Shown here: positions 1 to 64,000 of the stretch, piece after piece
How positions within the stretch are numbered: position 1 is the stretch's first letter
How the letters are laid out: each line of letters opens with the position of its first letter
From: an uncultured Pseudomonadota bacterium
GTDB lineage: Bacteria; Myxococcota_A; Polyangia; Fen-1088
Length of the DNA: 64,000 nucleotides
Direction: 5' to 3'
NCBI GenBank assembly: GCA_963847705.1
Contig: CAWKBC010000010.1
Span: 32,001-96,000, forward strand
Notes under the pieces: model-generated
Database searches by the model: none
What the model was told of the DNA's origin: nothing
What the model saw: the letters and a program-made list of their open reading frames with translations, nothing else
Position numbers and translations under genes: made by a program

Positions 1-1
1 G

Positions 2-808
2 CCGGGCCTCGATCCCCAGATCGCACGGGCGGTGGAACCTTTCCTGGATGATGCCCGCGTCCGGCTGGGACAGCCGGCGACGCCGGGGACCCACGTCGAA
101 CCACCGCGCACCGAGCCCGAGGCCGCCGAACCGCCTCCTGTCGAGGACAAGCCGTCCGCCGAGGCGCACGGGCACGCCGGACCGACGCTCACCCACCACC
201 CCGCCGGCACGGTGACGGTGAGCGGCACGGTGAGCGGCGGCGGACAGATCGGCCCCGGCGGCGCCGTGCTCTGGCTGCGGCGGCTGGACGGCCCCACGCC
301 GCACGTGACCCCCGCGCAGAACCAGATCATCACCCAGCGCGACAAGACCTTCCTGCCGCACGTGCTGGCGGTCCCGCTCGGCACCTCGGTGCAGTTCCGC
401 AACGACGACCGCATCTATCACGACATTTTTTCCATCGCCAAGCCGAACGAGTTCGACGCCGGCATCCGGGCCACCGGCGCGACGTACACCAAGACCTTCA
501 CCCACCCGGGCGTCGTCGAGCTGCTCTGCAACATCCACTCGGCGATGAGCGCCTACGTGCTGGTGGTCGACTCGCCGCTCTACGCCAAGGCGCAGGCGTC
601 GGGCAACTTCGTCGTTCATGGGGTGGCCCCCGGTCGCTACGAGCTGTCGGCCTGGCACGAGGCGGCCTCCACCATCACCCGCAAGCCCATCACCGTGGGA
701 CCGGCAGGCGCCCACGACCTGGCGGTGTCGGTCGGCGGAGACAAGCGACCGAGCCCGTTCGTCCCCGACAAGTACGGGCATAAGCGCCAGCCTCAGCTAG
801 GATACTGA
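2..808 (+). CDS. 5'-truncated cupredoxin-like / carboxypeptidase-regulatory-like domain protein
   Basis: The frame is open from the window start. Type-1 copper-like ligands are present (H-DIFS ... C-N-I-H-SA-M), followed by a C-terminal beta-sandwich (GNFVVHGVAPGRYELSAWH). Confidence 0.7.
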   Translation, partial: PGLDPQIARAVEPFLDDARVRLGQPATPGTHVEPPRTEPEAAEPPPVEDKPSAEAHGHAGPTLTHHPAGTVTVSGTVSGGGQIGPGGAVLWLRRLDGPTPHVTPAQNQIITQRDKTFLPHVLAVPLGTSVQFRNDDRIYHDIFSIAKPNEFDAGIRATGATYTKTFTHPGVVELLCNIHSAMSAYVLVVDSPLYAKAQASGNFVVHGVAPGRYELSAWHEAASTITRKPITVGPAGAHDLAVSVGGDKRPSPFVPDKYGHKRQPQLGY

Positions 809-839
809 CCGCCTTAGACCAGGGGGGCTGTGGACGGAT

Positions 840-920
840 GGGACCCCGCATGGGATCCAGGATAGGACTCGCGACGGGACTCGCGACGGGGCTCGCGATG
901 CGACCGCGACGGGACCCGAA
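840..920. repeat. Degenerate ~12-bp tandem repeat (GGGACTCGCGAC-like)
   Basis: Units read gggaccccgcat/gggatccaggat/aggactcgcgac/gggactcgcgac/ggggctcgcgat/gcgaccgcgac/gggacccg. Confidence 0.65.
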
Positions 921-929
921 AGGGGAGCG

Positions 930-2843
930 GTGAAGAGACGCGCCAGAGCGCTCCTCGCGGCGCTGGCGATCCTCGCCCTGTCGCTGGCCGCGGCCATCGT
1001 CCTGGGGCGCCTCGAGCGCGCGCGCGTCGGCGGGCGGCTGGTCGACGAGGCGCGGGCCGCCGGGCTGCGCGCCTCCGACGGCGTGCGCACGCTGACGGCC
1101 ACCCTCGAGGCGCAGGTCGAAAACGGCACGGCCAACCCGCGCCTGGTCGCCGCGCTCGACGCCAAGGTCGACGAGGCGACGCTGCGCGATCTGCTCTACA
1201 CCGAGCCCTGGTGGGAGCCGTTCCGCCGCTCGGTCGACGGCTTCGGCGTCTACAGCGACGAGACCGCGGCGGTGGTGACCTCGCGGCTCCCTGCCCGATT
1301 CGAGGCGCGCGATCTGGTCCACGACGCGCGGCTCTCGCACCGGACAGCCTCGGGGCTGGTGGTGACCGGCGCGCAGGTGACGGCCGTTGCCGCCGCACCC
1401 GTCGCGCTCACCGATCGCTCGGATTGGCCGGTCCTGCTGGCCACGCGGGCGCTCGACGTCGGGATCCTCTCCGGGATCGCCGAGCGCGCGGGCGCCTCGG
1501 TCGCCCTCTCCGACGGCCGCCGGCTGCTGGTCGTGGCCACCGCCGCGGGTGCGACCGCCGCGCCCGACGCATCGAACGCGCCGGGCCTCGGACCGCTCGC
1601 GCAAGCGCTGGAGCTGCCGGCGCCGGGGGTCGGGACCTACGGCGGCGTGGCCGTGGCCGCGCTGCCGCTGGCCGGCGGGCTGCGCATCCTGGCCGGCGTG
1701 ACGGCGCCAGCGACCGCGCCGGGGGCGCTGCCGCTCCCCGCGGTGGTGCTGACGATCCTGGCGATTGGTCTCGCGCTGGCGATGGGGAGCTTCTTCCTGC
1801 TGGCGCGCCAGACGAAGGTGGACGGCGCTCCGTCCGTCGAGGTGACGACGGCCGGGGCGCTCTCCGTCATCGGTCGCTATACGCTGGTCGATCGCATCGG
1901 CCTGGGGGGGATGGCGGAGATCTACTCGGCCCTCACCACCGGCGAGGGGAGCTTTCGCCGCCCGGTGGTGATCAAGCGGCTGCGCCCCGAGCTGACGGCC
2001 GATCCCAACGCCGTGGCGCAGTTTTGCGACGAGGCCAACCTCCTGGCCGCCTTCCATCACCCGAACATCGTCGCGGTGCACGACTTCGGGCGCTGGGAGA
2101 ACCAGCTCTTCCTGGCCGAGGAGTACGTGCAGGGGCGCGACCTTGGCCGCCTGGTCCCCGCCAGCTTCTCGCGCGACGGCCGCCCGCCCCGGCCCGAGGT
2201 GATCGCCTACGTCGCGCACGAGATCCTGAAGGGGCTCGACTACGCGCACAGCATGGAGAACGAACGCGGTTGGATGGGGATCGTCCACCGCGACGTCTCG
2301 CCGGAGAACATCGTGGTCTCGCCGCGCGGCGAGGTGAAGCTGCTCGACTTCGGCGTGGTCAAGTCGACCGAGGGGCGGGCGGCCAAGACGGAGATCGGGG
2401 TGGTCAAGGGGAACGTGACGTACATGTCCCCCGAGCAGGCGCGGGGCCTGGAGGTCGACGCCCGCGCCGACCTCTTCTCGCTCGCGCTGGTGATGTACTT
2501 CTGCTGCACCGGCTATCCGCTCTACGCCGCCCACACGACCTACGGATTGTTGATGCAGGCGGGGGCCGGCCCGGGCGCCGACGAACGGACCGCCATCCAG
2601 ACGCTCCCCGACCCGATCGCCGCGGTGGTGCAGCGGGCCACCGACGCGGCGCTGGAGAGACGCTACGCCAACGCGCGCGAGATGGGGGCGGATCTGGAAG
2701 CGGCGGCCCGACAAGGTGGAGGCCCAGCCGCCGCGCTGGTGGCCGAGCTGTTCGGACCCGAGCTCAAGGAGGAGGCGCACCGGATGGCGAGCTTCCCGAT
2801 GGACGGAGCGCCCGTGCTGGCGGTCGACGTCTCGTCGCGCTGA
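930..2843 (+). CDS. Membrane Ser/Thr protein kinase with N-terminal extracytoplasmic domain
   Basis: Kinase motifs GLGGMAEIY, VVIKRL, HRDVSPEN, DFG and YMSPEQ. Two hydrophobic segments flank a periplasmic region. Confidence 0.92.
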   Translation: MKRRARALLAALAILALSLAAAIVLGRLERARVGGRLVDEARAAGLRASDGVRTLTATLEAQVENGTANPRLVAALDAKVDEATLRDLLYTEPWWEPFRRSVDGFGVYSDETAAVVTSRLPARFEARDLVHDARLSHRTASGLVVTGAQVTAVAAAPVALTDRSDWPVLLATRALDVGILSGIAERAGASVALSDGRRLLVVATAAGATAAPDASNAPGLGPLAQALELPAPGVGTYGGVAVAALPLAGGLRILAGVTAPATAPGALPLPAVVLTILAIGLALAMGSFFLLARQTKVDGAPSVEVTTAGALSVIGRYTLVDRIGLGGMAEIYSALTTGEGSFRRPVVIKRLRPELTADPNAVAQFCDEANLLAAFHHPNIVAVHDFGRWENQLFLAEEYVQGRDLGRLVPASFSRDGRPPRPEVIAYVAHEILKGLDYAHSMENERGWMGIVHRDVSPENIVVSPRGEVKLLDFGVVKSTEGRAAKTEIGVVKGNVTYMSPEQARGLEVDARADLFSLALVMYFCCTGYPLYAAHTTYGLLMQAGAGPGADERTAIQTLPDPIAAVVQRATDAALERRYANAREMGADLEAAARQGGGPAAALVAELFGPELKEEAHRMASFPMDGAPVLAVDVSSR

Positions 2844-2909
2844 GCGCCGCGCCCTGGCCGGCGGTCGGCGCGCCGAGCGCCCCGCCAGCCGAGCGGCCGG
2901 AACGCCGGC

Positions 2910-3713
2910 TCAGCGCAGAATCGCCTCGAGCGAGATCGTCAGCAGGAAGCCGGCCACCAGCCCCGCCGAGGCGACCCCTTCGTTCCCGTGGCTGTGCGAT
3001 TCGGGGATGATCTCGTTCGACGTCACGTAGGTGAGCGTCCCGCCGGCCAGCGCCAGCACGAACGGCATCGTCGCCACCGCCACGCCCGCCATCAGCTCGC
3101 CCAGGACGGCGGCGGCCGGGATGACCAGGCCGGTGAGCGCGACGATCGTGAACCCACGCCAGCGCTCCACCCCCTCGTGGCGCAGAGGGGCCGACATCAC
3201 GATCCCTTCACACACGTTCTGCACGCCGATGGCGACCGCCAGCAGGATCCCGAGGTGCATGGTGCGCGGGACCGCGAACCCCGCTCCGATCGCCAGCCCT
3301 TCGGGGATCCGGTGCAGGCTGAGCGCCCCGACGACCGCATAGGCGCGCCGCGGGGAGAGCGCCGGCTGGGGATCGTGCATGTCGTGTCCGGGCTCATGCC
3401 CCAGGTGCTCGTGGTGACCGCCGGCGTGCTGGTGCGGGATCAGGCGATCCATCGCGGCGGCGATCCCGGCGCCGACCGCGAAGCCGGAGACCACCAGCGC
3501 GAACCGCCCCAGGTGGAAGACGCCCCCGTCGTTGACGCCGCCGAGAGCCTCGGCGACGAGACCCAGCGTCGCCGCCGCCAGCATCAGCCCCGCGCCGAGG
3601 CCCAGGATTCCGTCGTAGGTTTTGCGAGGAAGCTCGCGCACGAACAGGAACGGCAGCGCCCCCAGGCTGGTGGCCAGCCCGGAGATGGCGGCGGGAAGAG
3701 TTCCGGCACCCAA
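2910..3713 (-). CDS. ZIP family (ZupT/GufA-like) metal transporter
   Basis: GLATSLGALP, a His-rich loop, LHRIPEGLAIG, QNVCEG and EIIPESH. Start uncertain (TTG at 3713 chosen). Confidence 0.88.
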   Translation of the reverse strand: MGAGTLPAAISGLATSLGALPFLFVRELPRKTYDGILGLGAGLMLAAATLGLVAEALGGVNDGGVFHLGRFALVVSGFAVGAGIAAAMDRLIPHQHAGGHHEHLGHEPGHDMHDPQPALSPRRAYAVVGALSLHRIPEGLAIGAGFAVPRTMHLGILLAVAIGVQNVCEGIVMSAPLRHEGVERWRGFTIVALTGLVIPAAAVLGELMAGVAVATMPFVLALAGGTLTYVTSNEIIPESHSHGNEGVASAGLVAGFLLTISLEAILR

Positions 3714-3738
3714 GGTCAGCTCACTATATACAGAGACG

Positions 3739-4452
3739 ATGTCGGGGCCAGGCGCGCAGACGGTAGAAAAACTGACCACGGTTTACCTCGCCTTCGGCTC
3801 GAACCTGGGCGACCGCGCGCGAACGATCGCCCGGGCGATCGAGCTGCTCGCGGCGGGCGGGGTCGTCCCCCTGGCGCGCTCGCCGCTCTATGAGACCGAT
3901 CCGGTCGCACCCGATCCACAGCCCGACTACCTGAACGCCGTGCTGCGCGCGAAGACGGCGCTGGGTCCGCACGCGTTGCTGTCGCTCGCCCTGGAGGTCG
4001 AGCGGGCGCTCGGCCGACGCCGGCCGGCCGGCCGCCCGCTGGCGCCGCGGGAGATCGACGTCGACCTCCTGCTCTATGGTGCCGAGGTGATCGCCGACCC
4101 GCCGGCGCTGATCGTCCCCCACCCGCGCCTCCTCGAGCGCCCGTTCGTGCGCATCCCCCTTCGCGACGTGGCGGCGCCGGGGCTGCGCCACCCCGTCACC
4201 GGCGAGCCCCTCGATCGCGCGGCGCCCGATCCGTCGGTCAGACCGGCGGGGGCGCGGGACCCATTCAGGGTCCCGAATGAAGCCGGATCAAACCCCGGCC
4301 AGGCGGCGCCTGAAATCCTCGATGGTCGCCGAGATGCCCTCTTCCAGGGAGATCTTGGGGCCCCAATTGTCGAGCAGCTTCTGGGCGCGGGAGATGTCGG
4401 GCTTCCGGCGGGTCGGATCGTCCTTGGGCAGCGGGGCCCTGATGATCTCTGA
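3739..4452 (+). CDS. folK: 2-amino-4-hydroxy-6-hydroxymethyldihydropteridine pyrophosphokinase
   Basis: [31 protein letters not shown] and [11 protein letters not shown]. The 3' end overlaps the convergent gene. Confidence 0.9.
4255..4275. terminator. 8-bp stem-loop just downstream of the convergent uxs stop codon
   Basis: cgggaccc-attca-gggtcccg is a perfect inverted repeat but has no U-tract. Confidence 0.35.
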
Positions 4453-5235
4453 CGACGATTTGGCCAGACGCTTGGTCATCTCCGCCAGCTCGAGGACCGT
4501 GGTCTCGCGCGGGTTGCCGAGGTTGACCGGATCGACGCCGTGCTCGCTGGCCATCAGCCGCACGAAACCCTCCAGCAGATCGGAGACGTAGCAGAACGAG
4601 CGGGTCTGTTGCCCCTCACCGTAGACGGTGATCGGCTCTCCGCGCAGCGCCTGCACGACGAAGTTCGACACCACCCGCCCGTCGTTCTCGTGCATGCGCG
4701 GCCCGTAGGTGTTGAAGATGCGGGCGATGCGCACCTCGACCGAATACTGCCGCGCGTACGACACGGCCAGCGACTCGGCGCAGCGCTTCCCCTCGTCGTA
4801 GCAGGCACGCGGCCCGATCGGGTTGACGTTCCCCCAGTAGCTCTCGCGCTGCGGGTGCTCGATCGGATCGCCGTAGACCTCGGAGGTCGAGGCGATGAGG
4901 ATCCGCGCCCGGACCTCGCGGGCCAGGTCCAGCATGTTGAGCGTCCCCTCGACGGCGGTGCGGATGGTGCGCACGGGGTTGCGCTGGTAGTGAATCGGCG
5001 AGGCGGGGCAGGCCAGATGGTAGACCTGATCGACCTCCATCGTGATCGGCTCCGTCACGTCGTGGCGCACCAGCTCGAAGCGGTGATGGTCCAGCAGGTG
5101 CTCGATGTTGGCACGCGAGCCGGTGAAGAAGTTGTCGAGGCAGACCACCTCGTGCCCCTCTTTGAGGAGACGATCGCAGAGGTGGGAACCGACAAATCCC
5201 GAGCCTCCACTGACCAGAATTCGTTGTCGCGACAT
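4288..5235 (-). CDS. uxs: UDP-glucuronic acid decarboxylase (UDP-xylose synthase, SDR family)
   Basis: [57 protein letters not shown]. Confidence 0.93.
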
Positions 5236-5301
5236 CGCGCGTTCATACCTCCGATCGGTCCCGAAGTGGCGCCCCTTTTTGCCCGTGATACCATCCTTCA
5301 C

Positions 5302-5631
5302 ATGTCCGAAGTGGCCCAGGAACGTCGCGGTGGCCCGAGGATTCCGCTGGAGATGTGGGTCGAGGAGACCACCGGCTCCGAGCGCTACTTCCGGCGCGCG
5401 GGCAATCTGTCGCGGGGCGGCCTCCGCCTCGAGCACACCATTCCATTGCCCGCGGGGACCAAGGTGAACCTCACCTTCACGCTGCCGGGGGACAAGGCTC
5501 CCATCGAGGTGACCGGCGAGATCGTGTCGGCCACCGCTCCCGAGGACCTGCGGATGGGGGTGAAGTTCACCAACCTCGGCGCGGAGGCCCGCGTGCGGAT
5601 CGACGCCTTCTTGGCCCGCGCCGGCGCCTGA
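5302..5631 (+). CDS. Stand-alone PilZ domain protein
   Basis: c-di-GMP motifs ERRGGPR (RxxxR) and NLSRGG (D/NxSxxG), plus MGVKF. Confidence 0.88.
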
Positions 5632-5720
5632 CCGTCGCCTCAGCTCAGATCGCCAGGGCCAAAGCCCATCCGCGAAGCCCCATTTACGAAGGCGCCGCGC
5701 TCGGTCTAAGTTAGCGGCGC

Positions 5721-6962
5721 ATGGTCCGCCGCACCTCGGGCACCGCCCTTTTGGCCCTGTTTTTGGCCCTCCCGCTGGTCGCCTCCCCGGCGTCGGCGCG
5801 CGAAAAAGATCCCAGGCCGCTCGAGCCTCTTTGGTCGATCAAGCCGCACGAGGGCACGCCGGGAGAGGGCGACGGCTACTTCGACGAGGTCTTCGGGCTC
5901 GACGACGCCGGCAAGCAGCTGGCGGTCATCCGCGGCGACGGCGCGACCTTCTCGAAGATCGAGACCTACGATCTCGAGGCCAAACCTCCGAGGTTGACCG
6001 CTTCGTTCGATCCCCCGAGCAAGAACCTGATCATCACGCGCATCGAGCTGCTGCCGGCCGGCAAGGGGATGGTCCTCATCGGGCGCGACAGGCCCGACGA
6101 CAGCGCCCCGCTCACCGCCTTCCTGGTCGACATGACCGGAAAGGTCTCCGCCAAGGTCGGCCCCGTGACGGCCTTCGAGCGGCCGCCTCAGGATGGCACG
6201 CCGCGCGCCACCCTGCTGGTCGCCTTCGACCGCAAGCTCGGCGGACGTGGGGCGGAAGCGACCTACACCGTCACCCCCTACACGCTGGCGACCCTGGCAC
6301 CGACCGGCCAGCTCGGAAAGCCACGCGCCTACAAGACCGACGTGGCAGGCGGGCTCAAGGCGCCGCCGGTCCGCCTCATCGGCTTCTACGAGGGATATAC
6401 GCGGATCCTGGGCGAGAAGCCGGGCGCCTACGACAAGGCGACCGATGTGCGTCAACCGCCCAAGAAGGTCGTCGTCGACGCGCTGACCGGCAAGACCGCC
6501 AGTGAAACCGAGATCGCCGATCCGGTCGGCTGGGCCGTCACCGGCCAGCTGCGCCGCGACCATCCCGGACAATCTCTCTTCGTCGACCTCAATCAAGACG
6601 GCTCGGGTGTCGATGTGATCGATGCGATGGGGAAAAAGGTTCCCGCCTCGCTGGAGGTCCCGTTCCATCTCTACGATCCCAAGACGCTTCTCTTCGAGGA
6701 AGGGCCGGCGCCCAACCAGCTGACGTTCGGGATCGGCGTCGATCCGCTGAACCCCGAGGCGATCAAGCGCAAGAAGGCGGAGCTGCCGATGCTCGACCTC
6801 TACGTCGCCGACACTGCCGACGGGGCGATCAAGGCGCGCGGGCGGGTCTTCACGCCACGTCCCGTGACCTATCGCGCCAGGGCCCAGACGCTGGTGGTGT
6901 TGAAGCGCTTCAAGAGCTTCGCCCGAGGGGGCGATGAGTTTCAGATCTTCGAGCTCCGTTAG
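5721..6962 (+). CDS. Secreted hypothetical protein, beta-rich
   Basis: Sec signal peptide (ASPASA), 413 aa, typical codon bias, overlaps the next gene. Confidence 0.7.
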
Positions 6963-7908
6963 CGCGGTCGCGCTGGCGCTCTGTCTTCTGTCCGCCTGCA
7001 GCCAGGTGCGCGGACGCAAGCGAATCCGCGAGGCGAACGAGCTCTACCACCGCGGCAAGTACGCCGAGGCGGTGACGCTCTACCAGGAGGCGGAGGCGAT
7101 GGTCCCGGAACTGCCCGCGCTCTGGCTGAATGAGGGCTACACCTGCCGGCAGCTGATCGCGCCCGGCGGTCACGATCCCGAGAGCCGCCGGGCCGCCGGC
7201 TGCGCGCTCGAGGCCTTCCGCCGGCTCGGCGAGGTGGCGCCCAGGGATCCGCGCGCCGGCGAGCTGACCTTGCAGACCTGGTTCGACATGCAGGATTATC
7301 CGTCGCTGGAGGCCGCGTACCTCGAGCGCCGCCGCCAGGCGCCCGACGACCTCGACGCGGTCCACGGCCTCCAGGACGTCTACTTCAAGTGGGGGAAGTG
7401 GCCGGAGGCGCTGGAGTGGTCGAAGCGGGCGGCGGCGCTGCGCGCCGACGACGCCGAGGCGCAATACGGCGTCGGCACCTTCGTCTGGCAGATCCTCTCC
7501 ACCCACGGCGGCGGCGCGCAGATGGCGGGCTACAGCCCCTGGCCCGACGTGGCCGGGGCCACGGGCTCGATGACCGTCGCGCCCCCGGCGGCCGCCAGCG
7601 GCGACATCACCGACAGCGCGCGCGTGGCGCTGGCCGATCAGGGGATCGCCTATCTGGAAAAGGCCCTCGCCCGGCGCCCCCGCTATCCGGAGGCGATGAC
7701 CTACCTGGCGCTGCTCTGGCGGCAAAAGTCGTTCGCCTTCTTCACCGATCCGATCGCCTGGCAGGGGGCCGTCGACGAGGCGGACACCTGGCAGCAGCGC
7801 GCAGCGATCTGTCGCGGGGACCCTCAAAGGGTCCCCGATCCCCCCCGCGAAGGACTTCGCCAAGCAGAGCTTGGCTCCGACGCGAACGCCCGTGCCGGAA
7901 GCTTGTGA
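6934..7908 (+). CDS. TPR-repeat lipoprotein
   Basis: Lipobox LLSA-C and TPR-like helices (ANELYHRGKYAEAVTLYQEA; LEKALARRPRYPEAMTYLALL). Confidence 0.8.
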   Translation: MSFRSSSSVSAVALALCLLSACSQVRGRKRIREANELYHRGKYAEAVTLYQEAEAMVPELPALWLNEGYTCRQLIAPGGHDPESRRAAGCALEAFRRLGEVAPRDPRAGELTLQTWFDMQDYPSLEAAYLERRRQAPDDLDAVHGLQDVYFKWGKWPEALEWSKRAAALRADDAEAQYGVGTFVWQILSTHGGGAQMAGYSPWPDVAGATGSMTVAPPAAASGDITDSARVALADQGIAYLEKALARRPRYPEAMTYLALLWRQKSFAFFTDPIAWQGAVDEADTWQQRAAICRGDPQRVPDPPREGLRQAELGSDANARAGSL

Positions 7909-7911
7909 TCG

Positions 7912-8688
7912 GTGGCGTTCGAGGCCTTTCGCGCGGAGTCTCGGCCACGCCCGGCGCGCGGGCGGCTCACGGTTGCGCTGTCGATCGCCTTTCACGGCGC
8001 CCTGCTGGCGGCGGGGATCGCCTATTCGTTCTGGCACGTCGACGAGCTGACGCCGCCGTCGGTGAAGGTGACCTTCCTGTCAGCCGCGCCGCCACCGCCG
8101 CCCCCTCCCCCGCCCGCCGGTGGCGGCGGAGCGGCCCGCAAGAAGGCGGTGGTCAAGCCGAAGACCGCGATCAAGCCGACCGACCTGGTCCAGCCGCGCG
8201 AGACGCCCGAGGAGAAGCCGAAGGAGAGCAAGCCCGACCCGAGCGACGGCCCCGGCGAGCGGGGCGGCGTCAAAGGGGGCGTCATCGGCGGGACCATCGG
8301 GGGCACGATCGGCGGGACCATCGGCGGCAAGATCGGTGGAGAGATCGGAGGCACCAAGGGGGGCGTCATCGGCGGGACGGTCGGCGGAACCGGGCCGGCG
8401 CGGAAGTTCCTGCCGCCGAACATGGGTGCCTTGCAGAAAGAATCGGGTGAGATGCCGGCGCTCCCTCCATCCCTGAACCGCGCCGGCGCCAGCTACGTGG
8501 TGAGCGCCAAGATCTGCGTGGCGCGCACGGGCACCGTCGAGAGCGTCACCGTCGTTCAGCGCGCCGATTCGTTGCTCGACGACGACGTCGTACGCGCCGT
8601 GAAGGGGTGGCGCTACCGCCCGCTCATGGCGGACAACCTCGCCGTCCCGTTCTGTTACTTCGGACGGTTCGAGTTCACGAGCCACTGA
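7912..8688 (+). CDS. tonB: TonB family energy transducer
   Basis: N-terminal TM with SIAFH (SxxxH), poly-Pro segment, GG(V/T)I repeats and a C-terminal TonB domain (AVKGWRYRP). Confidence 0.88.
   Translation: MAFEAFRAESRPRPARGRLTVALSIAFHGALLAAGIAYSFWHVDELTPPSVKVTFLSAAPPPPPPPPPAGGGGAARKKAVVKPKTAIKPTDLVQPRETPEEKPKESKPDPSDGPGERGGVKGGVIGGTIGGTIGGTIGGKIGGEIGGTKGGVIGGTVGGTGPARKFLPPNMGALQKESGEMPALPPSLNRAGASYVVSAKICVARTGTVESVTVVQRADSLLDDDVVRAVKGWRYRPLMADNLAVPFCYFGRFEFTSH
8264..8392 (+). repeat. 12-bp coding tandem repeat (GG[VT]I)n in TonB
   Basis: Translates as GGVKGGVIGGTIGGTIGGTIGGKIGGEIGGTKGGVIGGTVGGTG. Confidence 0.85.
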
Positions 8689-8715
8689 CAGGAAGCCGTA
8701 AAAAGGGGAGACACG

Positions 8716-9405
8716 ATGGACTTCACGCTGGTCGGACTCTGGAACGAGATGGGCTTCACCGCCCGGGCGGTCGTGGTGGTGTTGATCGTCATGTCGCTCT
8801 ACGCGCTGGCCATCGCGGGCGATCGGCTGCTCACCTTCCGCAAGGGGCGCAAGCAGTCGCGCGGCTACGTCGAGGCGCTGGCGCCGCTGGTCGAGGCGGC
8901 CGGACGGCTGCGCGAGGCGGTCGGCCTGGAGAAGCGCTTCGTCGGCAGCCCCGTGGCCAAGGTGATCGGCGCCGGGCTGCACGAGTACGCCCGCGGTCTG
9001 GACCGCCCGGCCGGGAGCGGCACGCTGCCGTCGTTCGACGTCGCCGAGATCGTCAACCGGGTGATGGAGCGGAACAAGGAGCGGGAGCTGGCCGGGTTGC
9101 GGCGCGGGATGCCGGTGCTGGCGACGGTCGCCTCGTCGGCTCCGTTCGTGGGTCTCTTCGGCACCGTGGGGGGCATCATCACCGCCTTCCAGAAGCTCTC
9201 CGACCCGACCAAGGGGGGCGGCGGCATCGGGACCGTCTCGGCCGGCATCGCCGAGGCGCTCATCACCACCGCCGTCGGGCTCGGCGTGGCCATCATCGCC
9301 GTCTGGTTCTACAACTACTTCACCGCCCGGCTCGACGACCTGACCATCGACATCGACGAGACCGCCTCCGAGCTGGTCGACACCATCCTGCGGGGCGGCG
9401 TGTGA
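8716..9405 (+). CDS. exbB: MotA/TolQ/ExbB proton channel protein
   Basis: LATVASSAPFVGLFGTVGGI and GIAEALITTAVGL; SD-like GGGGAG upstream. Confidence 0.92.
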   Translation: MDFTLVGLWNEMGFTARAVVVVLIVMSLYALAIAGDRLLTFRKGRKQSRGYVEALAPLVEAAGRLREAVGLEKRFVGSPVAKVIGAGLHEYARGLDRPAGSGTLPSFDVAEIVNRVMERNKERELAGLRRGMPVLATVASSAPFVGLFGTVGGIITAFQKLSDPTKGGGGIGTVSAGIAEALITTAVGLGVAIIAVWFYNYFTARLDDLTIDIDETASELVDTILRGGV

Positions 9406-9926
9406 GCGAGCCAGCCGGACGATTACCGCCGGCTGCGCCGCCGGCTGCACCGTTGGCTGCCCCTCGCCGCCGCCGGCACCTGGCGGTCAAGCGCCACCCC
9501 AAGGGGCAGGTGCGGGCGGAGATCAACGTGACCCCGCTCGTCGACGTGACGCTGGTGCTGCTCATCATCTTCATGGTGGTCACCCCGATGATTGTCCGTG
9601 GCGTGAGCGTGGAACTGCCGCTCACCAGCCACCACGACCGGAAGAACGACGACAACAAGGATCTGATCGTGTCGATCAACGCCAGCGGCGACATTTACGT
9701 CAACGCCGACAAGGTCCCCCCCGGCGAGCTGACCGCCGCCGTGGCCGAGGAGCGGCGCCGCTACCCCGACAAGGGCGTCTTCGTCAAAGCCGACCGCCGG
9801 ATTCACTACGGCGAAGCGCGCGCGGTGATGGAGTCGATTCACCGCGCCGGCGTCGAGGACGTCCAGCTCGGCACCGAAGAGCAGAAGCCGGCTTCAGGCC
9901 AGGCCCAGGCGGAGGGCGCGCGCTAG
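9402..9926 (+). CDS. exbD: ExbD/TolR protein 1
   Basis: EINVTPLVDVTLVLLIIFMV and VKAD; GTGA overlap with the exbB stop. Confidence 0.9.
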   Translation: MSEPAGRLPPAAPPAAPLAAPRRRRHLAVKRHPKGQVRAEINVTPLVDVTLVLLIIFMVVTPMIVRGVSVELPLTSHHDRKNDDNKDLIVSINASGDIYVNADKVPPGELTAAVAEERRRYPDKGVFVKADRRIHYGEARAVMESIHRAGVEDVQLGTEEQKPASGQAQAEGAR

Positions 9927-10343
9927 ATGGCCTTCTCCGTCGGCAACGGCAAGCGCGGCCCCCAGGCGGAGATCAACGTCACCCCGCTCATCGACGTGGT
10001 GCTGGTGCTGCTCATCATCTTCATGGTGATGACGCCGGTGATGCTCAAGGAGCTGGTGGCCAAGGTGCCGCAGAAGCAGACCGAGAACGTGCCGCTCCCC
10101 CCGGGGGAGACCACCATCGTGGTCGAGCTGGACGCGCACGATCAGCTGTCGCTCAACGGCGAGGGCGTCGCCCCCGAAGCGCTGGGAAGCAAGGTCGGCG
10201 ACCGGCTGGCCCACGATCGCCAGAAGGTCGTCTTCTTCAAGATCGCCGACGACGCCAACTATGGGCGCGCCGTTCGCATCATGGACATCTGCAAGGGCGC
10301 GGGCGCGAAGACACTCGGGATCGTCACCAAAGACGATCGCTGA
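9927..10343 (+). CDS. exbD: ExbD/TolR protein 2
   Basis: EINVTPLIDVVLVLLIIFMV; directly abuts the previous gene. Confidence 0.9.
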   Translation: MAFSVGNGKRGPQAEINVTPLIDVVLVLLIIFMVMTPVMLKELVAKVPQKQTENVPLPPGETTIVVELDAHDQLSLNGEGVAPEALGSKVGDRLAHDRQKVVFFKIADDANYGRAVRIMDICKGAGAKTLGIVTKDDR

Positions 10344-10370
10344 TTCCGTCAACTGCGCCGCCAGTCGAGC

Positions 10371-10436
10371 TCAAATCCGGGCCAACCGAGGCCCAAATCC
10401 CGGCCAAATCTGGTCCAAATCTCGTCCAAATCTGGC
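10371..10436. repeat. Six-unit 11-bp-period direct repeat (CCAAATCNNGN), intergenic
   Basis: tcaaatccggg/ccaaccgaggc/ccaaatcccgg/ccaaatctggt/ccaaatctcgt/ccaaatctggc, starting at 10371, 10382, 10393, 10404, 10415 and 10426. Confidence 0.85.
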
Positions 10437-10596
10437 CAGTGTCCTCACGGTCCCGATCGCCGCCAAAGTCGGTGTGGGTCAAGAAACTACGAGAGCCGCC
10501 GAATTCACAGGCAGTCATATCACTGATACGATGCCCGCCGACGCGTGCCCTGTTTTGCCCCTTTACGTCGATCCCACTGGTCACAAGGAGCCTTGA

Positions 10597-11787
10597 ATGA
10601 ACCGGCCGTTCCCTCGTTCTGAGGTCTTGGGCCTCACGGCCGCGCTTGCGCTGGCTGGCGCTTGTACCCCGAACACGTCGGTCAAACCGGGCGCGCCCGT
10701 GCTGACCGAAATGAAGCTGGTCGAAAACGGCAGCTCCGTCACCACCATCCCCGCGAACGTGGCCGAATGCCCCGCCACGGCGATCGGCGGCTCGGACGCC
10801 GGGATCAACGGCGGCATGTGCGACCCCTCCGTCTCCATCTGCCGCCTCACCAGCGCCAGCAACTGGTGCCGCTGCGTCCCCAACCCCGCGCCCGCCGCCC
10901 CCACGCCGCCCGGACCAAACTGTGTCGACGGTGGGCTGGTCGACGCGGGCACCCCCACCGTTGACGCCGGCGCCGCCGCCGATGCCGGCGCGGACGCCGC
11001 CGCCACCGATGCAGCCGCGCCGCTGGGCGGCAGCTGGAACTGCGGCCCCTTCTCACCCGACACGGCCGCCCTGTTCGTGTTCGACCGCCTGCTCGATACG
11101 GCGCCGCTCGGCGACGGCGCCGCCTCCAGCGTCACGGACCTCTCGACGTTCACCACCACGCCGCCGTCGGCGGCGGCGATCGCTCTGGGCGCCACCTACA
11201 ACTCGAACGGCTCGCCCAACGAGATCCTCTTCCCGCTGCTGGGTGACTTCTTCTCGGATGGCCCCGGCCTCTTCTTCGTGGCCCAACCCGCGCTCCCGGC
11301 GAGCTCCATCATCTCGATCACGCTCGACCCCACGAAGGTGCGCGCCAAGGACGGCAAGACCCCGTTCGCGGGCAGCGGGCTCCTCGACGGCTCGCTCGCC
11401 TTCACCACCGCCCCGTTCGGCGGCGCCGTCACCGCAACGCCCACCCCGCCGCCGCCGGCCGCCGATGCCGGCGTCTGCGCGCCGCCGCCCTCGACGGTGC
11501 CGCTCGACATGACACCCATCGTCCTCACCTTCAACAACCTCGTTGATCCCGCGGCGATCGGCGCGCACGTCACGCTCACCGCCACGCCGCTGGCCGGCGG
11601 CGCGGCGACCTCGATCGCGTTCACGGCCACGTCCGGCGACGGGCTGAACGTCAGCATCACGCCGAACGCCAACTGGCCGGCGAGCTCGATCATCAACTTC
11701 GCGCTCGACCCCACCGCCGCGGATCTCCTGGGCGAGACGATCGGCGCGCCCGGGCTCTCGGCCACCTTCACCACGAGCGCGATGTGA
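10597..11787 (+). CDS. Cys-rich lipoprotein with Ig-like domain(s)
   Basis: SD AAGGAG, lipobox LAGA-C, a Cys cluster, DAG linkers and a C-terminal Ig-like pattern (IVLTFNNLVDP...SITPNANW...FTT). Confidence 0.72.
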   Translation: MNRPFPRSEVLGLTAALALAGACTPNTSVKPGAPVLTEMKLVENGSSVTTIPANVAECPATAIGGSDAGINGGMCDPSVSICRLTSASNWCRCVPNPAPAAPTPPGPNCVDGGLVDAGTPTVDAGAAADAGADAAATDAAAPLGGSWNCGPFSPDTAALFVFDRLLDTAPLGDGAASSVTDLSTFTTTPPSAAAIALGATYNSNGSPNEILFPLLGDFFSDGPGLFFVAQPALPASSIISITLDPTKVRAKDGKTPFAGSGLLDGSLAFTTAPFGGAVTATPTPPPPAADAGVCAPPPSTVPLDMTPIVLTFNNLVDPAAIGAHVTLTATPLAGGAATSIAFTATSGDGLNVSITPNANWPASSIINFALDPTAADLLGETIGAPGLSATFTTSAM

Positions 11788-11837
11788 CTGGCGCCTTCAA
11801 GGTCTTGGCCAACCAAACGCACCGAAAGAGAGGACTG

Positions 11838-14800
11838 ATGATCCGGATTCGAATTGGTGCCGCGGCCCTCGGACTGGCAGCAGTGATGGCCGCCGGTGCG
11901 GCCCAGGCGCAGGAGACGACCGGGCGGGTGACCGGCCGGGTGACCGATCAGGACACGGGGCTGCCGCTCGGCGGCGTCACGGTGATCGTGGTCGGTCCCC
12001 AGGGAGAAGACGCCGTCATCACCACCGACAAGGGCGAGTACAGCTTCACCACGCTCCCGGTGGGGAGCTACGTCATCCGGTTCTACGCCGCGAACACGGC
12101 GACGCAGGTGGAGCAGCCCGGCGTCATCGTCTCCGCCGAAAAGACGGTCCGGGTGAACGCCAAGATCTCCGCCGCCGCGGCGGCCGCGGCCCAGCAGACC
12201 TACGTCATCGCCTCCAAGGCGCCGACCATCGACATCGGCAGCGCCCGCATCGAGTCCAACTTCGACGAGAAGTTCATGAACAACGTCCCCCTGGGACGCA
12301 CCTACGGCGACGTCATCGAGCGGGCGCCGGGCGCGTTCGTCGACGGCAGCGGCAACGTCTCGATCGGCGGCGCGACCGGCCTGGAGAACATCTACCTCGT
12401 CAACGGCCAAAACGTGACCGGCCTGCGCTACGGCAACCTGGAGAGCGGTGCGGCCAGCATCGGCGGAGGGTCGAACCTCCCGCTGGAGTTCCTCTCCCAG
12501 GTCAGCGTCAACAGCGGCGGCTATCAGGCCGAGTACGGCGGCGCGATGGGCGGCGTCATCAACACCGTCCTCAAATCGGGCTCCAACGAGTTCCACGGCA
12601 GCGCCTTTGGCTACTGGTCCCCCTACTGGCTCTCCGGCAATCCGAACGTCGTGCAGCCGGTGAACAGCGCCCTGGCCGGCGTGCGCAAGCCCGACTACGA
12701 CGACAGCATCGGCGCGGAGGTCGGCGGCCCGCTCATCAAGGACAAGCTGTTCTTCTGGGTCGGCTTTTCCCCCCGCATCACCGACCAGCACGTCCTGCGC
12801 CTGACCTACGCGCAGCAAGAGGATCCCAACAACCCCGGCCAGCCGACGCTCGGCGCCAACGGGCTCCCCGTCACCACGCAGACCGACTGGACGGCGCGCA
12901 TCCCCGAGACGCACCGGACCTACTTCTACGCCGGGACGCTCGACTGGCTCCCGCTCCCCGACAACAAGCTGACCCTCAGCATCGTCGGCACGCCCAGCTT
13001 CAACCAGGAGCTCAAGAGCCAGTACGGGATCAACAGCTACGCCTCCGACCCGCAGTCGGCCGTCGAGTCGTTGACCCGGGCCAACACCGACGTGGTCGCG
13101 CACTGGGTCTCCAAGCTCTACGACCGCCGCTGGCAGCTCGACATCCTGGCCGGCATGCACAACGAATATCTCTACGACCGTTCGCCCTACTCCGCGCTCA
13201 ACAACCAGAACGAGGTCCAGTACGGCGGGGCGAACCTGTGGGATCTGGAGCATGCCACCGGCTGCCAGCCCACCGCCATGAACCTGGCCGACAACTTCCA
13301 GCCCTGCCCGGTGAGCCCGTTCTACCAGGCCGGCGGCTTCGGCGAGATCGACAAGTACACCGGGTACCGCTGGACGGGCGAGGTCAAGTCGACGCACATC
13401 ATCGAAGCCGGGGGCCACAACGAGCTCAAGTGGGGCTGGCACCTGGAGGTGGGGACGTTCGACCTGCAGCGCTCCTACTCGGGAACGGCTGGCAACCACG
13501 CCTTCTCGCAGATCTTCTTCCCCGGCAACGCCAGCGGCCTCCCCGGAAACCTCTACAATTCGACGACGTTCTTCGGGCTGGCGCCCGGCGAGACGCCCGC
13601 CACGCCCAACCTGGATCTGACCGGCGCGGACTACAAGGACCAGCTCGACGCCTACGTGAAGAGCATCTCCAACGCCTTCTTCGTGCAGGACAGCTACAGC
13701 CCGGACAAGCTTCGCAACCTCACGCTCAACGCCGGTGTTCGGCTGGAGCTTCAAAAGATCTACGACTCGAACGGCTCGCCGTTCCTCAGCACCGACAACC
13801 TGTCGCCTCGGCTGAGCGTCGTCTACGACCCGTTCAACGACGGGCGGTCCAAGCTGTCGGTCGCCTACGGCCGCTTCTACGAGGCGGTCCCGCTGGACAT
13901 CGCCGCCCGCTACTTCGGCGGCGAGAACACCGTGCAGCAGTATGGCTTTCTGGCCAACTGCCCCGGCAACACCTCCAACGGGTACAACTGGACCGGCGCC
14001 GGCGAGTACGCGAAGTGCGGGACTCCGCTCGGCACCGCCCCGCTCTTCAACAGCGAAACCGCCCAGGCGAACCTCCAGGGCCAGTACCACAACGAGATCG
14101 TCGCCACCGCCGAGCGCCAGATCATGGACGACATGACCCTGCGCCTCGACTACCAGCACCGCTGGCTGGGGAACATCATCGAGGACGGCTACGGCCCCGG
14201 TTACGAGAACGGCGTGCTGGCCAACCCGGGCAACATCCCCCAGTCCGCGCTCGACGCCGCCAGCCACACGCTGATGCAGGCGCAGGCGGCCGCGGCGGCG
14301 AACCCCAATGACCCCGCCGCCCAGGCGGCGGCCGCGACCGCGCAGTACAACCTCGGCACGCTGCAGAACTTTGCCAATGCCCCCAAGCCGGAGCGCAACT
14401 ACGACGCCATCACCGTCTCCTTGAACAAGCGGTTCTCCAAGGAGTGGCAGGCCCGGGCCGCTTATACCTACTCGCGGCTGATCGGGAACTATCAGGGCCT
14501 CTATCAACAGGAGACCAACTACATCGCTCCGAACGGCGGCAACGCCTACGACTTCAACGAGCTGAACGTCAACCAGAACGGCCCTCTTCCCAACGATCGG
14601 CCGCACCTCTTCAAGCTCGACGGCTTCTACCGCCACCCCCTCGGCAAGGGGATGGTGACGTTCGGCCTCTCGTTCACCGCGCAGTCGGGCACGCCGCGCA
14701 ACTACTTCGGGAACCTCCAGCCGGGCACCGCGTACCAGCTCGTCCTGTTGTTGCCGCGCGGCGACGCGGGGCGCACGCCCACCGTCACCCAGTTCAACGG

Positions 14801-15071
14801 AAAGCTCGCCTACGCGCGGCCGATCGGAACCAAGATGACGCTCGAAGGGTTCCTCGACCTCTTCAACATCTTCAACCAGCAGACGGCGATCCTGACCGAC
14901 GACAACTACACGTTCGACGCCGCCCCGCCCATCGCCAACGGCACGCAGCAGGACCTGAAGTTCGCCAAGACCGTGGGCGGTGGCCCCATCACCAAGAACC
15001 CGAACTTCGGTCAACCGCTGGCCTACCAGGATCCCTTCAGCGCCCGCCTCGGCCTGCGGCTGACGTTTTAG
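11838..15071 (+). CDS. Oar-like TonB-dependent transporter with N-terminal carboxypeptidase-regulatory-like domain
   Basis: SD GAGAGGA, signal peptide, GRVTGRVTD, GGYQAEYGGAMGGVINTVLKSGSNEFHGS, LTLNAGVR, SPRLS, C-terminal RLGLRLTF. Confidence 0.92.
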   Translation: MIRIRIGAAALGLAAVMAAGAAQAQETTGRVTGRVTDQDTGLPLGGVTVIVVGPQGEDAVITTDKGEYSFTTLPVGSYVIRFYAANTATQVEQPGVIVSAEKTVRVNAKISAAAAAAAQQTYVIASKAPTIDIGSARIESNFDEKFMNNVPLGRTYGDVIERAPGAFVDGSGNVSIGGATGLENIYLVNGQNVTGLRYGNLESGAASIGGGSNLPLEFLSQVSVNSGGYQAEYGGAMGGVINTVLKSGSNEFHGSAFGYWSPYWLSGNPNVVQPVNSALAGVRKPDYDDSIGAEVGGPLIKDKLFFWVGFSPRITDQHVLRLTYAQQEDPNNPGQPTLGANGLPVTTQTDWTARIPETHRTYFYAGTLDWLPLPDNKLTLSIVGTPSFNQELKSQYGINSYASDPQSAVESLTRANTDVVAHWVSKLYDRRWQLDILAGMHNEYLYDRSPYSALNNQNEVQYGGANLWDLEHATGCQPTAMNLADNFQPCPVSPFYQAGGFGEIDKYTGYRWTGEVKSTHIIEAGGHNELKWGWHLEVGTFDLQRSYSGTAGNHAFSQIFFPGNASGLPGNLYNSTTFFGLAPGETPATPNLDLTGADYKDQLDAYVKSISNAFFVQDSYSPDKLRNLTLNAGVRLELQKIYDSNGSPFLSTDNLSPRLSVVYDPFNDGRSKLSVAYGRFYEAVPLDIAARYFGGENTVQQYGFLANCPGNTSNGYNWTGAGEYAKCGTPLGTAPLFNSETAQANLQGQYHNEIVATAERQIMDDMTLRLDYQHRWLGNIIEDGYGPGYENGVLANPGNIPQSALDAASHTLMQAQAAAAANPNDPAAQAAAATAQYNLGTLQNFANAPKPERNYDAITVSLNKRFSKEWQARAAYTYSRLIGNYQGLYQQETNYIAPNGGNAYDFNELNVNQNGPLPNDRPHLFKLDGFYRHPLGKGMVTFGLSFTAQSGTPRNYFGNLQPGTAYQLVLLLPRGDAGRTPTVTQFNGKLAYARPIGTKMTLEGFLDLFNIFNQQTAILTDDNYTFDAAPPIANGTQQDLKFAKTVGGGPITKNPNFGQPLAYQDPFSARLGLRLTF

Positions 15072-15169
15072 GACCCGCGGCCGAGGCCGGGACGACCTGA
15101 CCGACCGACGGCCGGGCGCCGCCGGTTGAGGGCGGGAAATCGCGGGCGGGGGCTGGCACTCGGCTCGCA

Positions 15170-16684
<1,515 letters not shown>

Positions 16685-16699
<15 letters not shown>

Positions 16700-16730
16700 A
16701 CCCGCTTGAACCCGTGACCGCTTGAACCCG
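16685..16730. repeat. Short direct repeats between comM and recA
   Basis: cccgtgaccgcttgaa / cccgcttgaa / cccgtgaccgcttgaa / cccg, giving three copies of CCGCTTGAACCCG. Confidence 0.85.
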
Positions 16731-16750
16731 ACCAATCAAAAGGAGAGACC

Positions 16751-17797
16751 ATGTCCAGCATCAAAGAGAAAATGAAGGCCGTGGCGGGCGCGATTGCCGC
16801 CATCGAAAAGCAGTTCGGCAAGGGAGCGATCATGTCCCTCGACGGCGGCGAGATCGAGGCGATCGGCGTCATCCCCACCGGCTCCGTCGGCCTCGACGTC
16901 GCGCTCGGCGTGGGCGGTCTGCCGCGCGGGCGGGTGATCGAGATCTACGGGCCCGAGTCGTCGGGGAAGACCACGCTGACGCTGCAGGCGATCGCCCAGG
17001 CCCAGCGCGCCGGCGGCGTCTGCGCCTTCATCGACGCCGAGCACGCGCTGGACGTCGGCTACGCCCGCAAGCTGGGCGTCCGCACCGAGGAGCTGCTGGT
17101 GTCGCAGCCCGACCACGGCGAGCAGGCGCTGGAGATCGCCGACAAGCTGGTGGGCACCGGCGCCGTCGATCTGATCGTGATCGACTCGGTGGCGGCGCTG
17201 GTGCCCAAGGCGGAGATCGAGGGGGAGATGGGGGACGCGCACATGGGGCTGCAGGCGCGGCTCATGAGCCAGGCGCTGCGCAAGCTGACCGCCGCGACCG
17301 CCAGGAACAACACGGCCGTCATCTTCATCAACCAGCTTCGACAGAAGATCGGCGTGGTCTACGGCAACCCGGAGACCACCACCGGCGGCAACGCGCTGAA
17401 GTTCTACGCCTCGGTGCGGCTCGACATCCGCAAGATCGGCGTGGTCAAGAACGGCGACCAGGTGGTGGGCAACCACGCCCGCGTCAAGGTGGTGAAGAAC
17501 AAGGTCGCGCCGCCCTTTCGGGAGGCCGAGTTCGACATCCTCTACGGCGTCGGCGTCAACGCCCCCGGCGAGGTCGTCGACCTGGCGTCGGCCGCCGGCC
17601 TGTTCGAGAAGGCGGGCGCCTTCTATTCGTTCCGCGGCGAGCGGATCGGCCAGGGGCGCGACAAGGCCAGCGCCTACGTCGCCGAGCACCCGGAGATCGC
17701 CGAGGAGGTCCGACGGCTCCTGCTGGAGGCCCGCAAGGCGGAGAACGCCGCCCTCGGCGCGCCGGTAGCACCGGCGGTGCAGGCGCAGGCCGCCTGA
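16751..17797 (+). CDS. recA: Recombinase A
   Basis: SD AAGGAG; [50 protein letters not shown]. Confidence 0.99.
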
Positions 17798-17825
17798 CGC
17801 CCAGGGGTCGCGCGCGCCCGTCGAG

Positions 17826-19763
17826 CTAGGCCGCGGCCGGCGCCGCGAACTGTGCGTGATAGAGGGTGTGGTACGCGCCACCGGCGCCGAGCAGCTGCTC
17901 GTGCGTGCCCTGCTCGACGATCTTGCCGTGCTCCATCACCAGGATGAGATCGGCGTCGCGAATCGTCGAGAGCCGGTGGGCGATCACGAAGCTGGTGCGG
18001 CCCTCGCGCAGCGTCGCCATCGCGCGCTGGACCAGCACGTCGGTGCGCGTGTCGACCGACGACGTCGCCTCGTCCAGGATCAGGATCGCCGGCTCCGCCA
18101 GGAACGCGCGCGCGATGGTGATCAGCTGCTTCTCGCCGGCCGACAGGTTCGAGCTCTCCTCGTCGAGCACGGTGTCGTAGCCGGCCGGCAGCGCCCGCAC
18201 GAACCTGTCGACGTAGGTCGCCTTCGCGGCCGCCAGCATGTCGTCCAGGGTCGCCGTCGGATGGCCGTACATGATGTTGTCGCGGATCGTGCCCCCGAAC
18301 AGCCAGGTGTCCTGCAGCACCATGCCGAACTGCCTGCGGACGTCGCGCCGCGGCACCGACGCGATGTCGATGCCGTCGATCCGGATGGCGCCGCCCGCGA
18401 GATCGTAGAACCGCATCAGCAGGTTCACCAGCGTGGTCTTGCCCGCGCCGGTCGGCCCGACGATGGCGATGGTCTGACCGGGCTGCGCGACCAGCGACAG
18501 GTGCTCGATGAGCGGCACCTCGGGCTTGTAGCGGAAGCTGACGTCGTCGAACCGGACTTCGCCTCGGACTTGGCCTCGGACCTCGCCGCCCGGCGACGCC
18601 GCCAGCTCCTCGGCGCTGCGATCGGGGGACTGATCGGGCTCGTCGAGGAGCTCGAACACGCGCTCCGCCGAGGCCACGCCCGATTGCAAGACGTTCGCCA
18701 CCTGCGCCAGCTGCGACAGGTTCTGGGTGAACTGGCGCGAGTACTGAATGAACGCCTGCACGCTGCCGAGCAGCATCGCGCCCGTGGCGACGCGCAGGCC
18801 GCCCACCACGGCGATCGCCACGTAGTTGAGGTTCCCCACGAAGGTGATCGCCGGCATGATCAGACTGGAGATGAACTGCGCCCTGAACCCGGCCTCGAAC
18901 AGCTCGTCGTTCTTCGCGCGGAACCGCTCCTCGACCTGGCGGCGCCGGCCGAACACCTTGACCAGCGCGTGGCCGGTGAACGCCTCCTCGATCTGGCCGT
19001 TCAGCGCGCCGACGTGCTTCCACTGCGCGATGAAGCCCTTCTGAGCGCGCTTGCCGATCTTGGCGGTGATCAGGATCGACAGCGGCACCGTGACGAGCGC
19101 GATCACCGCGAGGAGCGGCGAGATCACGACCAGCATCACCAGCACGCCGAGCACCGTCATCGTCGCCGTCACGATCTGGCTCATCGTCTGCTGCAGGCCC
19201 GCCGCAACGTTCTCGATGTCGTTGGTGACACGCGAGAGCACCTCGCCATGGGGCTGGCGATCGAAGTAGGCCAGCGGCACGCGCATCAGCTTCGCGTCGA
19301 CCTCGGCGCGCAGGCGGTTGACCACGCGCTGCACGAGGTGGTTGAGGATGTAGCCCTGCAGCCACATGAACGCGGCGGCGCCCGCGTAGAGCGCCATCAC
19401 CCGCGCGAGCACGCCGGCGAGCTCGCCGAAGTCGATGCCCTGCCCCACCCGCACGTGCATCGCCCGCACGAGGTCGGTCGAATTCGTGCCCGCCGAGCGC
19501 GATCCAAGGTAGCCCTTGAAGATGATGTCGGTGGCGTGCCCGAGCATCCTCGGGCCCGACACCATGAACGCGACCGAGACGATGCAGCAGGCCAGCACCG
19601 CGACCACCAGCCCGCGATGCGGCACCAGCAGGCCGAGAAGCCGGCGCCCGGAGCCCTTGAAGTTCTTGGCCTTCTGGGGCGGGCCCATCATGGCGCCCAT
19701 CGGACCGCGCATCGCGGGGCCGATCGGGCGTGGCGCCGGAGGCGCGGGGCGGCTGGTGCTCAC
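17826..19763 (-). CDS. Heterodimeric ABC exporter subunit (canonical Walker B and H-loop)
   Basis: TMD plus NBD with GPTGAGKT, LSAGEKQ, LILDEATSS and IAHRLST; GTGA coupling to the upstream gene. Confidence 0.92.
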   Translation of the reverse strand: MSTSRPAPPAPRPIGPAMRGPMGAMMGPPQKAKNFKGSGRRLLGLLVPHRGLVVAVLACCIVSVAFMVSGPRMLGHATDIIFKGYLGSRSAGTNSTDLVRAMHVRVGQGIDFGELAGVLARVMALYAGAAAFMWLQGYILNHLVQRVVNRLRAEVDAKLMRVPLAYFDRQPHGEVLSRVTNDIENVAAGLQQTMSQIVTATMTVLGVLVMLVVISPLLAVIALVTVPLSILITAKIGKRAQKGFIAQWKHVGALNGQIEEAFTGHALVKVFGRRRQVEERFRAKNDELFEAGFRAQFISSLIMPAITFVGNLNYVAIAVVGGLRVATGAMLLGSVQAFIQYSRQFTQNLSQLAQVANVLQSGVASAERVFELLDEPDQSPDRSAEELAASPGGEVRGQVRGEVRFDDVSFRYKPEVPLIEHLSLVAQPGQTIAIVGPTGAGKTTLVNLLMRFYDLAGGAIRIDGIDIASVPRRDVRRQFGMVLQDTWLFGGTIRDNIMYGHPTATLDDMLAAAKATYVDRFVRALPAGYDTVLDEESSNLSAGEKQLITIARAFLAEPAILILDEATSSVDTRTDVLVQRAMATLREGRTSFVIAHRLSTIRDADLILVMEHGKIVEQGTHEQLLGAGGAYHTLYHAQFAAPAAA

Positions 19764-21496
19764 GCCGCCGCCTCGTCCTGCTCGGTCTGCGATTCGACGA
19801 TCTCCGCATACGGCGGGCAGGTCGCGACGAGCTGCGCATGCGTGCCCTTGCCGACGAGCTTGCCGGCGTCGAGCACCAGGATCTGATGCGCGTGGCGGAT
19901 GCTCGCCACCCGCTGCGCGACGAGGATCACCGTCGCCTTGGCCAGCCGCGGTGCGATCGCCGCGCGCAACCTCGCCTCGGTCGCCAGGTCGAGCGCCGAG
20001 AACGCGTCGTCGAACAGGTACACGGCCGGCTCGCGCAAGAGGGCGCGCGCGATCGCCAGCCGCTGGCGCTGGCCGCCGGAGACGTTGGTCCCGCCCTGGG
20101 CGATCGGCGCCTCCAGCTGCTGGGGCATCGCGCGCACGAAGTCCGCACCCTGCGCGAGCTCGAGGGCGGCCCACAGCTCGTCATCGGTCGCCTCGGGGTT
20201 GCCGAACCGGAGGTTCGAAGCGACGGTGCCCGTGAACAGGTACGACCGCTGCGGCACCATCCCGATCCGCGCCCACAGCTCCTCGGGCGCGCGCTGGCGG
20301 ACGTCGACCCCGTCGAGCAGGACGGTGCCGGCCGTGGTGTCGGAGAGCCGCGGGATGAGGTCCAGCATCGTGCTCTTGCCCGCACCGGTTGCGCCGATGA
20401 TCGCGGTGACCTGGCCCGGCCTGGCGACGAACGAGATGTCGGCGAGCACCGGCACGGCGGCGCCCGGATAGCGGAACTCCACGCCGCGCAGCTCGACCAC
20501 GCGCGTGAGCTCGGCGGGCACGATCGGCGCGGCCGGCGGCGCGATCTCCGGCCTGGTGTCGAGCACCTCGACGATGCGCTCGGCGCACACGGCGGCACGC
20601 GGGATCATGATCGACATGAACGACGCCATCATCACGCCCACCAGGATCTGCATCAGATAGCCGAGGAACGCCGTGAGGGCGCCGATCTCCAGCGAGCCGG
20701 CGGCGATCCGGTGACTGCCCAACCACAAGAGCGCGACGCTCGAGGCGTTGAACACCAGCGTCATGGTCGGCCAGATCAGCGCCTGGAGCTTGCCGGCCTG
20801 CAACGCGGTCGCCGTGAGGTCGTCGTTCGCGCCCGCGAACCGGGCGGCCTCCGCCGGCTCGCGCACGAACGCCCGCACCACCCGCATACCGGTGATCTGC
20901 TCGCGCAGCACCCGGTTCACGGTGTCGATCTTCGGCTGCATGAGCCGGAACTTCGGGATCATCCGGCCGATGATGAGGCCGATGCTGCCGGCCATCGCCG
21001 GGATGCACACCAGCAGGAGCTTCGACAGCCCCAGGTTCTCGCGCAGCGCCATCACGATCCCGCCGACACACATGATCGGCGCCACCACCAGCATCGTCAT
21101 GCTCGTGAGCACCAGCGTCTGCACCTGCTGGACGTCGTTGGTCGTGCGGGTGATCAGCGACGGCGCGCCGAACTTGCCGACCTCGCGCGCCGACAGCTTG
21201 CCGACGTGATGAAAGATCCCGCCGCGCAGGTCGCGGCCGTAGGCCATGGCGACGCGTGCGCCGAGGTACACCGCGCAGAACGAGCAGGCGATCTGGCCCA
21301 TCGCGATGGCCAGCATCATCCCGCCGCGCACGAGGATGTAGGTGGTGTCGCCGGTGGCGACGCCCTTGTCGATGATGTGCCCGTTGATGCTCGGAAGGTA
21401 GAGCGACGCGATCGTGCTGGCGAGCTGGAGCAACACGACCAGCCCCAGCTGGGTATGAAACGGGGCCAGGTAGGTCCGGAGCAAGCGCCAGAGCAT
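19760..21496 (-). CDS. Heterodimeric ABC exporter subunit (degenerate Walker B and H-loop)
   Basis: GATGAGKS, VSGGQRQR, YLFDD (E to D) and VAQR (H to Q), as in TM287-type subunits. Confidence 0.92.
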   Translation of the reverse strand: MLWRLLRTYLAPFHTQLGLVVLLQLASTIASLYLPSINGHIIDKGVATGDTTYILVRGGMMLAIAMGQIACSFCAVYLGARVAMAYGRDLRGGIFHHVGKLSAREVGKFGAPSLITRTTNDVQQVQTLVLTSMTMLVVAPIMCVGGIVMALRENLGLSKLLLVCIPAMAGSIGLIIGRMIPKFRLMQPKIDTVNRVLREQITGMRVVRAFVREPAEAARFAGANDDLTATALQAGKLQALIWPTMTLVFNASSVALLWLGSHRIAAGSLEIGALTAFLGYLMQILVGVMMASFMSIMIPRAAVCAERIVEVLDTRPEIAPPAAPIVPAELTRVVELRGVEFRYPGAAVPVLADISFVARPGQVTAIIGATGAGKSTMLDLIPRLSDTTAGTVLLDGVDVRQRAPEELWARIGMVPQRSYLFTGTVASNLRFGNPEATDDELWAALELAQGADFVRAMPQQLEAPIAQGGTNVSGGQRQRLAIARALLREPAVYLFDDAFSALDLATEARLRAAIAPRLAKATVILVAQRVASIRHAHQILVLDAGKLVGKGTHAQLVATCPPYAEIVESQTEQDEAAA

Positions 21497-21519
21497 CAGG
21501 TCTCCTTCAGGTCTCTTCG

Positions 21520-22101
21520 TCAGGCGTCTTCGTCGCGGGCGCGGATGCCGTCGAGCAGCAGCGTCACGATCTCGTGCGGGGTCATCGGTTTGTCGGTGAG
21601 CCGCGGGTGCGTGCCCGCAAACGCGGTCGCCCGCAGGAACCTCGCCGCTTCCTCGGGCGCACAGCGGATCTCGTCGCGGTGGGGCTCGAACAGCTTCGCG
21701 AGCGCGGCGCGCAGCCGCGAGTCGTCGACCTGCGGCGGTGACGGCCGGCGCGCCTCGGGCGGCGCCGTGAGACCGAGCATCGAGATCAGCTGCCAGACCT
21801 CGCCGACGCGACGCTGCAGCATCTCGATCGCGGCGATCAGCTTGTCGCGCAGCGGCAGCAGGGAATCGATCCGCGCGACCGCCGCTTCGTCCGAGGTCGG
21901 ATCGAACACGCTGGCGACCGCCGCGGAGATCAGCGCCTCCTTGTCGGGAAAGACGCGGAACAGGGTCCCCTCCGCGACGCCGGCGGCGAGCGCGATCTGC
22001 GACGTCGTGACCTCCCGCCCGTAGAGGCGCAGGAGCGGCAGCGTGGCCGCGATGATGCTCGCGCGACGCGCATCGGGAGAGAGCGGAGCCGCGCGAACCA
22101 T
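21520..22101 (-). CDS. TetR/AcrR family regulator
   Basis: HTH TTSQIALAAGVAEGTLFRVFPDKEAL. Confidence 0.92.
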   Translation of the reverse strand: MVRAAPLSPDARRASIIAATLPLLRLYGREVTTSQIALAAGVAEGTLFRVFPDKEALISAAVASVFDPTSDEAAVARIDSLLPLRDKLIAAIEMLQRRVGEVWQLISMLGLTAPPEARRPSPPQVDDSRLRAALAKLFEPHRDEIRCAPEEAARFLRATAFAGTHPRLTDKPMTPHEIVTLLLDGIRARDEDA

Positions 22102-22117
22102 GTCGTCCTATTTAACT

Positions 22118-22133
22118 GAGTGAGCGCTCACTC
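22118..22133. promoter_or_regulatory. Perfect 16-bp palindrome, likely TetR operator
   Basis: GAGTGAGC|GCTCACTC lies 17 bp upstream of the tetR start. Confidence 0.7.
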
Positions 22134-22244
22134 GCAAGCGGCATGCGCACAACCTCCGGCATCTCCATGGGAATATCTGCCAGCGCGCACGAGCTTCTTC
22201 TGCGGCTGAGCGGCCGTGTCGCGCGGGCAGCACCGGCGAGGCGG

Positions 22245-23945
22245 CTACCCGCCCATGGCCCGCGCCGGGGGCGCCACGGCCTTCGGGGCCAGGCCCGCCC
22301 GGTTCAGCGCGCTGACGCCGGCGGTGAGAAGCGCGGCATCCTCGCCGTCGGCCAGGCCCAGAGCGAACAGGGCCGGGGCGCCGGCCAGGCGAACCTCCAC
22401 GATCGCGGCATGCGTCTGGGCGAGGCCGCGCACCGGCTGGACAACCGCCGTGACCAGCTCGACATCGGCCGCCGTCGCGGCGAACAGCGCCGCCAGCGCG
22501 TCGGCCCCCGCGGCCCGCAGCGCCTGCGTCACCCCGCCGGCGGCCAGATGGACCTCCAGGCTCACCCCCTGCGACGGACCGGCAGGCGTCACCCCATGCG
22601 CCATCAGCCGGAGCGGCTGGTCGCTCCGGTAGACGCCCTCCAACAGCGCGAACAGGTCGCGCGCGCTCAGCTCGCCACCGATCGTATCGGCTCGCTCTTG
22701 AACGACGCGCGCGAATTCGATCTGCAGGCGGCGCGGCAGCTCCAGGCCGTACTCCGCGCCGAGCAGGAAGGCGATGCCTCCCTTGCCCGACTGTCCGTTG
22801 ACCCGGACGACGGCGTCGTAGCTGCGACCGACATCCGCGGGGTCGAGCGGCAGGTAGGGGACGTCCCAGAGGGTGCTGCCCTCGGGATCGGCCGCGCGCG
22901 CCCCGAACACCTTCTTGATCGCGTCCTGGTGCGAGCCCGAAAACGAGGTGTAGACCAGGTCGCCGGCGTACGGGTGCCGCGGGTGCACCGGCAGCTGCGT
23001 GCAGTGCTCGGCGACGGAGCGGACGCCGTCGATGTCGGAGAAATCCAGCCCGGGATCGACGCCCTGCGAATAGAGGTTCAGCGCCAGGGTGACCAGATCG
23101 ACGTTGCCGGTCCGCTCGCCGCTGCCAAACAGGCAGCCCTCGACGCGATCGGCGCCGGCCATCACCGCCAGCTCGGCGGCCGCCACGGCGGTGCCCCGGT
23201 CGTTGTGCGGGTGGACGCTCAACACGATGGAGTCGCGCCGCGCCAGATTGCGGTGCATCCACTCGATCTGATCGGCGTAGACGTTCGGCGTCGAGCGCTC
23301 GACCGTGGCGGGCAGGTTGACGATCGCCTTGCGCTGCGGGCTCGCCCCCCAGGTCTCCACGACCGCGTCGCAGATCTCCTTGGAGAAGTCCAGCTCGGTG
23401 GCGCTGAACGTCTCGGGTGAGTATTCGAAGCCCCAGGCGGTCTCGGCGTTCGCCGCCGCCAGGTCGCGAATCTGGGCGGTGGCGCGGGTGGCGATCTCCA
23501 GAACCCCGGCCCGGTCCTTCTGGAAGACCAGGCGGCGAAACAGGGGCGCCGTGGCGTTGTAGACGTGGACGACCGCCCGCCGCGCGCCGCGCAGCGAGGC
23601 GAACGTCCGGGCGATCAGCTCGGGGCGGGCCTGGGTCAGCACCTGGACGGTCACGTCGGCGGGGATCCGATCCTCGTCGATCAACCGGCGGACGAAATCG
23701 AACTCGACCTGCGAGGCGGCCGGGAATCCGATCTCGATCTCCTTGAACCCGATGCGGAGCAGGGTCTCGAACATGCGCAGCTTGCGCGGCTGGTCCATCG
23801 GCTCGATCAGCGCCTGGTTTCCATCGCGGAGATCCGTGCTGCACCAGAGCGGCGGTCGGCTGATGACCTGATTCGGCCAGCCACGATCCGGCAGCGCGAC
23901 CGGCGCAGCCGCCACGTACTTCGGCCCAGGCGTCTTTCTCGTCAT
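22245..23945 (-). CDS. leuA: 2-isopropylmalate synthase (LeuA type 2)
   Basis: [61 protein letters not shown]. Confidence 0.93.
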
Positions 23946-23971
23946 CCCGGCAGAGTGGCGACACGGGGGCC

Positions 23972-24017
23972 ATTACGCAAATCAATAGTCCTTCTGGCCG
24001 CGATAAGCTCCATCAAT
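23972..24017. promoter_or_regulatory. Possible tandem LysR-type T-N11-A boxes upstream of leuA
   Basis: ATTACGCAAATCAAT (23972) and ATAAGCTCCATCAAT (24003) sit in an AT-rich patch. Confidence 0.3.
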
Positions 24018-24112
24018 GGCCGCGCGCGACGCCCGGGCCTCGTTGGACCCGGGCGCGGCGCCCACGGGCCTCCTCGGACGCAGCAGGACGGGTCACCGGG
24101 GCGCGGGGGCGC

Positions 24113-24847
24113 TCACCCGCGGGAGAAGCGCTGCCAGACGCCGTCCACCCGGCGTTCGTGCGGCATGAAGGCCAGCTTGTAGGCCATCGAGCGGTTCTCC
24201 CGGATGGCCAGCCCCAGGTAGAGCCAGTCGAGGTGCCAATCGCGCGCGAGCGCGACCTGGGTGAGGATCGAATACGTCCCCAGCGACAGCGCCGCGTAGG
24301 CCGGGTTCCAGAAGGTGTAGACGGCCGACAGGGAACGGGCGCCGCGATCGGTGACCGCCACGCCGCACAGCTGTCCCCCGACGAGGTACCGCACCTCGAA
24401 CCCCTCGACGCAGCTGTGGGCGAAGAAGCTCTCGTACTCGAGCGCCTCGATCGGCGGCCGCCCACCCTGGTCGAGCCCGCGCCCCTGCTCGTGCGCGCGA
24501 TAGAGCCAGAGGCGCAGATCGTCGACGACGATCGGTCCGAGCTCGACCGTGACGGCGACGTCCCCCTTGGCCTGCGCCCGCCCCTGGGAGCGCGACGGAG
24601 CGAACGCCTGCACGTCGACGCGGATGGCCTGGCAGGCCGTGCAGCTGGGGCAGGTCTGATTGTAGAGCAGAGACCCCGCGCGCCGGTCGCCCGCCGCGAG
24701 CCGCGTGTCGAACTCGGCGGCGGTCAGCCGGCGGATCGGCTGGCGCAGGGGCTGCCGCGCCCGACGCCCGGGCAGGTAGACACAGTCGTCCTCTTCGTCA
24801 CGAACGACGATCTCCGGCGGCGTGGTGGCCAGCAAACGCCCCGACAC
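24113..24847 (-). CDS. bpt: Arginyl-tRNA-protein transferase family (Bpt/Ate)
   Basis: CVYLPG, CxxCxAC, LSAVYTFW, LSLGTYSIL, LYLGLAI...MAYK. Start uncertain. Confidence 0.85.
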   Translation of the reverse strand: MSGRLLATTPPEIVVRDEEDDCVYLPGRRARQPLRQPIRRLTAAEFDTRLAAGDRRAGSLLYNQTCPSCTACQAIRVDVQAFAPSRSQGRAQAKGDVAVTVELGPIVVDDLRLWLYRAHEQGRGLDQGGRPPIEALEYESFFAHSCVEGFEVRYLVGGQLCGVAVTDRGARSLSAVYTFWNPAYAALSLGTYSILTQVALARDWHLDWLYLGLAIRENRSMAYKLAFMPHERRVDGVWQRFSRG

Positions 24848-25006
24848 CCCCTCAGCATGGATCCGAAACGCCCGGGCACCAACACGATCGCCGCCGTGGT
24901 GGTCGCGACGGGACCGCGGAGGATCCCCTTCGCCAGGGTTCCCGAGCCCGAGCCCGCGCTGCTGGCGGACCAGGTTGCCAGCAGCATCCACCAGTCGGAC
25001 GAGGGC

Positions 25007-26497
25007 CTAGCCGTTTTGGCCCTTGCGCCGCGCCGCCACCGCCTCGGTCAAGCGGCGTCCATACTCGGCGTCGGCCTGGCGGAAATGGTCGATCGAGCGC
25101 TCGACGACATCCGGACGGCTGACCGCGGCCAGCCCTCCGGCGATGTTGTCGATGAGGCGCGCGCGTGCGTCCTCCTTCATCAGGCGATAGAGCGCGCCGG
25201 CCTGGCGGAAGTCGTCGTCCCCGGCGTGCTTGACCAACCCCCGCGGGCCGACCGAGCCCGAGACGTCGTACCCGAGGTCGTAGCCAGCTCCCGTCTGCGC
25301 CGGCCCCTCGTGGCTGTTGGGCTCGTAATTCTTGCTGCGCCCGCCGTTGTCGTCGAAGCGCATGGCGCCGTCGCGTCCGTAGTTGCGCGCGCCGCCCGCC
25401 ACGCCTCGGGGTGCGTTGACCGGCAAGCGCGTGTGATTCACCCCCAGCCGGTAGCGATGGGCGTCCCCGTAGCCGAAGAGGCGCGCCTGCAGCATCGGAT
25501 CGGGTGAGGGTCCCACGCCGGGGACGAAGTTCGACGGATCGAAGGCCGCCTGCTCCACCTCGCCGAAGTAGTTCTCGGGGAGGCGATCGAGGACCAGCTT
25601 GCCGATGGTGATGAGCGGGTAGTCCTGGTAGAGCCAGACCTTGGTCAGGTCGAACGGGTTGAACCGGTAGGAGGCGGCGTCCTTCTCGGGCATCACCTGC
25701 ACCTTGATGGTCCACGACGGGAAATTTCCACGCGAGATTGCGTCGTAGAGGTCTTTGTGGATGAAGGCCGGATCCCGACCGCCGATCTGCGCGGCCTCGG
25801 CGCTGGTCAAGCAGCGGATCTTCTGGTCGGTCTTGAAGTGGAACTTGACCCAGAACCGCTGCCCCTCCGCGTTCACCCACTGGAAGGTGTGCGAGCCAAA
25901 GCCGTCCATCTCGCGGTACGACGCCGGGATGCCGCGATCGCCGAACAGCCAGGTGAACTGGTGCGTCGCCTCCGGTGAGTGCGAGAAGAAGTCCCAGATG
26001 TTGTCGGGCTCCTGGCGGTTGGTGAAGGGGTCGTACTTCTGCGAGTGGATGAAGTCGGGGAACTTGATCCCGTCGCGGATGAAGAAGATCGGCGTGTTGT
26101 TGCCCACCAGATCCCAGTTGCCGTCCTCACTGTAGACCTTGAGCGCGAAGCCGCGCGGATCGCGGGCGGTGTCGGGCGCACCCTTCGACCCGGCCACGGT
26201 GGAGAAGCGCAGGTAGGCCGGGGTGCGCTTGCCGGGCGCGGAGAAGATCTTCATCTTGGTCCAGCGGGCGGTCTCGGGGTTGGTCGCCTCCAGATACCCG
26301 TGGGCGCCCGAGCCGACAGCGTGCACCACCCGTTCGGGGATCCGCTCGCGGTTGAAGCGGGCCAGCTTCTCCAGGAGGTGATGGTCCTGCAACAGCGTCG
26401 GACCGCCGGGGCCCGCCAGCTGGGAGTGTTGGTTGTCGGCGACCGGCGCGCCGGCCTCTGTGGTGAGCGTGTTCGTCGTCGCGGTCTTTTCGTTCAT
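25007..26497 (-). CDS. katA: Monofunctional heme catalase
   Basis: RFNRERIPERVVHAVG, RDPRGFA, VGNNTPIFFIRD, QARLFGYGDAHRYRLG. Confidence 0.97.
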   Translation of the reverse strand: MNEKTATTNTLTTEAGAPVADNQHSQLAGPGGPTLLQDHHLLEKLARFNRERIPERVVHAVGSGAHGYLEATNPETARWTKMKIFSAPGKRTPAYLRFSTVAGSKGAPDTARDPRGFALKVYSEDGNWDLVGNNTPIFFIRDGIKFPDFIHSQKYDPFTNRQEPDNIWDFFSHSPEATHQFTWLFGDRGIPASYREMDGFGSHTFQWVNAEGQRFWVKFHFKTDQKIRCLTSAEAAQIGGRDPAFIHKDLYDAISRGNFPSWTIKVQVMPEKDAASYRFNPFDLTKVWLYQDYPLITIGKLVLDRLPENYFGEVEQAAFDPSNFVPGVGPSPDPMLQARLFGYGDAHRYRLGVNHTRLPVNAPRGVAGGARNYGRDGAMRFDDNGGRSKNYEPNSHEGPAQTGAGYDLGYDVSGSVGPRGLVKHAGDDDFRQAGALYRLMKEDARARLIDNIAGGLAAVSRPDVVERSIDHFRQADAEYGRRLTEAVAARRKGQNG

Positions 26498-26569
26498 CGC
26501 TGTCCTCCTCGAGGATCCGACGATGAGCTTCTCCGCATGAGTGGTCCAAGATATCGTTTACATCGACGT

Positions 26570-26586
26570 GATAGCTATGCGCTATC
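26570..26586. promoter_or_regulatory. OxyR-type box upstream of catalase
   Basis: GATAG-ctatgcg-CTATC matches the ATAG-N7-CTAT half of the OxyR consensus, about 75 bp upstream of katA. Confidence 0.5.
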
Positions 26587-26610
26587 CATCGAGCCCCGGC
26601 CCTGACCGCC

Positions 26611-27171
26611 TCAGTGAACGACGACCACAGTGCGACGAGAGGCGCGCCGGGCGGCGCCGGCGTACGAAACGGGGGTCAACGGCATCCCGACCACATCGAT
26701 GAAGAGAGACACCGCGTCCGCGTTGTCGGGCAGCTTCCCCTGAAGCACGCGCACGTCGTAGGTCATCTGCTCGCCGTTCAACGCGGGATTCTTCAGCTCG
26801 ACCACCACGTTGCCCACCTTGCCCTCGGGCGTGAAGGTCGACAGCGTGGCGTTGGGAGGATCTTTCAGGAAGCTGTCCTTGCCCTCTGACCACAGAGGGA
26901 TCATCTCGTGGGTCGCGATGTGCCCCGCGACCCGCGTCGGCCGGTCCGAGAAGAAGACCGTCAGCGGGCTGACCCCCTTCATGGTGAGCTTCCCGTTGAC
27001 CAGGGTGGCCCCCCTGGCTGTCTGAACGAACAGCATCGGGACCTTCTTGTCCTTGTCGGGAGTGGACAGAGTGGAATCGGCGGCGAGTCCGATGCGCGCG
27101 ATCTGCACCCCGACCAGAGCCGAAACCGCCAGGAACCCGACGAAGGCCGACAGAGGTCGTTTGCGCGTCAT
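26611..27171 (-). CDS. Exported hypothetical protein (FSDRP...DPPNA type)
   Basis: Signal peptide; LFVQTA, FFSDRPTRVAG, DSFLKDPPNATL; C-terminal PLTPVSYAGAARRASRR. Confidence 0.7.
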   Translation of the reverse strand: MTRKRPLSAFVGFLAVSALVGVQIARIGLAADSTLSTPDKDKKVPMLFVQTARGATLVNGKLTMKGVSPLTVFFSDRPTRVAGHIATHEMIPLWSEGKDSFLKDPPNATLSTFTPEGKVGNVVVELKNPALNGEQMTYDVRVLQGKLPDNADAVSLFIDVVGMPLTPVSYAGAARRASRRTVVVVH

Positions 27172-27365
27172 GGGCTGGATGGTGGCGCCGCTCCGTGAGC
27201 GCACAAGGGCGAAGGCCGTGCGGTTCAGGCAAGGCCCGAGGTGCCTGACCGACCGCAATCAGCGAATCCCCGACTTGTCGAGGAGCGCGTCACTCACCAC
27301 CGTGTTGCGACGACGAACGGACGCCGGGAAACCCGGCTCGCGGGCGCACGAAAAGGAGAACTGGC

Positions 27366-29762
27366 ATGGCCAAGGACTTCGATCGCACCAAGCTGCCCAT
27401 CAATGATCCCAGGTTCGCGGGCAAGCGAAACCGGACGCTCGCGGGGTCGAAGCCCGATTGGGCGCTGGCGCAATCGGTGCGGCCCCCCGAGGGCGCACCG
27501 AACGTGCTCCTCGTGCTGATCGACGACGCCGGGTTCGGCAACGCATCGGCCTTCGGAGGACCGATCGCCACCCCAAACCTCACCCGCCTGGCGGAGAGTG
27601 GACTCAAGTACAACCACTTTCACGTGACCGCCCTCTGCTCCCCCACGCGCGCGGCGTTGCTGACGGGGCGCAACCACCACGCGGTCGGCTTCGGCTCGAT
27701 CGGCGAGCTGCCGGGACCGTTCCCCGGCTACTCGGCCGCTCGCCCGCTGTCCTGCGCCCCGTTCACGCAGATCCTGCAGATGAATGGCTACTGCACCTCG
27801 GCGTTCGGCAAGTGGCACATGACGCCCGACCACCAGCAGGGGCCGGCCGGTCCCTTCGATCGCTGGCCCAACGCCTGGGGCTTCGACTACTTCTGGGGCT
27901 TCCTGGGCGGCGAATCCGGTCAGTACGATCCGCTGCTCACCGAGAACAACACCACGATCGGCGTGCCCGACCAGAAGGACCATTACTTCCCCGACGCCAT
28001 GGCCGACAAGGCGATCGACTGGCTGCACGGGGTTCGCGCGCAGGATCCCGAAAAGCCGTTCTTCATGTACTTCTCCACCGGCGCCAGCCACGCGCCGCAC
28101 CAGGTCCCCGCCGAATGGAGCGCCAAGTACCAGGGCAAGTTCGACGGAGGCTGGGACAAATATCGCGAGGAGACCTTCGCCCGTCAGAAGCGCCTGGGCG
28201 TCATCCCCCCGGAGGCGAAGCTCACGCCCCGGCCCGACGCCCTGCCGGCCTGGGAGAGCCTCTCCGCTGATCTGAAGAAGCTCTACGCCCGTCAGATGGA
28301 GGTCTACGCCGGCTACCAGGAGAACGCCGACCACAACGTCGGGCGCCTGGTGGACGCCATCGACGCCATGGGCGAGCGCGACAACACGGTCGTCATCTAC
28401 ATCTGGGGCGACAACGGCGCCAGCCTGGAAGGGACGCTCACCGGCTCGTTCAACGAGCTCACCATGCAGAACGGAATTCCGCTCACCGGCGCCGAGCAGG
28501 TGCAGCTCGTCGAGCACTACGGCGGCGCCGAGGCCTGGGGGAGCGCGCTGCTGGCGCCGCACTACTCGGCGGCCTGGGCCTGGGCTGGCAACTGCCCCTT
28601 CCAGTGGGGGAAGCAGGTGGCCTCCCACCTCGGCGGCACGCGCAACGGAATGGTCGTGGCGTGGCCGGATCGGATCAAGGACGCCGGCGGGTTGCGCCAG
28701 CAGTTCACCCACGTCATCGACATCGGCCCCACCATCCTCGAGCTGGTCGGGCTGCCGGTGGCGACCGAGGTCAACGGCATCAAGCAGGAGCCGATGCACG
28801 GCACCAGCTTCCTCTACACCTTCGACGACAAGGAGGCGGCCGAGCGCCACACCCAGCAGTACTTCGAGATCTACGGCAACCGCGCCATGTACAAGGACGG
28901 CTGGTGGGCGGCGTGCAAGCTCGCGCGCATCCCCTGGGACGCCACGCCGGCCACCATCGCCAAGTTCGCGCCCGAGGTCTACGATCCCGAGAAGGATGTC
29001 TGGGAGCTGTACCACCTGCCGGACGACTTCTCGCAGGCCAACGATCTGGCGGCCCAGAATCCCAAGCAGCTCAAGGAGCTGAAGGAGCTGTTCTGGAAGG
29101 AGGCCGACAAGTACAACGTCACGCCGCTGCTCGCGGGCTTCTCATTTTATTTCGGCATCGTCCCGCCGCTGGGAAAGCAGACCAAGTTCACCTACCACGG
29201 CAAGGTCGAGAACATCGCCTCCGGCATGATCCCGCGCATCTTCAATCACTCCTACACGATCAGCGCCGATCTGGAGATCCCCCACGACGGCGTCGAGGGG
29301 GTGATCGTGGCCGAGGCCGATCACCTGGGCGGCTTCTCGCTCTTCGTCCAGGACGGAAAGCTCAAGCACACCTACAGCATGATGGGCATCCACGTTTACA
29401 AACAGGAGGCCACCGCGCCGCTGCCGAGCGGGCGGGTCAACGTACGCTTGGAGTTCGCCGCCGACGCGGCAAAGATGGGGACGGGCGGCGACGTCTCGCT
29501 CTACGTCAACGAGCACAAGGTCGGCGGGGGGCGAATGGAGCACACGGTTCCGTTCCGGTTCTCGGGCTACGCGGGGATGGACATCGGCCGCGACAACGGC
29601 TTGCCGGTCGACCGCAGCTATGCCGACAGGTCGCCCTTCGCGTTCACCGGGCAGATCCACCAGGTCTCCTTCGACCTGCAGCCCCACCTGGCGGCCGAGG
29701 ACGAGGACGCGATGCACGAAGCGCATCATCACGGCCTGGTGGCGCAGGGCCTGAGGGGCTAG
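27366..29762 (+). CDS. Cys-type arylsulfatase
   Basis: SD AAGGAG; PNVLLVLIDDAG, CSPTRAALLTGRNH (CxPxR), GKWH, GDNGAS; C-terminal LamG-like extension. Confidence 0.95.
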   Translation: MAKDFDRTKLPINDPRFAGKRNRTLAGSKPDWALAQSVRPPEGAPNVLLVLIDDAGFGNASAFGGPIATPNLTRLAESGLKYNHFHVTALCSPTRAALLTGRNHHAVGFGSIGELPGPFPGYSAARPLSCAPFTQILQMNGYCTSAFGKWHMTPDHQQGPAGPFDRWPNAWGFDYFWGFLGGESGQYDPLLTENNTTIGVPDQKDHYFPDAMADKAIDWLHGVRAQDPEKPFFMYFSTGASHAPHQVPAEWSAKYQGKFDGGWDKYREETFARQKRLGVIPPEAKLTPRPDALPAWESLSADLKKLYARQMEVYAGYQENADHNVGRLVDAIDAMGERDNTVVIYIWGDNGASLEGTLTGSFNELTMQNGIPLTGAEQVQLVEHYGGAEAWGSALLAPHYSAAWAWAGNCPFQWGKQVASHLGGTRNGMVVAWPDRIKDAGGLRQQFTHVIDIGPTILELVGLPVATEVNGIKQEPMHGTSFLYTFDDKEAAERHTQQYFEIYGNRAMYKDGWWAACKLARIPWDATPATIAKFAPEVYDPEKDVWELYHLPDDFSQANDLAAQNPKQLKELKELFWKEADKYNVTPLLAGFSFYFGIVPPLGKQTKFTYHGKVENIASGMIPRIFNHSYTISADLEIPHDGVEGVIVAEADHLGGFSLFVQDGKLKHTYSMMGIHVYKQEATAPLPSGRVNVRLEFAADAAKMGTGGDVSLYVNEHKVGGGRMEHTVPFRFSGYAGMDIGRDNGLPVDRSYADRSPFAFTGQIHQVSFDLQPHLAAEDEDAMHEAHHHGLVAQGLRG

Positions 29763-29840
29763 GTCCGGGAGCCGCACTGCGGGCCGACAGGGCCGTCGAG
29801 CCCCCATCTTTCACGAACCTCCCGGTGATACAATGGCGGC

Positions 29841-31961
29841 GTGAAAGACATAGCTTGCGCGCGCGTTGCGTCTCGGGCGCTGTTCTTCTCCTTGGCCTTC
29901 GCCTCGTTGGCCCTGGCGGCCGGGTGCGGCTCCGGCGCGGGCTCCACCGGCAGCCCAGGATCGGGCGGTGGCAGCGGCGCGCCAGGAAGCGGCGGCGCGC
30001 CGGGGAGCGGCGGCGCGCCCGGAAGCGGCGGCGCGGGCACCGGTGGCGCGTCGGGCACCGGTGGGAGCTCCGGCGGAGGAACCGGCGGGACCATCGTCGC
30101 GACGCAGACCTTGAGCCCCAACATCGTGGTCGATCAGTTCGGCTACCGGCCCACGGACGAAAAGATCGCGGTCGTCCGCAACCCGCAAAAGGGATTCGAT
30201 GCGCCCGGCACCTTCACGCCGGGCACCAAGTACGCGCTCGTCGACGCGCACAGCGGCGCGAAGCTGCTGGAGGCGGCGCCGGCCCAGTGGAACGGCGGGA
30301 TGACCGACAGCTCCTCGGGCGACAAGGCCTGGTGGTTCGACTTCTCCACCGTCACCACCGCCGGTGACTACTTCGTCCTCGATGAGACGCAAAACGTCCG
30401 CTCGGACGTCTTCAGCATCTCGGGCAGCGTCTACCGGGACGTGCTGACGCAGGCCACGCGCATGCTCTTCTATCAGCGAGATGGGTTCGCCAAGGCCGCG
30501 CAGTACGCAGGCGCCGCCTGGGCCGACGGCGCCGCCCACACCGGCAAGTGCTACCTCTACAGCGATACGACCATGACGTTGAACCTGGATCTGCACGGCG
30601 GCTGGTGGGACGCCGGTGACTTCAACAAGTACACCAACTGGGGCGCCAGCGACGTCATCGAGCTGATGCACGCCTACGCCGAGACGCCGGCCGCCTTCTC
30701 CGACGCCACCAACATCCCCGAGTCGGGCAACGGCGTCGCCGATCTGCTCGACGAGGTGAAGTGGGAGCTCGACTGGCTGGGCCGCATGCAACAGAGCGAC
30801 GGCTCGGTGCTCAGCATCGTCGGCGAGGCAGCCGCCGAGGCACCCGCCTTCGGCGGCTCGCCCAACACCGCGCCCTCGACGGTGACCGACCCCTGCGCGT
30901 ACGGCCCGGCCTCGACGTCGGCCTCCCTCACCGCCGCCGCCGCTTACGCCTACGGTGCGGTGGTGTTCGGCGCGGCCCCCGGCGCCAGCACCGCCTACCC
31001 CGGCTACGCGGCCGCCCTCGCTCAGCAGGCGCAGAAGGCCTGGACCTGGGCACAGGCGAACCCGGCGGTCTTCTTCTACAACGCGTCGGCGAGCCCCACC
31101 GTCGGCGCCGGCGAGCAGGAGGTTCCGAGCGCCGCCTCCGACCGCACCTATGCGCTCCTGGTGAAGCAGCTCCAGGCCGCGCTCTACCTCTTCGAAGCGA
31201 CCGGCACCACCAGCTACCGCGACTTCTTCGACGCCCACTATTCGGGGATCAACGTCGTCGCCACCGGCTACGCCGACGGCTCGCACGGCGAGGAGCAGGA
31301 GACGCTGCTGGCCTATACGCAGGCGCCCAACGCGACTGCCTCGGTCATCTCCAAGATCAAGAGCGCCTACCTGGGCGCGGCGCAGACCAGCGCCAACCTG
31401 GGCGCCATCACCAGCAACCCCGATCCGTACCTGGCTTACCTCTCGGAGGGCTACTGGTGGGGGATCAACCAGATCAAGAGCGACCAGGGGAACCTGCTCT
31501 ACGACGTGGTCACCTTCGCGCTCGATGCGTCGAGCAGCGCCACCGCCGCCAGGGGCGCCGAGCGCTACGTCCACTGGCTGCACGGCGTGAACCCGTTGCA
31601 GCTGGTCTATCTGTCGAACATGGGGAGCTACGGCGCGCAAAAGTCGGTGACCCGCTTCTTCCACTCCTGGTACGCCAAGGGCTCGAACTGGGACGCCGCC
31701 GGCGTCTCGGAGTACGGGCCGCCCCCCGGCTACCTGACCGGCGGCCCCAACCCCAGTTACACCTGGGACAGCTGCTGCCCGAACAATTGCAGCGGCTACT
31801 CCTGCGGAGCGGCGCAGGCCTCGCCGCCCGCCGGGCAACCTGACCAGAAGTCGTACCTCGATTTCAACGACGGCTGGCCGCTCGACTCCTGGTCCGTCAC
31901 CGAGCCCGACGACGGCTATCAGGCCAAGTACATCCGCCTGCTCTCGAAGTTCGTGAACTGA
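29841..31961 (+). CDS. GH9 glycoside hydrolase lipoprotein with N-terminal Ig-like domain
   Basis: Lipobox LAAG-C, GSGGAP linker, VDQFGY, GGWWDAGDFNKY, DLLDEVKWELDWL, LHGVNP, GYLTGGPN and a C-terminal catalytic Glu (VTEP). Confidence 0.88.
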   Translation: MKDIACARVASRALFFSLAFASLALAAGCGSGAGSTGSPGSGGGSGAPGSGGAPGSGGAPGSGGAGTGGASGTGGSSGGGTGGTIVATQTLSPNIVVDQFGYRPTDEKIAVVRNPQKGFDAPGTFTPGTKYALVDAHSGAKLLEAAPAQWNGGMTDSSSGDKAWWFDFSTVTTAGDYFVLDETQNVRSDVFSISGSVYRDVLTQATRMLFYQRDGFAKAAQYAGAAWADGAAHTGKCYLYSDTTMTLNLDLHGGWWDAGDFNKYTNWGASDVIELMHAYAETPAAFSDATNIPESGNGVADLLDEVKWELDWLGRMQQSDGSVLSIVGEAAAEAPAFGGSPNTAPSTVTDPCAYGPASTSASLTAAAAYAYGAVVFGAAPGASTAYPGYAAALAQQAQKAWTWAQANPAVFFYNASASPTVGAGEQEVPSAASDRTYALLVKQLQAALYLFEATGTTSYRDFFDAHYSGINVVATGYADGSHGEEQETLLAYTQAPNATASVISKIKSAYLGAAQTSANLGAITSNPDPYLAYLSEGYWWGINQIKSDQGNLLYDVVTFALDASSSATAARGAERYVHWLHGVNPLQLVYLSNMGSYGAQKSVTRFFHSWYAKGSNWDAAGVSEYGPPPGYLTGGPNPSYTWDSCCPNNCSGYSCGAAQASPPAGQPDQKSYLDFNDGWPLDSWSVTEPDDGYQAKYIRLLSKFVN

Positions 31962-32037
31962 GCGCGCCAGCTCAGCGGCTGAGCAGCCGGCCCCCAGGGC
32001 ATCAAGCACCGCTGGATTCCGGATCTAGATTGTCGAT

Positions 32038-32238
32038 ATGAGCGTGATGCTGGAATTTACCGATGATGAGCTGCGCGAGCTGACGCTCGCGCTCGAGGAG
32101 CAGCGACACGGCCTGATGATCGAGCTGACCAGCGCAGACGCCCGTGAGTTCAAGGAGCGTCTGCGGATGCAGCTGGAGAAGGTCGAGACGCTCGCGGCGC
32201 GGATCGAGTCGACCGCCCTCCCCGCACCGATGAGCTGA
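32038..32238 (+). CDS. Small helical hypothetical protein
   Basis: 66 aa, amphipathic coiled-coil-like, normal codon usage, fills the gap between GH9 and the convergent kinase. Confidence 0.6.
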   Translation: MSVMLEFTDDELRELTLALEEQRHGLMIELTSADAREFKERLRMQLEKVETLAARIESTALPAPMS

Positions 32239-32243
32239 CTGAC

Positions 32244-33725
32244 TCACCTCGCGACGGAGAATCGCCGGACGCCGAACGCGTGCGCTCCGGGCGACGAGCC
32301 CGCGAAGACGACTGGCGCCCGACCCGTCTCCTGGCCATGGCGCGCGGCGATGGCGTCGACCGCCGCTCGACCACCGCGGCGCGCCAGGACGGCGACGGTC
32401 CCGCCGCTTCCACCGCCGGTGATCTTGGCGCCGTAGAGCCCCGCTGCTGGTCCCGCGGCGCGCACCAGCTCCACCAGGCGATCGGTCGCGGCGGCGGCCA
32501 GCCCGCAGGTGGCGTAGCTGGCGTGCGCTTCGTACATCAGCTCGCCAAGCAGCGTCCGCGACTCTTCACTCTCGGCGCCTCCGGCCAAAAGCGCCCGCCA
32601 CAGGCGGACCCGCTGGTGCTCCTCGATCGGGTGCTCGGTCGCGGCCCGGACGGAATAGCTCCGCGCCGGGTCGACGCGGGTGGCGGGATCGGTCGTGCCT
32701 TGAAACTCGGCGAGGAAGTGCGCTCCGTCGATCCGCTCCGGAACCAGCGTCCGAAACTGCCCGCGCCAGCGGGAGGGCGTGACGTTCGCCAGGTAACCAC
32801 CGAAGATCGGATCGTCGATGGCGACGCGCCCCGGTCCCACAGAGCGCGCGGTGAGCCCCGCCGCGGCAGCGATCATCCGATAACCCATGAAGGCGGCCAC
32901 CCGGACGCTGCCGTAGTCCGCCCCCGACACGGCGTGCCGGACGCCCGAGTCGATCCCGAAGACCTCGATCGACGGCGGCAGCGGCAGGCTGCCCAGGAGC
33001 TCCGCGGGCTGGCAGAGAAGCTCGAGGAGGTGATCCGCCTCGCCGCAGGCAGAGGTCAGCTGGTCCATCACCCCGCAGGGGGCACCGACGATGAAGTTCT
33101 CCACCTGCTGCGCCAGCAGCGCCAGCGCCCTGCCGTCGAGGGCGAGTCCTTGCAGGGCGGCGATCGCTTCGAGCGCGGCGACCTCCAGCGCGGCCGACGA
33201 GCTCACCCCCTTGCCGGTCGGAACGTCGGAGCGAATCAAGAGGCGCATGGGGCGCGGCGGGACGCCGTGCTCGCGGTGGAGGATCACCAGCGCACCCAGG
33301 ACGTAGGCGGTCCAGGCGCGGCGCGGCTCGCGCGCGAACAGCGCCCGGGCCGCCGCGATGTCGAGCGGCGCTTCTCCCGCGGCCAGCTCGGCGAGCGGGA
33401 AGGTCGCGCGCGCCTCCGCCCCGGGATCGCCGAGCTGGTCGCTCTCGATGACAATCTCCTGGCCGCCGGTCTCCTGCGCCGCCACGAAGGTCGCGACCGC
33501 CAGCGGCAGCTCGAGCACGAGCGAGCCCGAGTAGTCGGCGATCCCGCCCATCAGATCGAGGCGGCCCGGCGCGCGCGCCAGCAGGAGCGGGCGGCGCGGA
33601 TCGAAGAAATCGGCCCGGGAAGCGATCCAGGCGATGGCCCGCCCGAGCTCCGAGCCCCTGGGGGGCGCCTCGCCTTCGCGAGACCCGGCCTCGAGACGCC
33701 ACGGCAGGCGCGGCGGAGGTGTCAT
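32244..33725 (-). CDS. GHMP sugar-1-kinase, L-arabinokinase (ARA1)-like
   Basis: RAPGRLDLMGGIADYSGSLVL, PTGKGVSSSAALEVA, GAPCGVMDQ, LLCQPAE, GIDSGVRH, GAKITGGGSGG. Confidence 0.85.
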   Translation of the reverse strand: MTPPPRLPWRLEAGSREGEAPPRGSELGRAIAWIASRADFFDPRRPLLLARAPGRLDLMGGIADYSGSLVLELPLAVATFVAAQETGGQEIVIESDQLGDPGAEARATFPLAELAAGEAPLDIAAARALFAREPRRAWTAYVLGALVILHREHGVPPRPMRLLIRSDVPTGKGVSSSAALEVAALEAIAALQGLALDGRALALLAQQVENFIVGAPCGVMDQLTSACGEADHLLELLCQPAELLGSLPLPPSIEVFGIDSGVRHAVSGADYGSVRVAAFMGYRMIAAAAGLTARSVGPGRVAIDDPIFGGYLANVTPSRWRGQFRTLVPERIDGAHFLAEFQGTTDPATRVDPARSYSVRAATEHPIEEHQRVRLWRALLAGGAESEESRTLLGELMYEAHASYATCGLAAAATDRLVELVRAAGPAAGLYGAKITGGGSGGTVAVLARRGGRAAVDAIAARHGQETGRAPVVFAGSSPGAHAFGVRRFSVAR

Positions 33726-34780
33726 GACGGAGAGAGACCCCGTTCGCCCAACGCCTCCCGGAGCGCCGGCTCCACCTGGGCGCGGATCGCCTCGTTCGCG
33801 TAACCGATCCAGGCGAGCTCGGAGAAGACGTCGAGCGGCGCGCTCAGCCGTCGGCCCGCCTCGTCGGTGACGATCACCCCCGCCTCGCGCGCGATGAGCT
33901 CGGTGGAGAGATCGTAGGGATGGGCGCAGAGCCCCAGCGCCTCGCCGCGCGCCCGCAGCACCGGCTCGACCAGCGGGCGGAGATCGCCCACCCAGCGATC
34001 GTGGCCGACCATGAGCTCGTAGAGCTGCCCGCCGCTGGAGATGTACTGATCTTCGAAGGCGCGCGCGCGCCCCTTCTCGCTTGGTCCCAGGAGGCGCGCC
34101 ACGACGGCGTCGTCGACCGCCGCCAGCTCGGCGCGCGCCCCGGGGAAGAAGCGCGACAGCCCCCCGTACCCCTGGGCGATGGTCTGGGCGCGGGAGGGGG
34201 CGAACGGCAAGGGCCGGCGCTCGCCGGTCAGGCGATTGAACCGCTCGGCCTGCGCGCCGCCGCCCGCCACGGCCCACAGCACGTCGCAGAGGTGCTGCTT
34301 GACGAGTGGAATCTCGGTCTGCACGGCGAGCTCGATGTCGGCGAGCGTGGCCGAGCGCTTCGCCCCTCGCGACCCGCCCCCGGGCCGGAAGGCCGCCACG
34401 CCGGTCAGCACCCAGGCGGATCGCTTCTGGTACATGAGGCCGCGCGTGCCGTCGATCGGATCGACCAGCACCACGATCTCGACGGCCTCCGGTGGCGTCC
34501 CCTCGGGCAGCACGCGCCGGCCGTCCTGGCCCAGCCCCTCGGCCACCAGGAGCAGCGGCCATTCCTGGGCCAGCGACTCGAACTCCGCGAGCAGCACCTC
34601 CTCCGACACCCGATCGATGGCGAACAGCGTGTCACCGGCGTCGTCGCCCACCACCGCCGCCAGCTCGTCGCCCGGACGCGTCTCGCAGCTGGCCACCACG
34701 CGATCGCGGATCTTCTCCTGGATGCCGCGAATCCGGGCCAGCAGCCGATCGACATCGGCCACGTCGCGCAGCGCGCTCAC
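33722..34780 (-). CDS. Inositol-monophosphatase-superfamily sugar phosphatase
   Basis: [25 protein letters not shown]...AREAG; 4-bp overlaps with both neighbours. Confidence 0.75.
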
Positions 34781-35847
34781 GATCCGCTCGTCGACGCGTG
34801 GTGAAGGCCCGGGACGGCCCGCAGCTCGGCTGCCTTCTCCTCGGGAGAGGTGTCGGCCAGGAAGTTGCCGCCGCCGATCTCCGGACCGGCCAGATATTTG
34901 AGCAGGCTCGGCCGCCGCAGTGGCGGGTGAAAGGCGATGAAGAAGTGGTAGGCGTCGCCGGCGCCGACATCGGCGCCGAGCCCGAGCTTCGCCGGCGCCT
35001 GGTGCAGGGCCATGACGTAGGGAAAGGAGACCTTCCACAAGTTGTCGAACCGCGCCGTGACGTTCCCCAGCGCTGCCGCCAGCGACGCCACCTCGGCGTC
35101 GTCGAGCCCGAAGGCGTGCGGCACGCGGCGCTTGGGCGCGACGTAGACCTCGTAGGCGTAGCGGGCGAAATAGGGGACGAAGGCGATCACCCGCTCGTCC
35201 TCGAACAGAATGCGCCGGCCGTCCTGCTGCTCCGCGCGGATCAGGTCGTCGAAGAGCGCACGCCCGGTCCGGTCGCGGTGGCGAATCGACGCCGCCAGCT
35301 CGACCTCGACCGTCCTGAACACGAAGTTCGTGGCGTAGATCTGCCCGTGCGGGTGGGGGTTGGAGACGCCGACCACCTCCCCTTTGTTCTCGAAGCAGAG
35401 GACGTGCTCGACCTCGGGCCGCGCGCAGAGATCGCGCGTCTCGCGCCGCCAGACCTCGACCACCTCGCCGATCGCGGCGGCGGGCATCTCGGCCAGCGTG
35501 AGATCGTGACGGGGCGAGAAGCAGACGACGCGCGCGATGCCGGTGGCGCGCCGCGACTGATAGGGGGCCGGCGGAGCAACCGTTGCGGGGGCGTCAGGCC
35601 CGACGCAAGGGTGGTCGTTGTCGAACACGAACGTCCCGGTGTAGTCCGCGTTGCGCAGGCCGCTCACCCGCATGTTGCCCGGGCACAGATGACAGCGGGG
35701 ATCGTGACGGACCGGCCGCGTCGTCGTGGCCGCGACGGTCTCACCCGTCCAGGGCCGCGTCTGACGGTGGGCGGCGACGATCACCCACTCCTCGCGCAAG
35801 GGGTGCCACCGCTCCTCCCAGGTCTGCGGAGCACCGTCCGACGTCAT
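34777..35847 (-). CDS. galT: Galactose-1-phosphate uridylyltransferase family (HIT)
   Basis: [51 protein letters not shown]. Confidence 0.9.
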
Positions 35848-35849
35848 GC

Positions 35850-37499
35850 TCAGAAGGCGACCTCGGCCTGCAGCTTGACGACGTTCTGGTCGGGCGTCAT
35901 GCCCGAATACGGGCCCTGTTGGAGGACATTGGCTCCCGCCACGAGCGGTGCGTTCCACGGCCATTGCTGATTGAGCTTCATGTTGTCGCCGTAGAAGTAT
36001 CGAGAGTACTGAAAGTAGATGCGCTCGCTGGAAAGGAAATGCGAGGAGAAAATGACCCGCGGCGTGAAGGCGGCGAAGACGTATCCGGACTGGCCCAGAG
36101 CGTAATTGACCTCATCGAAGCGAAGCATGAAGGCGAACCAGGTCGTAGCCTGGAGGGTCGCGTCCACACCGTACTTGAACTGCTTGATCTCGTTCTGGGC
36201 GAGAATCGAATACTGCTTGAGAGTCGACCCGGTCGGCAAATTGAGCTTGCTGTCCGCCAGCAGCCCGAAGACGCTCACCGTCACGTCGGGCACCCCACCC
36301 GGCGCGATACCCCGGACCCCGGAGAGCGTGTTCTCATAGAGGAAGCCGAAATTGAGCATCGATCCGCTGCCGGTCGAGTCGGTGGGGCTGCCGGTATAGG
36401 CCATGTAGTTCGTGGCGATGCCCGCGGCGCTGAGCGAGTGCATGACCTCGGTCCCCGCGCTGGCCAGCGCCCAGCCATTTCGAACGCTGAGAAACGACGG
36501 GGAGAGCCACAGATGACCCCAGTAGGGCGCACGCACGTTGCCCTCGAAGCCGACGACCGAGAGATGCGCCTGCTGGGCTGCCGCATAGGACTTGTCACCC
36601 GGCGTGGATTGCTGGGTCAGGTTCGGGTCGGCGGTCCACTCGGTGTTGATGTGAAACGCCAGGTCCGCGTACTTCGCGTAGTTGACCTTGAGATTCAGGT
36701 AGGCCAGCAGATCGACACCCGTGATGGCCCCGTAAAAGGCGGGAGCCCCAGGATTGAAGCTGCCGTCCCGTCCGGTCCCGAACCCTCCCACCCCCGTGAA
36801 CGTCCAGTCGGGAGTGAAAGGAACCGTCGCTTTCAATTGCCCACCCAACTGGCGAAAGCGCCCGAGCGTGTAAGTGTCGTATTTCTCGAAGTACCCAAAG
36901 CTCGGCCACCAGGCGCCCGCCGTGAAGGCAATGTTCGGTTTGAGATCGCCATCGCCGAGATCCGTATCGAGGGCGACGTAGGCCAGGCCCGGCGCCCACG
37001 CCGCGTCGTAGTTCCGGAACCCGACCGACTGGAACCAGTACCCCATCCATCCGACCGCGGCGTCGACGTGCTTCTTCCGGGCGTGGATGAAGACCTCCGC
37101 CCAGTCCTGCTCCTGCAGGCGTGTGTAGGCGAAGCTGTAGTAGTTCGCGTCGACCGTTCGATTGGGCCCGTACGACACCTGCGTGCTGGAGGGCCCCGTC
37201 GGGTTGTCGGGCCCCGGGCGTGAGCTGATGCCCAGCGCCATGGGCGCACGGAAGTACCCGTTGACGTCGATGTGCCAAGGCCCTGGGACGGGGGCCGGTT
37301 GCACTTCACTGGCGGCCGGCGGTTGGGGCGGCTGCGCCGTCGGCGGCGCCGGGGGCGGCGCGGTCGGCAGCGCGGGTGGCGGCTCTGCCTCCCCGGCCGG
37401 GGACTCGTCGGTCGGGTCAGCCGTCGGGGGTGCGGCCACCGCCCGAAGGGCCACCAGGGACGTCAACAACACGAAGGACGCTTGGAATTTTCTGCGCAT
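35850..37499 (-). CDS. Outer-membrane beta-barrel protein, putative carbohydrate porin
   Basis: Signal peptide, Pro-rich linker, alternating aromatic beta-strands, C-terminal KLQAEVAF. Confidence 0.7.
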
Positions 37500-37515
37500 C
37501 GGATCGACGAGCCGC

Positions 37516-39003
37516 CTACTTGCCGTACTTCGCAGCAACGATGTTGGATTGAACGGAGTTGAGGGTGGCCAGCGAGGCGGCGCCGCTGGCCATGACGCCC
37601 TCGAACCACTCTCCCCCGTCGCTGTTGCTGTTGTCGCCGCCGATGCCGAGGATGATCGACCCCTGCTTGTGCATCGGAACGTAGCCCGTCTTGGCCGGCC
37701 GTATTCCGTCGTATTCGGTGGTCAAGGCGCCGTTCGTCGCGTCGGCGCCATAGAGCGCGAAGCGCCCCTTTCCCGAGTTCTGCGAGGCCACGTCGCCGAC
37801 GACCATGGCCGTCACGAAGTTGAACTTGAGCGGCGTGTTGGTGGCGATGTCCTGGTCATCACCGTCCCAGCCGGCGTAGAGACCGTTCTCCAGATCGGCT
37901 TCCACCCACGGACCATTGTTGTGGCCACCCGGAGAGCCGGTGCCCCAGACCACGCCTCCACCGAAGTAGACCGCCTCCATGGTGCCATTGCCGTCGTCAT
38001 GCGAGTCCGTCTCCGCGTTGCCATAGTCGAAGCAGCAGCCGTCGATCAGATTGTTCTGGCTCGTCACCATGTACTCGGTCTCGGCCGCGTCGCCGGTGGC
38101 GGTCCCCTTGGGGGTCACGACTCCGCAGCCGGTGCAGCCGGCGCGGTAGCCGATCCCCGTCTTGATGAGAATGCCGTAGACCGTGTGGCCGTTGGCTGTC
38201 GTCTTGAGGTCGGTGGCGCTGGCCGGATTGTCAGCGGTGGCGACGGCGCCGCCGCCAGGACCCGGCTTGAGGTGATTTCCGTTGGGGGACTGATCGTAGA
38301 TGATCGAGATGGTGCAGCTCCCGCCGGAGCAGAACGCGTCCTGAGAGGCGGAGTCGGCGTAGCCGGCCACCACCCCGATGTCCTTGGTCGTCCCCTTACA
38401 AGAATTCGGTCCCGTCACGAACGACCCCTTGCAGACCTGGTAGAGATTCCCGGTGTAGCTGCCGTAGAGCGCGCGCACCGTACTGTGGGCGGCGACGCAA
38501 GCGTTGCCGGCGCTGGCCAGGATGTCGCAAGGCCCGGTGAGAGCAACCGTGCCCCCGGTGCCGGTCGTGCCGCCGGTGGCCGGCGTGCCCCCGGTACCGG
38601 GCGTTCCGCCGGTGGCCGGTGTGCCGCCGCTGCCGGGCGTACCACCAGTGCCGGGTTTGCCGCCAGCGCCACCGGTCCCCGGCGTGCCACCCGTCCCCGG
38701 CGTGCCGCCAGTGCCGGGCGTGCCGCCGCTGCCGGGCGTGCCGCCAGCCCCCGGCCCGCCGCCGCTGCCGACGATGCCGCCGGTGCCGGTGGAGCCGCCG
38801 GTGTCAGTCGCGCCACCGGTTCCGGTCGAACCACCTGTGTCGCTGGTGCCGCCGGTCCCGGTGAAACCGCCGGTGTTATCTCCCGACGAGCCGCCGCCAC
38901 CGTCGCCGCCACTGCTGCCAGATGAAAACGACCAACATGAAGCGACGAGGACGCCGAGCGACAGCGCGAGGGACAGTGGTGCGGCGGAGCGAATCTTCTT
39001 CAT
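37516..39003 (-). CDS. Alpha-L-arabinofuranosidase B (GH54) catalytic domain with G/T-rich linker; probable lipoprotein
   Basis: GPCDI...CVAAHSTVRALY, IYDQS, CCFDYGNAET, GTMEAVYFG, ADLENGL, GIGGDNS...EGVM; signal ending LVAS-C. Confidence 0.9.
   Translation of the reverse strand: MKKIRSAAPLSLALSLGVLVASCWSFSSGSSGGDGGGGSSGDNTGGFTGTGGTSDTGGSTGTGGATDTGGSTGTGGIVGSGGGPGAGGTPGSGGTPGTGGTPGTGGTPGTGGAGGKPGTGGTPGSGGTPATGGTPGTGGTPATGGTTGTGGTVALTGPCDILASAGNACVAAHSTVRALYGSYTGNLYQVCKGSFVTGPNSCKGTTKDIGVVAGYADSASQDAFCSGGSCTISIIYDQSPNGNHLKPGPGGGAVATADNPASATDLKTTANGHTVYGILIKTGIGYRAGCTGCGVVTPKGTATGDAAETEYMVTSQNNLIDGCCFDYGNAETDSHDDGNGTMEAVYFGGGVVWGTGSPGGHNNGPWVEADLENGLYAGWDGDDQDIATNTPLKFNFVTAMVVGDVASQNSGKGRFALYGADATNGALTTEYDGIRPAKTGYVPMHKQGSIILGIGGDNSNSDGGEWFEGVMASGAASLATLNSVQSNIVAAKYGK
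38551..38880 (-). repeat. 18-bp coding tandem repeat (GTGGTP)n linker
   Basis: Translates as GTGGTPGTGGTPGTGGAGGKPGTGGTPGSGGTPATGGTP and similar. Confidence 0.85.
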
Positions 39004-39450
39004 TTGCGACATCTCCAGGTACATAGGTCCCTCGATCGGGACCAGCGGGGCCGGTTGTGGCTGGGGGACAAGAGAGACTCCCGAAGGGTTCGTTCAGCGT
39101 GAGATATCGCGGACCTACCGGGGACCCCTGGGGCACACCCACCACCTGGAAAGGGTCCGCTGGTCGTGGATTGATGCAATCGAGAGGTGCCGTGTCGCCG
39201 ATCTTTCGGCTCAAGGTCCCCAGCGAACCATGAAGGCGTTTGCCCGGGAGAGCTGTCTGTTGTCAATGTTTCGGACTCGGCGTCTGCATCACGAATTCGA
39301 CCCGCGGCCTGTGCCATCTCCGTGTCGCCGCTTCGCCCGAACCCACCCGGCCACCAGGCGGCGACCGGGATCGATCTGCGGCCGCGCCGCGCGGACCAAG
39401 CACGCCGGCGCCCGACGCCGGCCGGTAGACGATCCGCTAGGTCTTCGGCG

Positions 39451-41280
39451 CTAGCTCTTCAACGACTGGCGGTAGGCGCGCCAGCCGCCGAAGCTCGAGA
39501 TGTCGGCCGCGCCGGCGAGCGCGTAGCCCTCGCAGAGGAACCCGGAGACGCGCGTCCCGTCGGCGAGCGAGAGGCTGCCGATGCAGAGCGGGGGCGGCAC
39601 CGCGGCGACGAAGGTCCCGAAGGCCTCCGCCGACAGCGCCCAGACCTCGATCTCGATCGCCACCCCGTCGCTGTCGACGCGGCCGAGGCCGGGCTTGGCG
39701 GGCGTGGTGTTGGGGAGGGCGTACAGCCGATAGACCGGCGCGGTCCGGGTGGCTCGAACGAATCGGCCGTCCAGCATCGTGAGCTGGTGGTTGAGCGGCT
39801 CGCCCGACAGGTGCGCGCCGACCACCGCGATCGAGATGAGCCCCGCCGTCGCCGAGACCGGCGGTGTCGCGGGGATCAGGTGGGGCCCGGCGCCCATGGT
39901 CCGGCTGGTGGCCCGGTGCACGAGGGCGGCGAAGGCGGCCAGGCGGGCGTCGCTCCCGGCGGGGCCGATCACCGTCGCGCCGGCGGGGAGACCGTCGGCG
40001 CGAAATCCGGTCGGCACCGCCACGGCCGCCAGGTCGAGCAGGTTGACGAAGTTCGCGTAGGCCCCGAGCGCCGAATTGAGGCCCAGCGGATCGGCCTCCA
40101 CCTCGTCCATGCGAAAGATGGTGGGCGTGGTGGGGACCAGCAGGAAGTCGACGGCGGCCAGCGCGCGGCCGGCGGCACGACGGAGCTGGCGCAGCCGGTG
40201 CTGGGCCTCGAAGGCGGCCGCCGCGTCGAAGCGCGCGGCGCTCTCCAGAATCGTCCGGACCGGCCCGATGATCGCGCCCGGCGCCGACGCCAGCAGGCCG
40301 CCGGTGGCGGCCAGCCGCTCGGCCACGAACGGGCCGTCGTAGAGCAGGCCGCCGGCCTCGCGAAAGGGGGCGAAGTCGACGTCGACGCGCTGGCCGCCCG
40401 AGGCGGCCAGCGTCTCCAGCGTTCGCTCGAAGACGCTCTGGGCGGCGAGATCGCCGCGGAAGTCGAGCGCCGCGCCCGCCGGAACGCCGAAACGAAACCG
40501 CGGCGGCGCGACCGTGGGCGTGAAGCGAACCGCGCCCGCGTCGGGGCGCGCGCCGGGATCGGAGTCGTCCGAGCCGCGCATGAGCTCGGCGATCTGGGCG
40601 GCGTCCTCGACGGTGAGCGCGAAGACCGAGACGCAGTCGAGCGAGCGGCAGGCGGGGACGACGCCGGTCGTGCTCAGGACGCCGCGGGTCGGCTTGAGAC
40701 CGACGATGTTGTTGAAGGCAGCCGGAACGCGCCCCGACCCGGCCGTGTCGCTGCCGAGCGCGAAGCTCACCAGGCCAGCCCCCACCGCCACCCCGGAGCC
40801 GGAGCTGGAACCGCCCGGGATGTAGCGCGCGTCGAACGGGTTGCGCGGGATCCCGTAGGGCGAACGGACACCGACCAGGCCGGTGGCGAACTGGTCGAGG
40901 TTGGTCTTCCCCAGGCAGAGCGCGCCGGCGGCCCGGAGGCGGGCCACCACCGGCGCGTCCGCCTTGGGCGTGTAGGTGAAGGCCGGGCAGGCCGCCGTGG
41001 TCGGCAGCCCGGCGACGTCGATGTTGTCCTTGACGGCGAAGGGGACGCCGAAGAGCGGCAGAGCCTCGCCGCCGGCCCGGCGCCGCTCGAGCTCCTTCGC
41101 CTGGGTCAAGAGCTGGGCCCGATCGGTCGCCGCGATCCAGACGCCGTCGTCTCCGCGCTCGTCGATGAGGGCGAAGATCTCGGCCAGAACCTCGGCCGGC
41201 CGCCCGCCGTCCTCGTACCTGCGGGCGAGGACACCGAGATCGAGGCTGGGAAAGTTCGCGGCGCGAGGCTTCGTCGACAT
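39451..41280 (-). CDS. atzF: Allophanate hydrolase
   Basis: FAVKDNID, GKTNLDQFATGLVG, GGSSSGS, DTAGSGRVPA; C-terminal domain VVGAHLSGEPLN...DISSFGGWRAY. Confidence 0.95.
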   Translation of the reverse strand: MSTKPRAANFPSLDLGVLARRYEDGGRPAEVLAEIFALIDERGDDGVWIAATDRAQLLTQAKELERRRAGGEALPLFGVPFAVKDNIDVAGLPTTAACPAFTYTPKADAPVVARLRAAGALCLGKTNLDQFATGLVGVRSPYGIPRNPFDARYIPGGSSSGSGVAVGAGLVSFALGSDTAGSGRVPAAFNNIVGLKPTRGVLSTTGVVPACRSLDCVSVFALTVEDAAQIAELMRGSDDSDPGARPDAGAVRFTPTVAPPRFRFGVPAGAALDFRGDLAAQSVFERTLETLAASGGQRVDVDFAPFREAGGLLYDGPFVAERLAATGGLLASAPGAIIGPVRTILESAARFDAAAAFEAQHRLRQLRRAAGRALAAVDFLLVPTTPTIFRMDEVEADPLGLNSALGAYANFVNLLDLAAVAVPTGFRADGLPAGATVIGPAGSDARLAAFAALVHRATSRTMGAGPHLIPATPPVSATAGLISIAVVGAHLSGEPLNHQLTMLDGRFVRATRTAPVYRLYALPNTTPAKPGLGRVDSDGVAIEIEVWALSAEAFGTFVAAVPPPLCIGSLSLADGTRVSGFLCEGYALAGAADISSFGGWRAYRQSLKS

Positions 41281-41403
41281 CGGAACGGAGAATGCCGAAC
41301 CGAACCGTCGACGACAACTGCCGTCAACCGCGCGAAAGTGAAGTTACCAATAATTCGGGGCGACGAAAGAATCGAGAAACATGCGGCGGCCTATAAGCAA
41401 TCC

Positions 41404-42534
41404 ATGAATCAATTTCGACTGTTCGCTCGCTCGATGGTAGCTCGTGCCCTCGCGGTTTCCGTTTTTCTGGGTGTCCTCGGCATCGCTGGAGAGGGATCCG
41501 CCAAGGCGGCTCCCACGCCGCTGACCGTCGGCTTCATCTTCGTCGGTCCCAAGACCGATTTTGGCTATAACCAGTCTCACGCAGAGGGCGCGGCGGTGAT
41601 CGCCAAGCTGCCCGGCATCAAGATTCGCGAAGAGGAAATGGTCCCGGAGACCTCCGCCGTCCAGAAGACGATGGAGAGCATGATCAACCTCGACGGCGCG
41701 ACGGTGCTGTTTCCGACCTCGTTCGGTTACTTCGATCCGCACATCTTGAAGGAGGCGGTCAAGTACCCGAAGGTCACCTTCCTGCACTGCGGCGGCATGT
41801 ACCAGGAGGGCAAGACCCCCACCAACGTGGGGAGCTACTTCGGGTACATCGACGAGGCCCAGTACGTGGCGGGAATCGTGGCCGGGTTGACGACCAAGTC
41901 GAACAAGCTCGGGTTCATCGCCGCCAAGCCGATCCCGCAGGTGCTTCGCAACATCAACTCCTACACGCTCGGCGCCAAGTCGGTGAACCCCAAGATCACC
42001 ACCAGCGTCATCTTCACCGGCGACTGGTCGATGCCGGTCAAGGAAGCGGAGGCAGCCAACAGCTTGATCGACCAGGGCGTGGACGTTCTGACCATGCACG
42101 TCGACTCGCCCAAGGTCATCGTCGAGACCGCCGAGCGCCGCGGCGTCTTCGTCACCGGCTACCACGTCAACCAGTCGGCCCTGGCGCCGAAGGGGTATCT
42201 GACCGGCGCCGAGTGGAACTGGGGCAAGGTCTACACGGATTACGTCGACTGGATTCAGAACGGCAAGCCCTGGCCGCACCTCCTGCGCGGCGGGCTCAAG
42301 GAGGGATTCGTCAAGGTCTCGCCGTACGGCAAGGCGGTCTCGGCCGCCGCCAAGAAGAAGGCCGACGCCGCCAAGGCCAAGTTCATGGCCGGCACGATGG
42401 TCATCTACAAGGGGCCGCTCAAGGACAACACCGGCAAGGTCGTGATTCCGGCCGGGACCGAGGAAAAGCAGACCGACATCGCGCTCGAGAAGATGGACTA
42501 CCTGGTCGACGGCGTGATCGGGAAGACGCACTGA
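41404..42534 (+). CDS. BMP-family ABC substrate-binding protein
   Basis: Signal peptide; VGFIFVGPKTDFGYNQSH, FPTSFGY, LGFIAAKPIPQV. Alternative start at 41434. Confidence 0.9.
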   Translation: MNQFRLFARSMVARALAVSVFLGVLGIAGEGSAKAAPTPLTVGFIFVGPKTDFGYNQSHAEGAAVIAKLPGIKIREEEMVPETSAVQKTMESMINLDGATVLFPTSFGYFDPHILKEAVKYPKVTFLHCGGMYQEGKTPTNVGSYFGYIDEAQYVAGIVAGLTTKSNKLGFIAAKPIPQVLRNINSYTLGAKSVNPKITTSVIFTGDWSMPVKEAEAANSLIDQGVDVLTMHVDSPKVIVETAERRGVFVTGYHVNQSALAPKGYLTGAEWNWGKVYTDYVDWIQNGKPWPHLLRGGLKEGFVKVSPYGKAVSAAAKKKADAAKAKFMAGTMVIYKGPLKDNTGKVVIPAGTEEKQTDIALEKMDYLVDGVIGKTH

Positions 42535-42565
42535 GCCACGCAGGGACGGACGCGGGGCGCCAAAA

Positions 42566-43711
42566 GTGGGAATCGGCGTGAGCATCGGCGCGATTTCACC
42601 TGCCACTGAGCGGTCGCCGCAAGCGGCCGCCGTGGCGGCTGCGGCGGCCGAGGCGCGCCGCGACGCCTGGCGGAGGTCGATCGAATCGGTCGCCATTCCG
42701 CTGGGCGCCATCGTGGCGGCGCTGATCCTGTTCGGCGTCTTCATGGCGCTGACCGGACGCAACCCGCTGGCGGTCTACCACGAGATGTTCCGCGGCTCGT
42801 TCGGGACCGCCTTCTCGTTCCAGAACACGCTGCAGCGGGCGGCGCCGATCATGCTGACCGCGCTGGCCACGGCGATCCCGCTGCGGCTCGGGCTGGTGGT
42901 GCTGGGTGGCGAAGGGGCCATGGTGCTGGGCGGGCTGGCGGCGGCGGCGATCGGGATCCACCTGCACACGCCGTTCACGATCAAGCTCGGGATGTTCGTG
43001 ACCGGCTCGCTGGTCGGCGGCCTCTGGGTGGCCGGCGCCGGGGCGCTCCGCGCCTACCGGGGTGTCAACGAGACGATCAGCTCGCTGCTGCTCAACTACA
43101 TCGCCATCGCGCTCCTCAACCACATCGTCGAGGGGCCGCTGCGCGATCCGGCCAGCCTCAACAAGCCTTCGACGCTGCCTATCGGGGACGACAACATGCT
43201 CGGCAACCTGCCCGGGCTGGACGTGCACTGGGGCCTGGGCTTCGCGCTCATCGCCTGCCTCATCGCCTGGTTCCTCATGCAGCGGACCACCTTCGGTTTC
43301 GCGGCGCGCATGGTGGGCGGCAACGTCCGCGCGGCGCTACTCAACGGGCTGCCGGTGCGGCGCCTGATCGTGATCGCGACCTTCCTGGGCGGCCTCGGGG
43401 CCGGCCTGGCGGGCGCGGTCGAGGTCGCGGCGATCCACGGCAACGCCAACGCGTCGCTCGTCACCGGCTACGGCTACACCGGGGTGCTGGTGGCCTTCAT
43501 CGCGCGCGCCAATCCGTTCGGCGTCATCCCGGTCGCGCTGCTCCTGGGCGGTATCGGCGCCAGCGGCGGGCTCCTGCAGCGGGTCTTCGATCTTCCGGAC
43601 GCGACGGTCAACGTGCTGCAGGGGACGATCTTCATCGCGATCTTGTTCTCGGATTCGCTCTACGGCCGGCGCTGGGGCCGCGCCAAGCCGGCCAAGGCGG
43701 TGGCGGCGTGA
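42566..43711 (+). CDS. ABC permease (nucleoside/CUT2 type)
   Basis: Multi-TM; GGEGA, NETISSLLLNYIA, GYGYTGVLVA. Confidence 0.88.
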   Translation: MGIGVSIGAISPATERSPQAAAVAAAAAEARRDAWRRSIESVAIPLGAIVAALILFGVFMALTGRNPLAVYHEMFRGSFGTAFSFQNTLQRAAPIMLTALATAIPLRLGLVVLGGEGAMVLGGLAAAAIGIHLHTPFTIKLGMFVTGSLVGGLWVAGAGALRAYRGVNETISSLLLNYIAIALLNHIVEGPLRDPASLNKPSTLPIGDDNMLGNLPGLDVHWGLGFALIACLIAWFLMQRTTFGFAARMVGGNVRAALLNGLPVRRLIVIATFLGGLGAGLAGAVEVAAIHGNANASLVTGYGYTGVLVAFIARANPFGVIPVALLLGGIGASGGLLQRVFDLPDATVNVLQGTIFIAILFSDSLYGRRWGRAKPAKAVAA

Positions 43712-44622
43712 GCGCGGCCGGTGGCGTCGCGCTGGGAATGATCGGCGGAGCGGTCCGGATCAGCACGCCGTTCCTGTTCGTCAGCCTGGGCGAGTGCCTC
43801 ACCGAGAAGAGCGGCCGCGTGAACCTCGGGCTCGAAGGGACGCTGGTCATGGGGGCGATGGCCGCCTACGGCGTCTCCTACCTGACGAATTCGCCCTGGC
43901 TCGGCGTGCTGGCTGCCGGCTGCTGCGGCGTCGTGCTGGGGGCGCTGCACGCCTGGCTCTGCGCGCGGCCGCGCGTGAACGACGTTGCGGTCGGGATCGC
44001 GCTCATGCTCTTCGGTGTCGGGCTGGCGTTCTTCCTGGGCAAGCCGCTGGTCGGGCCGAGCGCGCCGCATCTGCCGGCGGTGTCGCTCGGCTGGTGGAGC
44101 GCCTCGTCGCAGGTGCGTTCGGCGCTGCAGGTGAACGCGCTGTTCGTCCTCGGCCTGGTCACGACGTTCGCCGTTCGCTTCGTCCTGCGGCGAACGCGCT
44201 GGGGGCTCATCGTCCGCACGGTGGGCGAGAGCGCGGACACCGCGCGCGCCATGGGCTACGACGTGGCCCGGGTGCGCCAGCTGGCCACCATGGCGGGCGG
44301 CTTCCTGGCCGGCATCGGCGGCTCGTTCCTCTCGCTGTTTTATCCCGGGAGCTGGAACGAGGGGCTCTCCAGCGGACAGGGGCTGATGGCGGTGGCGCTG
44401 GTGATCTTCGCGCGCTGGGATCCCGTCCGCTGTTTGCTGGCGTCGCTGCTCTTCGGCGGCGCCAGCGCGCTCGGCCCGGCCCTGCAGTCGGTGGGGGTGA
44501 CGTCGGGGTACTACCTCTTCAACGCGGCGCCCTACGCGCTCACGCTGGCGATCATCGTGGCGACCAGCTCGCGCGATCGGGCGCTCAACGGTCAACCCGC
44601 CGAGCTGCGGGTGGCCAGGTAG
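43708..44622 (+). CDS. ABC permease
   Basis: EKSGRVNLGLEG, VGESADTARAMG, GQGLMAVALVIFARW. Confidence 0.9.
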   Translation: MSAAGGVALGMIGGAVRISTPFLFVSLGECLTEKSGRVNLGLEGTLVMGAMAAYGVSYLTNSPWLGVLAAGCCGVVLGALHAWLCARPRVNDVAVGIALMLFGVGLAFFLGKPLVGPSAPHLPAVSLGWWSASSQVRSALQVNALFVLGLVTTFAVRFVLRRTRWGLIVRTVGESADTARAMGYDVARVRQLATMAGGFLAGIGGSFLSLFYPGSWNEGLSSGQGLMAVALVIFARWDPVRCLLASLLFGGASALGPALQSVGVTSGYYLFNAAPYALTLAIIVATSSRDRALNGQPAELRVAR

Positions 44623-44660
44623 GCAGAAGGCAAGAGGGCAAGAAGGCAAGAAGGTAGAGA
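44621..44660 (+). repeat. Purine-rich 8-bp tandem repeat (GGCAAGAA) upstream of biuH
   Basis: aggcagaa ggcaagag ggcaagaa ggcaagaa ggtagaga. Confidence 0.75.
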
Positions 44661-44667
44661 CAAAACG

Positions 44668-45387
44668 ATGAGCGAGACGAACGCGACCTCCAAGACGGCC
44701 CGCTACGTGCCCGGCGATCCCTACCCCTTCCCCTGGAACGGCGATCTGCGGCCGGAGAACACGGCGCTGGTCGTGATCGACATGCAGACCGATTTTTGCG
44801 GCAAAGGCGGCTACATCGATCTGATGGGGTACGACATCTCTGTCTCGCGCGCCTGCATCACACCGATCCGGGCGGTCCTCGCCAAGATGCGCGCCGGCGG
44901 CTATCACATCATGCACACGCGGGAAGGCCACCGCCCCGACCTGGCCGATCTGCCGGCCAACAAGCGCTGGCGCTCGCGCCGGACCAAGGGGAACGAGGGG
45001 GTCGGCATCGGCGACGCCGGCCCCTGCGGCCGCATCCTGGTGCGCGGCGAGCCCGGCTGGGAGATCATCCCGGAGCTGACGCCGCTGCCCGGCGAGACGA
45101 TCATCGACAAGCCGGGCAAGGGGACCTTCTGCGCGACCGACTTCGATCTGATCCTGCGCCAGCGCGGGATCGCCAACCTGATCCTGACCGGGATCACCAC
45201 CGACGTCTGCGTGCACACCACGATGCGCGAGGGGAACGATCGCGGCTACGAGTGCCTGATCCTCGAGGACTGCTGCGCGGCCACCGACGCCGGCAACCAC
45301 GCGGCGGCGATCAAGATGGTGAAGATGCAGAACGGCGTGTTTGGCACGGTCTCGACCTCGCGGGCCCTGCTGGAGGCGCTGTCATGA
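44668..45387 (+). CDS. biuH: Biuret hydrolase (isochorismatase-like cysteine hydrolase)
   Basis: [44 protein letters not shown] and KMVKMQ.GVFG match BiuH as I recall it. Confidence 0.88.
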
Positions 45388-46937
45388 GCCTGGAGATCGA
45401 CGACGGCGCGCGGGCGGTCGTCGACGCAGCCACGCCGGCGCTGGAGGCGCTGGGGATCTCCAAGCAGTTCGGGTCGGTGCGCGCGCTGGAGAACGTGTCG
45501 CTGAAGCTGGCGCGCGGATCGGTGCACGCGCTCCTCGGCGAAAACGGCGCCGGCAAGAGCACGCTCGTCAAGTGCATCATGGGCTACTACTCGGCCGACG
45601 TCGGGCAGGTGCTGGTGAACGGCGTCGCCGCGCACATCAAGAGCCCACGCGACGCGGCCGCGCTCGGGATCGGCATGGTCTACCAGCACTTCACGCTGGT
45701 CGACAACATGACGGTGGCCGAGAACCTGGTCCTGGCGCGCCGCGAGCACCCGTTCATCTTCGACTGGGCCGCCGAGACGAAGGCGGTCGAGACGTTCATG
45801 GCGCGGATGCCGTTCAAGCTCGATCCGCATCGCCCCGTGCGCATGCTGGCTGCTGGCGAAAAGCAGAAGCTGGAGATCTTGAAGCAGCTCTATCTCGGCA
45901 GCTCGATCGTCATCCTCGACGAGCCGACCTCGGTCCTGACGCCGGACGAGGCCGACGACGTGCTCGGCCTCCTGCGCGGGATGGCGCAAGAAGGCCGCCT
46001 GACCATTTTGATGATCTCGCACAAGTTCCGCGAGGTGATGGCCTTCGCCGACGAGGTCACCGTGCTGCGCCGGGGAAAGCCGGCGGGCAGCGGTCGCGTC
46101 GCCGATCTGACGCCCGATCTGATGGCACGCATGATGGTCGGCGATGAGCCCCCGCGCGCCAGCGGGACCCGGCAGGCCGGCGCCGGCGAGGCGGTGGTGC
46201 TGGAGATCGAAGGGCTGTCGGCCGAGGACGATCTGGGCACCCCCGCGGTGCACAAGTTTTCGCTGCAGGTGCGCGCCGGCGAGATCGTCGGCATCGCCGG
46301 CGTGTCGGGCAACGGGCAAGAAGAGCTGGTGGAGGTGCTGGCCGGGCAGCGCAGCTCCAGCGCCGGAAAGATCGCGGTCAACGGGACCCCCTACCACGCC
46401 AAGCGGTTCGAGATGCGCGGCCTCAAGGTCCGCTGCCTCCCCGACGAGCCGCTGCGCAACGCCTGCGTGGGCGGCATGTCGGTGGCGGAGAACATCGGGT
46501 TCCGCCTCTTCGACCGGCATCCGTTCACCTTCCTGAAGGCGCTGGTGAGCGGGCGCGCGCTGCGCAAGAACGCCTCCTCGCTGATCGTCGAGTACGGGAT
46601 CCGCACGCCCGGCCCCGACGCGCCGATCGGCAGCCTCTCGGGCGGCAACGTGCAGCGCGCGGTGCTGGCCCGCGAGCTCTCGGACGACGTGTCGGTCCTG
46701 ATCGCCTCCAATCCCTGCTTCGGGCTCGACTTCGCGGCGGTGGCGGAGATCCGCACGCGGCTGATGGAGGCGCGCAACCGCGGTGCGGCCGTGCTGCTCA
46801 TCAGCGCTGATCTCGACGAGATCTTCGCGCTGGCCGATCGAATCGTGGTCATCAGCGACGGGCACGCCGTGCACGAGACGCCGATCGCCAAAGCCGACCT
46901 GGGCGTGATCGGCCGCCACATGGCAGGCCACGCTTGA
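45384..46937 (+). CDS. ABC ATP-binding protein with tandem NBDs (RbsA/NupA type)
   Basis: [32 protein letters not shown]; ATGA overlap with biuH. Confidence 0.92.
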
Positions 46938-46979
46938 CGGCTGGCCGACTCAATCACCGCGTTGTACCGTGTCGCCCGG

Positions 46980-47345
46980 ATGAAACGTGACGACCTCCGT
47001 CTGGACGAGATCTGGGCTCGCGCCCAGGAAGCCGATTTTCCCTGGGAACGATTTCGCGAGGGGGTGGAGATCCACCGGCTGTGGGGCGACATGGACAGCT
47101 CCGGCGAAGCGGCGGCGCTGCTCCGCTATGCGGCAGGCGGCTTCGTCCCCGCGCACCGCCACGAGGCGGTCGAGGAGATCTTCGTCCTCAGCGGCTGGCA
47201 GCGCGATCTGCGCGGCGTCTATCCCACCGGCTCGCACGTGGTCAACCCGCCCGGGTCCAGCCACACCGTCGAGAGCCCGGAGGGGTGCGTGGTGCTGGTC
47301 ATCTGGCAAGAGCCCAACACCTGGGTCGATCCGGCGGGCGCTTAA
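46980..47345 (+). CDS. Small cupin (ChrR-like/cupin_7)
   Basis: PAHRHEAVEEIFVLSG and PPGSSHTVESPEGC cupin metal motifs. Confidence 0.82.
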   Translation: MKRDDLRLDEIWARAQEADFPWERFREGVEIHRLWGDMDSSGEAAALLRYAAGGFVPAHRHEAVEEIFVLSGWQRDLRGVYPTGSHVVNPPGSSHTVESPEGCVVLVIWQEPNTWVDPAGA

Positions 47346-47349
47346 GCCC

Positions 47350-48192
47350 GTGGCGCCTGGGCCGGTGGGATGGCGCGCGGCGCTGGAGCTCGGGTTCGCG
47401 GCCGAGGGCGGCGCCACCCGCCTCGCCCGACGGGCGCACCGCGGGCCCTTCGTCGTTCAGCGCCCGTTTTTCCCGGAGGGGCGCGACGTCTGCCATGTCT
47501 ACCTGCTGCACCCCCCGGGCGGTCTGGTCGGCGGCGACGAGCTGCGGCTCGACCTGCGGGTCGGTCCCGCGGCCCACACGCTGGTGACGACGCCGGCGGC
47601 GGGCAAGGCCTACCGCACCCTGGGGCCGGTGGCGCGCCAGTCGCACGCGCTCACCGTCGAGGCCGGAGGGACGCTGGAGTGGCTGCCGCAGGAGACGATC
47701 GTCTACGACGGCGCCTCGGTGGAGATCGAGACGCGCGTCGAGCTGGCGTCGGGCGCGCGCTTCTTCGGCGCCGAGACGCTCTGCTTCGGGCTTCCGGCCC
47801 GCGGCGAGCCGTTCGCCCGCGGCTCGTGCCGGCAGATCTTCGATCTGCGGCGCGCCGGGGCGCCCCTCCTGATCGAGCGTGGCCGGTTCGAAGGAGGCGC
47901 CCCCGTGCAGGGCGCCCTGTGGGGCCTGGGAGGGGCCACGGTGTTGACCTTGATCGTCGCCGCACCGGCGCCGGAAGCGGCCGTCGTCGACGGGCTGCGT
48001 GCGCTGGCGGCGAGGACGCCCCTCGGCGATCGCGCGGCGGTCACCGTGCTCGGCGAGGGCGCGGCGCTGGTGGTGCGGCACCTGGGCGGCGGCGGCGAGC
48101 GCGCGCGCGCCTTCGCGCAGACGATCTGGCAGAGTGTCCGCCCGACGTTGCTCGGTCGTGCTGGCACGGCGCCGCGCATCTGGGCCACCTAG
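47350..48192 (+). CDS. ureD: Urease accessory protein D
   Basis: [43 protein letters not shown]. Confidence 0.92.
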
Positions 48193-48199
48193 GAGGACC

Positions 48200-48817
48200 A
48201 TGGAGCTCTCCCCCCGCGAGAAGGACAAGCTGCTGCTGTTCACCGCCGCCCTGGTGGCCGAGCGACGCAAGGCGCGCGGCCTCAAGCTGAACTATCCCGA
48301 GGCAGTGGCGTACATCTCGGCCGCCATTCTGGAAGGCGCCCGGGACGGACGAACGGTCGCCGAGCTGATGGCGGAGGGGACCCGCATCCTGGGCGCCGAC
48401 GACGTCATGGAGGGGGTGGCCGAGCTCATCACCGAGGTGCAGGTCGAGGCGACCTTCCCCGACGGAACCAAGCTGGTCACCGTCCACCAGCCGATCCCGG
48501 TGGGCAAGGAGATGGGGATCGGCGGGGTCACCACCTTGCCGGGGACGATCGCGCTGAACGCCGGGCGTGCGACGACGAGGCTGGAGGTCGCCAACAGCGG
48601 CGATCGGCCGATCCAGGTCGGCTCGCACTATCATTTCTTCGAGGTGAACCCGGCGCTGAAGTTCGATCGCCAGAGCGCGCGCGGGTTTCGGCTCGACGTC
48701 CCGGCGGGGACCGCCGTGCGCTTCGAGCCGGGCCAGACGCGCACCGTCGATCTGGTCGCCTACGACGGCGAACGAATCGTGCAAGGGTTCCGCGGCGAGG
48801 TCATGGGCAAACTATGA
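48200..48817 (+). CDS. ureA: Fused urease gamma/beta subunit
   Basis: [11 protein letters not shown]...[17 protein letters not shown] continues in frame into [15 protein letters not shown]...GTAVRFEPG; SD AGGAGG. Confidence 0.95.
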
Positions 48818-50526
48818 AGTCTATCGATCGCCGCGCCTACGCCGAGATGTACGGGCCGACCACGGGCGACCGCGTCCGTCTGGGCGACACCGGCCTCCTG
48901 ATCGAGATCGAGAGCGATCACACGGTCTACGGCGAGGAGGTGAAGTTCGGCGGCGGGAAGGTGATCCGCGACGGCATGGGGCAGAGCCAGCGCGTCGGCC
49001 CCGAGGTCGCCGACCTGGTGATCACCAACGCCGTGGTGCTCGACACGGGCGGGATCATCAAGGCCGATGTCGGCATCAAGGAGGGGCGCATCAGCGCCAT
49101 CGGCAAGGCCGGCAACCCCGACGTGCAGCCGGGCGTCACCATCGTGATCGGGCCGGGGACGGAGATCATCGCCGGCGAAGGCTGCATCCTCACCCCCGGC
49201 GCCATCGACACGCACATCCACTTCATCTCCCCCCAGCAGGTGGAGTACGCGCTGATGTCGGGCGTGACCACGATGATCGGCGGCGGCACCGGCCCGGCGG
49301 CCGGGACGGCGGCCACCACCTGCACGCCCGGGCCCTGGAACATCGCGCGCATGTTGCAGGCGGCCGACGCGCTGCCGATGAACATCGGCCTCCTCGGCAA
49401 GGGAAACGCCAGCCGGCCGGAATCGCTGGTCGAGCAGGTGGTCGCCGGCTGCGTCGGGCTCAAGCTGCACGAGGACTGGGGGACCACGCCGGCGGCGATC
49501 GACTGCTGCCTGAGCGTCGCGGAGCTCCACGACGTTCAGGTCGCCATCCACACCGACACGCTCAACGAGTCGGGCTTCGTCGAGGACACGCTGGCGGCGT
49601 TCAAGGGGCGCGCCATCCACAGCTTTCACACCGAGGGCGCCGGCGGCGGGCACGCACCCGACATCATCAAGGTCTGCGGCGTGCCGCACGTGCTGCCGTC
49701 GTCGACCAACCCGACGCGCCCCTACACCGTCAACACCGTCGACGAGCACCTCGACATGCTGATGGTCTGCCACCACCTCGACGCCGGGATCTCCGAGGAT
49801 GTGGCCTTCGCCGAGTCGCGCATCCGGCGCGAAACCATCGCCGCCGAGGACATCCTGCACGACCTCGGCGCCATCAGCATGATGTCGAGCGACTCGCAGG
49901 CAATGGGCCGCGTCGGCGAGGTGGTGACCCGCACCTGGCAGACCGCCCACAAGATGAAGGCGCAGCGGGGCGCGCTCGGCACGGATGCAACGGCGGGCGG
50001 GCTGCATGACAACTTTCGCGTCCGGCGCTATCTGGCCAAGTACACGATCAACCCGGCCATCACCCACGGCATCGCGCACGAGGTCGGCTCGATCACCGTC
50101 GGCAAGCTGGCCGATCTGGTCCTCTGGCGGCCGGCCTTCTTCGGCGCCAAGCCGGCCGTCATCATCAAGGGGGGGATGATCATCGCGGCGCCGATGGGCG
50201 ATCCCAACGCCTCGATCCCGACGCCGCAGCCGGTCCACTACCGCCCGATGTTCGGCGCGCTCGGCGGCGCGCGCCACGCCACCTGCCTGACGTTCCTGTC
50301 GCAGGCGGCCCTGGAGGCGGACGTGCCGGCGCGGCTCGGTCTGCAAAAGCGCGCCGTCGCCGTGAAGGGGACGCGGGCCGTGCGAAAGAAGGATCTGATC
50401 CTCAACGACGCGCTGCCGGTCATCGAGGTCGATCCGCAGACCTACGAGGTCCGCGCCGACGGCCAACTTCTCACCTGCGAGCCGGCGGAGACGCTGCCGC
50501 TCGCCCAGCGTTACTTCCTGTTTTGA
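48814..50526 (+). CDS. ureC: Urease alpha subunit
   Basis: [54 protein letters not shown]. Confidence 0.99.
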
Positions 50527-50536
50527 GAGGCCAGTC

Positions 50537-51007
50537 GTGAAGATGCCGAGCCTCACCGAAGTCGTTCAGGAGGGCGTGGCCGCCGGTACCCTCACCCTCG
50601 CCTTCGGCGATCGCCGGCGCAGCCGCCTGCGCGCGCGGCTCGACGACGGCCGCGAGGTCGCGCTGCTGCTCCCGCGCGGCTCGCGGCTCCTCGACGGCGA
50701 TCGCCTGCGCGACGAGTCGGGAGAGCTGGTGGTCGCGGTGCGCGCCGCCGAGGAGACGCTCTCCTGGGTCGGCGCCGAGGACCGGCTGCTGCTGGCGCGC
50801 GCGGCCTACCACCTGGGAAACCGCCACGTGCCGGTGCAGATCGGCCCGGGCTGGCTGGCTTACGAGCACGATCACGTGCTCGACGGAATGCTCGAAGAGA
50901 TGGGCCTGACGGTGACGACCCGCCGGGCGCCGTTCGAACCCGAAGCGGGCGGCTATCGCCACGGCGGCGAAGCGCCCTCCCATGGAGGCCATCACCATGA
51001 GCACTGA
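50537..51007 (+). CDS. ureE: Urease accessory protein E
   Basis: AYHLGNRH, DHVLDGML, FEPEAGGY and a His tail. Confidence 0.93.
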   Translation: MKMPSLTEVVQEGVAAGTLTLAFGDRRRSRLRARLDDGREVALLLPRGSRLLDGDRLRDESGELVVAVRAAEETLSWVGAEDRLLLARAAYHLGNRHVPVQIGPGWLAYEHDHVLDGMLEEMGLTVTTRRAPFEPEAGGYRHGGEAPSHGGHHHEH

Positions 51008-51695
51008 CGGTGCCACGTTCGGCAGCGGTGACCTGGCCTTGATGCGGCTGCTTCAGATCGTCAGCCCGGCGCTGCCGATCGGCGCCTTCGCCTACTCGCA
51101 GGGGCTGGAGCAGACCGTCGCCGAGGGGTGGGTCACCGACGAGGCCGAGGCGGCGGCCTGGCTGCTGGGCCTGCTCGAATCGAGCTTCTCCACCCTCGAT
51201 CTGCCGGTGCTGGCGCGGCTCATCACCGCCTGGCGCGAAGGCGACGTCGCCGCTGTCGAGCGCTGGAGCGCCTGGCTGGCCGCCTGCCGGCCGACGCGCG
51301 AGATCCGCGCCGAGGACCGGCAGCTCGGCGCCGCGCTGGCGCGGGTGCTGGGGGCGCTGGGGATCGACGACGCCGCGGCCTGGAGCACCCGCATGCACGT
51401 CACCCACGCCGCCATGTTCGCGCTGGCAGCCGTGCGGTTCGAGGTGCCGATCGAAGCTGCGCTGGCCGGGCATGCCTTCGCCTGGGCAGAGGCGATCACC
51501 AGCGCGGCGGTGCGGCTGGTTCCGCTCGGTCAGAGCGCCGGGCAGCGCCTCTTGGCGGCCGCCGGCGCGGCGATCCCGGCGGTGGTCAACCGCGCGCTGG
51601 CGCTGCCCGACGACGAGATCGGCTCGGCGGCGCCGGGACAGGCGATCGCCAGCGCCCGACACGAGACGCTCTACTCGAGGCTGTTCCGCTCATGA
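50997..51695 (+). CDS. ureF: Urease accessory protein F
   Basis: [16 protein letters not shown] and [11 protein letters not shown]. Confidence 0.95.
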
Positions 51696-51738
51696 GCAAG
51701 CGACGGGAGCTCCGGATGACCCGTCGGGGAGATTCCGC

Positions 51739-52353
51739 ATGACCAGACTGCAACCGTTGCGGGTCGGCGTGGCCGGCCCGGTGGGCTCAGGGAAGACCGC
51801 GCTGGTCGACGCGCTCTGCAAGCTCTTGCGCGACCGGTTCGAGATCGCGGTCGTCACCAACGACATCTACACCAAGGAGGACGCCCAGTTCCTGGTCCGC
51901 AGCGGCGCGCTGGCCGAAGAGCGAATCGTCGGCGTGGAGACCGGCGGTTGCCCCCACACCGCCATCCGCGAGGACGCCTCGATCAACCTCGACGCGGTCG
52001 AGGCGATGGCCGCGCGCTTCCCGATGCTCGACCTGGTGATCATCGAGAGCGGCGGCGACAACCTGGCCGCCACCTTCAGCCCCGAGCTGGCCGACCTCAC
52101 CCTCTACGTGATCGACGTGGCCGGCGGCGACAAGATCCCGCGCAAGGGGGGCCCCGGGATCACGCGGTCCGATCTGCTGGTGATCAACAAGACCGATCTC
52201 GCGCCCCACGTCGGCGCGTCGCTGGAGGTGATGGACCGCGACGCGCGCAAGATGCGCGGCGACCGACCGTTTCTCTTCACCTCGATCCGCGGTGGCCAGG
52301 GCGTGGAGGCCGTGGCCGACTTCGTGATCCAGCAGGGCATGCTGGCGGATTGA
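51739..52353 (+). CDS. ureG: Urease accessory GTPase G
   Basis: [26 protein letters not shown]. Confidence 0.97.
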
Positions 52354-52514
52354 CGGGCGACTGAGTCTTTGGCGGCGTCGCGAACGCGGCTGCTCGCATC
52401 ATGCATTTTCTCGCTGGCCGGGGAGGCCGCACGTTGCAACCGGATGCGAGCGGAGCCGCGGCCCCGATCGCCTGGAGCGGCCGGCTCCTTGGGCCGCACC
52501 GCCCGACGCTCGCC

Positions 52515-52530
52515 TGGTCCACCCCTTGCA
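52515..52530 (+). promoter_or_regulatory. Possible sigma54 -24/-12 promoter for the PII gene
   Basis: TGGTCCACCCCTTGCA gives GG-N10-GC with TTGCA. It would produce an almost leaderless transcript. Confidence 0.35.
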
Positions 52531-52543
52531 CTCACGAAGTCCC

Positions 52544-52882
52544 ATGAAAAAGATCGAAGCAATCATCAAACCGCATCGTCTGGATGAAGTGATGGGTCGG
52601 TTGCGGCAGGCGGGAGTTAGTGGGATGACGATCTCCGACGTCAAGGGATTCGGCCGCACCGGAGGGCGCCGCGAAGTCTACCGAGGCTCCGCCTATTTCG
52701 TCGACGTCGTTCCCAAGGTCCGGATAGAGATTCTCATCAAAGACGAGATGCTTCACGCCGTCGTGGCGTTGATCGCTCAGACGGCCCGAACGGGCACGAT
52801 CGGCGACGGCAAGATTCTCGTCTCCACCATTGACGACGCCATCCGGATCCGGACCGAGGAGCACGGCGAAGCCGCGATCTAA
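52544..52882 (+). CDS. PII family signal transduction protein (atypical T-loop)
   Basis: [22 protein letters not shown](51), PK(58), GDGKI, RIRT. Confidence 0.93.
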
Positions 52883-53042
52883 GCTCAGCGCAGCCCGGCC
52901 ATGAAATTGACAGGAGGTACGGCGAGATGTCACGCTGAGCTGGTCAGCGCGACGACGCAGCGGGCGAGGGCTGCGCGAGGGCGAGAGCGCCCGGTAAGAA
53001 CGCCGACGCCTGCCGAGGCTCTCGGTGGGCTTCAGCCCGACT

Positions 53043-53711
53043 TCAGGCCAGCGCGGCCAGGATGCGGGTCGAGTCCGAGACCCAGCCGAAGATCCCGCCC
53101 TGGGCCTTGATCATCTTCAGGCCCATCTCGTGGAACTCGGGGAAGTAGGAGCCGCAGCAGTCGCCGGCCACGATGCAGCGGTAGCCCCGATCGTTGGCCT
53201 CGCGCACTGTCGTGTGCACGCAGACCTCGGTGGTGACGCCGCCGACGATGAGGTTCTCGATCCCCTTGCTGAGCAGGATGGTCTGCAGATCGGTGGCGTA
53301 GAAGGCCCCCTTGCCCGGCTTGTCGATCACCGGCTCCCCTGGCTCGGGCGCCAGCTCGGGGATGATGTCGTGCCCCGCCTCACCGCGGATCAGGATGCGC
53401 CCCATGGCGCCCGGATCGCCGATCCGCATCGAGGGGGCGCCTCGCTCCACCTTGGCCGGATGCGCGTCGGCCATGTCCGGGCGATGCCCCTCGCGGGTGT
53501 GAACGATCAGCATCTTCGCCTTTCGCGCCGCGGCCAGCAGCGCCTTGGCCGGCTTGATCGCCTTGGTCAGCAACGACACGTCATTCCCCAGCGTCTCGCC
53601 GAAGCCGCCCGGCTCGAGGAAGTCGCGCTGCATGTCGATCATGACGATGGCGGTGCGCGCCGGATCGACGACGATCTCACCGGGCTCTGCCTTGATGGTC
53701 ACCTTGCTCAT
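53043..53711 (-). CDS. trtA: Probable triuret hydrolase (isochorismatase-like cysteine hydrolase)
   Basis: DMQRDFLEPGGFGETLGND, TTEVCV, SYFPEFH and AQGGIFG carry the F/L/N/E/Y/I residues that, as I recall, distinguish TrtA from BiuH. Confidence 0.8.
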   Translation of the reverse strand: MSKVTIKAEPGEIVVDPARTAIVMIDMQRDFLEPGGFGETLGNDVSLLTKAIKPAKALLAAARKAKMLIVHTREGHRPDMADAHPAKVERGAPSMRIGDPGAMGRILIRGEAGHDIIPELAPEPGEPVIDKPGKGAFYATDLQTILLSKGIENLIVGGVTTEVCVHTTVREANDRGYRCIVAGDCCGSYFPEFHEMGLKMIKAQGGIFGWVSDSTRILAALA

Positions 53712-53741
53712 GGCCCGTCCTTTCGTTTCAGAATGATCGCC

Positions 53742-54443
53742 TCACACGGTCAGATGTTGGCGGACGAGGTCGTCGGTGAGATCGGCGATCTTCCCGCCGG
53801 CCACCACCTTGCCTCGGTCGAGGATCCGGAAGCTGCGCCCGATGCGGCGCGCGAAGGTCAGCTTCTGCTCGACCAGCAGCACGGTCACCCCCTCGTCGAC
53901 GAGGCGAATGATGACGTCGCCGATCTGGTGCACCACGTTGGGCTGGATCCCCTCCGTCGGCTCGTCGAGGATCAGCAGCTGGGGATCGATCGCCAGCGCC
54001 CGCCCCATGGCCAGCTGCTGCTGCTGACCGCCCGAGAGATCGCCACCGCGGCGTTTCAACATCTCCTTCAGCACCGGGAAGAGCGTCAGCACGCGCTCCG
54101 GAATGGCCCCGACGGCGCCGTTCCGGCCGCGTCCGATGCGCAGGTTCTCCTCGACGGTGAGCTGGGCGAAGATCTCGCGCCCCTGCGGGACATAGCCGAT
54201 CCCGGCGCGGGCGCGGGCCTCGGGCGGGGCGCCGTTCAGCTTGGTGTCGCCGAAGCGAATCTCGCCCGACACCGTGGGCAAGAGGCCCATGATCACCTTG
54301 AGGAGCGTCGTCTTGCCGACGCCGTTGCGCCCCATCAAGCAGACGCAGTCCCCCTTGGGGACCTCCAGGTCCACGTCCCACAGGGTGTGGCTGCCGCCGT
54401 AGAACTGATTGATCTTGGTCGCCGCCAGCATGTCAGTCGCCAA
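53742..54443 (-). CDS. urtE: Urea ABC transporter ATPase
   Basis: QFYGGSHTL, GRNGVGKT, LSGGQQQQLA, LDEPTEGIQP. Confidence 0.93.
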   Translation of the reverse strand: MATDMLAATKINQFYGGSHTLWDVDLEVPKGDCVCLMGRNGVGKTTLLKVIMGLLPTVSGEIRFGDTKLNGAPPEARARAGIGYVPQGREIFAQLTVEENLRIGRGRNGAVGAIPERVLTLFPVLKEMLKRRGGDLSGGQQQQLAMGRALAIDPQLLILDEPTEGIQPNVVHQIGDVIIRLVDEGVTVLLVEQKLTFARRIGRSFRILDRGKVVAGGKIADLTDDLVRQHLTV

Positions 54444-55274
54444 TCATTCCCCGAGGTAGACCTCGATGACGCGCGGATCCTTCTGGATCTGCGCCATCGG
54501 TCCGTCGGCCAGCACCTTGCCCTGGTGGAGCACCGTCACCTTCTTGGCGATGCTGCGCACGAACTCCATGTCGTGCTCCACGACGACGACCGTGTGGTCA
54601 CCGGCCAGGCTGCGCAGGAGCTCAGCCGTCCGCTCGGTCTCGGCGTGGGTCATCCCGGCGATCGGCTCGTCGACGAGCAACACGCTGGGCGATTGCGCCA
54701 GCAGCATCCCGATCTCCAGCCACTGCTTCTGCCCGTGCGCGAGGAGGCCGGCCTGGCGCTTGGCCTGGTCCTTGAGACCGATCAGCTCCAGGATCTCGTC
54801 GATGCGCGTCCGTTCGGCGGCGGTCAGGCGCGCGAACAGCGCGTGGAAGACCCCCTTGTTGCCCTTGAGCGCCAGCTCGCAGTTCTCGTAGACCGAGTGG
54901 CCCTGGAAGACGGTCGGCCGCTGGAACTTGCGGCCGATGCCGAGCTGCGCGATCCGGACCTCGGAGAGCCTGGTCAGGTTGTTGAGTCGGCTGCCGAGAT
55001 AGACGGCGCCGCTGTCGGGTCGGGTCTTCCCGGTGATGCAGTCCATGAGCGTCGTCTTGCCGGCGCCGTTGGGACCGATGAGGCAACGCAGCTCGCCCTT
55101 CTCCAGGGTGAGCGTCACGTCCGTGAGCGCCTTGAAACCATCGAAGCTGACCGACAGGTTCTCCACCCAGAGCGCCAGCGTCGGCTTCGCCCCCTCGGGG
55201 ATGGGGAGGTTGGAGATCGGCGTCGGACGATCGTCTTGTGGTTCTTCCATGGGAATCACGGGCAACGCGCTCAT
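54444..55274 (-). CDS. urtD: Urea ABC transporter ATPase
   Basis: VSFDGFKAL, GPNGAGKT, GRKFQRP, HGQKQWLEIGM. Confidence 0.93.
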   Translation of the reverse strand: MSALPVIPMEEPQDDRPTPISNLPIPEGAKPTLALWVENLSVSFDGFKALTDVTLTLEKGELRCLIGPNGAGKTTLMDCITGKTRPDSGAVYLGSRLNNLTRLSEVRIAQLGIGRKFQRPTVFQGHSVYENCELALKGNKGVFHALFARLTAAERTRIDEILELIGLKDQAKRQAGLLAHGQKQWLEIGMLLAQSPSVLLVDEPIAGMTHAETERTAELLRSLAGDHTVVVVEHDMEFVRSIAKKVTVLHQGKVLADGPMAQIQKDPRVIEVYLGE

Positions 55275-56407
55275 GTCGGCGGCGGGGCTGGTTGGCCGAC
55301 CGCCGCGGCGGCCGAGACCTCGGGGGACGCCGCCGTCGGGGCGGGCGCCGTCGTCCTGGCATTGGCGCGCGCCACCAGCTTGGCCTTGATGCGCGCGCTC
55401 AGCCCCACCAGGCCGTCGGGCAGGAAGAGCGTCACCGCCACGAACAGCGCACCCAGCACGTAGAGCCAGGCCGAGGGGAGCGCCGCGGTCAGCCAGCTCT
55501 TGCCGCCGTTGACCAGCCAGGCGCCCAGGACCGCACCGAACAGCGTGGCGCGACCGCCCACCGCCACCCAGATCGCCATCTCGATCGAGTTCGACGGCTG
55601 CATCTCGCTCGGGTTGATGATCCCGACCTGCGGCACGTAGAGCGCGCCCGCCAGCGCGCAGAGCATCGCAGACAGCGTCCAGATGAAGAGCTTGTAGTTG
55701 GTCGACTCGTAGCCGCAAAACCGGCTCTTGAGCTCGGCGTCGCGTACCGCCGTCACCACCCGGCCGAGCCGGCTCGTGACGATGAAGCGGCAGAGGAGAT
55801 AAGTCCCGAAGAGCGCGATCGCCGAGGCGAGGTAGAGCGCCTTGCGCGTACCGGGATCGTGCAGCGAGGCGCCCAGGATCCGCTTGAAGTCGGTGAGACC
55901 ATTGTTGCCGCCGAAGCCGGCCGCGTTCTGGAAGAAGAAGAGGGTCGCCGCGTAGGTGAGCGCCTGGGTGACGATCGAGAGGTAGACGCCGCGGATGCGC
56001 GACCGGAACATGAACCACCCGAACACCAGCGCCAGAATTCCCGGGGCGGCCAGGCACATCACCGCCGCGAAGGGAAAGCTCTGAAAGCCGTGCCAGTACC
56101 AGGGGAGCGTCTTCCAGTCGAGGAAGACCATGAAGTCGGGCAGCTCACTGCGGTAGACGCCCTCGCCGGCGATCGACCGCATGAGGTACATCCCCATGCC
56201 GTAGCCGCCCATCGCGAAGAACAGCGCGTGGCCGAGGCTGAGGATCCCGGCGTAACCCCAGACCAGGTCCATCGCCAGCGCGGCGATGCCGAAGCAGAGG
56301 AACTTGCCCAGGAGCGGCACCAGGTAGACGGGCGCCACCAGCGGCACCACCACCACGATGAGCAGCGCGGCGACGCCCAGGAACATCCAGGCGCGGGGCG
56401 ATTGCAT
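55271..56407 (-). CDS. urtC: Urea ABC transporter permease
   Basis: WGYAGILSLGH, LPDFMVFLDW, GGNNGLTDF, SIEMAIWVAVGGR. Confidence 0.92.
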   Translation of the reverse strand: MQSPRAWMFLGVAALLIVVVVPLVAPVYLVPLLGKFLCFGIAALAMDLVWGYAGILSLGHALFFAMGGYGMGMYLMRSIAGEGVYRSELPDFMVFLDWKTLPWYWHGFQSFPFAAVMCLAAPGILALVFGWFMFRSRIRGVYLSIVTQALTYAATLFFFQNAAGFGGNNGLTDFKRILGASLHDPGTRKALYLASAIALFGTYLLCRFIVTSRLGRVVTAVRDAELKSRFCGYESTNYKLFIWTLSAMLCALAGALYVPQVGIINPSEMQPSNSIEMAIWVAVGGRATLFGAVLGAWLVNGGKSWLTAALPSAWLYVLGALFVAVTLFLPDGLVGLSARIKAKLVARANARTTAPAPTAASPEVSAAAAVGQPAPPPT

Positions 56408-56427
56408 TTCCCGCAGGCGCTCCAAGC

Positions 56428-58080
56428 TCAGGCCTCCACTCGTCCTTTGATGGCGAAGAGGCCCTGCGGCCGTCGCTGAATGAAGAGGATGATGAACACC
56501 AGCACGACGATCTTGCCGGCCACCGCGCCGGCCATCGGCTCGAGCAGCTTGTTGACGACGCCCAGGCCCAGCGCCGCCGCCACCGCGCCGGCCAGACGCC
56601 CGACGCCGCCGAGGACGACGACCATGAACGAGTCGATGATGTAGCTCTGCCCCAGCTCGGGCCCGACGTTGCCGAGCTGCGAGAGCGCCACGCCGCCCAG
56701 GCCGGCAATCCCGGAGCCGAGGCCAAACACCAGCGCGTCGACCCGCTTGGTCGGGATGCCGATGCTGGCCGCCATGGCGCGATTTTGCGTGACCGCCCGG
56801 ACCTCCAGGCCGAACCGGCTGCGCTGCAGGACCCACCAGACCGCCGCCGACACGACGATCACGAAGCCGACCACCGCGATGCGCGTCCAGGGGAGCACCA
56901 GCCCGTGCGCGATCTCGAATCCGCCCGACAGCCAGTCGGGGTTGGCAACCGAGACATTCTGCGCCCCGAAGATCGTGCGGACCAGCTGGATGAGGCCGAG
57001 GCTGATCCCCCAGGTGGCGAGCAACGTCTCGAGGGGTCGTTTGTAGAGGTGCCGGATGATCGTCCGCTCCAGGATGACGCCCACCAGCCCGGTCGCCAGG
57101 AAGGCCACCGGGATTGCCACGAAGAGGTAGTACTGCGACCCGTGCATGATCGTCTGCACGGTGTAGGTCGCGTAGGCGCCGAGCATCAACATCTCGCCGT
57201 GCGCCATGTTGATGACGCCCAGGAGGCCGAAGGTGATGGCCAGGCCAAGCGCCGCGAACAGCAGCACGCTGGCCAGCGACAGGCCGTGGACCAGATCGCC
57301 CACGAACCCGATCATGCGCTGATTGCTGATGATGCCGTCGCGGGCGTGCGCCGCGGCAGCGCGAACACGCGCGTCGGGCTCGCGCGGCTGGCCGTTGTCA
57401 CCGGGAGACAGCATCTGTTGCAGCGTCGAAAGGAAGTCGTCGTCGCCGCTCTTGCGGATCACCTCCAGAGCCCCCAGCCGAACGTTCGGGTCGGGGCTCG
57501 CCAGGTCGACACGGGCGATCGCCAGCATCAGCGCATCCCGGACTTTGCCGTCCTTCTCCCGTGTCAGCGCCCGGTGGAGCAGCGCCGGCGCCTGCGCGTC
57601 GCCCCCGTTCGAGAGCTCCTTGGCCGCCGCCAGCCGAACCGCGGTATCAGGCGATCCGAGCTTGAGCTGCGCCATGACCGGGTCGATCACCCGCCGGACC
57701 TCGTTGCTGACCTCGACCTCCTTCAGGGGTCGTGGCTCCGGCGTGACGACCTGACCGGTGACCGCGTTGCGGAGGTCGCGGGTCTTCGAATCCCAAACAT
57801 AGGCGTGACCGTCTGTCCCCAGCCGCAGGCGTTCATCCCCGAGCGCGTCCAGCGCCGGGATCGCCCGCGGATCGTCGAGCACTCCCAGCTTGGTGACGCT
57901 CTCCGAGATCTTGTCGTCCGTGGAGGACGCCAGCCCGTCGATTGCCGCCTGCAGAGCCCCATCCCCCGCGTTTTCAAGGGGGCCGGCGTGAGCAGTCGAC
58001 CAGGCGGCGGCACCCGTGACTGCGACGATCACGGAGGTTAGCAACAACCGTCGTCCCGGTCTGAACGCGGAGGCTCTCAT
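56428..58080 (-). CDS. urtB: Urea ABC transporter permease with N-terminal HEAT-like periplasmic domain
   Basis: GLAITFGLLGVINMAHGE, RPLETLLATWG, IIDSFMVVVLGG, RPQGLF. Confidence 0.92.
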   Translation of the reverse strand: MRASAFRPGRRLLLTSVIVAVTGAAAWSTAHAGPLENAGDGALQAAIDGLASSTDDKISESVTKLGVLDDPRAIPALDALGDERLRLGTDGHAYVWDSKTRDLRNAVTGQVVTPEPRPLKEVEVSNEVRRVIDPVMAQLKLGSPDTAVRLAAAKELSNGGDAQAPALLHRALTREKDGKVRDALMLAIARVDLASPDPNVRLGALEVIRKSGDDDFLSTLQQMLSPGDNGQPREPDARVRAAAAHARDGIISNQRMIGFVGDLVHGLSLASVLLFAALGLAITFGLLGVINMAHGEMLMLGAYATYTVQTIMHGSQYYLFVAIPVAFLATGLVGVILERTIIRHLYKRPLETLLATWGISLGLIQLVRTIFGAQNVSVANPDWLSGGFEIAHGLVLPWTRIAVVGFVIVVSAAVWWVLQRSRFGLEVRAVTQNRAMAASIGIPTKRVDALVFGLGSGIAGLGGVALSQLGNVGPELGQSYIIDSFMVVVLGGVGRLAGAVAAALGLGVVNKLLEPMAGAVAGKIVVLVFIILFIQRRPQGLFAIKGRVEA

Positions 58081-58175
58081 TGAGCCTCCGCGCCCCCCCA
58101 CGAAATTATCGCGAGACTCTTCGCGGATCATGCCCACGCCGGCCCTTCTTCGTCCCTCTTGATCCGCGTGATCCG

Positions 58176-59558
58176 TCACTTGGCTGCTGTGACCGCCCCG
58201 CCCGCGCTGAACTTCGGTGCCGTGCAGTTGCCGCAAGCCCAGGGATAGAGCCAATCGGCCTTCTTGCCCTTGTCGTCGGGGATGTACGGGCTCCAGGCCT
58301 CGGCCTTGATCGGCCCATCGGTCTTCCAGACCACGTGGAACTGGCCGTCGGCCTTGACCTCGCCGATGTAGACCGGCTTGTGCAGGTGGTGGTTCTCGGC
58401 GTCCATCGTGATGTCGAACCCGTCGGGCCCGGCGAAGTGCTGGTACCCGACCGCCTGGCGAACGGCGTCGACGTTGACGGAGTGGGCCTGCTCGGCCGCC
58501 TGCGCCCACATGTGAATGCCGATGTAGGTGGCCTCCATCGGATCGTTGGTGACCCGCTTGTCGCCGCCCGGCAGGTTGTTCTTCTTCACGTAAGCCATCC
58601 ACTTGTCGATGAAGGCCTTGTTGACCGGGTTGTCGATCGACTCGAAGTAGTTCCAGGCGGCCAGCTGTCCGACCAGCGGCTTGGTGTCGATGCCGCGGAG
58701 CTCCTCTTCACCGACGGAGAAGGCCACCACCGGGATGTCGGTCGCCTTGATCCCCTGGTTCCCCAGCTCTTTGTAGAACGGAACGTTGGAGTCGCCGTTG
58801 ATGGTCGAGACCACCGCGGTGCGCTTGCCGGTGGCGAACTTCTTGATGTCCGCGACGATGGTCTGGTAGTCGCTGTGACCGAACGGGGTGTACTTCTCCA
58901 TGATGTCGTCGTCGGCCACACCCTTCGAGTGCAGGAAGTAGCGCAGGATCTTGTTGGTCGTGCGCGGGTAGACGTAGTCGGTGCCGAGCAACACCCAGCG
59001 CTTGGCGCCTCCGCCCTTCTTGCCCATCAGGTACTCGACGGCCGGGATCGCCTGCTGGTTGGGCGCCGCGCCCGTGTAGAAGACGTTCCAGGACGACTCT
59101 TCACCCTCGTACTGCACCGGGTAGAAGAGCAGGCCGTTGAGCTCCTCGAAGACCGGCAACACCGACTTGCGCGAGACCGAGGTCCAGCAGCCGAAGGTCA
59201 CGGCGACCTTCTGGTTCTGGATGAGATCGCGCGCCTTCTCGGCGAAGAGCGGCCAGTTGGAGGCCGGATCGACCACCACCGGCTCGAGCTTGCGCCCGAG
59301 CACGCCACCCGCCTCGTTGATCTCCTCGATGGTCATCAGCGCGACGTCCTTGAGCGACGTCTCGCTGATCGCCATCGTCCCCGACAGCGAGTGAAGGATG
59401 CCGATCTTGATCGGACCCTTGTCGTCGGCGGGCGCGGCCGGTGCGGCCGGTGCCGCCGGCGCCGCGCCGGGCGCAGGAGCGGGCGGCGGGGTGCTGCAGC
59501 CCATCGCGCTCGCGAGCGACAGGACGGCAATGAACGAGCCGGTTAATGATTTGCGCAT
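58176..59558 (-). CDS. urtA: Urea ABC transporter substrate-binding lipoprotein
   Basis: Lipobox AMG-C; GILHSLSGTMAISE, FGCWTSVSRK, YPVQYEG, DYVYPR, NHHLHKP. Confidence 0.96.
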   Translation of the reverse strand: MRKSLTGSFIAVLSLASAMGCSTPPPAPAPGAAPAAPAAPAAPADDKGPIKIGILHSLSGTMAISETSLKDVALMTIEEINEAGGVLGRKLEPVVVDPASNWPLFAEKARDLIQNQKVAVTFGCWTSVSRKSVLPVFEELNGLLFYPVQYEGEESSWNVFYTGAAPNQQAIPAVEYLMGKKGGGAKRWVLLGTDYVYPRTTNKILRYFLHSKGVADDDIMEKYTPFGHSDYQTIVADIKKFATGKRTAVVSTINGDSNVPFYKELGNQGIKATDIPVVAFSVGEEELRGIDTKPLVGQLAAWNYFESIDNPVNKAFIDKWMAYVKKNNLPGGDKRVTNDPMEATYIGIHMWAQAAEQAHSVNVDAVRQAVGYQHFAGPDGFDITMDAENHHLHKPVYIGEVKADGQFHVVWKTDGPIKAEAWSPYIPDDKGKKADWLYPWACGNCTAPKFSAGGAVTAAK

Positions 59559-59604
59559 GATCGATCTCTCTCCTTCAGGTGTTTGTCTTGGAAACAGTGA
59601 ATCT

Positions 59605-59618
59605 TTGGCGATTGCCAA
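59605..59618. promoter_or_regulatory. Inverted repeat between the porin gene and urtA
   Basis: TTGGC-GATT-GCCAA in an AT-richer spacer; could be an RNA stem or a protein site. Confidence 0.3.
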
Positions 59619-59635
59619 TTTCCGGCACGTAAACA

Positions 59636-60961
59636 TTAGAAGAAGATTGCCTGCGCCCCGAGCTGGATTGCGTTGGCGGTCGTGTCCGTGGCGAGATACG
59701 TGTGGCTGTAGGTGGCGACGACCCGCAGCGCAGGGCCCTTGATCAGGTACGACAGCCCCACATCCAGGTTCCAGGGGCTCGTCCCGGTGCCGTCCTTGAT
59801 CTTCTCCCACTGGTAGCGAACCATCGGCTGGATGTTGCCGACGCCGACGACCGGGCTGGCGAAGGCCGCCAGCAGGTAGAACGAGTCGGTGACCGAGCCG
59901 GAGGTGACGCTGTCGTAGTAGTAAGCGCCCTCCGCCGTGAACCAGCTCCCGCCGCCGAGCTTCTTCTCCAGGAGTGCGTCGACGTTGAACTCGCCGTAGG
60001 TCTTGCTGCCGGCCGGTTGCCCTTGGGTTCCCTGGGCCTGCCCGCCCACGTCGATCGAGAGGATGTTCTTGTCGCCGAAGTAGCTGCCGTTGCCCCAGAA
60101 CCCGGGCTCCGGGTCGAGGAGCGCCAGCCGCAATTTGCCCGAGAAGAGCGGGCTCGTTCCGACGGCGGCGTTGTCGAACACACCGGCGAAGTAGCTGAAC
60201 AGACCGCCCTTGATGTCGCCCCAGATGACGCCGCCGTTGTTACGACCAGAGGGCCCCTCGCGCGGCGCGCCGATGACCGTCGTGCTGCCCACCGACAGGA
60301 AGCCCGGGTAGTTCCAGGGGATCATGAAGAATGGGCCGGAGGCATTCGCCCGGTCGACGGGAACCAGCAGGTGGCCGGCCCACAGGTGGAATTCGTCGAC
60401 GAAATCGAAGGAGATGATGGCGTCCTCCACCGCGACGAAGCTCCCGACCGCATTCTGCGCGTCTGACCCGGTGGCGACCGACGCCCCGGCGTTGCCGAAG
60501 TTCGTCATGTTGGCATTCAAATTCAAGGTCACCCCGATGTTCTTGGTGATCTTGCCGCCGGCGTGGAGCTCCACGTAGGCGTTGTCCATGTGCCAGTCGT
60601 TGATCTTGTTCGGGGGATTCCCCTGGAAGATGCTGCTGGCGCGGAGCCAGGCACCGACGTCGATCGGCGGGAGCACGTCGGGACGGGTGGCAGGCATCGC
60701 GTCCGTCGAGGTCGGCGGCTTCGCCTCGGTTGCTACGGCCGCGGGCGGCGTGGCCGGCGGCGGCGGCATGACCACCACCGCGGGCGGCGGTGGCGCCGCC
60801 GGAGCGGCCGGCGGAGCGGCGGGGGCGGGCGGCGGCGGGGCGTCCGCCGCCTGAGCGCGGGCCACACCCGCTGCACCCGTCAGGAGGATTGCAAGCGTAG
60901 TTCCCCAAACCTTGGCTGGTGCCAACCGTCGTCGCTCTTCCATATTCTTCTTGGTTCCCAT
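59636..60961 (-). CDS. Outer-membrane porin (FmdC/OprO-P-like; probable urea/amide porin)
   Basis: Signal peptide, Pro-rich linker, WAGHLLVPVDRANASGPFF, beta-strand pattern, C-terminal Phe; first gene of the urt operon. Confidence 0.75.
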   Translation of the reverse strand: MGTKKNMEERRRLAPAKVWGTTLAILLTGAAGVARAQAADAPPPPAPAAPPAAPAAPPPPAVVVMPPPPATPPAAVATEAKPPTSTDAMPATRPDVLPPIDVGAWLRASSIFQGNPPNKINDWHMDNAYVELHAGGKITKNIGVTLNLNANMTNFGNAGASVATGSDAQNAVGSFVAVEDAIISFDFVDEFHLWAGHLLVPVDRANASGPFFMIPWNYPGFLSVGSTTVIGAPREGPSGRNNGGVIWGDIKGGLFSYFAGVFDNAAVGTSPLFSGKLRLALLDPEPGFWGNGSYFGDKNILSIDVGGQAQGTQGQPAGSKTYGEFNVDALLEKKLGGGSWFTAEGAYYYDSVTSGSVTDSFYLLAAFASPVVGVGNIQPMVRYQWEKIKDGTGTSPWNLDVGLSYLIKGPALRVVATYSHTYLATDTTANAIQLGAQAIFF

Positions 60962-61216
60962 CGCGTGATCGCAGCTGTGGCGCTGACGCCGCCCGGACCC
61001 CTTCCGGGCGAACATCTCGGGTCAGCCCGGGCGATCACGCTCAGGACCGGCCGACCTCGATTCGAATTTCCTCGATCCGACTTCAAGGCCGACCATATCG
61101 AACGGGTGTTAATGGCTGATTTCGTCGGAACCAGACTTTCGTAACATCGACGTCACAGCGCCTTCCCGGCCGGCAATTGCGTGCACAGATGTGTCATTTC
61201 CTCGAGTATTTCTCGA

Positions 61217-64000
61217 TTATTCCTCGACGGTGGGGCGCGATCCGACCAGCAAACGGAGCATGACCGGCAGGACGATGAGGCCGAGGATCGTCGACGAGAG
61301 GATCCCGCCGATGACGACCGTCGCCAGCGGGCGTTGGACCTCGGCGCCCGCGTGGGTCGAGATCGCCATCGGGATGAAACCGAGCGCCGCCACCAGCGCG
61401 GTGGTGATGACCGGACGAAAGACCGTCCCCGCGGTGGCGCGAATCTCGGTGGGGGCGTCGCCGGCCGACTGAGCGAAGCGGCGCGCCAGCTCGCCGGCCA
61501 TGACGACGCCGTTCAAGACCGCGACCCCGGCGACGGCGATGAAGCCGACCGCCGCCGGGATCGAGAAGGGCAACCCCCGGAGCGACAGCGCCAGCACCCC
61601 GCCCACCAGCGCCAGCGGGACGTTGACGAACACCGCCACGGCGTAGCGCAGCTCACCGAACATCAGGAACAGCATGGCGAAGATCACGCAGAGGGCGATG
61701 GGGGCCACGTAGCCGAGCCGCTGGCTGGCGCGGGTGAAGTTCTCGAACTGGCCGCCCCACTCCACCGTGACCCCCTCGGGCAGCGTCACCGCCTTTTCGA
61801 CCCGGGCGCGCGCCTCGGTGACGAAGCTGACCAGATCGCGCCCGCGGACGTTGACCTCGACCAGGACCCGCCGTTGCAGCGACTCGCGGTTGATGACCGC
61901 CGGCCCTTCGGTCTCGCGGATGGTGGCCACCGAGGCGAGCGGGACCAGGTGCCCGGTCGATGAGCCGACCAGCAGCTCGCCGAAGGCTTCGGGGGTGAGC
62001 GTGGCCGGCGGCAGCAGCAGCATCAGATCGAAGCGGCGCGACCCCTCGAAGATCTTCCCGGCGAAGCGGCCGACCCGCGACGCCTCGACCACCTCCAGCA
62101 CCCGATCGGCGCTCATCCCGTAGCGCGCCAGCCGCTGTCGGTCCGGCGTCACCTCGAGAAGGGGCAGGCCGAGCACCCGCTGGACCCGCCAGTCGCCCCG
62201 CCCGGGAACGTCGCGCACCACCTTACCGATCTCGTCGGCCGTCTTCTTGAGCACCACCAGATCGGGGCCGAACAGCTTGATCACCACGTCGGCGCGCGAG
62301 CCGGCCAGGAGCTGGTTCACCCGATCCTCGATCGGCTGCGACACCGAGACGAAGGTCGCCGGAACCTGGGACTCCACCTGCTGCTTGATCACCTCGCCCA
62401 GATCGTCGAGATCGTGGGCGCTGGTCCATTCGTCCCGCGGGCGCAGCTTGACCATCACCTCGGTCTCGTCGGGGCCGACCGGATCGGTCGCCACCTCCGA
62501 GCGCCCGGTGAGAGTGACGACCGATTTGACTTCCGGGATGCGGGCCAGCACGTCCTCCACCTGCACGCCCAGGCGCTGGGCCTCGGTGATGGAGATGGAG
62601 GGCAACCGTTTGACGTCGAGGGACAGCTCCCCCTCGTCGAGCCGCGGGACGAACTCCGCCCCCAGCGTGGTCGCCACCACCGCCGTCCCGATGAGCGCCG
62701 TGGCCGCCACCGCCAGCACCAGCTTGGGCCGCGGCAAGAGGCGGTCGAGCAGCTCTTCGTAGCGCAGCCGCGCCCGCCCGAACAGGCCGTCGTGCTTGCC
62801 GTGCGGCTTCACGGGGCCGAGCACCGTGGCGGCCAGCGCCGGGAAGGCGGTCAGCGAGAACAGCAGCGCACCGCCGAGCGCCAGCGCGACGGTGACCGCC
62901 ATCGGCTTGAACATCCGCCCCTCCACCCCTTCGAGGGCCATGAGCGGCAGATAGACCAGCAGGATGATGAGCAGCGAGAAGACCACCGGGCGGGCCGCCT
63001 TCCCCATCGACTGGGCCACCAGGTAGGAGACGTCCTCCCGGCTCTGGGCCCGGCGCACGGCGATCTCGAGCAGCGCCACCTCCAGCATCACGATCGCCCC
63101 GTCGACCAGCAGGCCGAAGTCGATCGCCCCCAGCGACATGAGGTTCCCGGTGATGCCGAGCTGGACCATCCCGATGAGCGCGAGCCCCATGGCCAGCGGA
63201 ATGGCCAGCGCGGCGATCAGCGCCCCGCGGAAGCTCCCCAGGGTGAAGAAGAGGACCACCGCCACCAGGAGCGCCCCCTCCGCCAGGTTCATGCCGACCG
63301 TCTTCAGCATGCGGCCGATGAACTCGGCGCGGTCGTAGTACGAGCGGATCTCCACCCCCGCCGGCAGCTCGCGCTGGATCTCGGCCAGCTTCGCCTTGAC
63401 CCCCCGCACGACGTCGCGCGAGTTGGCGCCGGTCAGCATCATCACCGTGGCTTTGACGATTTCGCCGTCGCCGTGCTTGGTCACCGCGCCGAAGCGGAGC
63501 GCCGAGCCGATGCGCACGCTGCCCAGGTTCTTGACCAGCACCGGCGTCCCGTCGGCGTCGGAGGTCACCACGGTGTTCTCGATCTCATCGAGGCTGTGGA
63601 ACTGGGCGTCGGCGCGGATGGAGAACGACTCCCCGTTCTTCTCGATGTAGCCGCCGCCCACCGCCGCGTTGTTGCGCTCGAGGATGCTCTGCACGTCCCC
63701 GAGCGACAGCCGGTAGCCGGCCAGCCGCTTGGGGTCCAGCACCACCTGGTACTGCTTGGCCTCGCCCCCCATGCCGTTGACCTCGACGACGCCGGGGACC
63801 GAACGCAGCTTGATCGACACGTCCCAGTCGAGCATCGTGCGCAGCTCCATCGGCGTGTGCTTCTTCGAGACCAGATAGAACTCGTAGATCTCGCCGAGAC
63901 CGGTGGAGACGGGGCCGAGCTCGGGGTGGCCGTAGCCGGGCGGGATGTCGGCCTCGGCGATCTTGACCCGCTCGGACACCATCTGGCGGGCCAGCCAGCC
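61217..64000 (-). CDS. CusA/CzcA heavy-metal RND efflux pump (5'-truncated)
   Basis: GNLMSLGAIDFGLLVDGAIV, EFVPRLDEG, GFIAVAGVAVLNG, RPVITTALVAALGF, AEVQRPLATVVIGG. Confidence 0.93.
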   Translation of the reverse strand, partial: GWLARQMVSERVKIAEADIPPGYGHPELGPVSTGLGEIYEFYLVSKKHTPMELRTMLDWDVSIKLRSVPGVVEVNGMGGEAKQYQVVLDPKRLAGYRLSLGDVQSILERNNAAVGGGYIEKNGESFSIRADAQFHSLDEIENTVVTSDADGTPVLVKNLGSVRIGSALRFGAVTKHGDGEIVKATVMMLTGANSRDVVRGVKAKLAEIQRELPAGVEIRSYYDRAEFIGRMLKTVGMNLAEGALLVAVVLFFTLGSFRGALIAALAIPLAMGLALIGMVQLGITGNLMSLGAIDFGLLVDGAIVMLEVALLEIAVRRAQSREDVSYLVAQSMGKAARPVVFSLLIILLVYLPLMALEGVEGRMFKPMAVTVALALGGALLFSLTAFPALAATVLGPVKPHGKHDGLFGRARLRYEELLDRLLPRPKLVLAVAATALIGTAVVATTLGAEFVPRLDEGELSLDVKRLPSISITEAQRLGVQVEDVLARIPEVKSVVTLTGRSEVATDPVGPDETEVMVKLRPRDEWTSAHDLDDLGEVIKQQVESQVPATFVSVSQPIEDRVNQLLAGSRADVVIKLFGPDLVVLKKTADEIGKVVRDVPGRGDWRVQRVLGLPLLEVTPDRQRLARYGMSADRVLEVVEASRVGRFAGKIFEGSRRFDLMLLLPPATLTPEAFGELLVGSSTGHLVPLASVATIRETEGPAVINRESLQRRVLVEVNVRGRDLVSFVTEARARVEKAVTLPEGVTVEWGGQFENFTRASQRLGYVAPIALCVIFAMLFLMFGELRYAVAVFVNVPLALVGGVLALSLRGLPFSIPAAVGFIAVAGVAVLNGVVMAGELARRFAQSAGDAPTEIRATAGTVFRPVITTALVAALGFIPMAISTHAGAEVQRPLATVVIGGILSSTILGLIVLPVMLRLLVGSRPTVEE

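Follow-up and report, generated by a model that had tools for sequence, protein, structure and literature searches.

Five tightly packed genes on the minus strand of a myxobacterial, Polyangia-type genome, all running in one direction between positions 32244 and 39003, probably encode a Leloir-type pathway for pentoses, by which L-arabinose would become D-xylose. They were found in the window, the whole 64,000-nucleotide stretch of DNA that was analysed, in the order GH54 arabinofuranosidase, porin-like outer-membrane protein, class-I GalT, IMPase-fold phosphatase and GHMP sugar-1-kinase:

37516..39003, minus strand, GH54 alpha-L-arabinofuranosidase (495 aa; PF09206)
35850..37499, minus strand, porin-like outer-membrane protein, predicted uptake channel (549 aa)
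34777..35847, minus strand, class-I hexose-1-phosphate uridylyltransferase (GalT) of a trio-specific clade (356 aa; TIGR00209)
33722..34780, minus strand, IMPase/FBPase-fold phosphatase with a GTG start, predicted pentose-1-phosphate (Xyl-1-P) phosphatase (352 aa)
32244..33725, minus strand, ARA1-type GHMP sugar-1-kinase, predicted L-arabinose 1-kinase (493 aa)

The GH54 and outer-membrane protein genes are separated by 16 bp and the outer-membrane protein and GalT genes by 2 bp, and 4-bp overlaps join GalT to the phosphatase (GTGA) and the phosphatase to the kinase (ATGA), so the co-directional arrangement originally predicted, with gaps of at most 16 bp or 4-bp overlaps, is confirmed. Gene identities, family and clade membership, gene order and neighbourhoods were observed, and from these we infer every substrate and reaction of the pathway.

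In the proposed pathway, the GH54 enzyme, a predicted lipoprotein, would act outside the cell on arabinan or arabinoxylan to free L-arabinose, for which the outer-membrane protein would provide entry. The kinase would convert L-arabinose and ATP to beta-L-arabinose-1-phosphate, and GalT would exchange UMP between UDP-Xyl and Ara-1-P to give UDP-L-Ara and Xyl-1-P, with UDP-Glc priming the cycle. A GalE-family 4-epimerase, encoded on contig C29, would turn UDP-L-Ara into UDP-Xyl. Since xylopyranose-1-phosphate has no C6 and phosphoglucomutase cannot pass it on, the IMPase-fold enzyme would hydrolyse Xyl-1-P to free D-xylose, which would enter the xylA-xylB route (contig C27). The chain would run from Ara through Ara-1-P, UDP-Ara, UDP-Xyl and Xyl-1-P to xylose, with Ara + ATP -> Xyl + ADP + Pi as the net reaction. 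ARA1 is the plant L-arabinokinase, and the plant GalE-family enzymes UGE1, UGE3 and MUR4 interconvert UDP-Xyl and UDP-L-Arap (PMC5897480). Our search found no published bacterial description of a Leloir-like arabinose-to-xylose route.

The kinase contains the GHMP_kinases_N/C domains and the GalK signature domain, and its predicted model has the GalK fold (Z 38). Its identity as a galactokinase was rejected, as it scores 127 bits against TIGR00131, below the cut-off of 226.65, is 43-48% identical to plant L-arabinokinases, in their kinase half, over ~91% of its length (E about 1e-110) and groups with them in a quick maximum-likelihood tree, where 21 trio kinases and six plant ARA1 proteins are split from 19 canonical GalKs with an SH-aLRT of 100. 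Identity to the canonical GalKs of the genomes that hold the trio kinase is 25-31%. The motif 'MGGI(A/G)DYSG' is present in all 21 trio kinases and all six plant ARA1 proteins, at the site where 18 of the 19 full-length canonical GalKs have 'GEH(T/V)DYN'; the kinase of the window reads 'MGGIADYSG' where GalK has 'IGEHTDYN'. Judged by sequence, it belongs to the plant ARA1 type, as the original prediction had proposed, and differs from GalK. A protein of the same family, named 'AbGHMP', has a solved structure in the PDB (9ulx / 9uly; E 8.6e-143, residues 39-488 aligned) and the same 'MGGIADYSGSLVLE' motif; a search for a publication on AbGHMP found none. A canonical GalK is encoded elsewhere in 36 of the 40 genomes holding the trio kinase, including the closest relative, G001, and in many of them a second GalT adjoins it; the trio of GalT, phosphatase and kinase is therefore a paralogue set, separate from the galactose pathway.

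GalT has both family domains (PF01087 and PF02744) and scores 267 bits against TIGR00209 (cut-off 102.1). Its HPH motif and CxxC pair align with those of E. coli GalT (1hxq; E 8e-68). The trio GalTs form a clade with their own 14-residue signature in place of the canonical 'RKFMVG(Y/F)EM-LAEPQRD', although this loop signature is partly common to GalTs adjoining canonical GalK in L105 and L108. The third protein of the trio matches PF00459 with only 20.4 bits, below the cut-off of 27, and a sequence search of the PDB gave no match. Its predicted model (pLDDT 90) is closest in fold to two archaeal IMPase/FBPases, AF2372 (Z 27.6) and MJ0109 (Z 27.3), with an rmsd of 2.1-2.3 over ~250 residues. 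Across 38 IMPase-like orthologs, residues D56, E60, E81, D107-P-I-D110-G-T112 and D290 vary little or not at all, and from the modelled fold and these metal-site residues it looks like an active phosphatase. In two cases it is fused to the kinase (L019, 852 aa; P0015, 847 aa).

The only Pfam family found in the GH54 protein is PF09206 (352.9 bits, cut-off 25; residues 158-493). It consists of the catalytic domain only, ending where the catalytic domain of Aspergillus AbfB ends (1wd3, 6sxt; E 2e-74 over 337 residues) and without the C-terminal arabinose-binding domain. The catalytic domain is accompanied by a Gly/Thr/Ser-rich linker of ~130 aa and a signal peptide bearing what reads in the sequence as a lipobox-like VASC; an alternative ATG start lies at 39024. 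The outer-membrane protein matched no family in Pfam or NCBIfam, and it is predicted to be porin-like from a language-model atlas search for look-alikes, which serves as a lead only and returned Myxococcota 'porin family protein' clusters together with BBP2, Porin_O_P and LamB clusters. These two genes adjoin the trio in a single lineage, represented by the window and locus L016; in the latter, a GH54 ortholog (72% identity) occupies the same position and an ortholog of the outer-membrane protein (74% identity) lies between it and GalT.

Trio order was judged in 73 of the 80 loci fetched, the other seven having too little upstream DNA. GalT-IMPase-kinase was found in 50/73, GalT-kinase with no adjoining IMPase gene in 15/73, IMPase-kinase in 2/73 and the kinase alone in 6/73. 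Phyla represented among the loci include Myxococcota, Chloroflexota, Gemmatimonadota, Acidobacteriota and Planctomycetota. Neighbouring genes were identified in all 80 loci by tblastn (E <= 1e-15, coverage >= 0.5). In these counts, which are dominated by Acidobacteriota and come from phylogenetically non-independent loci, a GalE-family epimerase was near the trio in 32 loci, arabinofuranosidase families (GH51/43/127/54) in 27, a sugar ABC binding protein in 21, XylA in 18 and XylB in 12, with the galactose-related GH42 and GH2 in three and four, respectively. The co-occurrence with arabinan hydrolases and a 4-epimerase that the original prediction expected is thus borne out. Sampled linked genes exceeded the curated cut-offs (GalE 409-436 bits against 262, XylA 533 against 447, XylB 528 against 380). 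Examples of gene order are GH51-GalT-IMPase-kinase-GalE-XylA-GH127 (L087), GalT-IMPase-kinase-GalE-XylB-XylA (L077) and GH127-GalT-IMPase-kinase (L024), and in two Chloroflexota loci (L022, L036) XylA lies immediately 3' of the kinase. As a control, 20 neighbourhoods of canonical GalK from the same genomes contained neither XylA nor an IMPase-like gene (0/20 each), whereas the trio loci of these genomes had XylA in 11/20; distant GH51-like genes (24-26% identity) were present in 4/20 of the control neighbourhoods.

Within the window, none of the 43 of 52 called ORFs that were scanned against Pfam is an arabinose catabolic gene, and the only AraA_N match of the genome lies on contig C1, so the window does lack araA, araB and araD as noted before. 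The UDP-xylose synthase assigned to 4288-5235 is not confirmed, as this gene encodes a UXS/ArnA/dehydratase-like SDR that passes no NCBIfam cut-off. Contrary to the assumption that the canonical route is absent, contig C1 of the host genome carries a complete araB-araA-araD operon, all three over the NCBIfam cut-offs and adjoining a LamB-like porin gene; the Leloir-like route would therefore be dispensable there for growth on arabinose. AraA is absent from 38 of the 40 other holders, but this is uninformative because the background is equally poor in araA: among 151 sampled Acidobacteriota, araA was found in only four and the kinase in six, with no overlap. A 4-epimerase encoded elsewhere had been postulated, and the host has one bona fide GalE on contig C29 (420.9 bits), 71% identical to the epimerase directly preceding GalT in the Polyangia locus L017. 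The host xylA (550 bits) and xylB (544 bits) lie on contig C27 together with galM and genes for a sugar ABC transporter, and neither they nor the epimerase are linked to the trio. The core of the original prediction, a Leloir-type route from L-arabinose ending in D-xylose whose reactions we infer, is supported by every comparative test run: the ARA1-type kinase, its coexistence with GalK, the occurrence of the trio across phyla and its linkage to GalE, arabinofuranosidase and xylA/xylB genes.

It is unlikely that the trio instead salvages UDP-L-arabinose for glycans as in plants, the alternative given in the original prediction, with the kinase making Ara-1-P, GalT and UDP-Glc yielding UDP-L-Ara for arabinosyltransferases and the phosphatase only limiting toxic pools of sugar-1-phosphates. 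In favour of salvage, the kinase type is the one used by plants for this purpose, the host already has araBAD for catabolism, and four Chloroflexia and Ktedonobacteria loci (L018, L021, L025, L027) hold DeoR/GalE/GalT/IMPase/kinase but neither glycosidase nor xyl genes nearby; in L018 a GT1-family glycosyltransferase lies just downstream of the kinase. Salvage, however, needs neither a dedicated phosphatase, which is the middle gene in most judgeable loci and sometimes fused to the kinase, nor xylA/xylB, of which XylA recurs in trio loci and is missing from the control. The genes that usually accompany the trio are catabolic ones, encoding secreted glycosidases, sugar ABC importers, DeoR regulators and GalM. 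Plant salvage by ARA1 and UDP-sugar pyrophosphorylase shares with the trio the kinase clade and the predicted initial conversion of L-Ara to L-Ara-1-P (PMC5897480), but plant ARA1 is about 990 aa and the bacterial kinase lacks its ~500-residue N-terminal half, the step to UDP-Ara would fall to a GalT-type transferase rather than a pyrophosphorylase, and the bacterial context is catabolic.

An ordinary or dual-purpose Leloir pathway, in which the kinase and GalT act on D-galactose (perhaps also L-arabinose) from arabinogalactan and GalE closes the cycle, is somewhat more doubtful still. The trio resembles the E. coli pathway (GalM, GalK, GalT, GalE) in its GHMP anomeric kinase, class-I HPH uridylyltransferase and GalE-family 4-epimerase, with 4-epimerisation at the level of the UDP-sugar. 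L-Arap and D-Xylp are C6-less analogues of D-Gal and D-Glc. In the host assembly, which is 84.7% complete, the trio kinase is the only GalK-like gene and no canonical GalK or second GalT was found, so the trio could also serve galactose there, although a canonical galK may have escaped the assembly. GalT scores above its equivalog cut-off, JGI labels about half of the named homologues 'galactokinase', and GH42 or GH2 occurs in a few trio loci. The trio nevertheless departs from the Leloir pathway in its sub-threshold kinase, with the 'GGI' signature of plant L-arabinokinases instead of 'GEH', in the presence, in most holders, of a true GalK and frequently of another GalT as well, in its arabinofuranosidase and xylA/xylB partners and in its phosphatase as an integral third gene, which the Glc-1-P produced from galactose does not require; the predicted product of the trio is free xylose instead of Glc-1-P.

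Another galacto-configured sugar (e.g. D-fucose, L-arabinose analogues or a uronic acid), with the arabinofuranosidase link arising from mixed plant-wall degradation loci, is very improbable: trio loci also hold GH2, GH42, DUF2961 and PhyH genes, and GHMP anomeric kinases and GalT paralogues of other specificity exist, such as the GalT of the bifidobacterial LNB/GNB pathway, yet arabinofuranosidase families are the commonest glycosidase partners and the recurrent downstream xylose isomerase makes sense only with xylose as the product. The kinase clade also includes plant L-arabinokinases that are genetically defined (PMC5897480).

The Leloir-like arabinose route that we favour has the same presumed substrate and end point as canonical AraA/AraB/AraD catabolism (xylulose-5-P and the pentose phosphate pathway), but the enzymes and chemistry are unrelated, and it would consume two ATP per pentose rather than one.

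The five co-directional genes claimed in the original prediction are present, arranged in tandem on the minus strand of the window (32244-39003) and, from GH54 to kinase, are as follows.

Genes of the operon (window coordinates)
37516-39003, minus strand: GH54 arabinofuranosidase-family protein (PF09206)
35850-37499, minus strand: outer-membrane protein of 549 aa, porin-like by language-model search
34777-35847, minus strand: GalT (TIGR00209)
33722-34780, minus strand: IMPase-like protein, by fold match of its predicted model
32244-33725, minus strand: GHMP kinase of 493 aa with a predicted GalK fold

In this order the genes are separated by 16 bp and 2 bp and then overlap twice by 4 bp, and a 447-bp spacer separates the operon from an allophanate hydrolase gene upstream. 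At the 3' end, plus-strand genes for a 798-aa sulfatase and for a GH9 glycosidase that contains a CelD_N domain (27366-31961) converge on the operon, and no evidence was found to support their membership in it; a 66-aa ORF of coding-like composition but without a Pfam family (32038-32238, plus strand) is situated between the GH9 gene and the stop codon of the kinase gene. Scanning of 31800-39600 gave no promoter-like site and three terminator-like sites, which is not above the number in shuffles, and an Rfam scan of the window gave no match near the operon. The 64-kb window, of about 70% G+C, belongs to contig C10 of a 6.1 Mb assembly of 48 contigs, rated 84.7% complete and 6% contaminated, and the nearest named relatives of its proteins are from Polyangia (Myxococcota) MAGs.

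On the basis of its sequence, the window kinase is assigned to the plant L-arabinokinase type. It scores 127.1 bits against the GalK equivalog profile TIGR00131, under the cut-off of 226.65, and the canonical GalKs of genomes that hold a trio-type kinase (holder genomes; the trio being the GalT, IMPase-like and kinase genes) score 240-418 bits and share 25-31% identity with this kinase. Plant L-arabinokinases of the ARA1 family, retrieved in a search among longer proteins, are 43-48% identical to the window kinase in alignments that span about 91% of it (E about 1e-110). The fold of its predicted model is that of GalK, with a Z of 38 to both the human and an archaeal enzyme. A quick maximum-likelihood tree, run in IQ-TREE, split 21 bacterial trio-type kinases and six plant ARA1 kinase halves from 19 canonical GalKs with an SH-aLRT support of 100, and placed the plant sequences within the bacterial clade. 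All 27 clade members share the motif MGGI(A/G)DYSG, which reads MGGIADYSG in the window copy; the GalK signature G-E-H-x-D-Y, whose Glu and His we take to be galactose contacts, is absent from the window kinase and occurs as GEH(T/V)DYN in 18 of the 19 full-length canonical GalKs of holder genomes. The window kinase aligns to the kinase half only of the plant proteins (about 870-1100 aa, typically about 990 aa) and is missing their N-terminal glycosyltransferase-like half; some of the plant proteins additionally contain PF13528. ARA1 is the genetically defined plant L-arabinokinase, according to PMC5897480. The same kinase family includes the protein of PDB entries 9ulx/9uly, 'AbGHMP' (E 8.6e-143), which shows that there is prior work on a member of it, and about half of the named homologues are labelled 'galactokinase'.

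The kinase family is large, with 7966 of 8000 scored candidates in the protein collection matching at E <= 0.001, and about 1100 matching stretches are estimated among species-representative genomes. Gene arrangement was judged in the 80 best of these estimated 1100 loci, seven of which had too little upstream DNA, and the remaining 73 comprised 50 with GalT-IMPase-kinase in exactly the order of the window, 15 with GalT-kinase, two with IMPase-kinase and six with the kinase alone. Phyla represented among these loci are Myxococcota, Chloroflexota, Gemmatimonadota, Acidobacteriota, Planctomycetota, Latescibacterota and KSB1. Neighbouring genes were identified by a Pfam scan of 139 of the 141 ORFs called at 18 diverse loci, the other two being truncated at an end and left out, and the neighbour families were counted by tblastn across all 80 best loci. 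The co-occurrence that had been anticipated with a UDP-sugar 4-epimerase and with arabinan hydrolases was borne out, a GalE-family epimerase being found in 32/80 loci and the arabinofuranosidase families GH51, GH43, GH127 and GH54 in 27/80. Other neighbours were a ribose-type sugar-binding protein (21 loci), XylA (18), XylB (12), GalM (8), GH2 (4) and GH42 (3), and the linked epimerases, XylA and XylB that were sampled all scored over the NCBIfam equivalog cut-offs.

Gene arrangement at individual trio loci
L087: GH51-GalT-IMPase-kinase-GalE-XylA-GH127
L077: GalT-IMPase-kinase-GalE-XylB-XylA
L024 (Gemmatimonadaceae MAG): GH127 immediately 5' of GalT
L022 and L036 (Chloroflexota): XylA immediately 3' of the kinase

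As a control, the surroundings of 20 canonical GalK genes in trio-holding genomes were inspected; one of these stretches (L115) overlaps the flank of the trio locus L061. Neither XylA nor an IMPase-like gene was found in these control neighbourhoods (0/20 for each), and distant GH51-like genes (24-26% identity) were found in four; of the 20 trio loci in the control genomes, 11 had XylA and 12 had arabinofuranosidase families. Acidobacteriota account for most of the neighbourhood counts, which do not represent independent events; nevertheless, both key associations recur in at least three phyla each. The module is likely to be real and widespread. At three loci from Gemmatimonadota and Latescibacterota (L042:8037-8789, L051:8041-8844 and L094 near 9750), a gene for a PhyH-family dioxygenase adjoins a GalT-kinase pair that is without the IMPase gene.

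The window GalT is, as judged from its motifs and profile score, a regular class-I enzyme; it scores 267 bits on TIGR00209 (cut-off 102.1), and its SNPHPHGQ (HPH nucleophile) and CHLCPG (Cys pair of the Zn site) segments align with those of E. coli GalT 1hxq. The canonical sugar-side loop (KFMVGYEMLAETQR in E. coli) is absent from the window enzyme and the trio GalTs examined, which have a different loop with a one-residue insertion and with the group-specific positions P313, A320 and G325 (61/61) and Y318 (98%). This loop is a clade signature; as a marker of pentose specificity it was set aside, since GalTs adjoining canonical GalK in loci L105 and L108 show an intermediate form. The IMPase-like protein scores 20.4 bits on PF00459 (Inositol_P), under the gathering cut-off of 27, and a PDB sequence search with it gave no match at E <= 1. 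Its predicted model (pLDDT 90) has the IMPase/FBPase fold, with a Z of 27.6 and an rmsd of 2.1 over 249 residues to the AF2372 IMPase/FBPase and a Z of 27.3 to MJ0109. Among 38 orthologs there is little or no variation at residues E60, E81, D107-P-I-D110-G-T112 and D290, and from the IMPase motifs we take the acidic residues among them to be the metal site. The protein is a divergent branch of the superfamily with about 100 extra residues. IMPase and kinase form a single ORF in a Myxococcales MAG (L019:3797-6355, plus strand, 852 aa) and in the database protein P0015 (847 aa), a natural fusion of two genes whose window counterparts share a 4-bp overlap.

L-Arabinopyranose and D-xylopyranose correspond to D-galactose and D-glucose without C6, and the gene set is that required for a Leloir pathway running on pentoses. 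In the arabinose-to-xylose mechanism that we propose, which we hold to be moderately probable and for which we infer all of the substrates, the ARA1-type kinase would convert L-arabinose to beta-L-Ara-1-P, GalT would swap UMP between beta-L-Ara-1-P and UDP-Xyl, and an enzyme of the GalE type would provide the 4-epimerisation between UDP-L-Ara and UDP-Xyl. The product, Xyl-1-P, cannot undergo the phosphoglucomutase-type 1,6-shift and would be hydrolysed by the phosphatase; a dedicated phosphatase, which is otherwise puzzling, would thus be necessary, and Xyl-1-P as the product of the route would also explain why xylose isomerase and xylulokinase follow. Interconversion of UDP-L-Ara and UDP-Xyl is known for plant UGE1, UGE3 and MUR4, according to PMC5897480. 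The remaining parts of the route are dispersed in the window's own genome, with the single bona fide GalE on contig C29, 71% identical to the epimerase immediately 5' of GalT in the Polyangia locus L017, and, on contig C27, a galM-xylB-xylA unit with a sugar ABC transporter in divergent orientation. We see even chances for a broader reading, in which many soil bacteria would possess an undescribed catabolic 'pentose Leloir cycle' for epimerising L-arabinose to D-xylose as nucleotide sugar, made up of the ARA1-type kinase, a specialised GalT, a 4-epimerase of the GalE type for UDP-Xyl/UDP-Ara and a phosphatase dedicated to xylose-1-phosphate, and in which the kinase domain of the plant L-arabinokinase would descend from this bacterial clade. 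In the full-text literature, whose coverage leaves out most subscription journals, no bacterial Leloir-type arabinose route and no description of 'AbGHMP' were found.

The original prediction had implied that a canonical arabinose pathway is missing, and this premise fails for this genome, as a complete araB-araA-araD operon lies outside the window on contig C1 (L007 8165-13744, within C1:128000-147000), with scores of 598 bits for ribulokinase (cut-off 583), 745 for L-arabinose isomerase (622) and 331 for AraD (257). It is preceded by genes for an AraC-family regulator and a GGDEF-EAL protein and followed by a LamB/maltoporin-like gene. The Leloir-like route would therefore be redundant in this genome, and one ATP costlier. 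Contig C1 is probably not contamination, because a G+C-rich intergenic repeat near araBAD (L007:6600-6950 and 1440-1720) matches dozens of sites, at 66-85% identity, in the closest relative genome, one of the Polyangia, and appears to be a repeat family particular to the lineage. When the DNA of the araBAD region was compared with that genome, no synteny was seen, the only matches being an AraC-like gene (72% identity) and the repeat family. Anticorrelation with araA was also considered as evidence and rejected. Although araA is absent from 38/40 other holder genomes, this carries no weight because the background rate is equally low: among 151 sampled Acidobacteriota araA was found in four and the kinase in six, with no overlap, which leaves the test without power.

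A role in UDP-Ara salvage, in place of the arabinose-to-xylose route, is possible in some lineages, because the Chloroflexia and Ktedonobacteria loci carry DeoR, GalE and the trio without a glycosidase or xyl gene close by; in one of them a glycosyltransferase is encoded downstream of the trio. The phosphatase gene is missing at the site in 15/73 loci. An ordinary Leloir pathway, with the trio kinase acting on galactose, was rejected as the main reading because of the clade in which the kinase falls, because of its signature, and because of a canonical GalK, over the curated cut-off, that coexists at another site in 36/40 holder genomes, the closest relative included; in many of these a second GalT adjoins that GalK. 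The trio kinase is a paralogue in holder genomes and not the cell's galactokinase. One exception is the window's genome, where the ordinary pathway is kept as a minor rival: in this 84.7% complete assembly the trio kinase is the only GalK-like gene and the trio GalT the only GalT, which may result from the missing 15% of the genome or from a dual role. Some trio-holding Acidobacteriota also encode, separately from the trio, an 810-850-aa protein of FKP-like architecture, in which a GalK-like GHMP kinase is fused to a nucleotidyltransferase domain (L125:7770-10304, L126:7019-9448 and L128:7107-9665); near this fusion are a DeoR-like gene in L126, L127 and L128 and an ORF of 1213-1219 aa in L125, L127 and L128, which in L128 is a TonB-dependent receptor.

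L-Arabinose is one of the main plant cell-wall pentoses, and its textbook catabolism in bacteria proceeds by the isomerase (AraBAD) route and oxidative routes; the arabinose-to-xylose mechanism, if true, would add a nucleotide-sugar route that ends in xylose. It would explain the use of arabinose, freed by GH51, GH43 and GH127, in abundant soil lineages mostly without araA (38/40 holders). A large family of IMPase-like proteins and a clade of GalTs, at present annotated wrongly or not at all, would gain a function, enzymes would become available for the production of Ara-1-P, UDP-L-Ara and Xyl-1-P, and the mechanism would also be relevant to the origin of plant ARA1. The module would be a form of the known Leloir pathway, and the window has a Myxococcota version of it; its own addition is modest, namely the putative GH54 lipoprotein and the porin-like gene, together with the observation that the module can coexist with araBAD.

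These two genes are linked to the trio solely in the window and in locus L016, and constitute a lineage-specific front end. The GH54 catalytic domain scores 352.9 bits on PF09206 (profile positions 1-314 of 315) and matches Aspergillus AbfB with an E of 2e-74, the PDB alignment spanning chain residues 3-317 of 483 only. As read from the sequence, the catalytic domain is preceded by a signal peptide, whose VASC resembles a lipobox, and by a linker rich in Gly, Thr and Ser; the protein ends two residues past this domain, without the C-terminal arabinose-binding domain. No Pfam or NCBIfam family was found for the outer-membrane protein; its look-alikes in the language-model search, which serve as a lead only, are Myxococcota 'porin family' clusters and BBP2, Porin_O_P and LamB clusters.

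The remainder of the window consists of a urea/allophanate module and housekeeping genes. A nitrogen-scavenging block (39451-59375), unrelated to the sugar operon, carries genes for allophanate hydrolase, a Bmp-type ABC transporter, isochorismatase-family proteins, the urease alpha subunit, the UreD accessory protein and a Peripla_BP_5/branched-chain-type ABC system that is likely for urea. An Rfam match to 5_ureB_sRNA (69.5 bits, E 6e-16) at 48964-49249 on the minus strand lies antisense within the urease alpha-subunit gene (48814-50526, plus strand) and may be a mere reflection of coding-sequence conservation. The plus-strand segment 7912-15071 carries a TonB-ExbB-ExbD-ExbD unit and, downstream of it, the gene for a TonB-dependent-receptor-like protein of 1062 aa that contains a CarboxypepD_reg domain.
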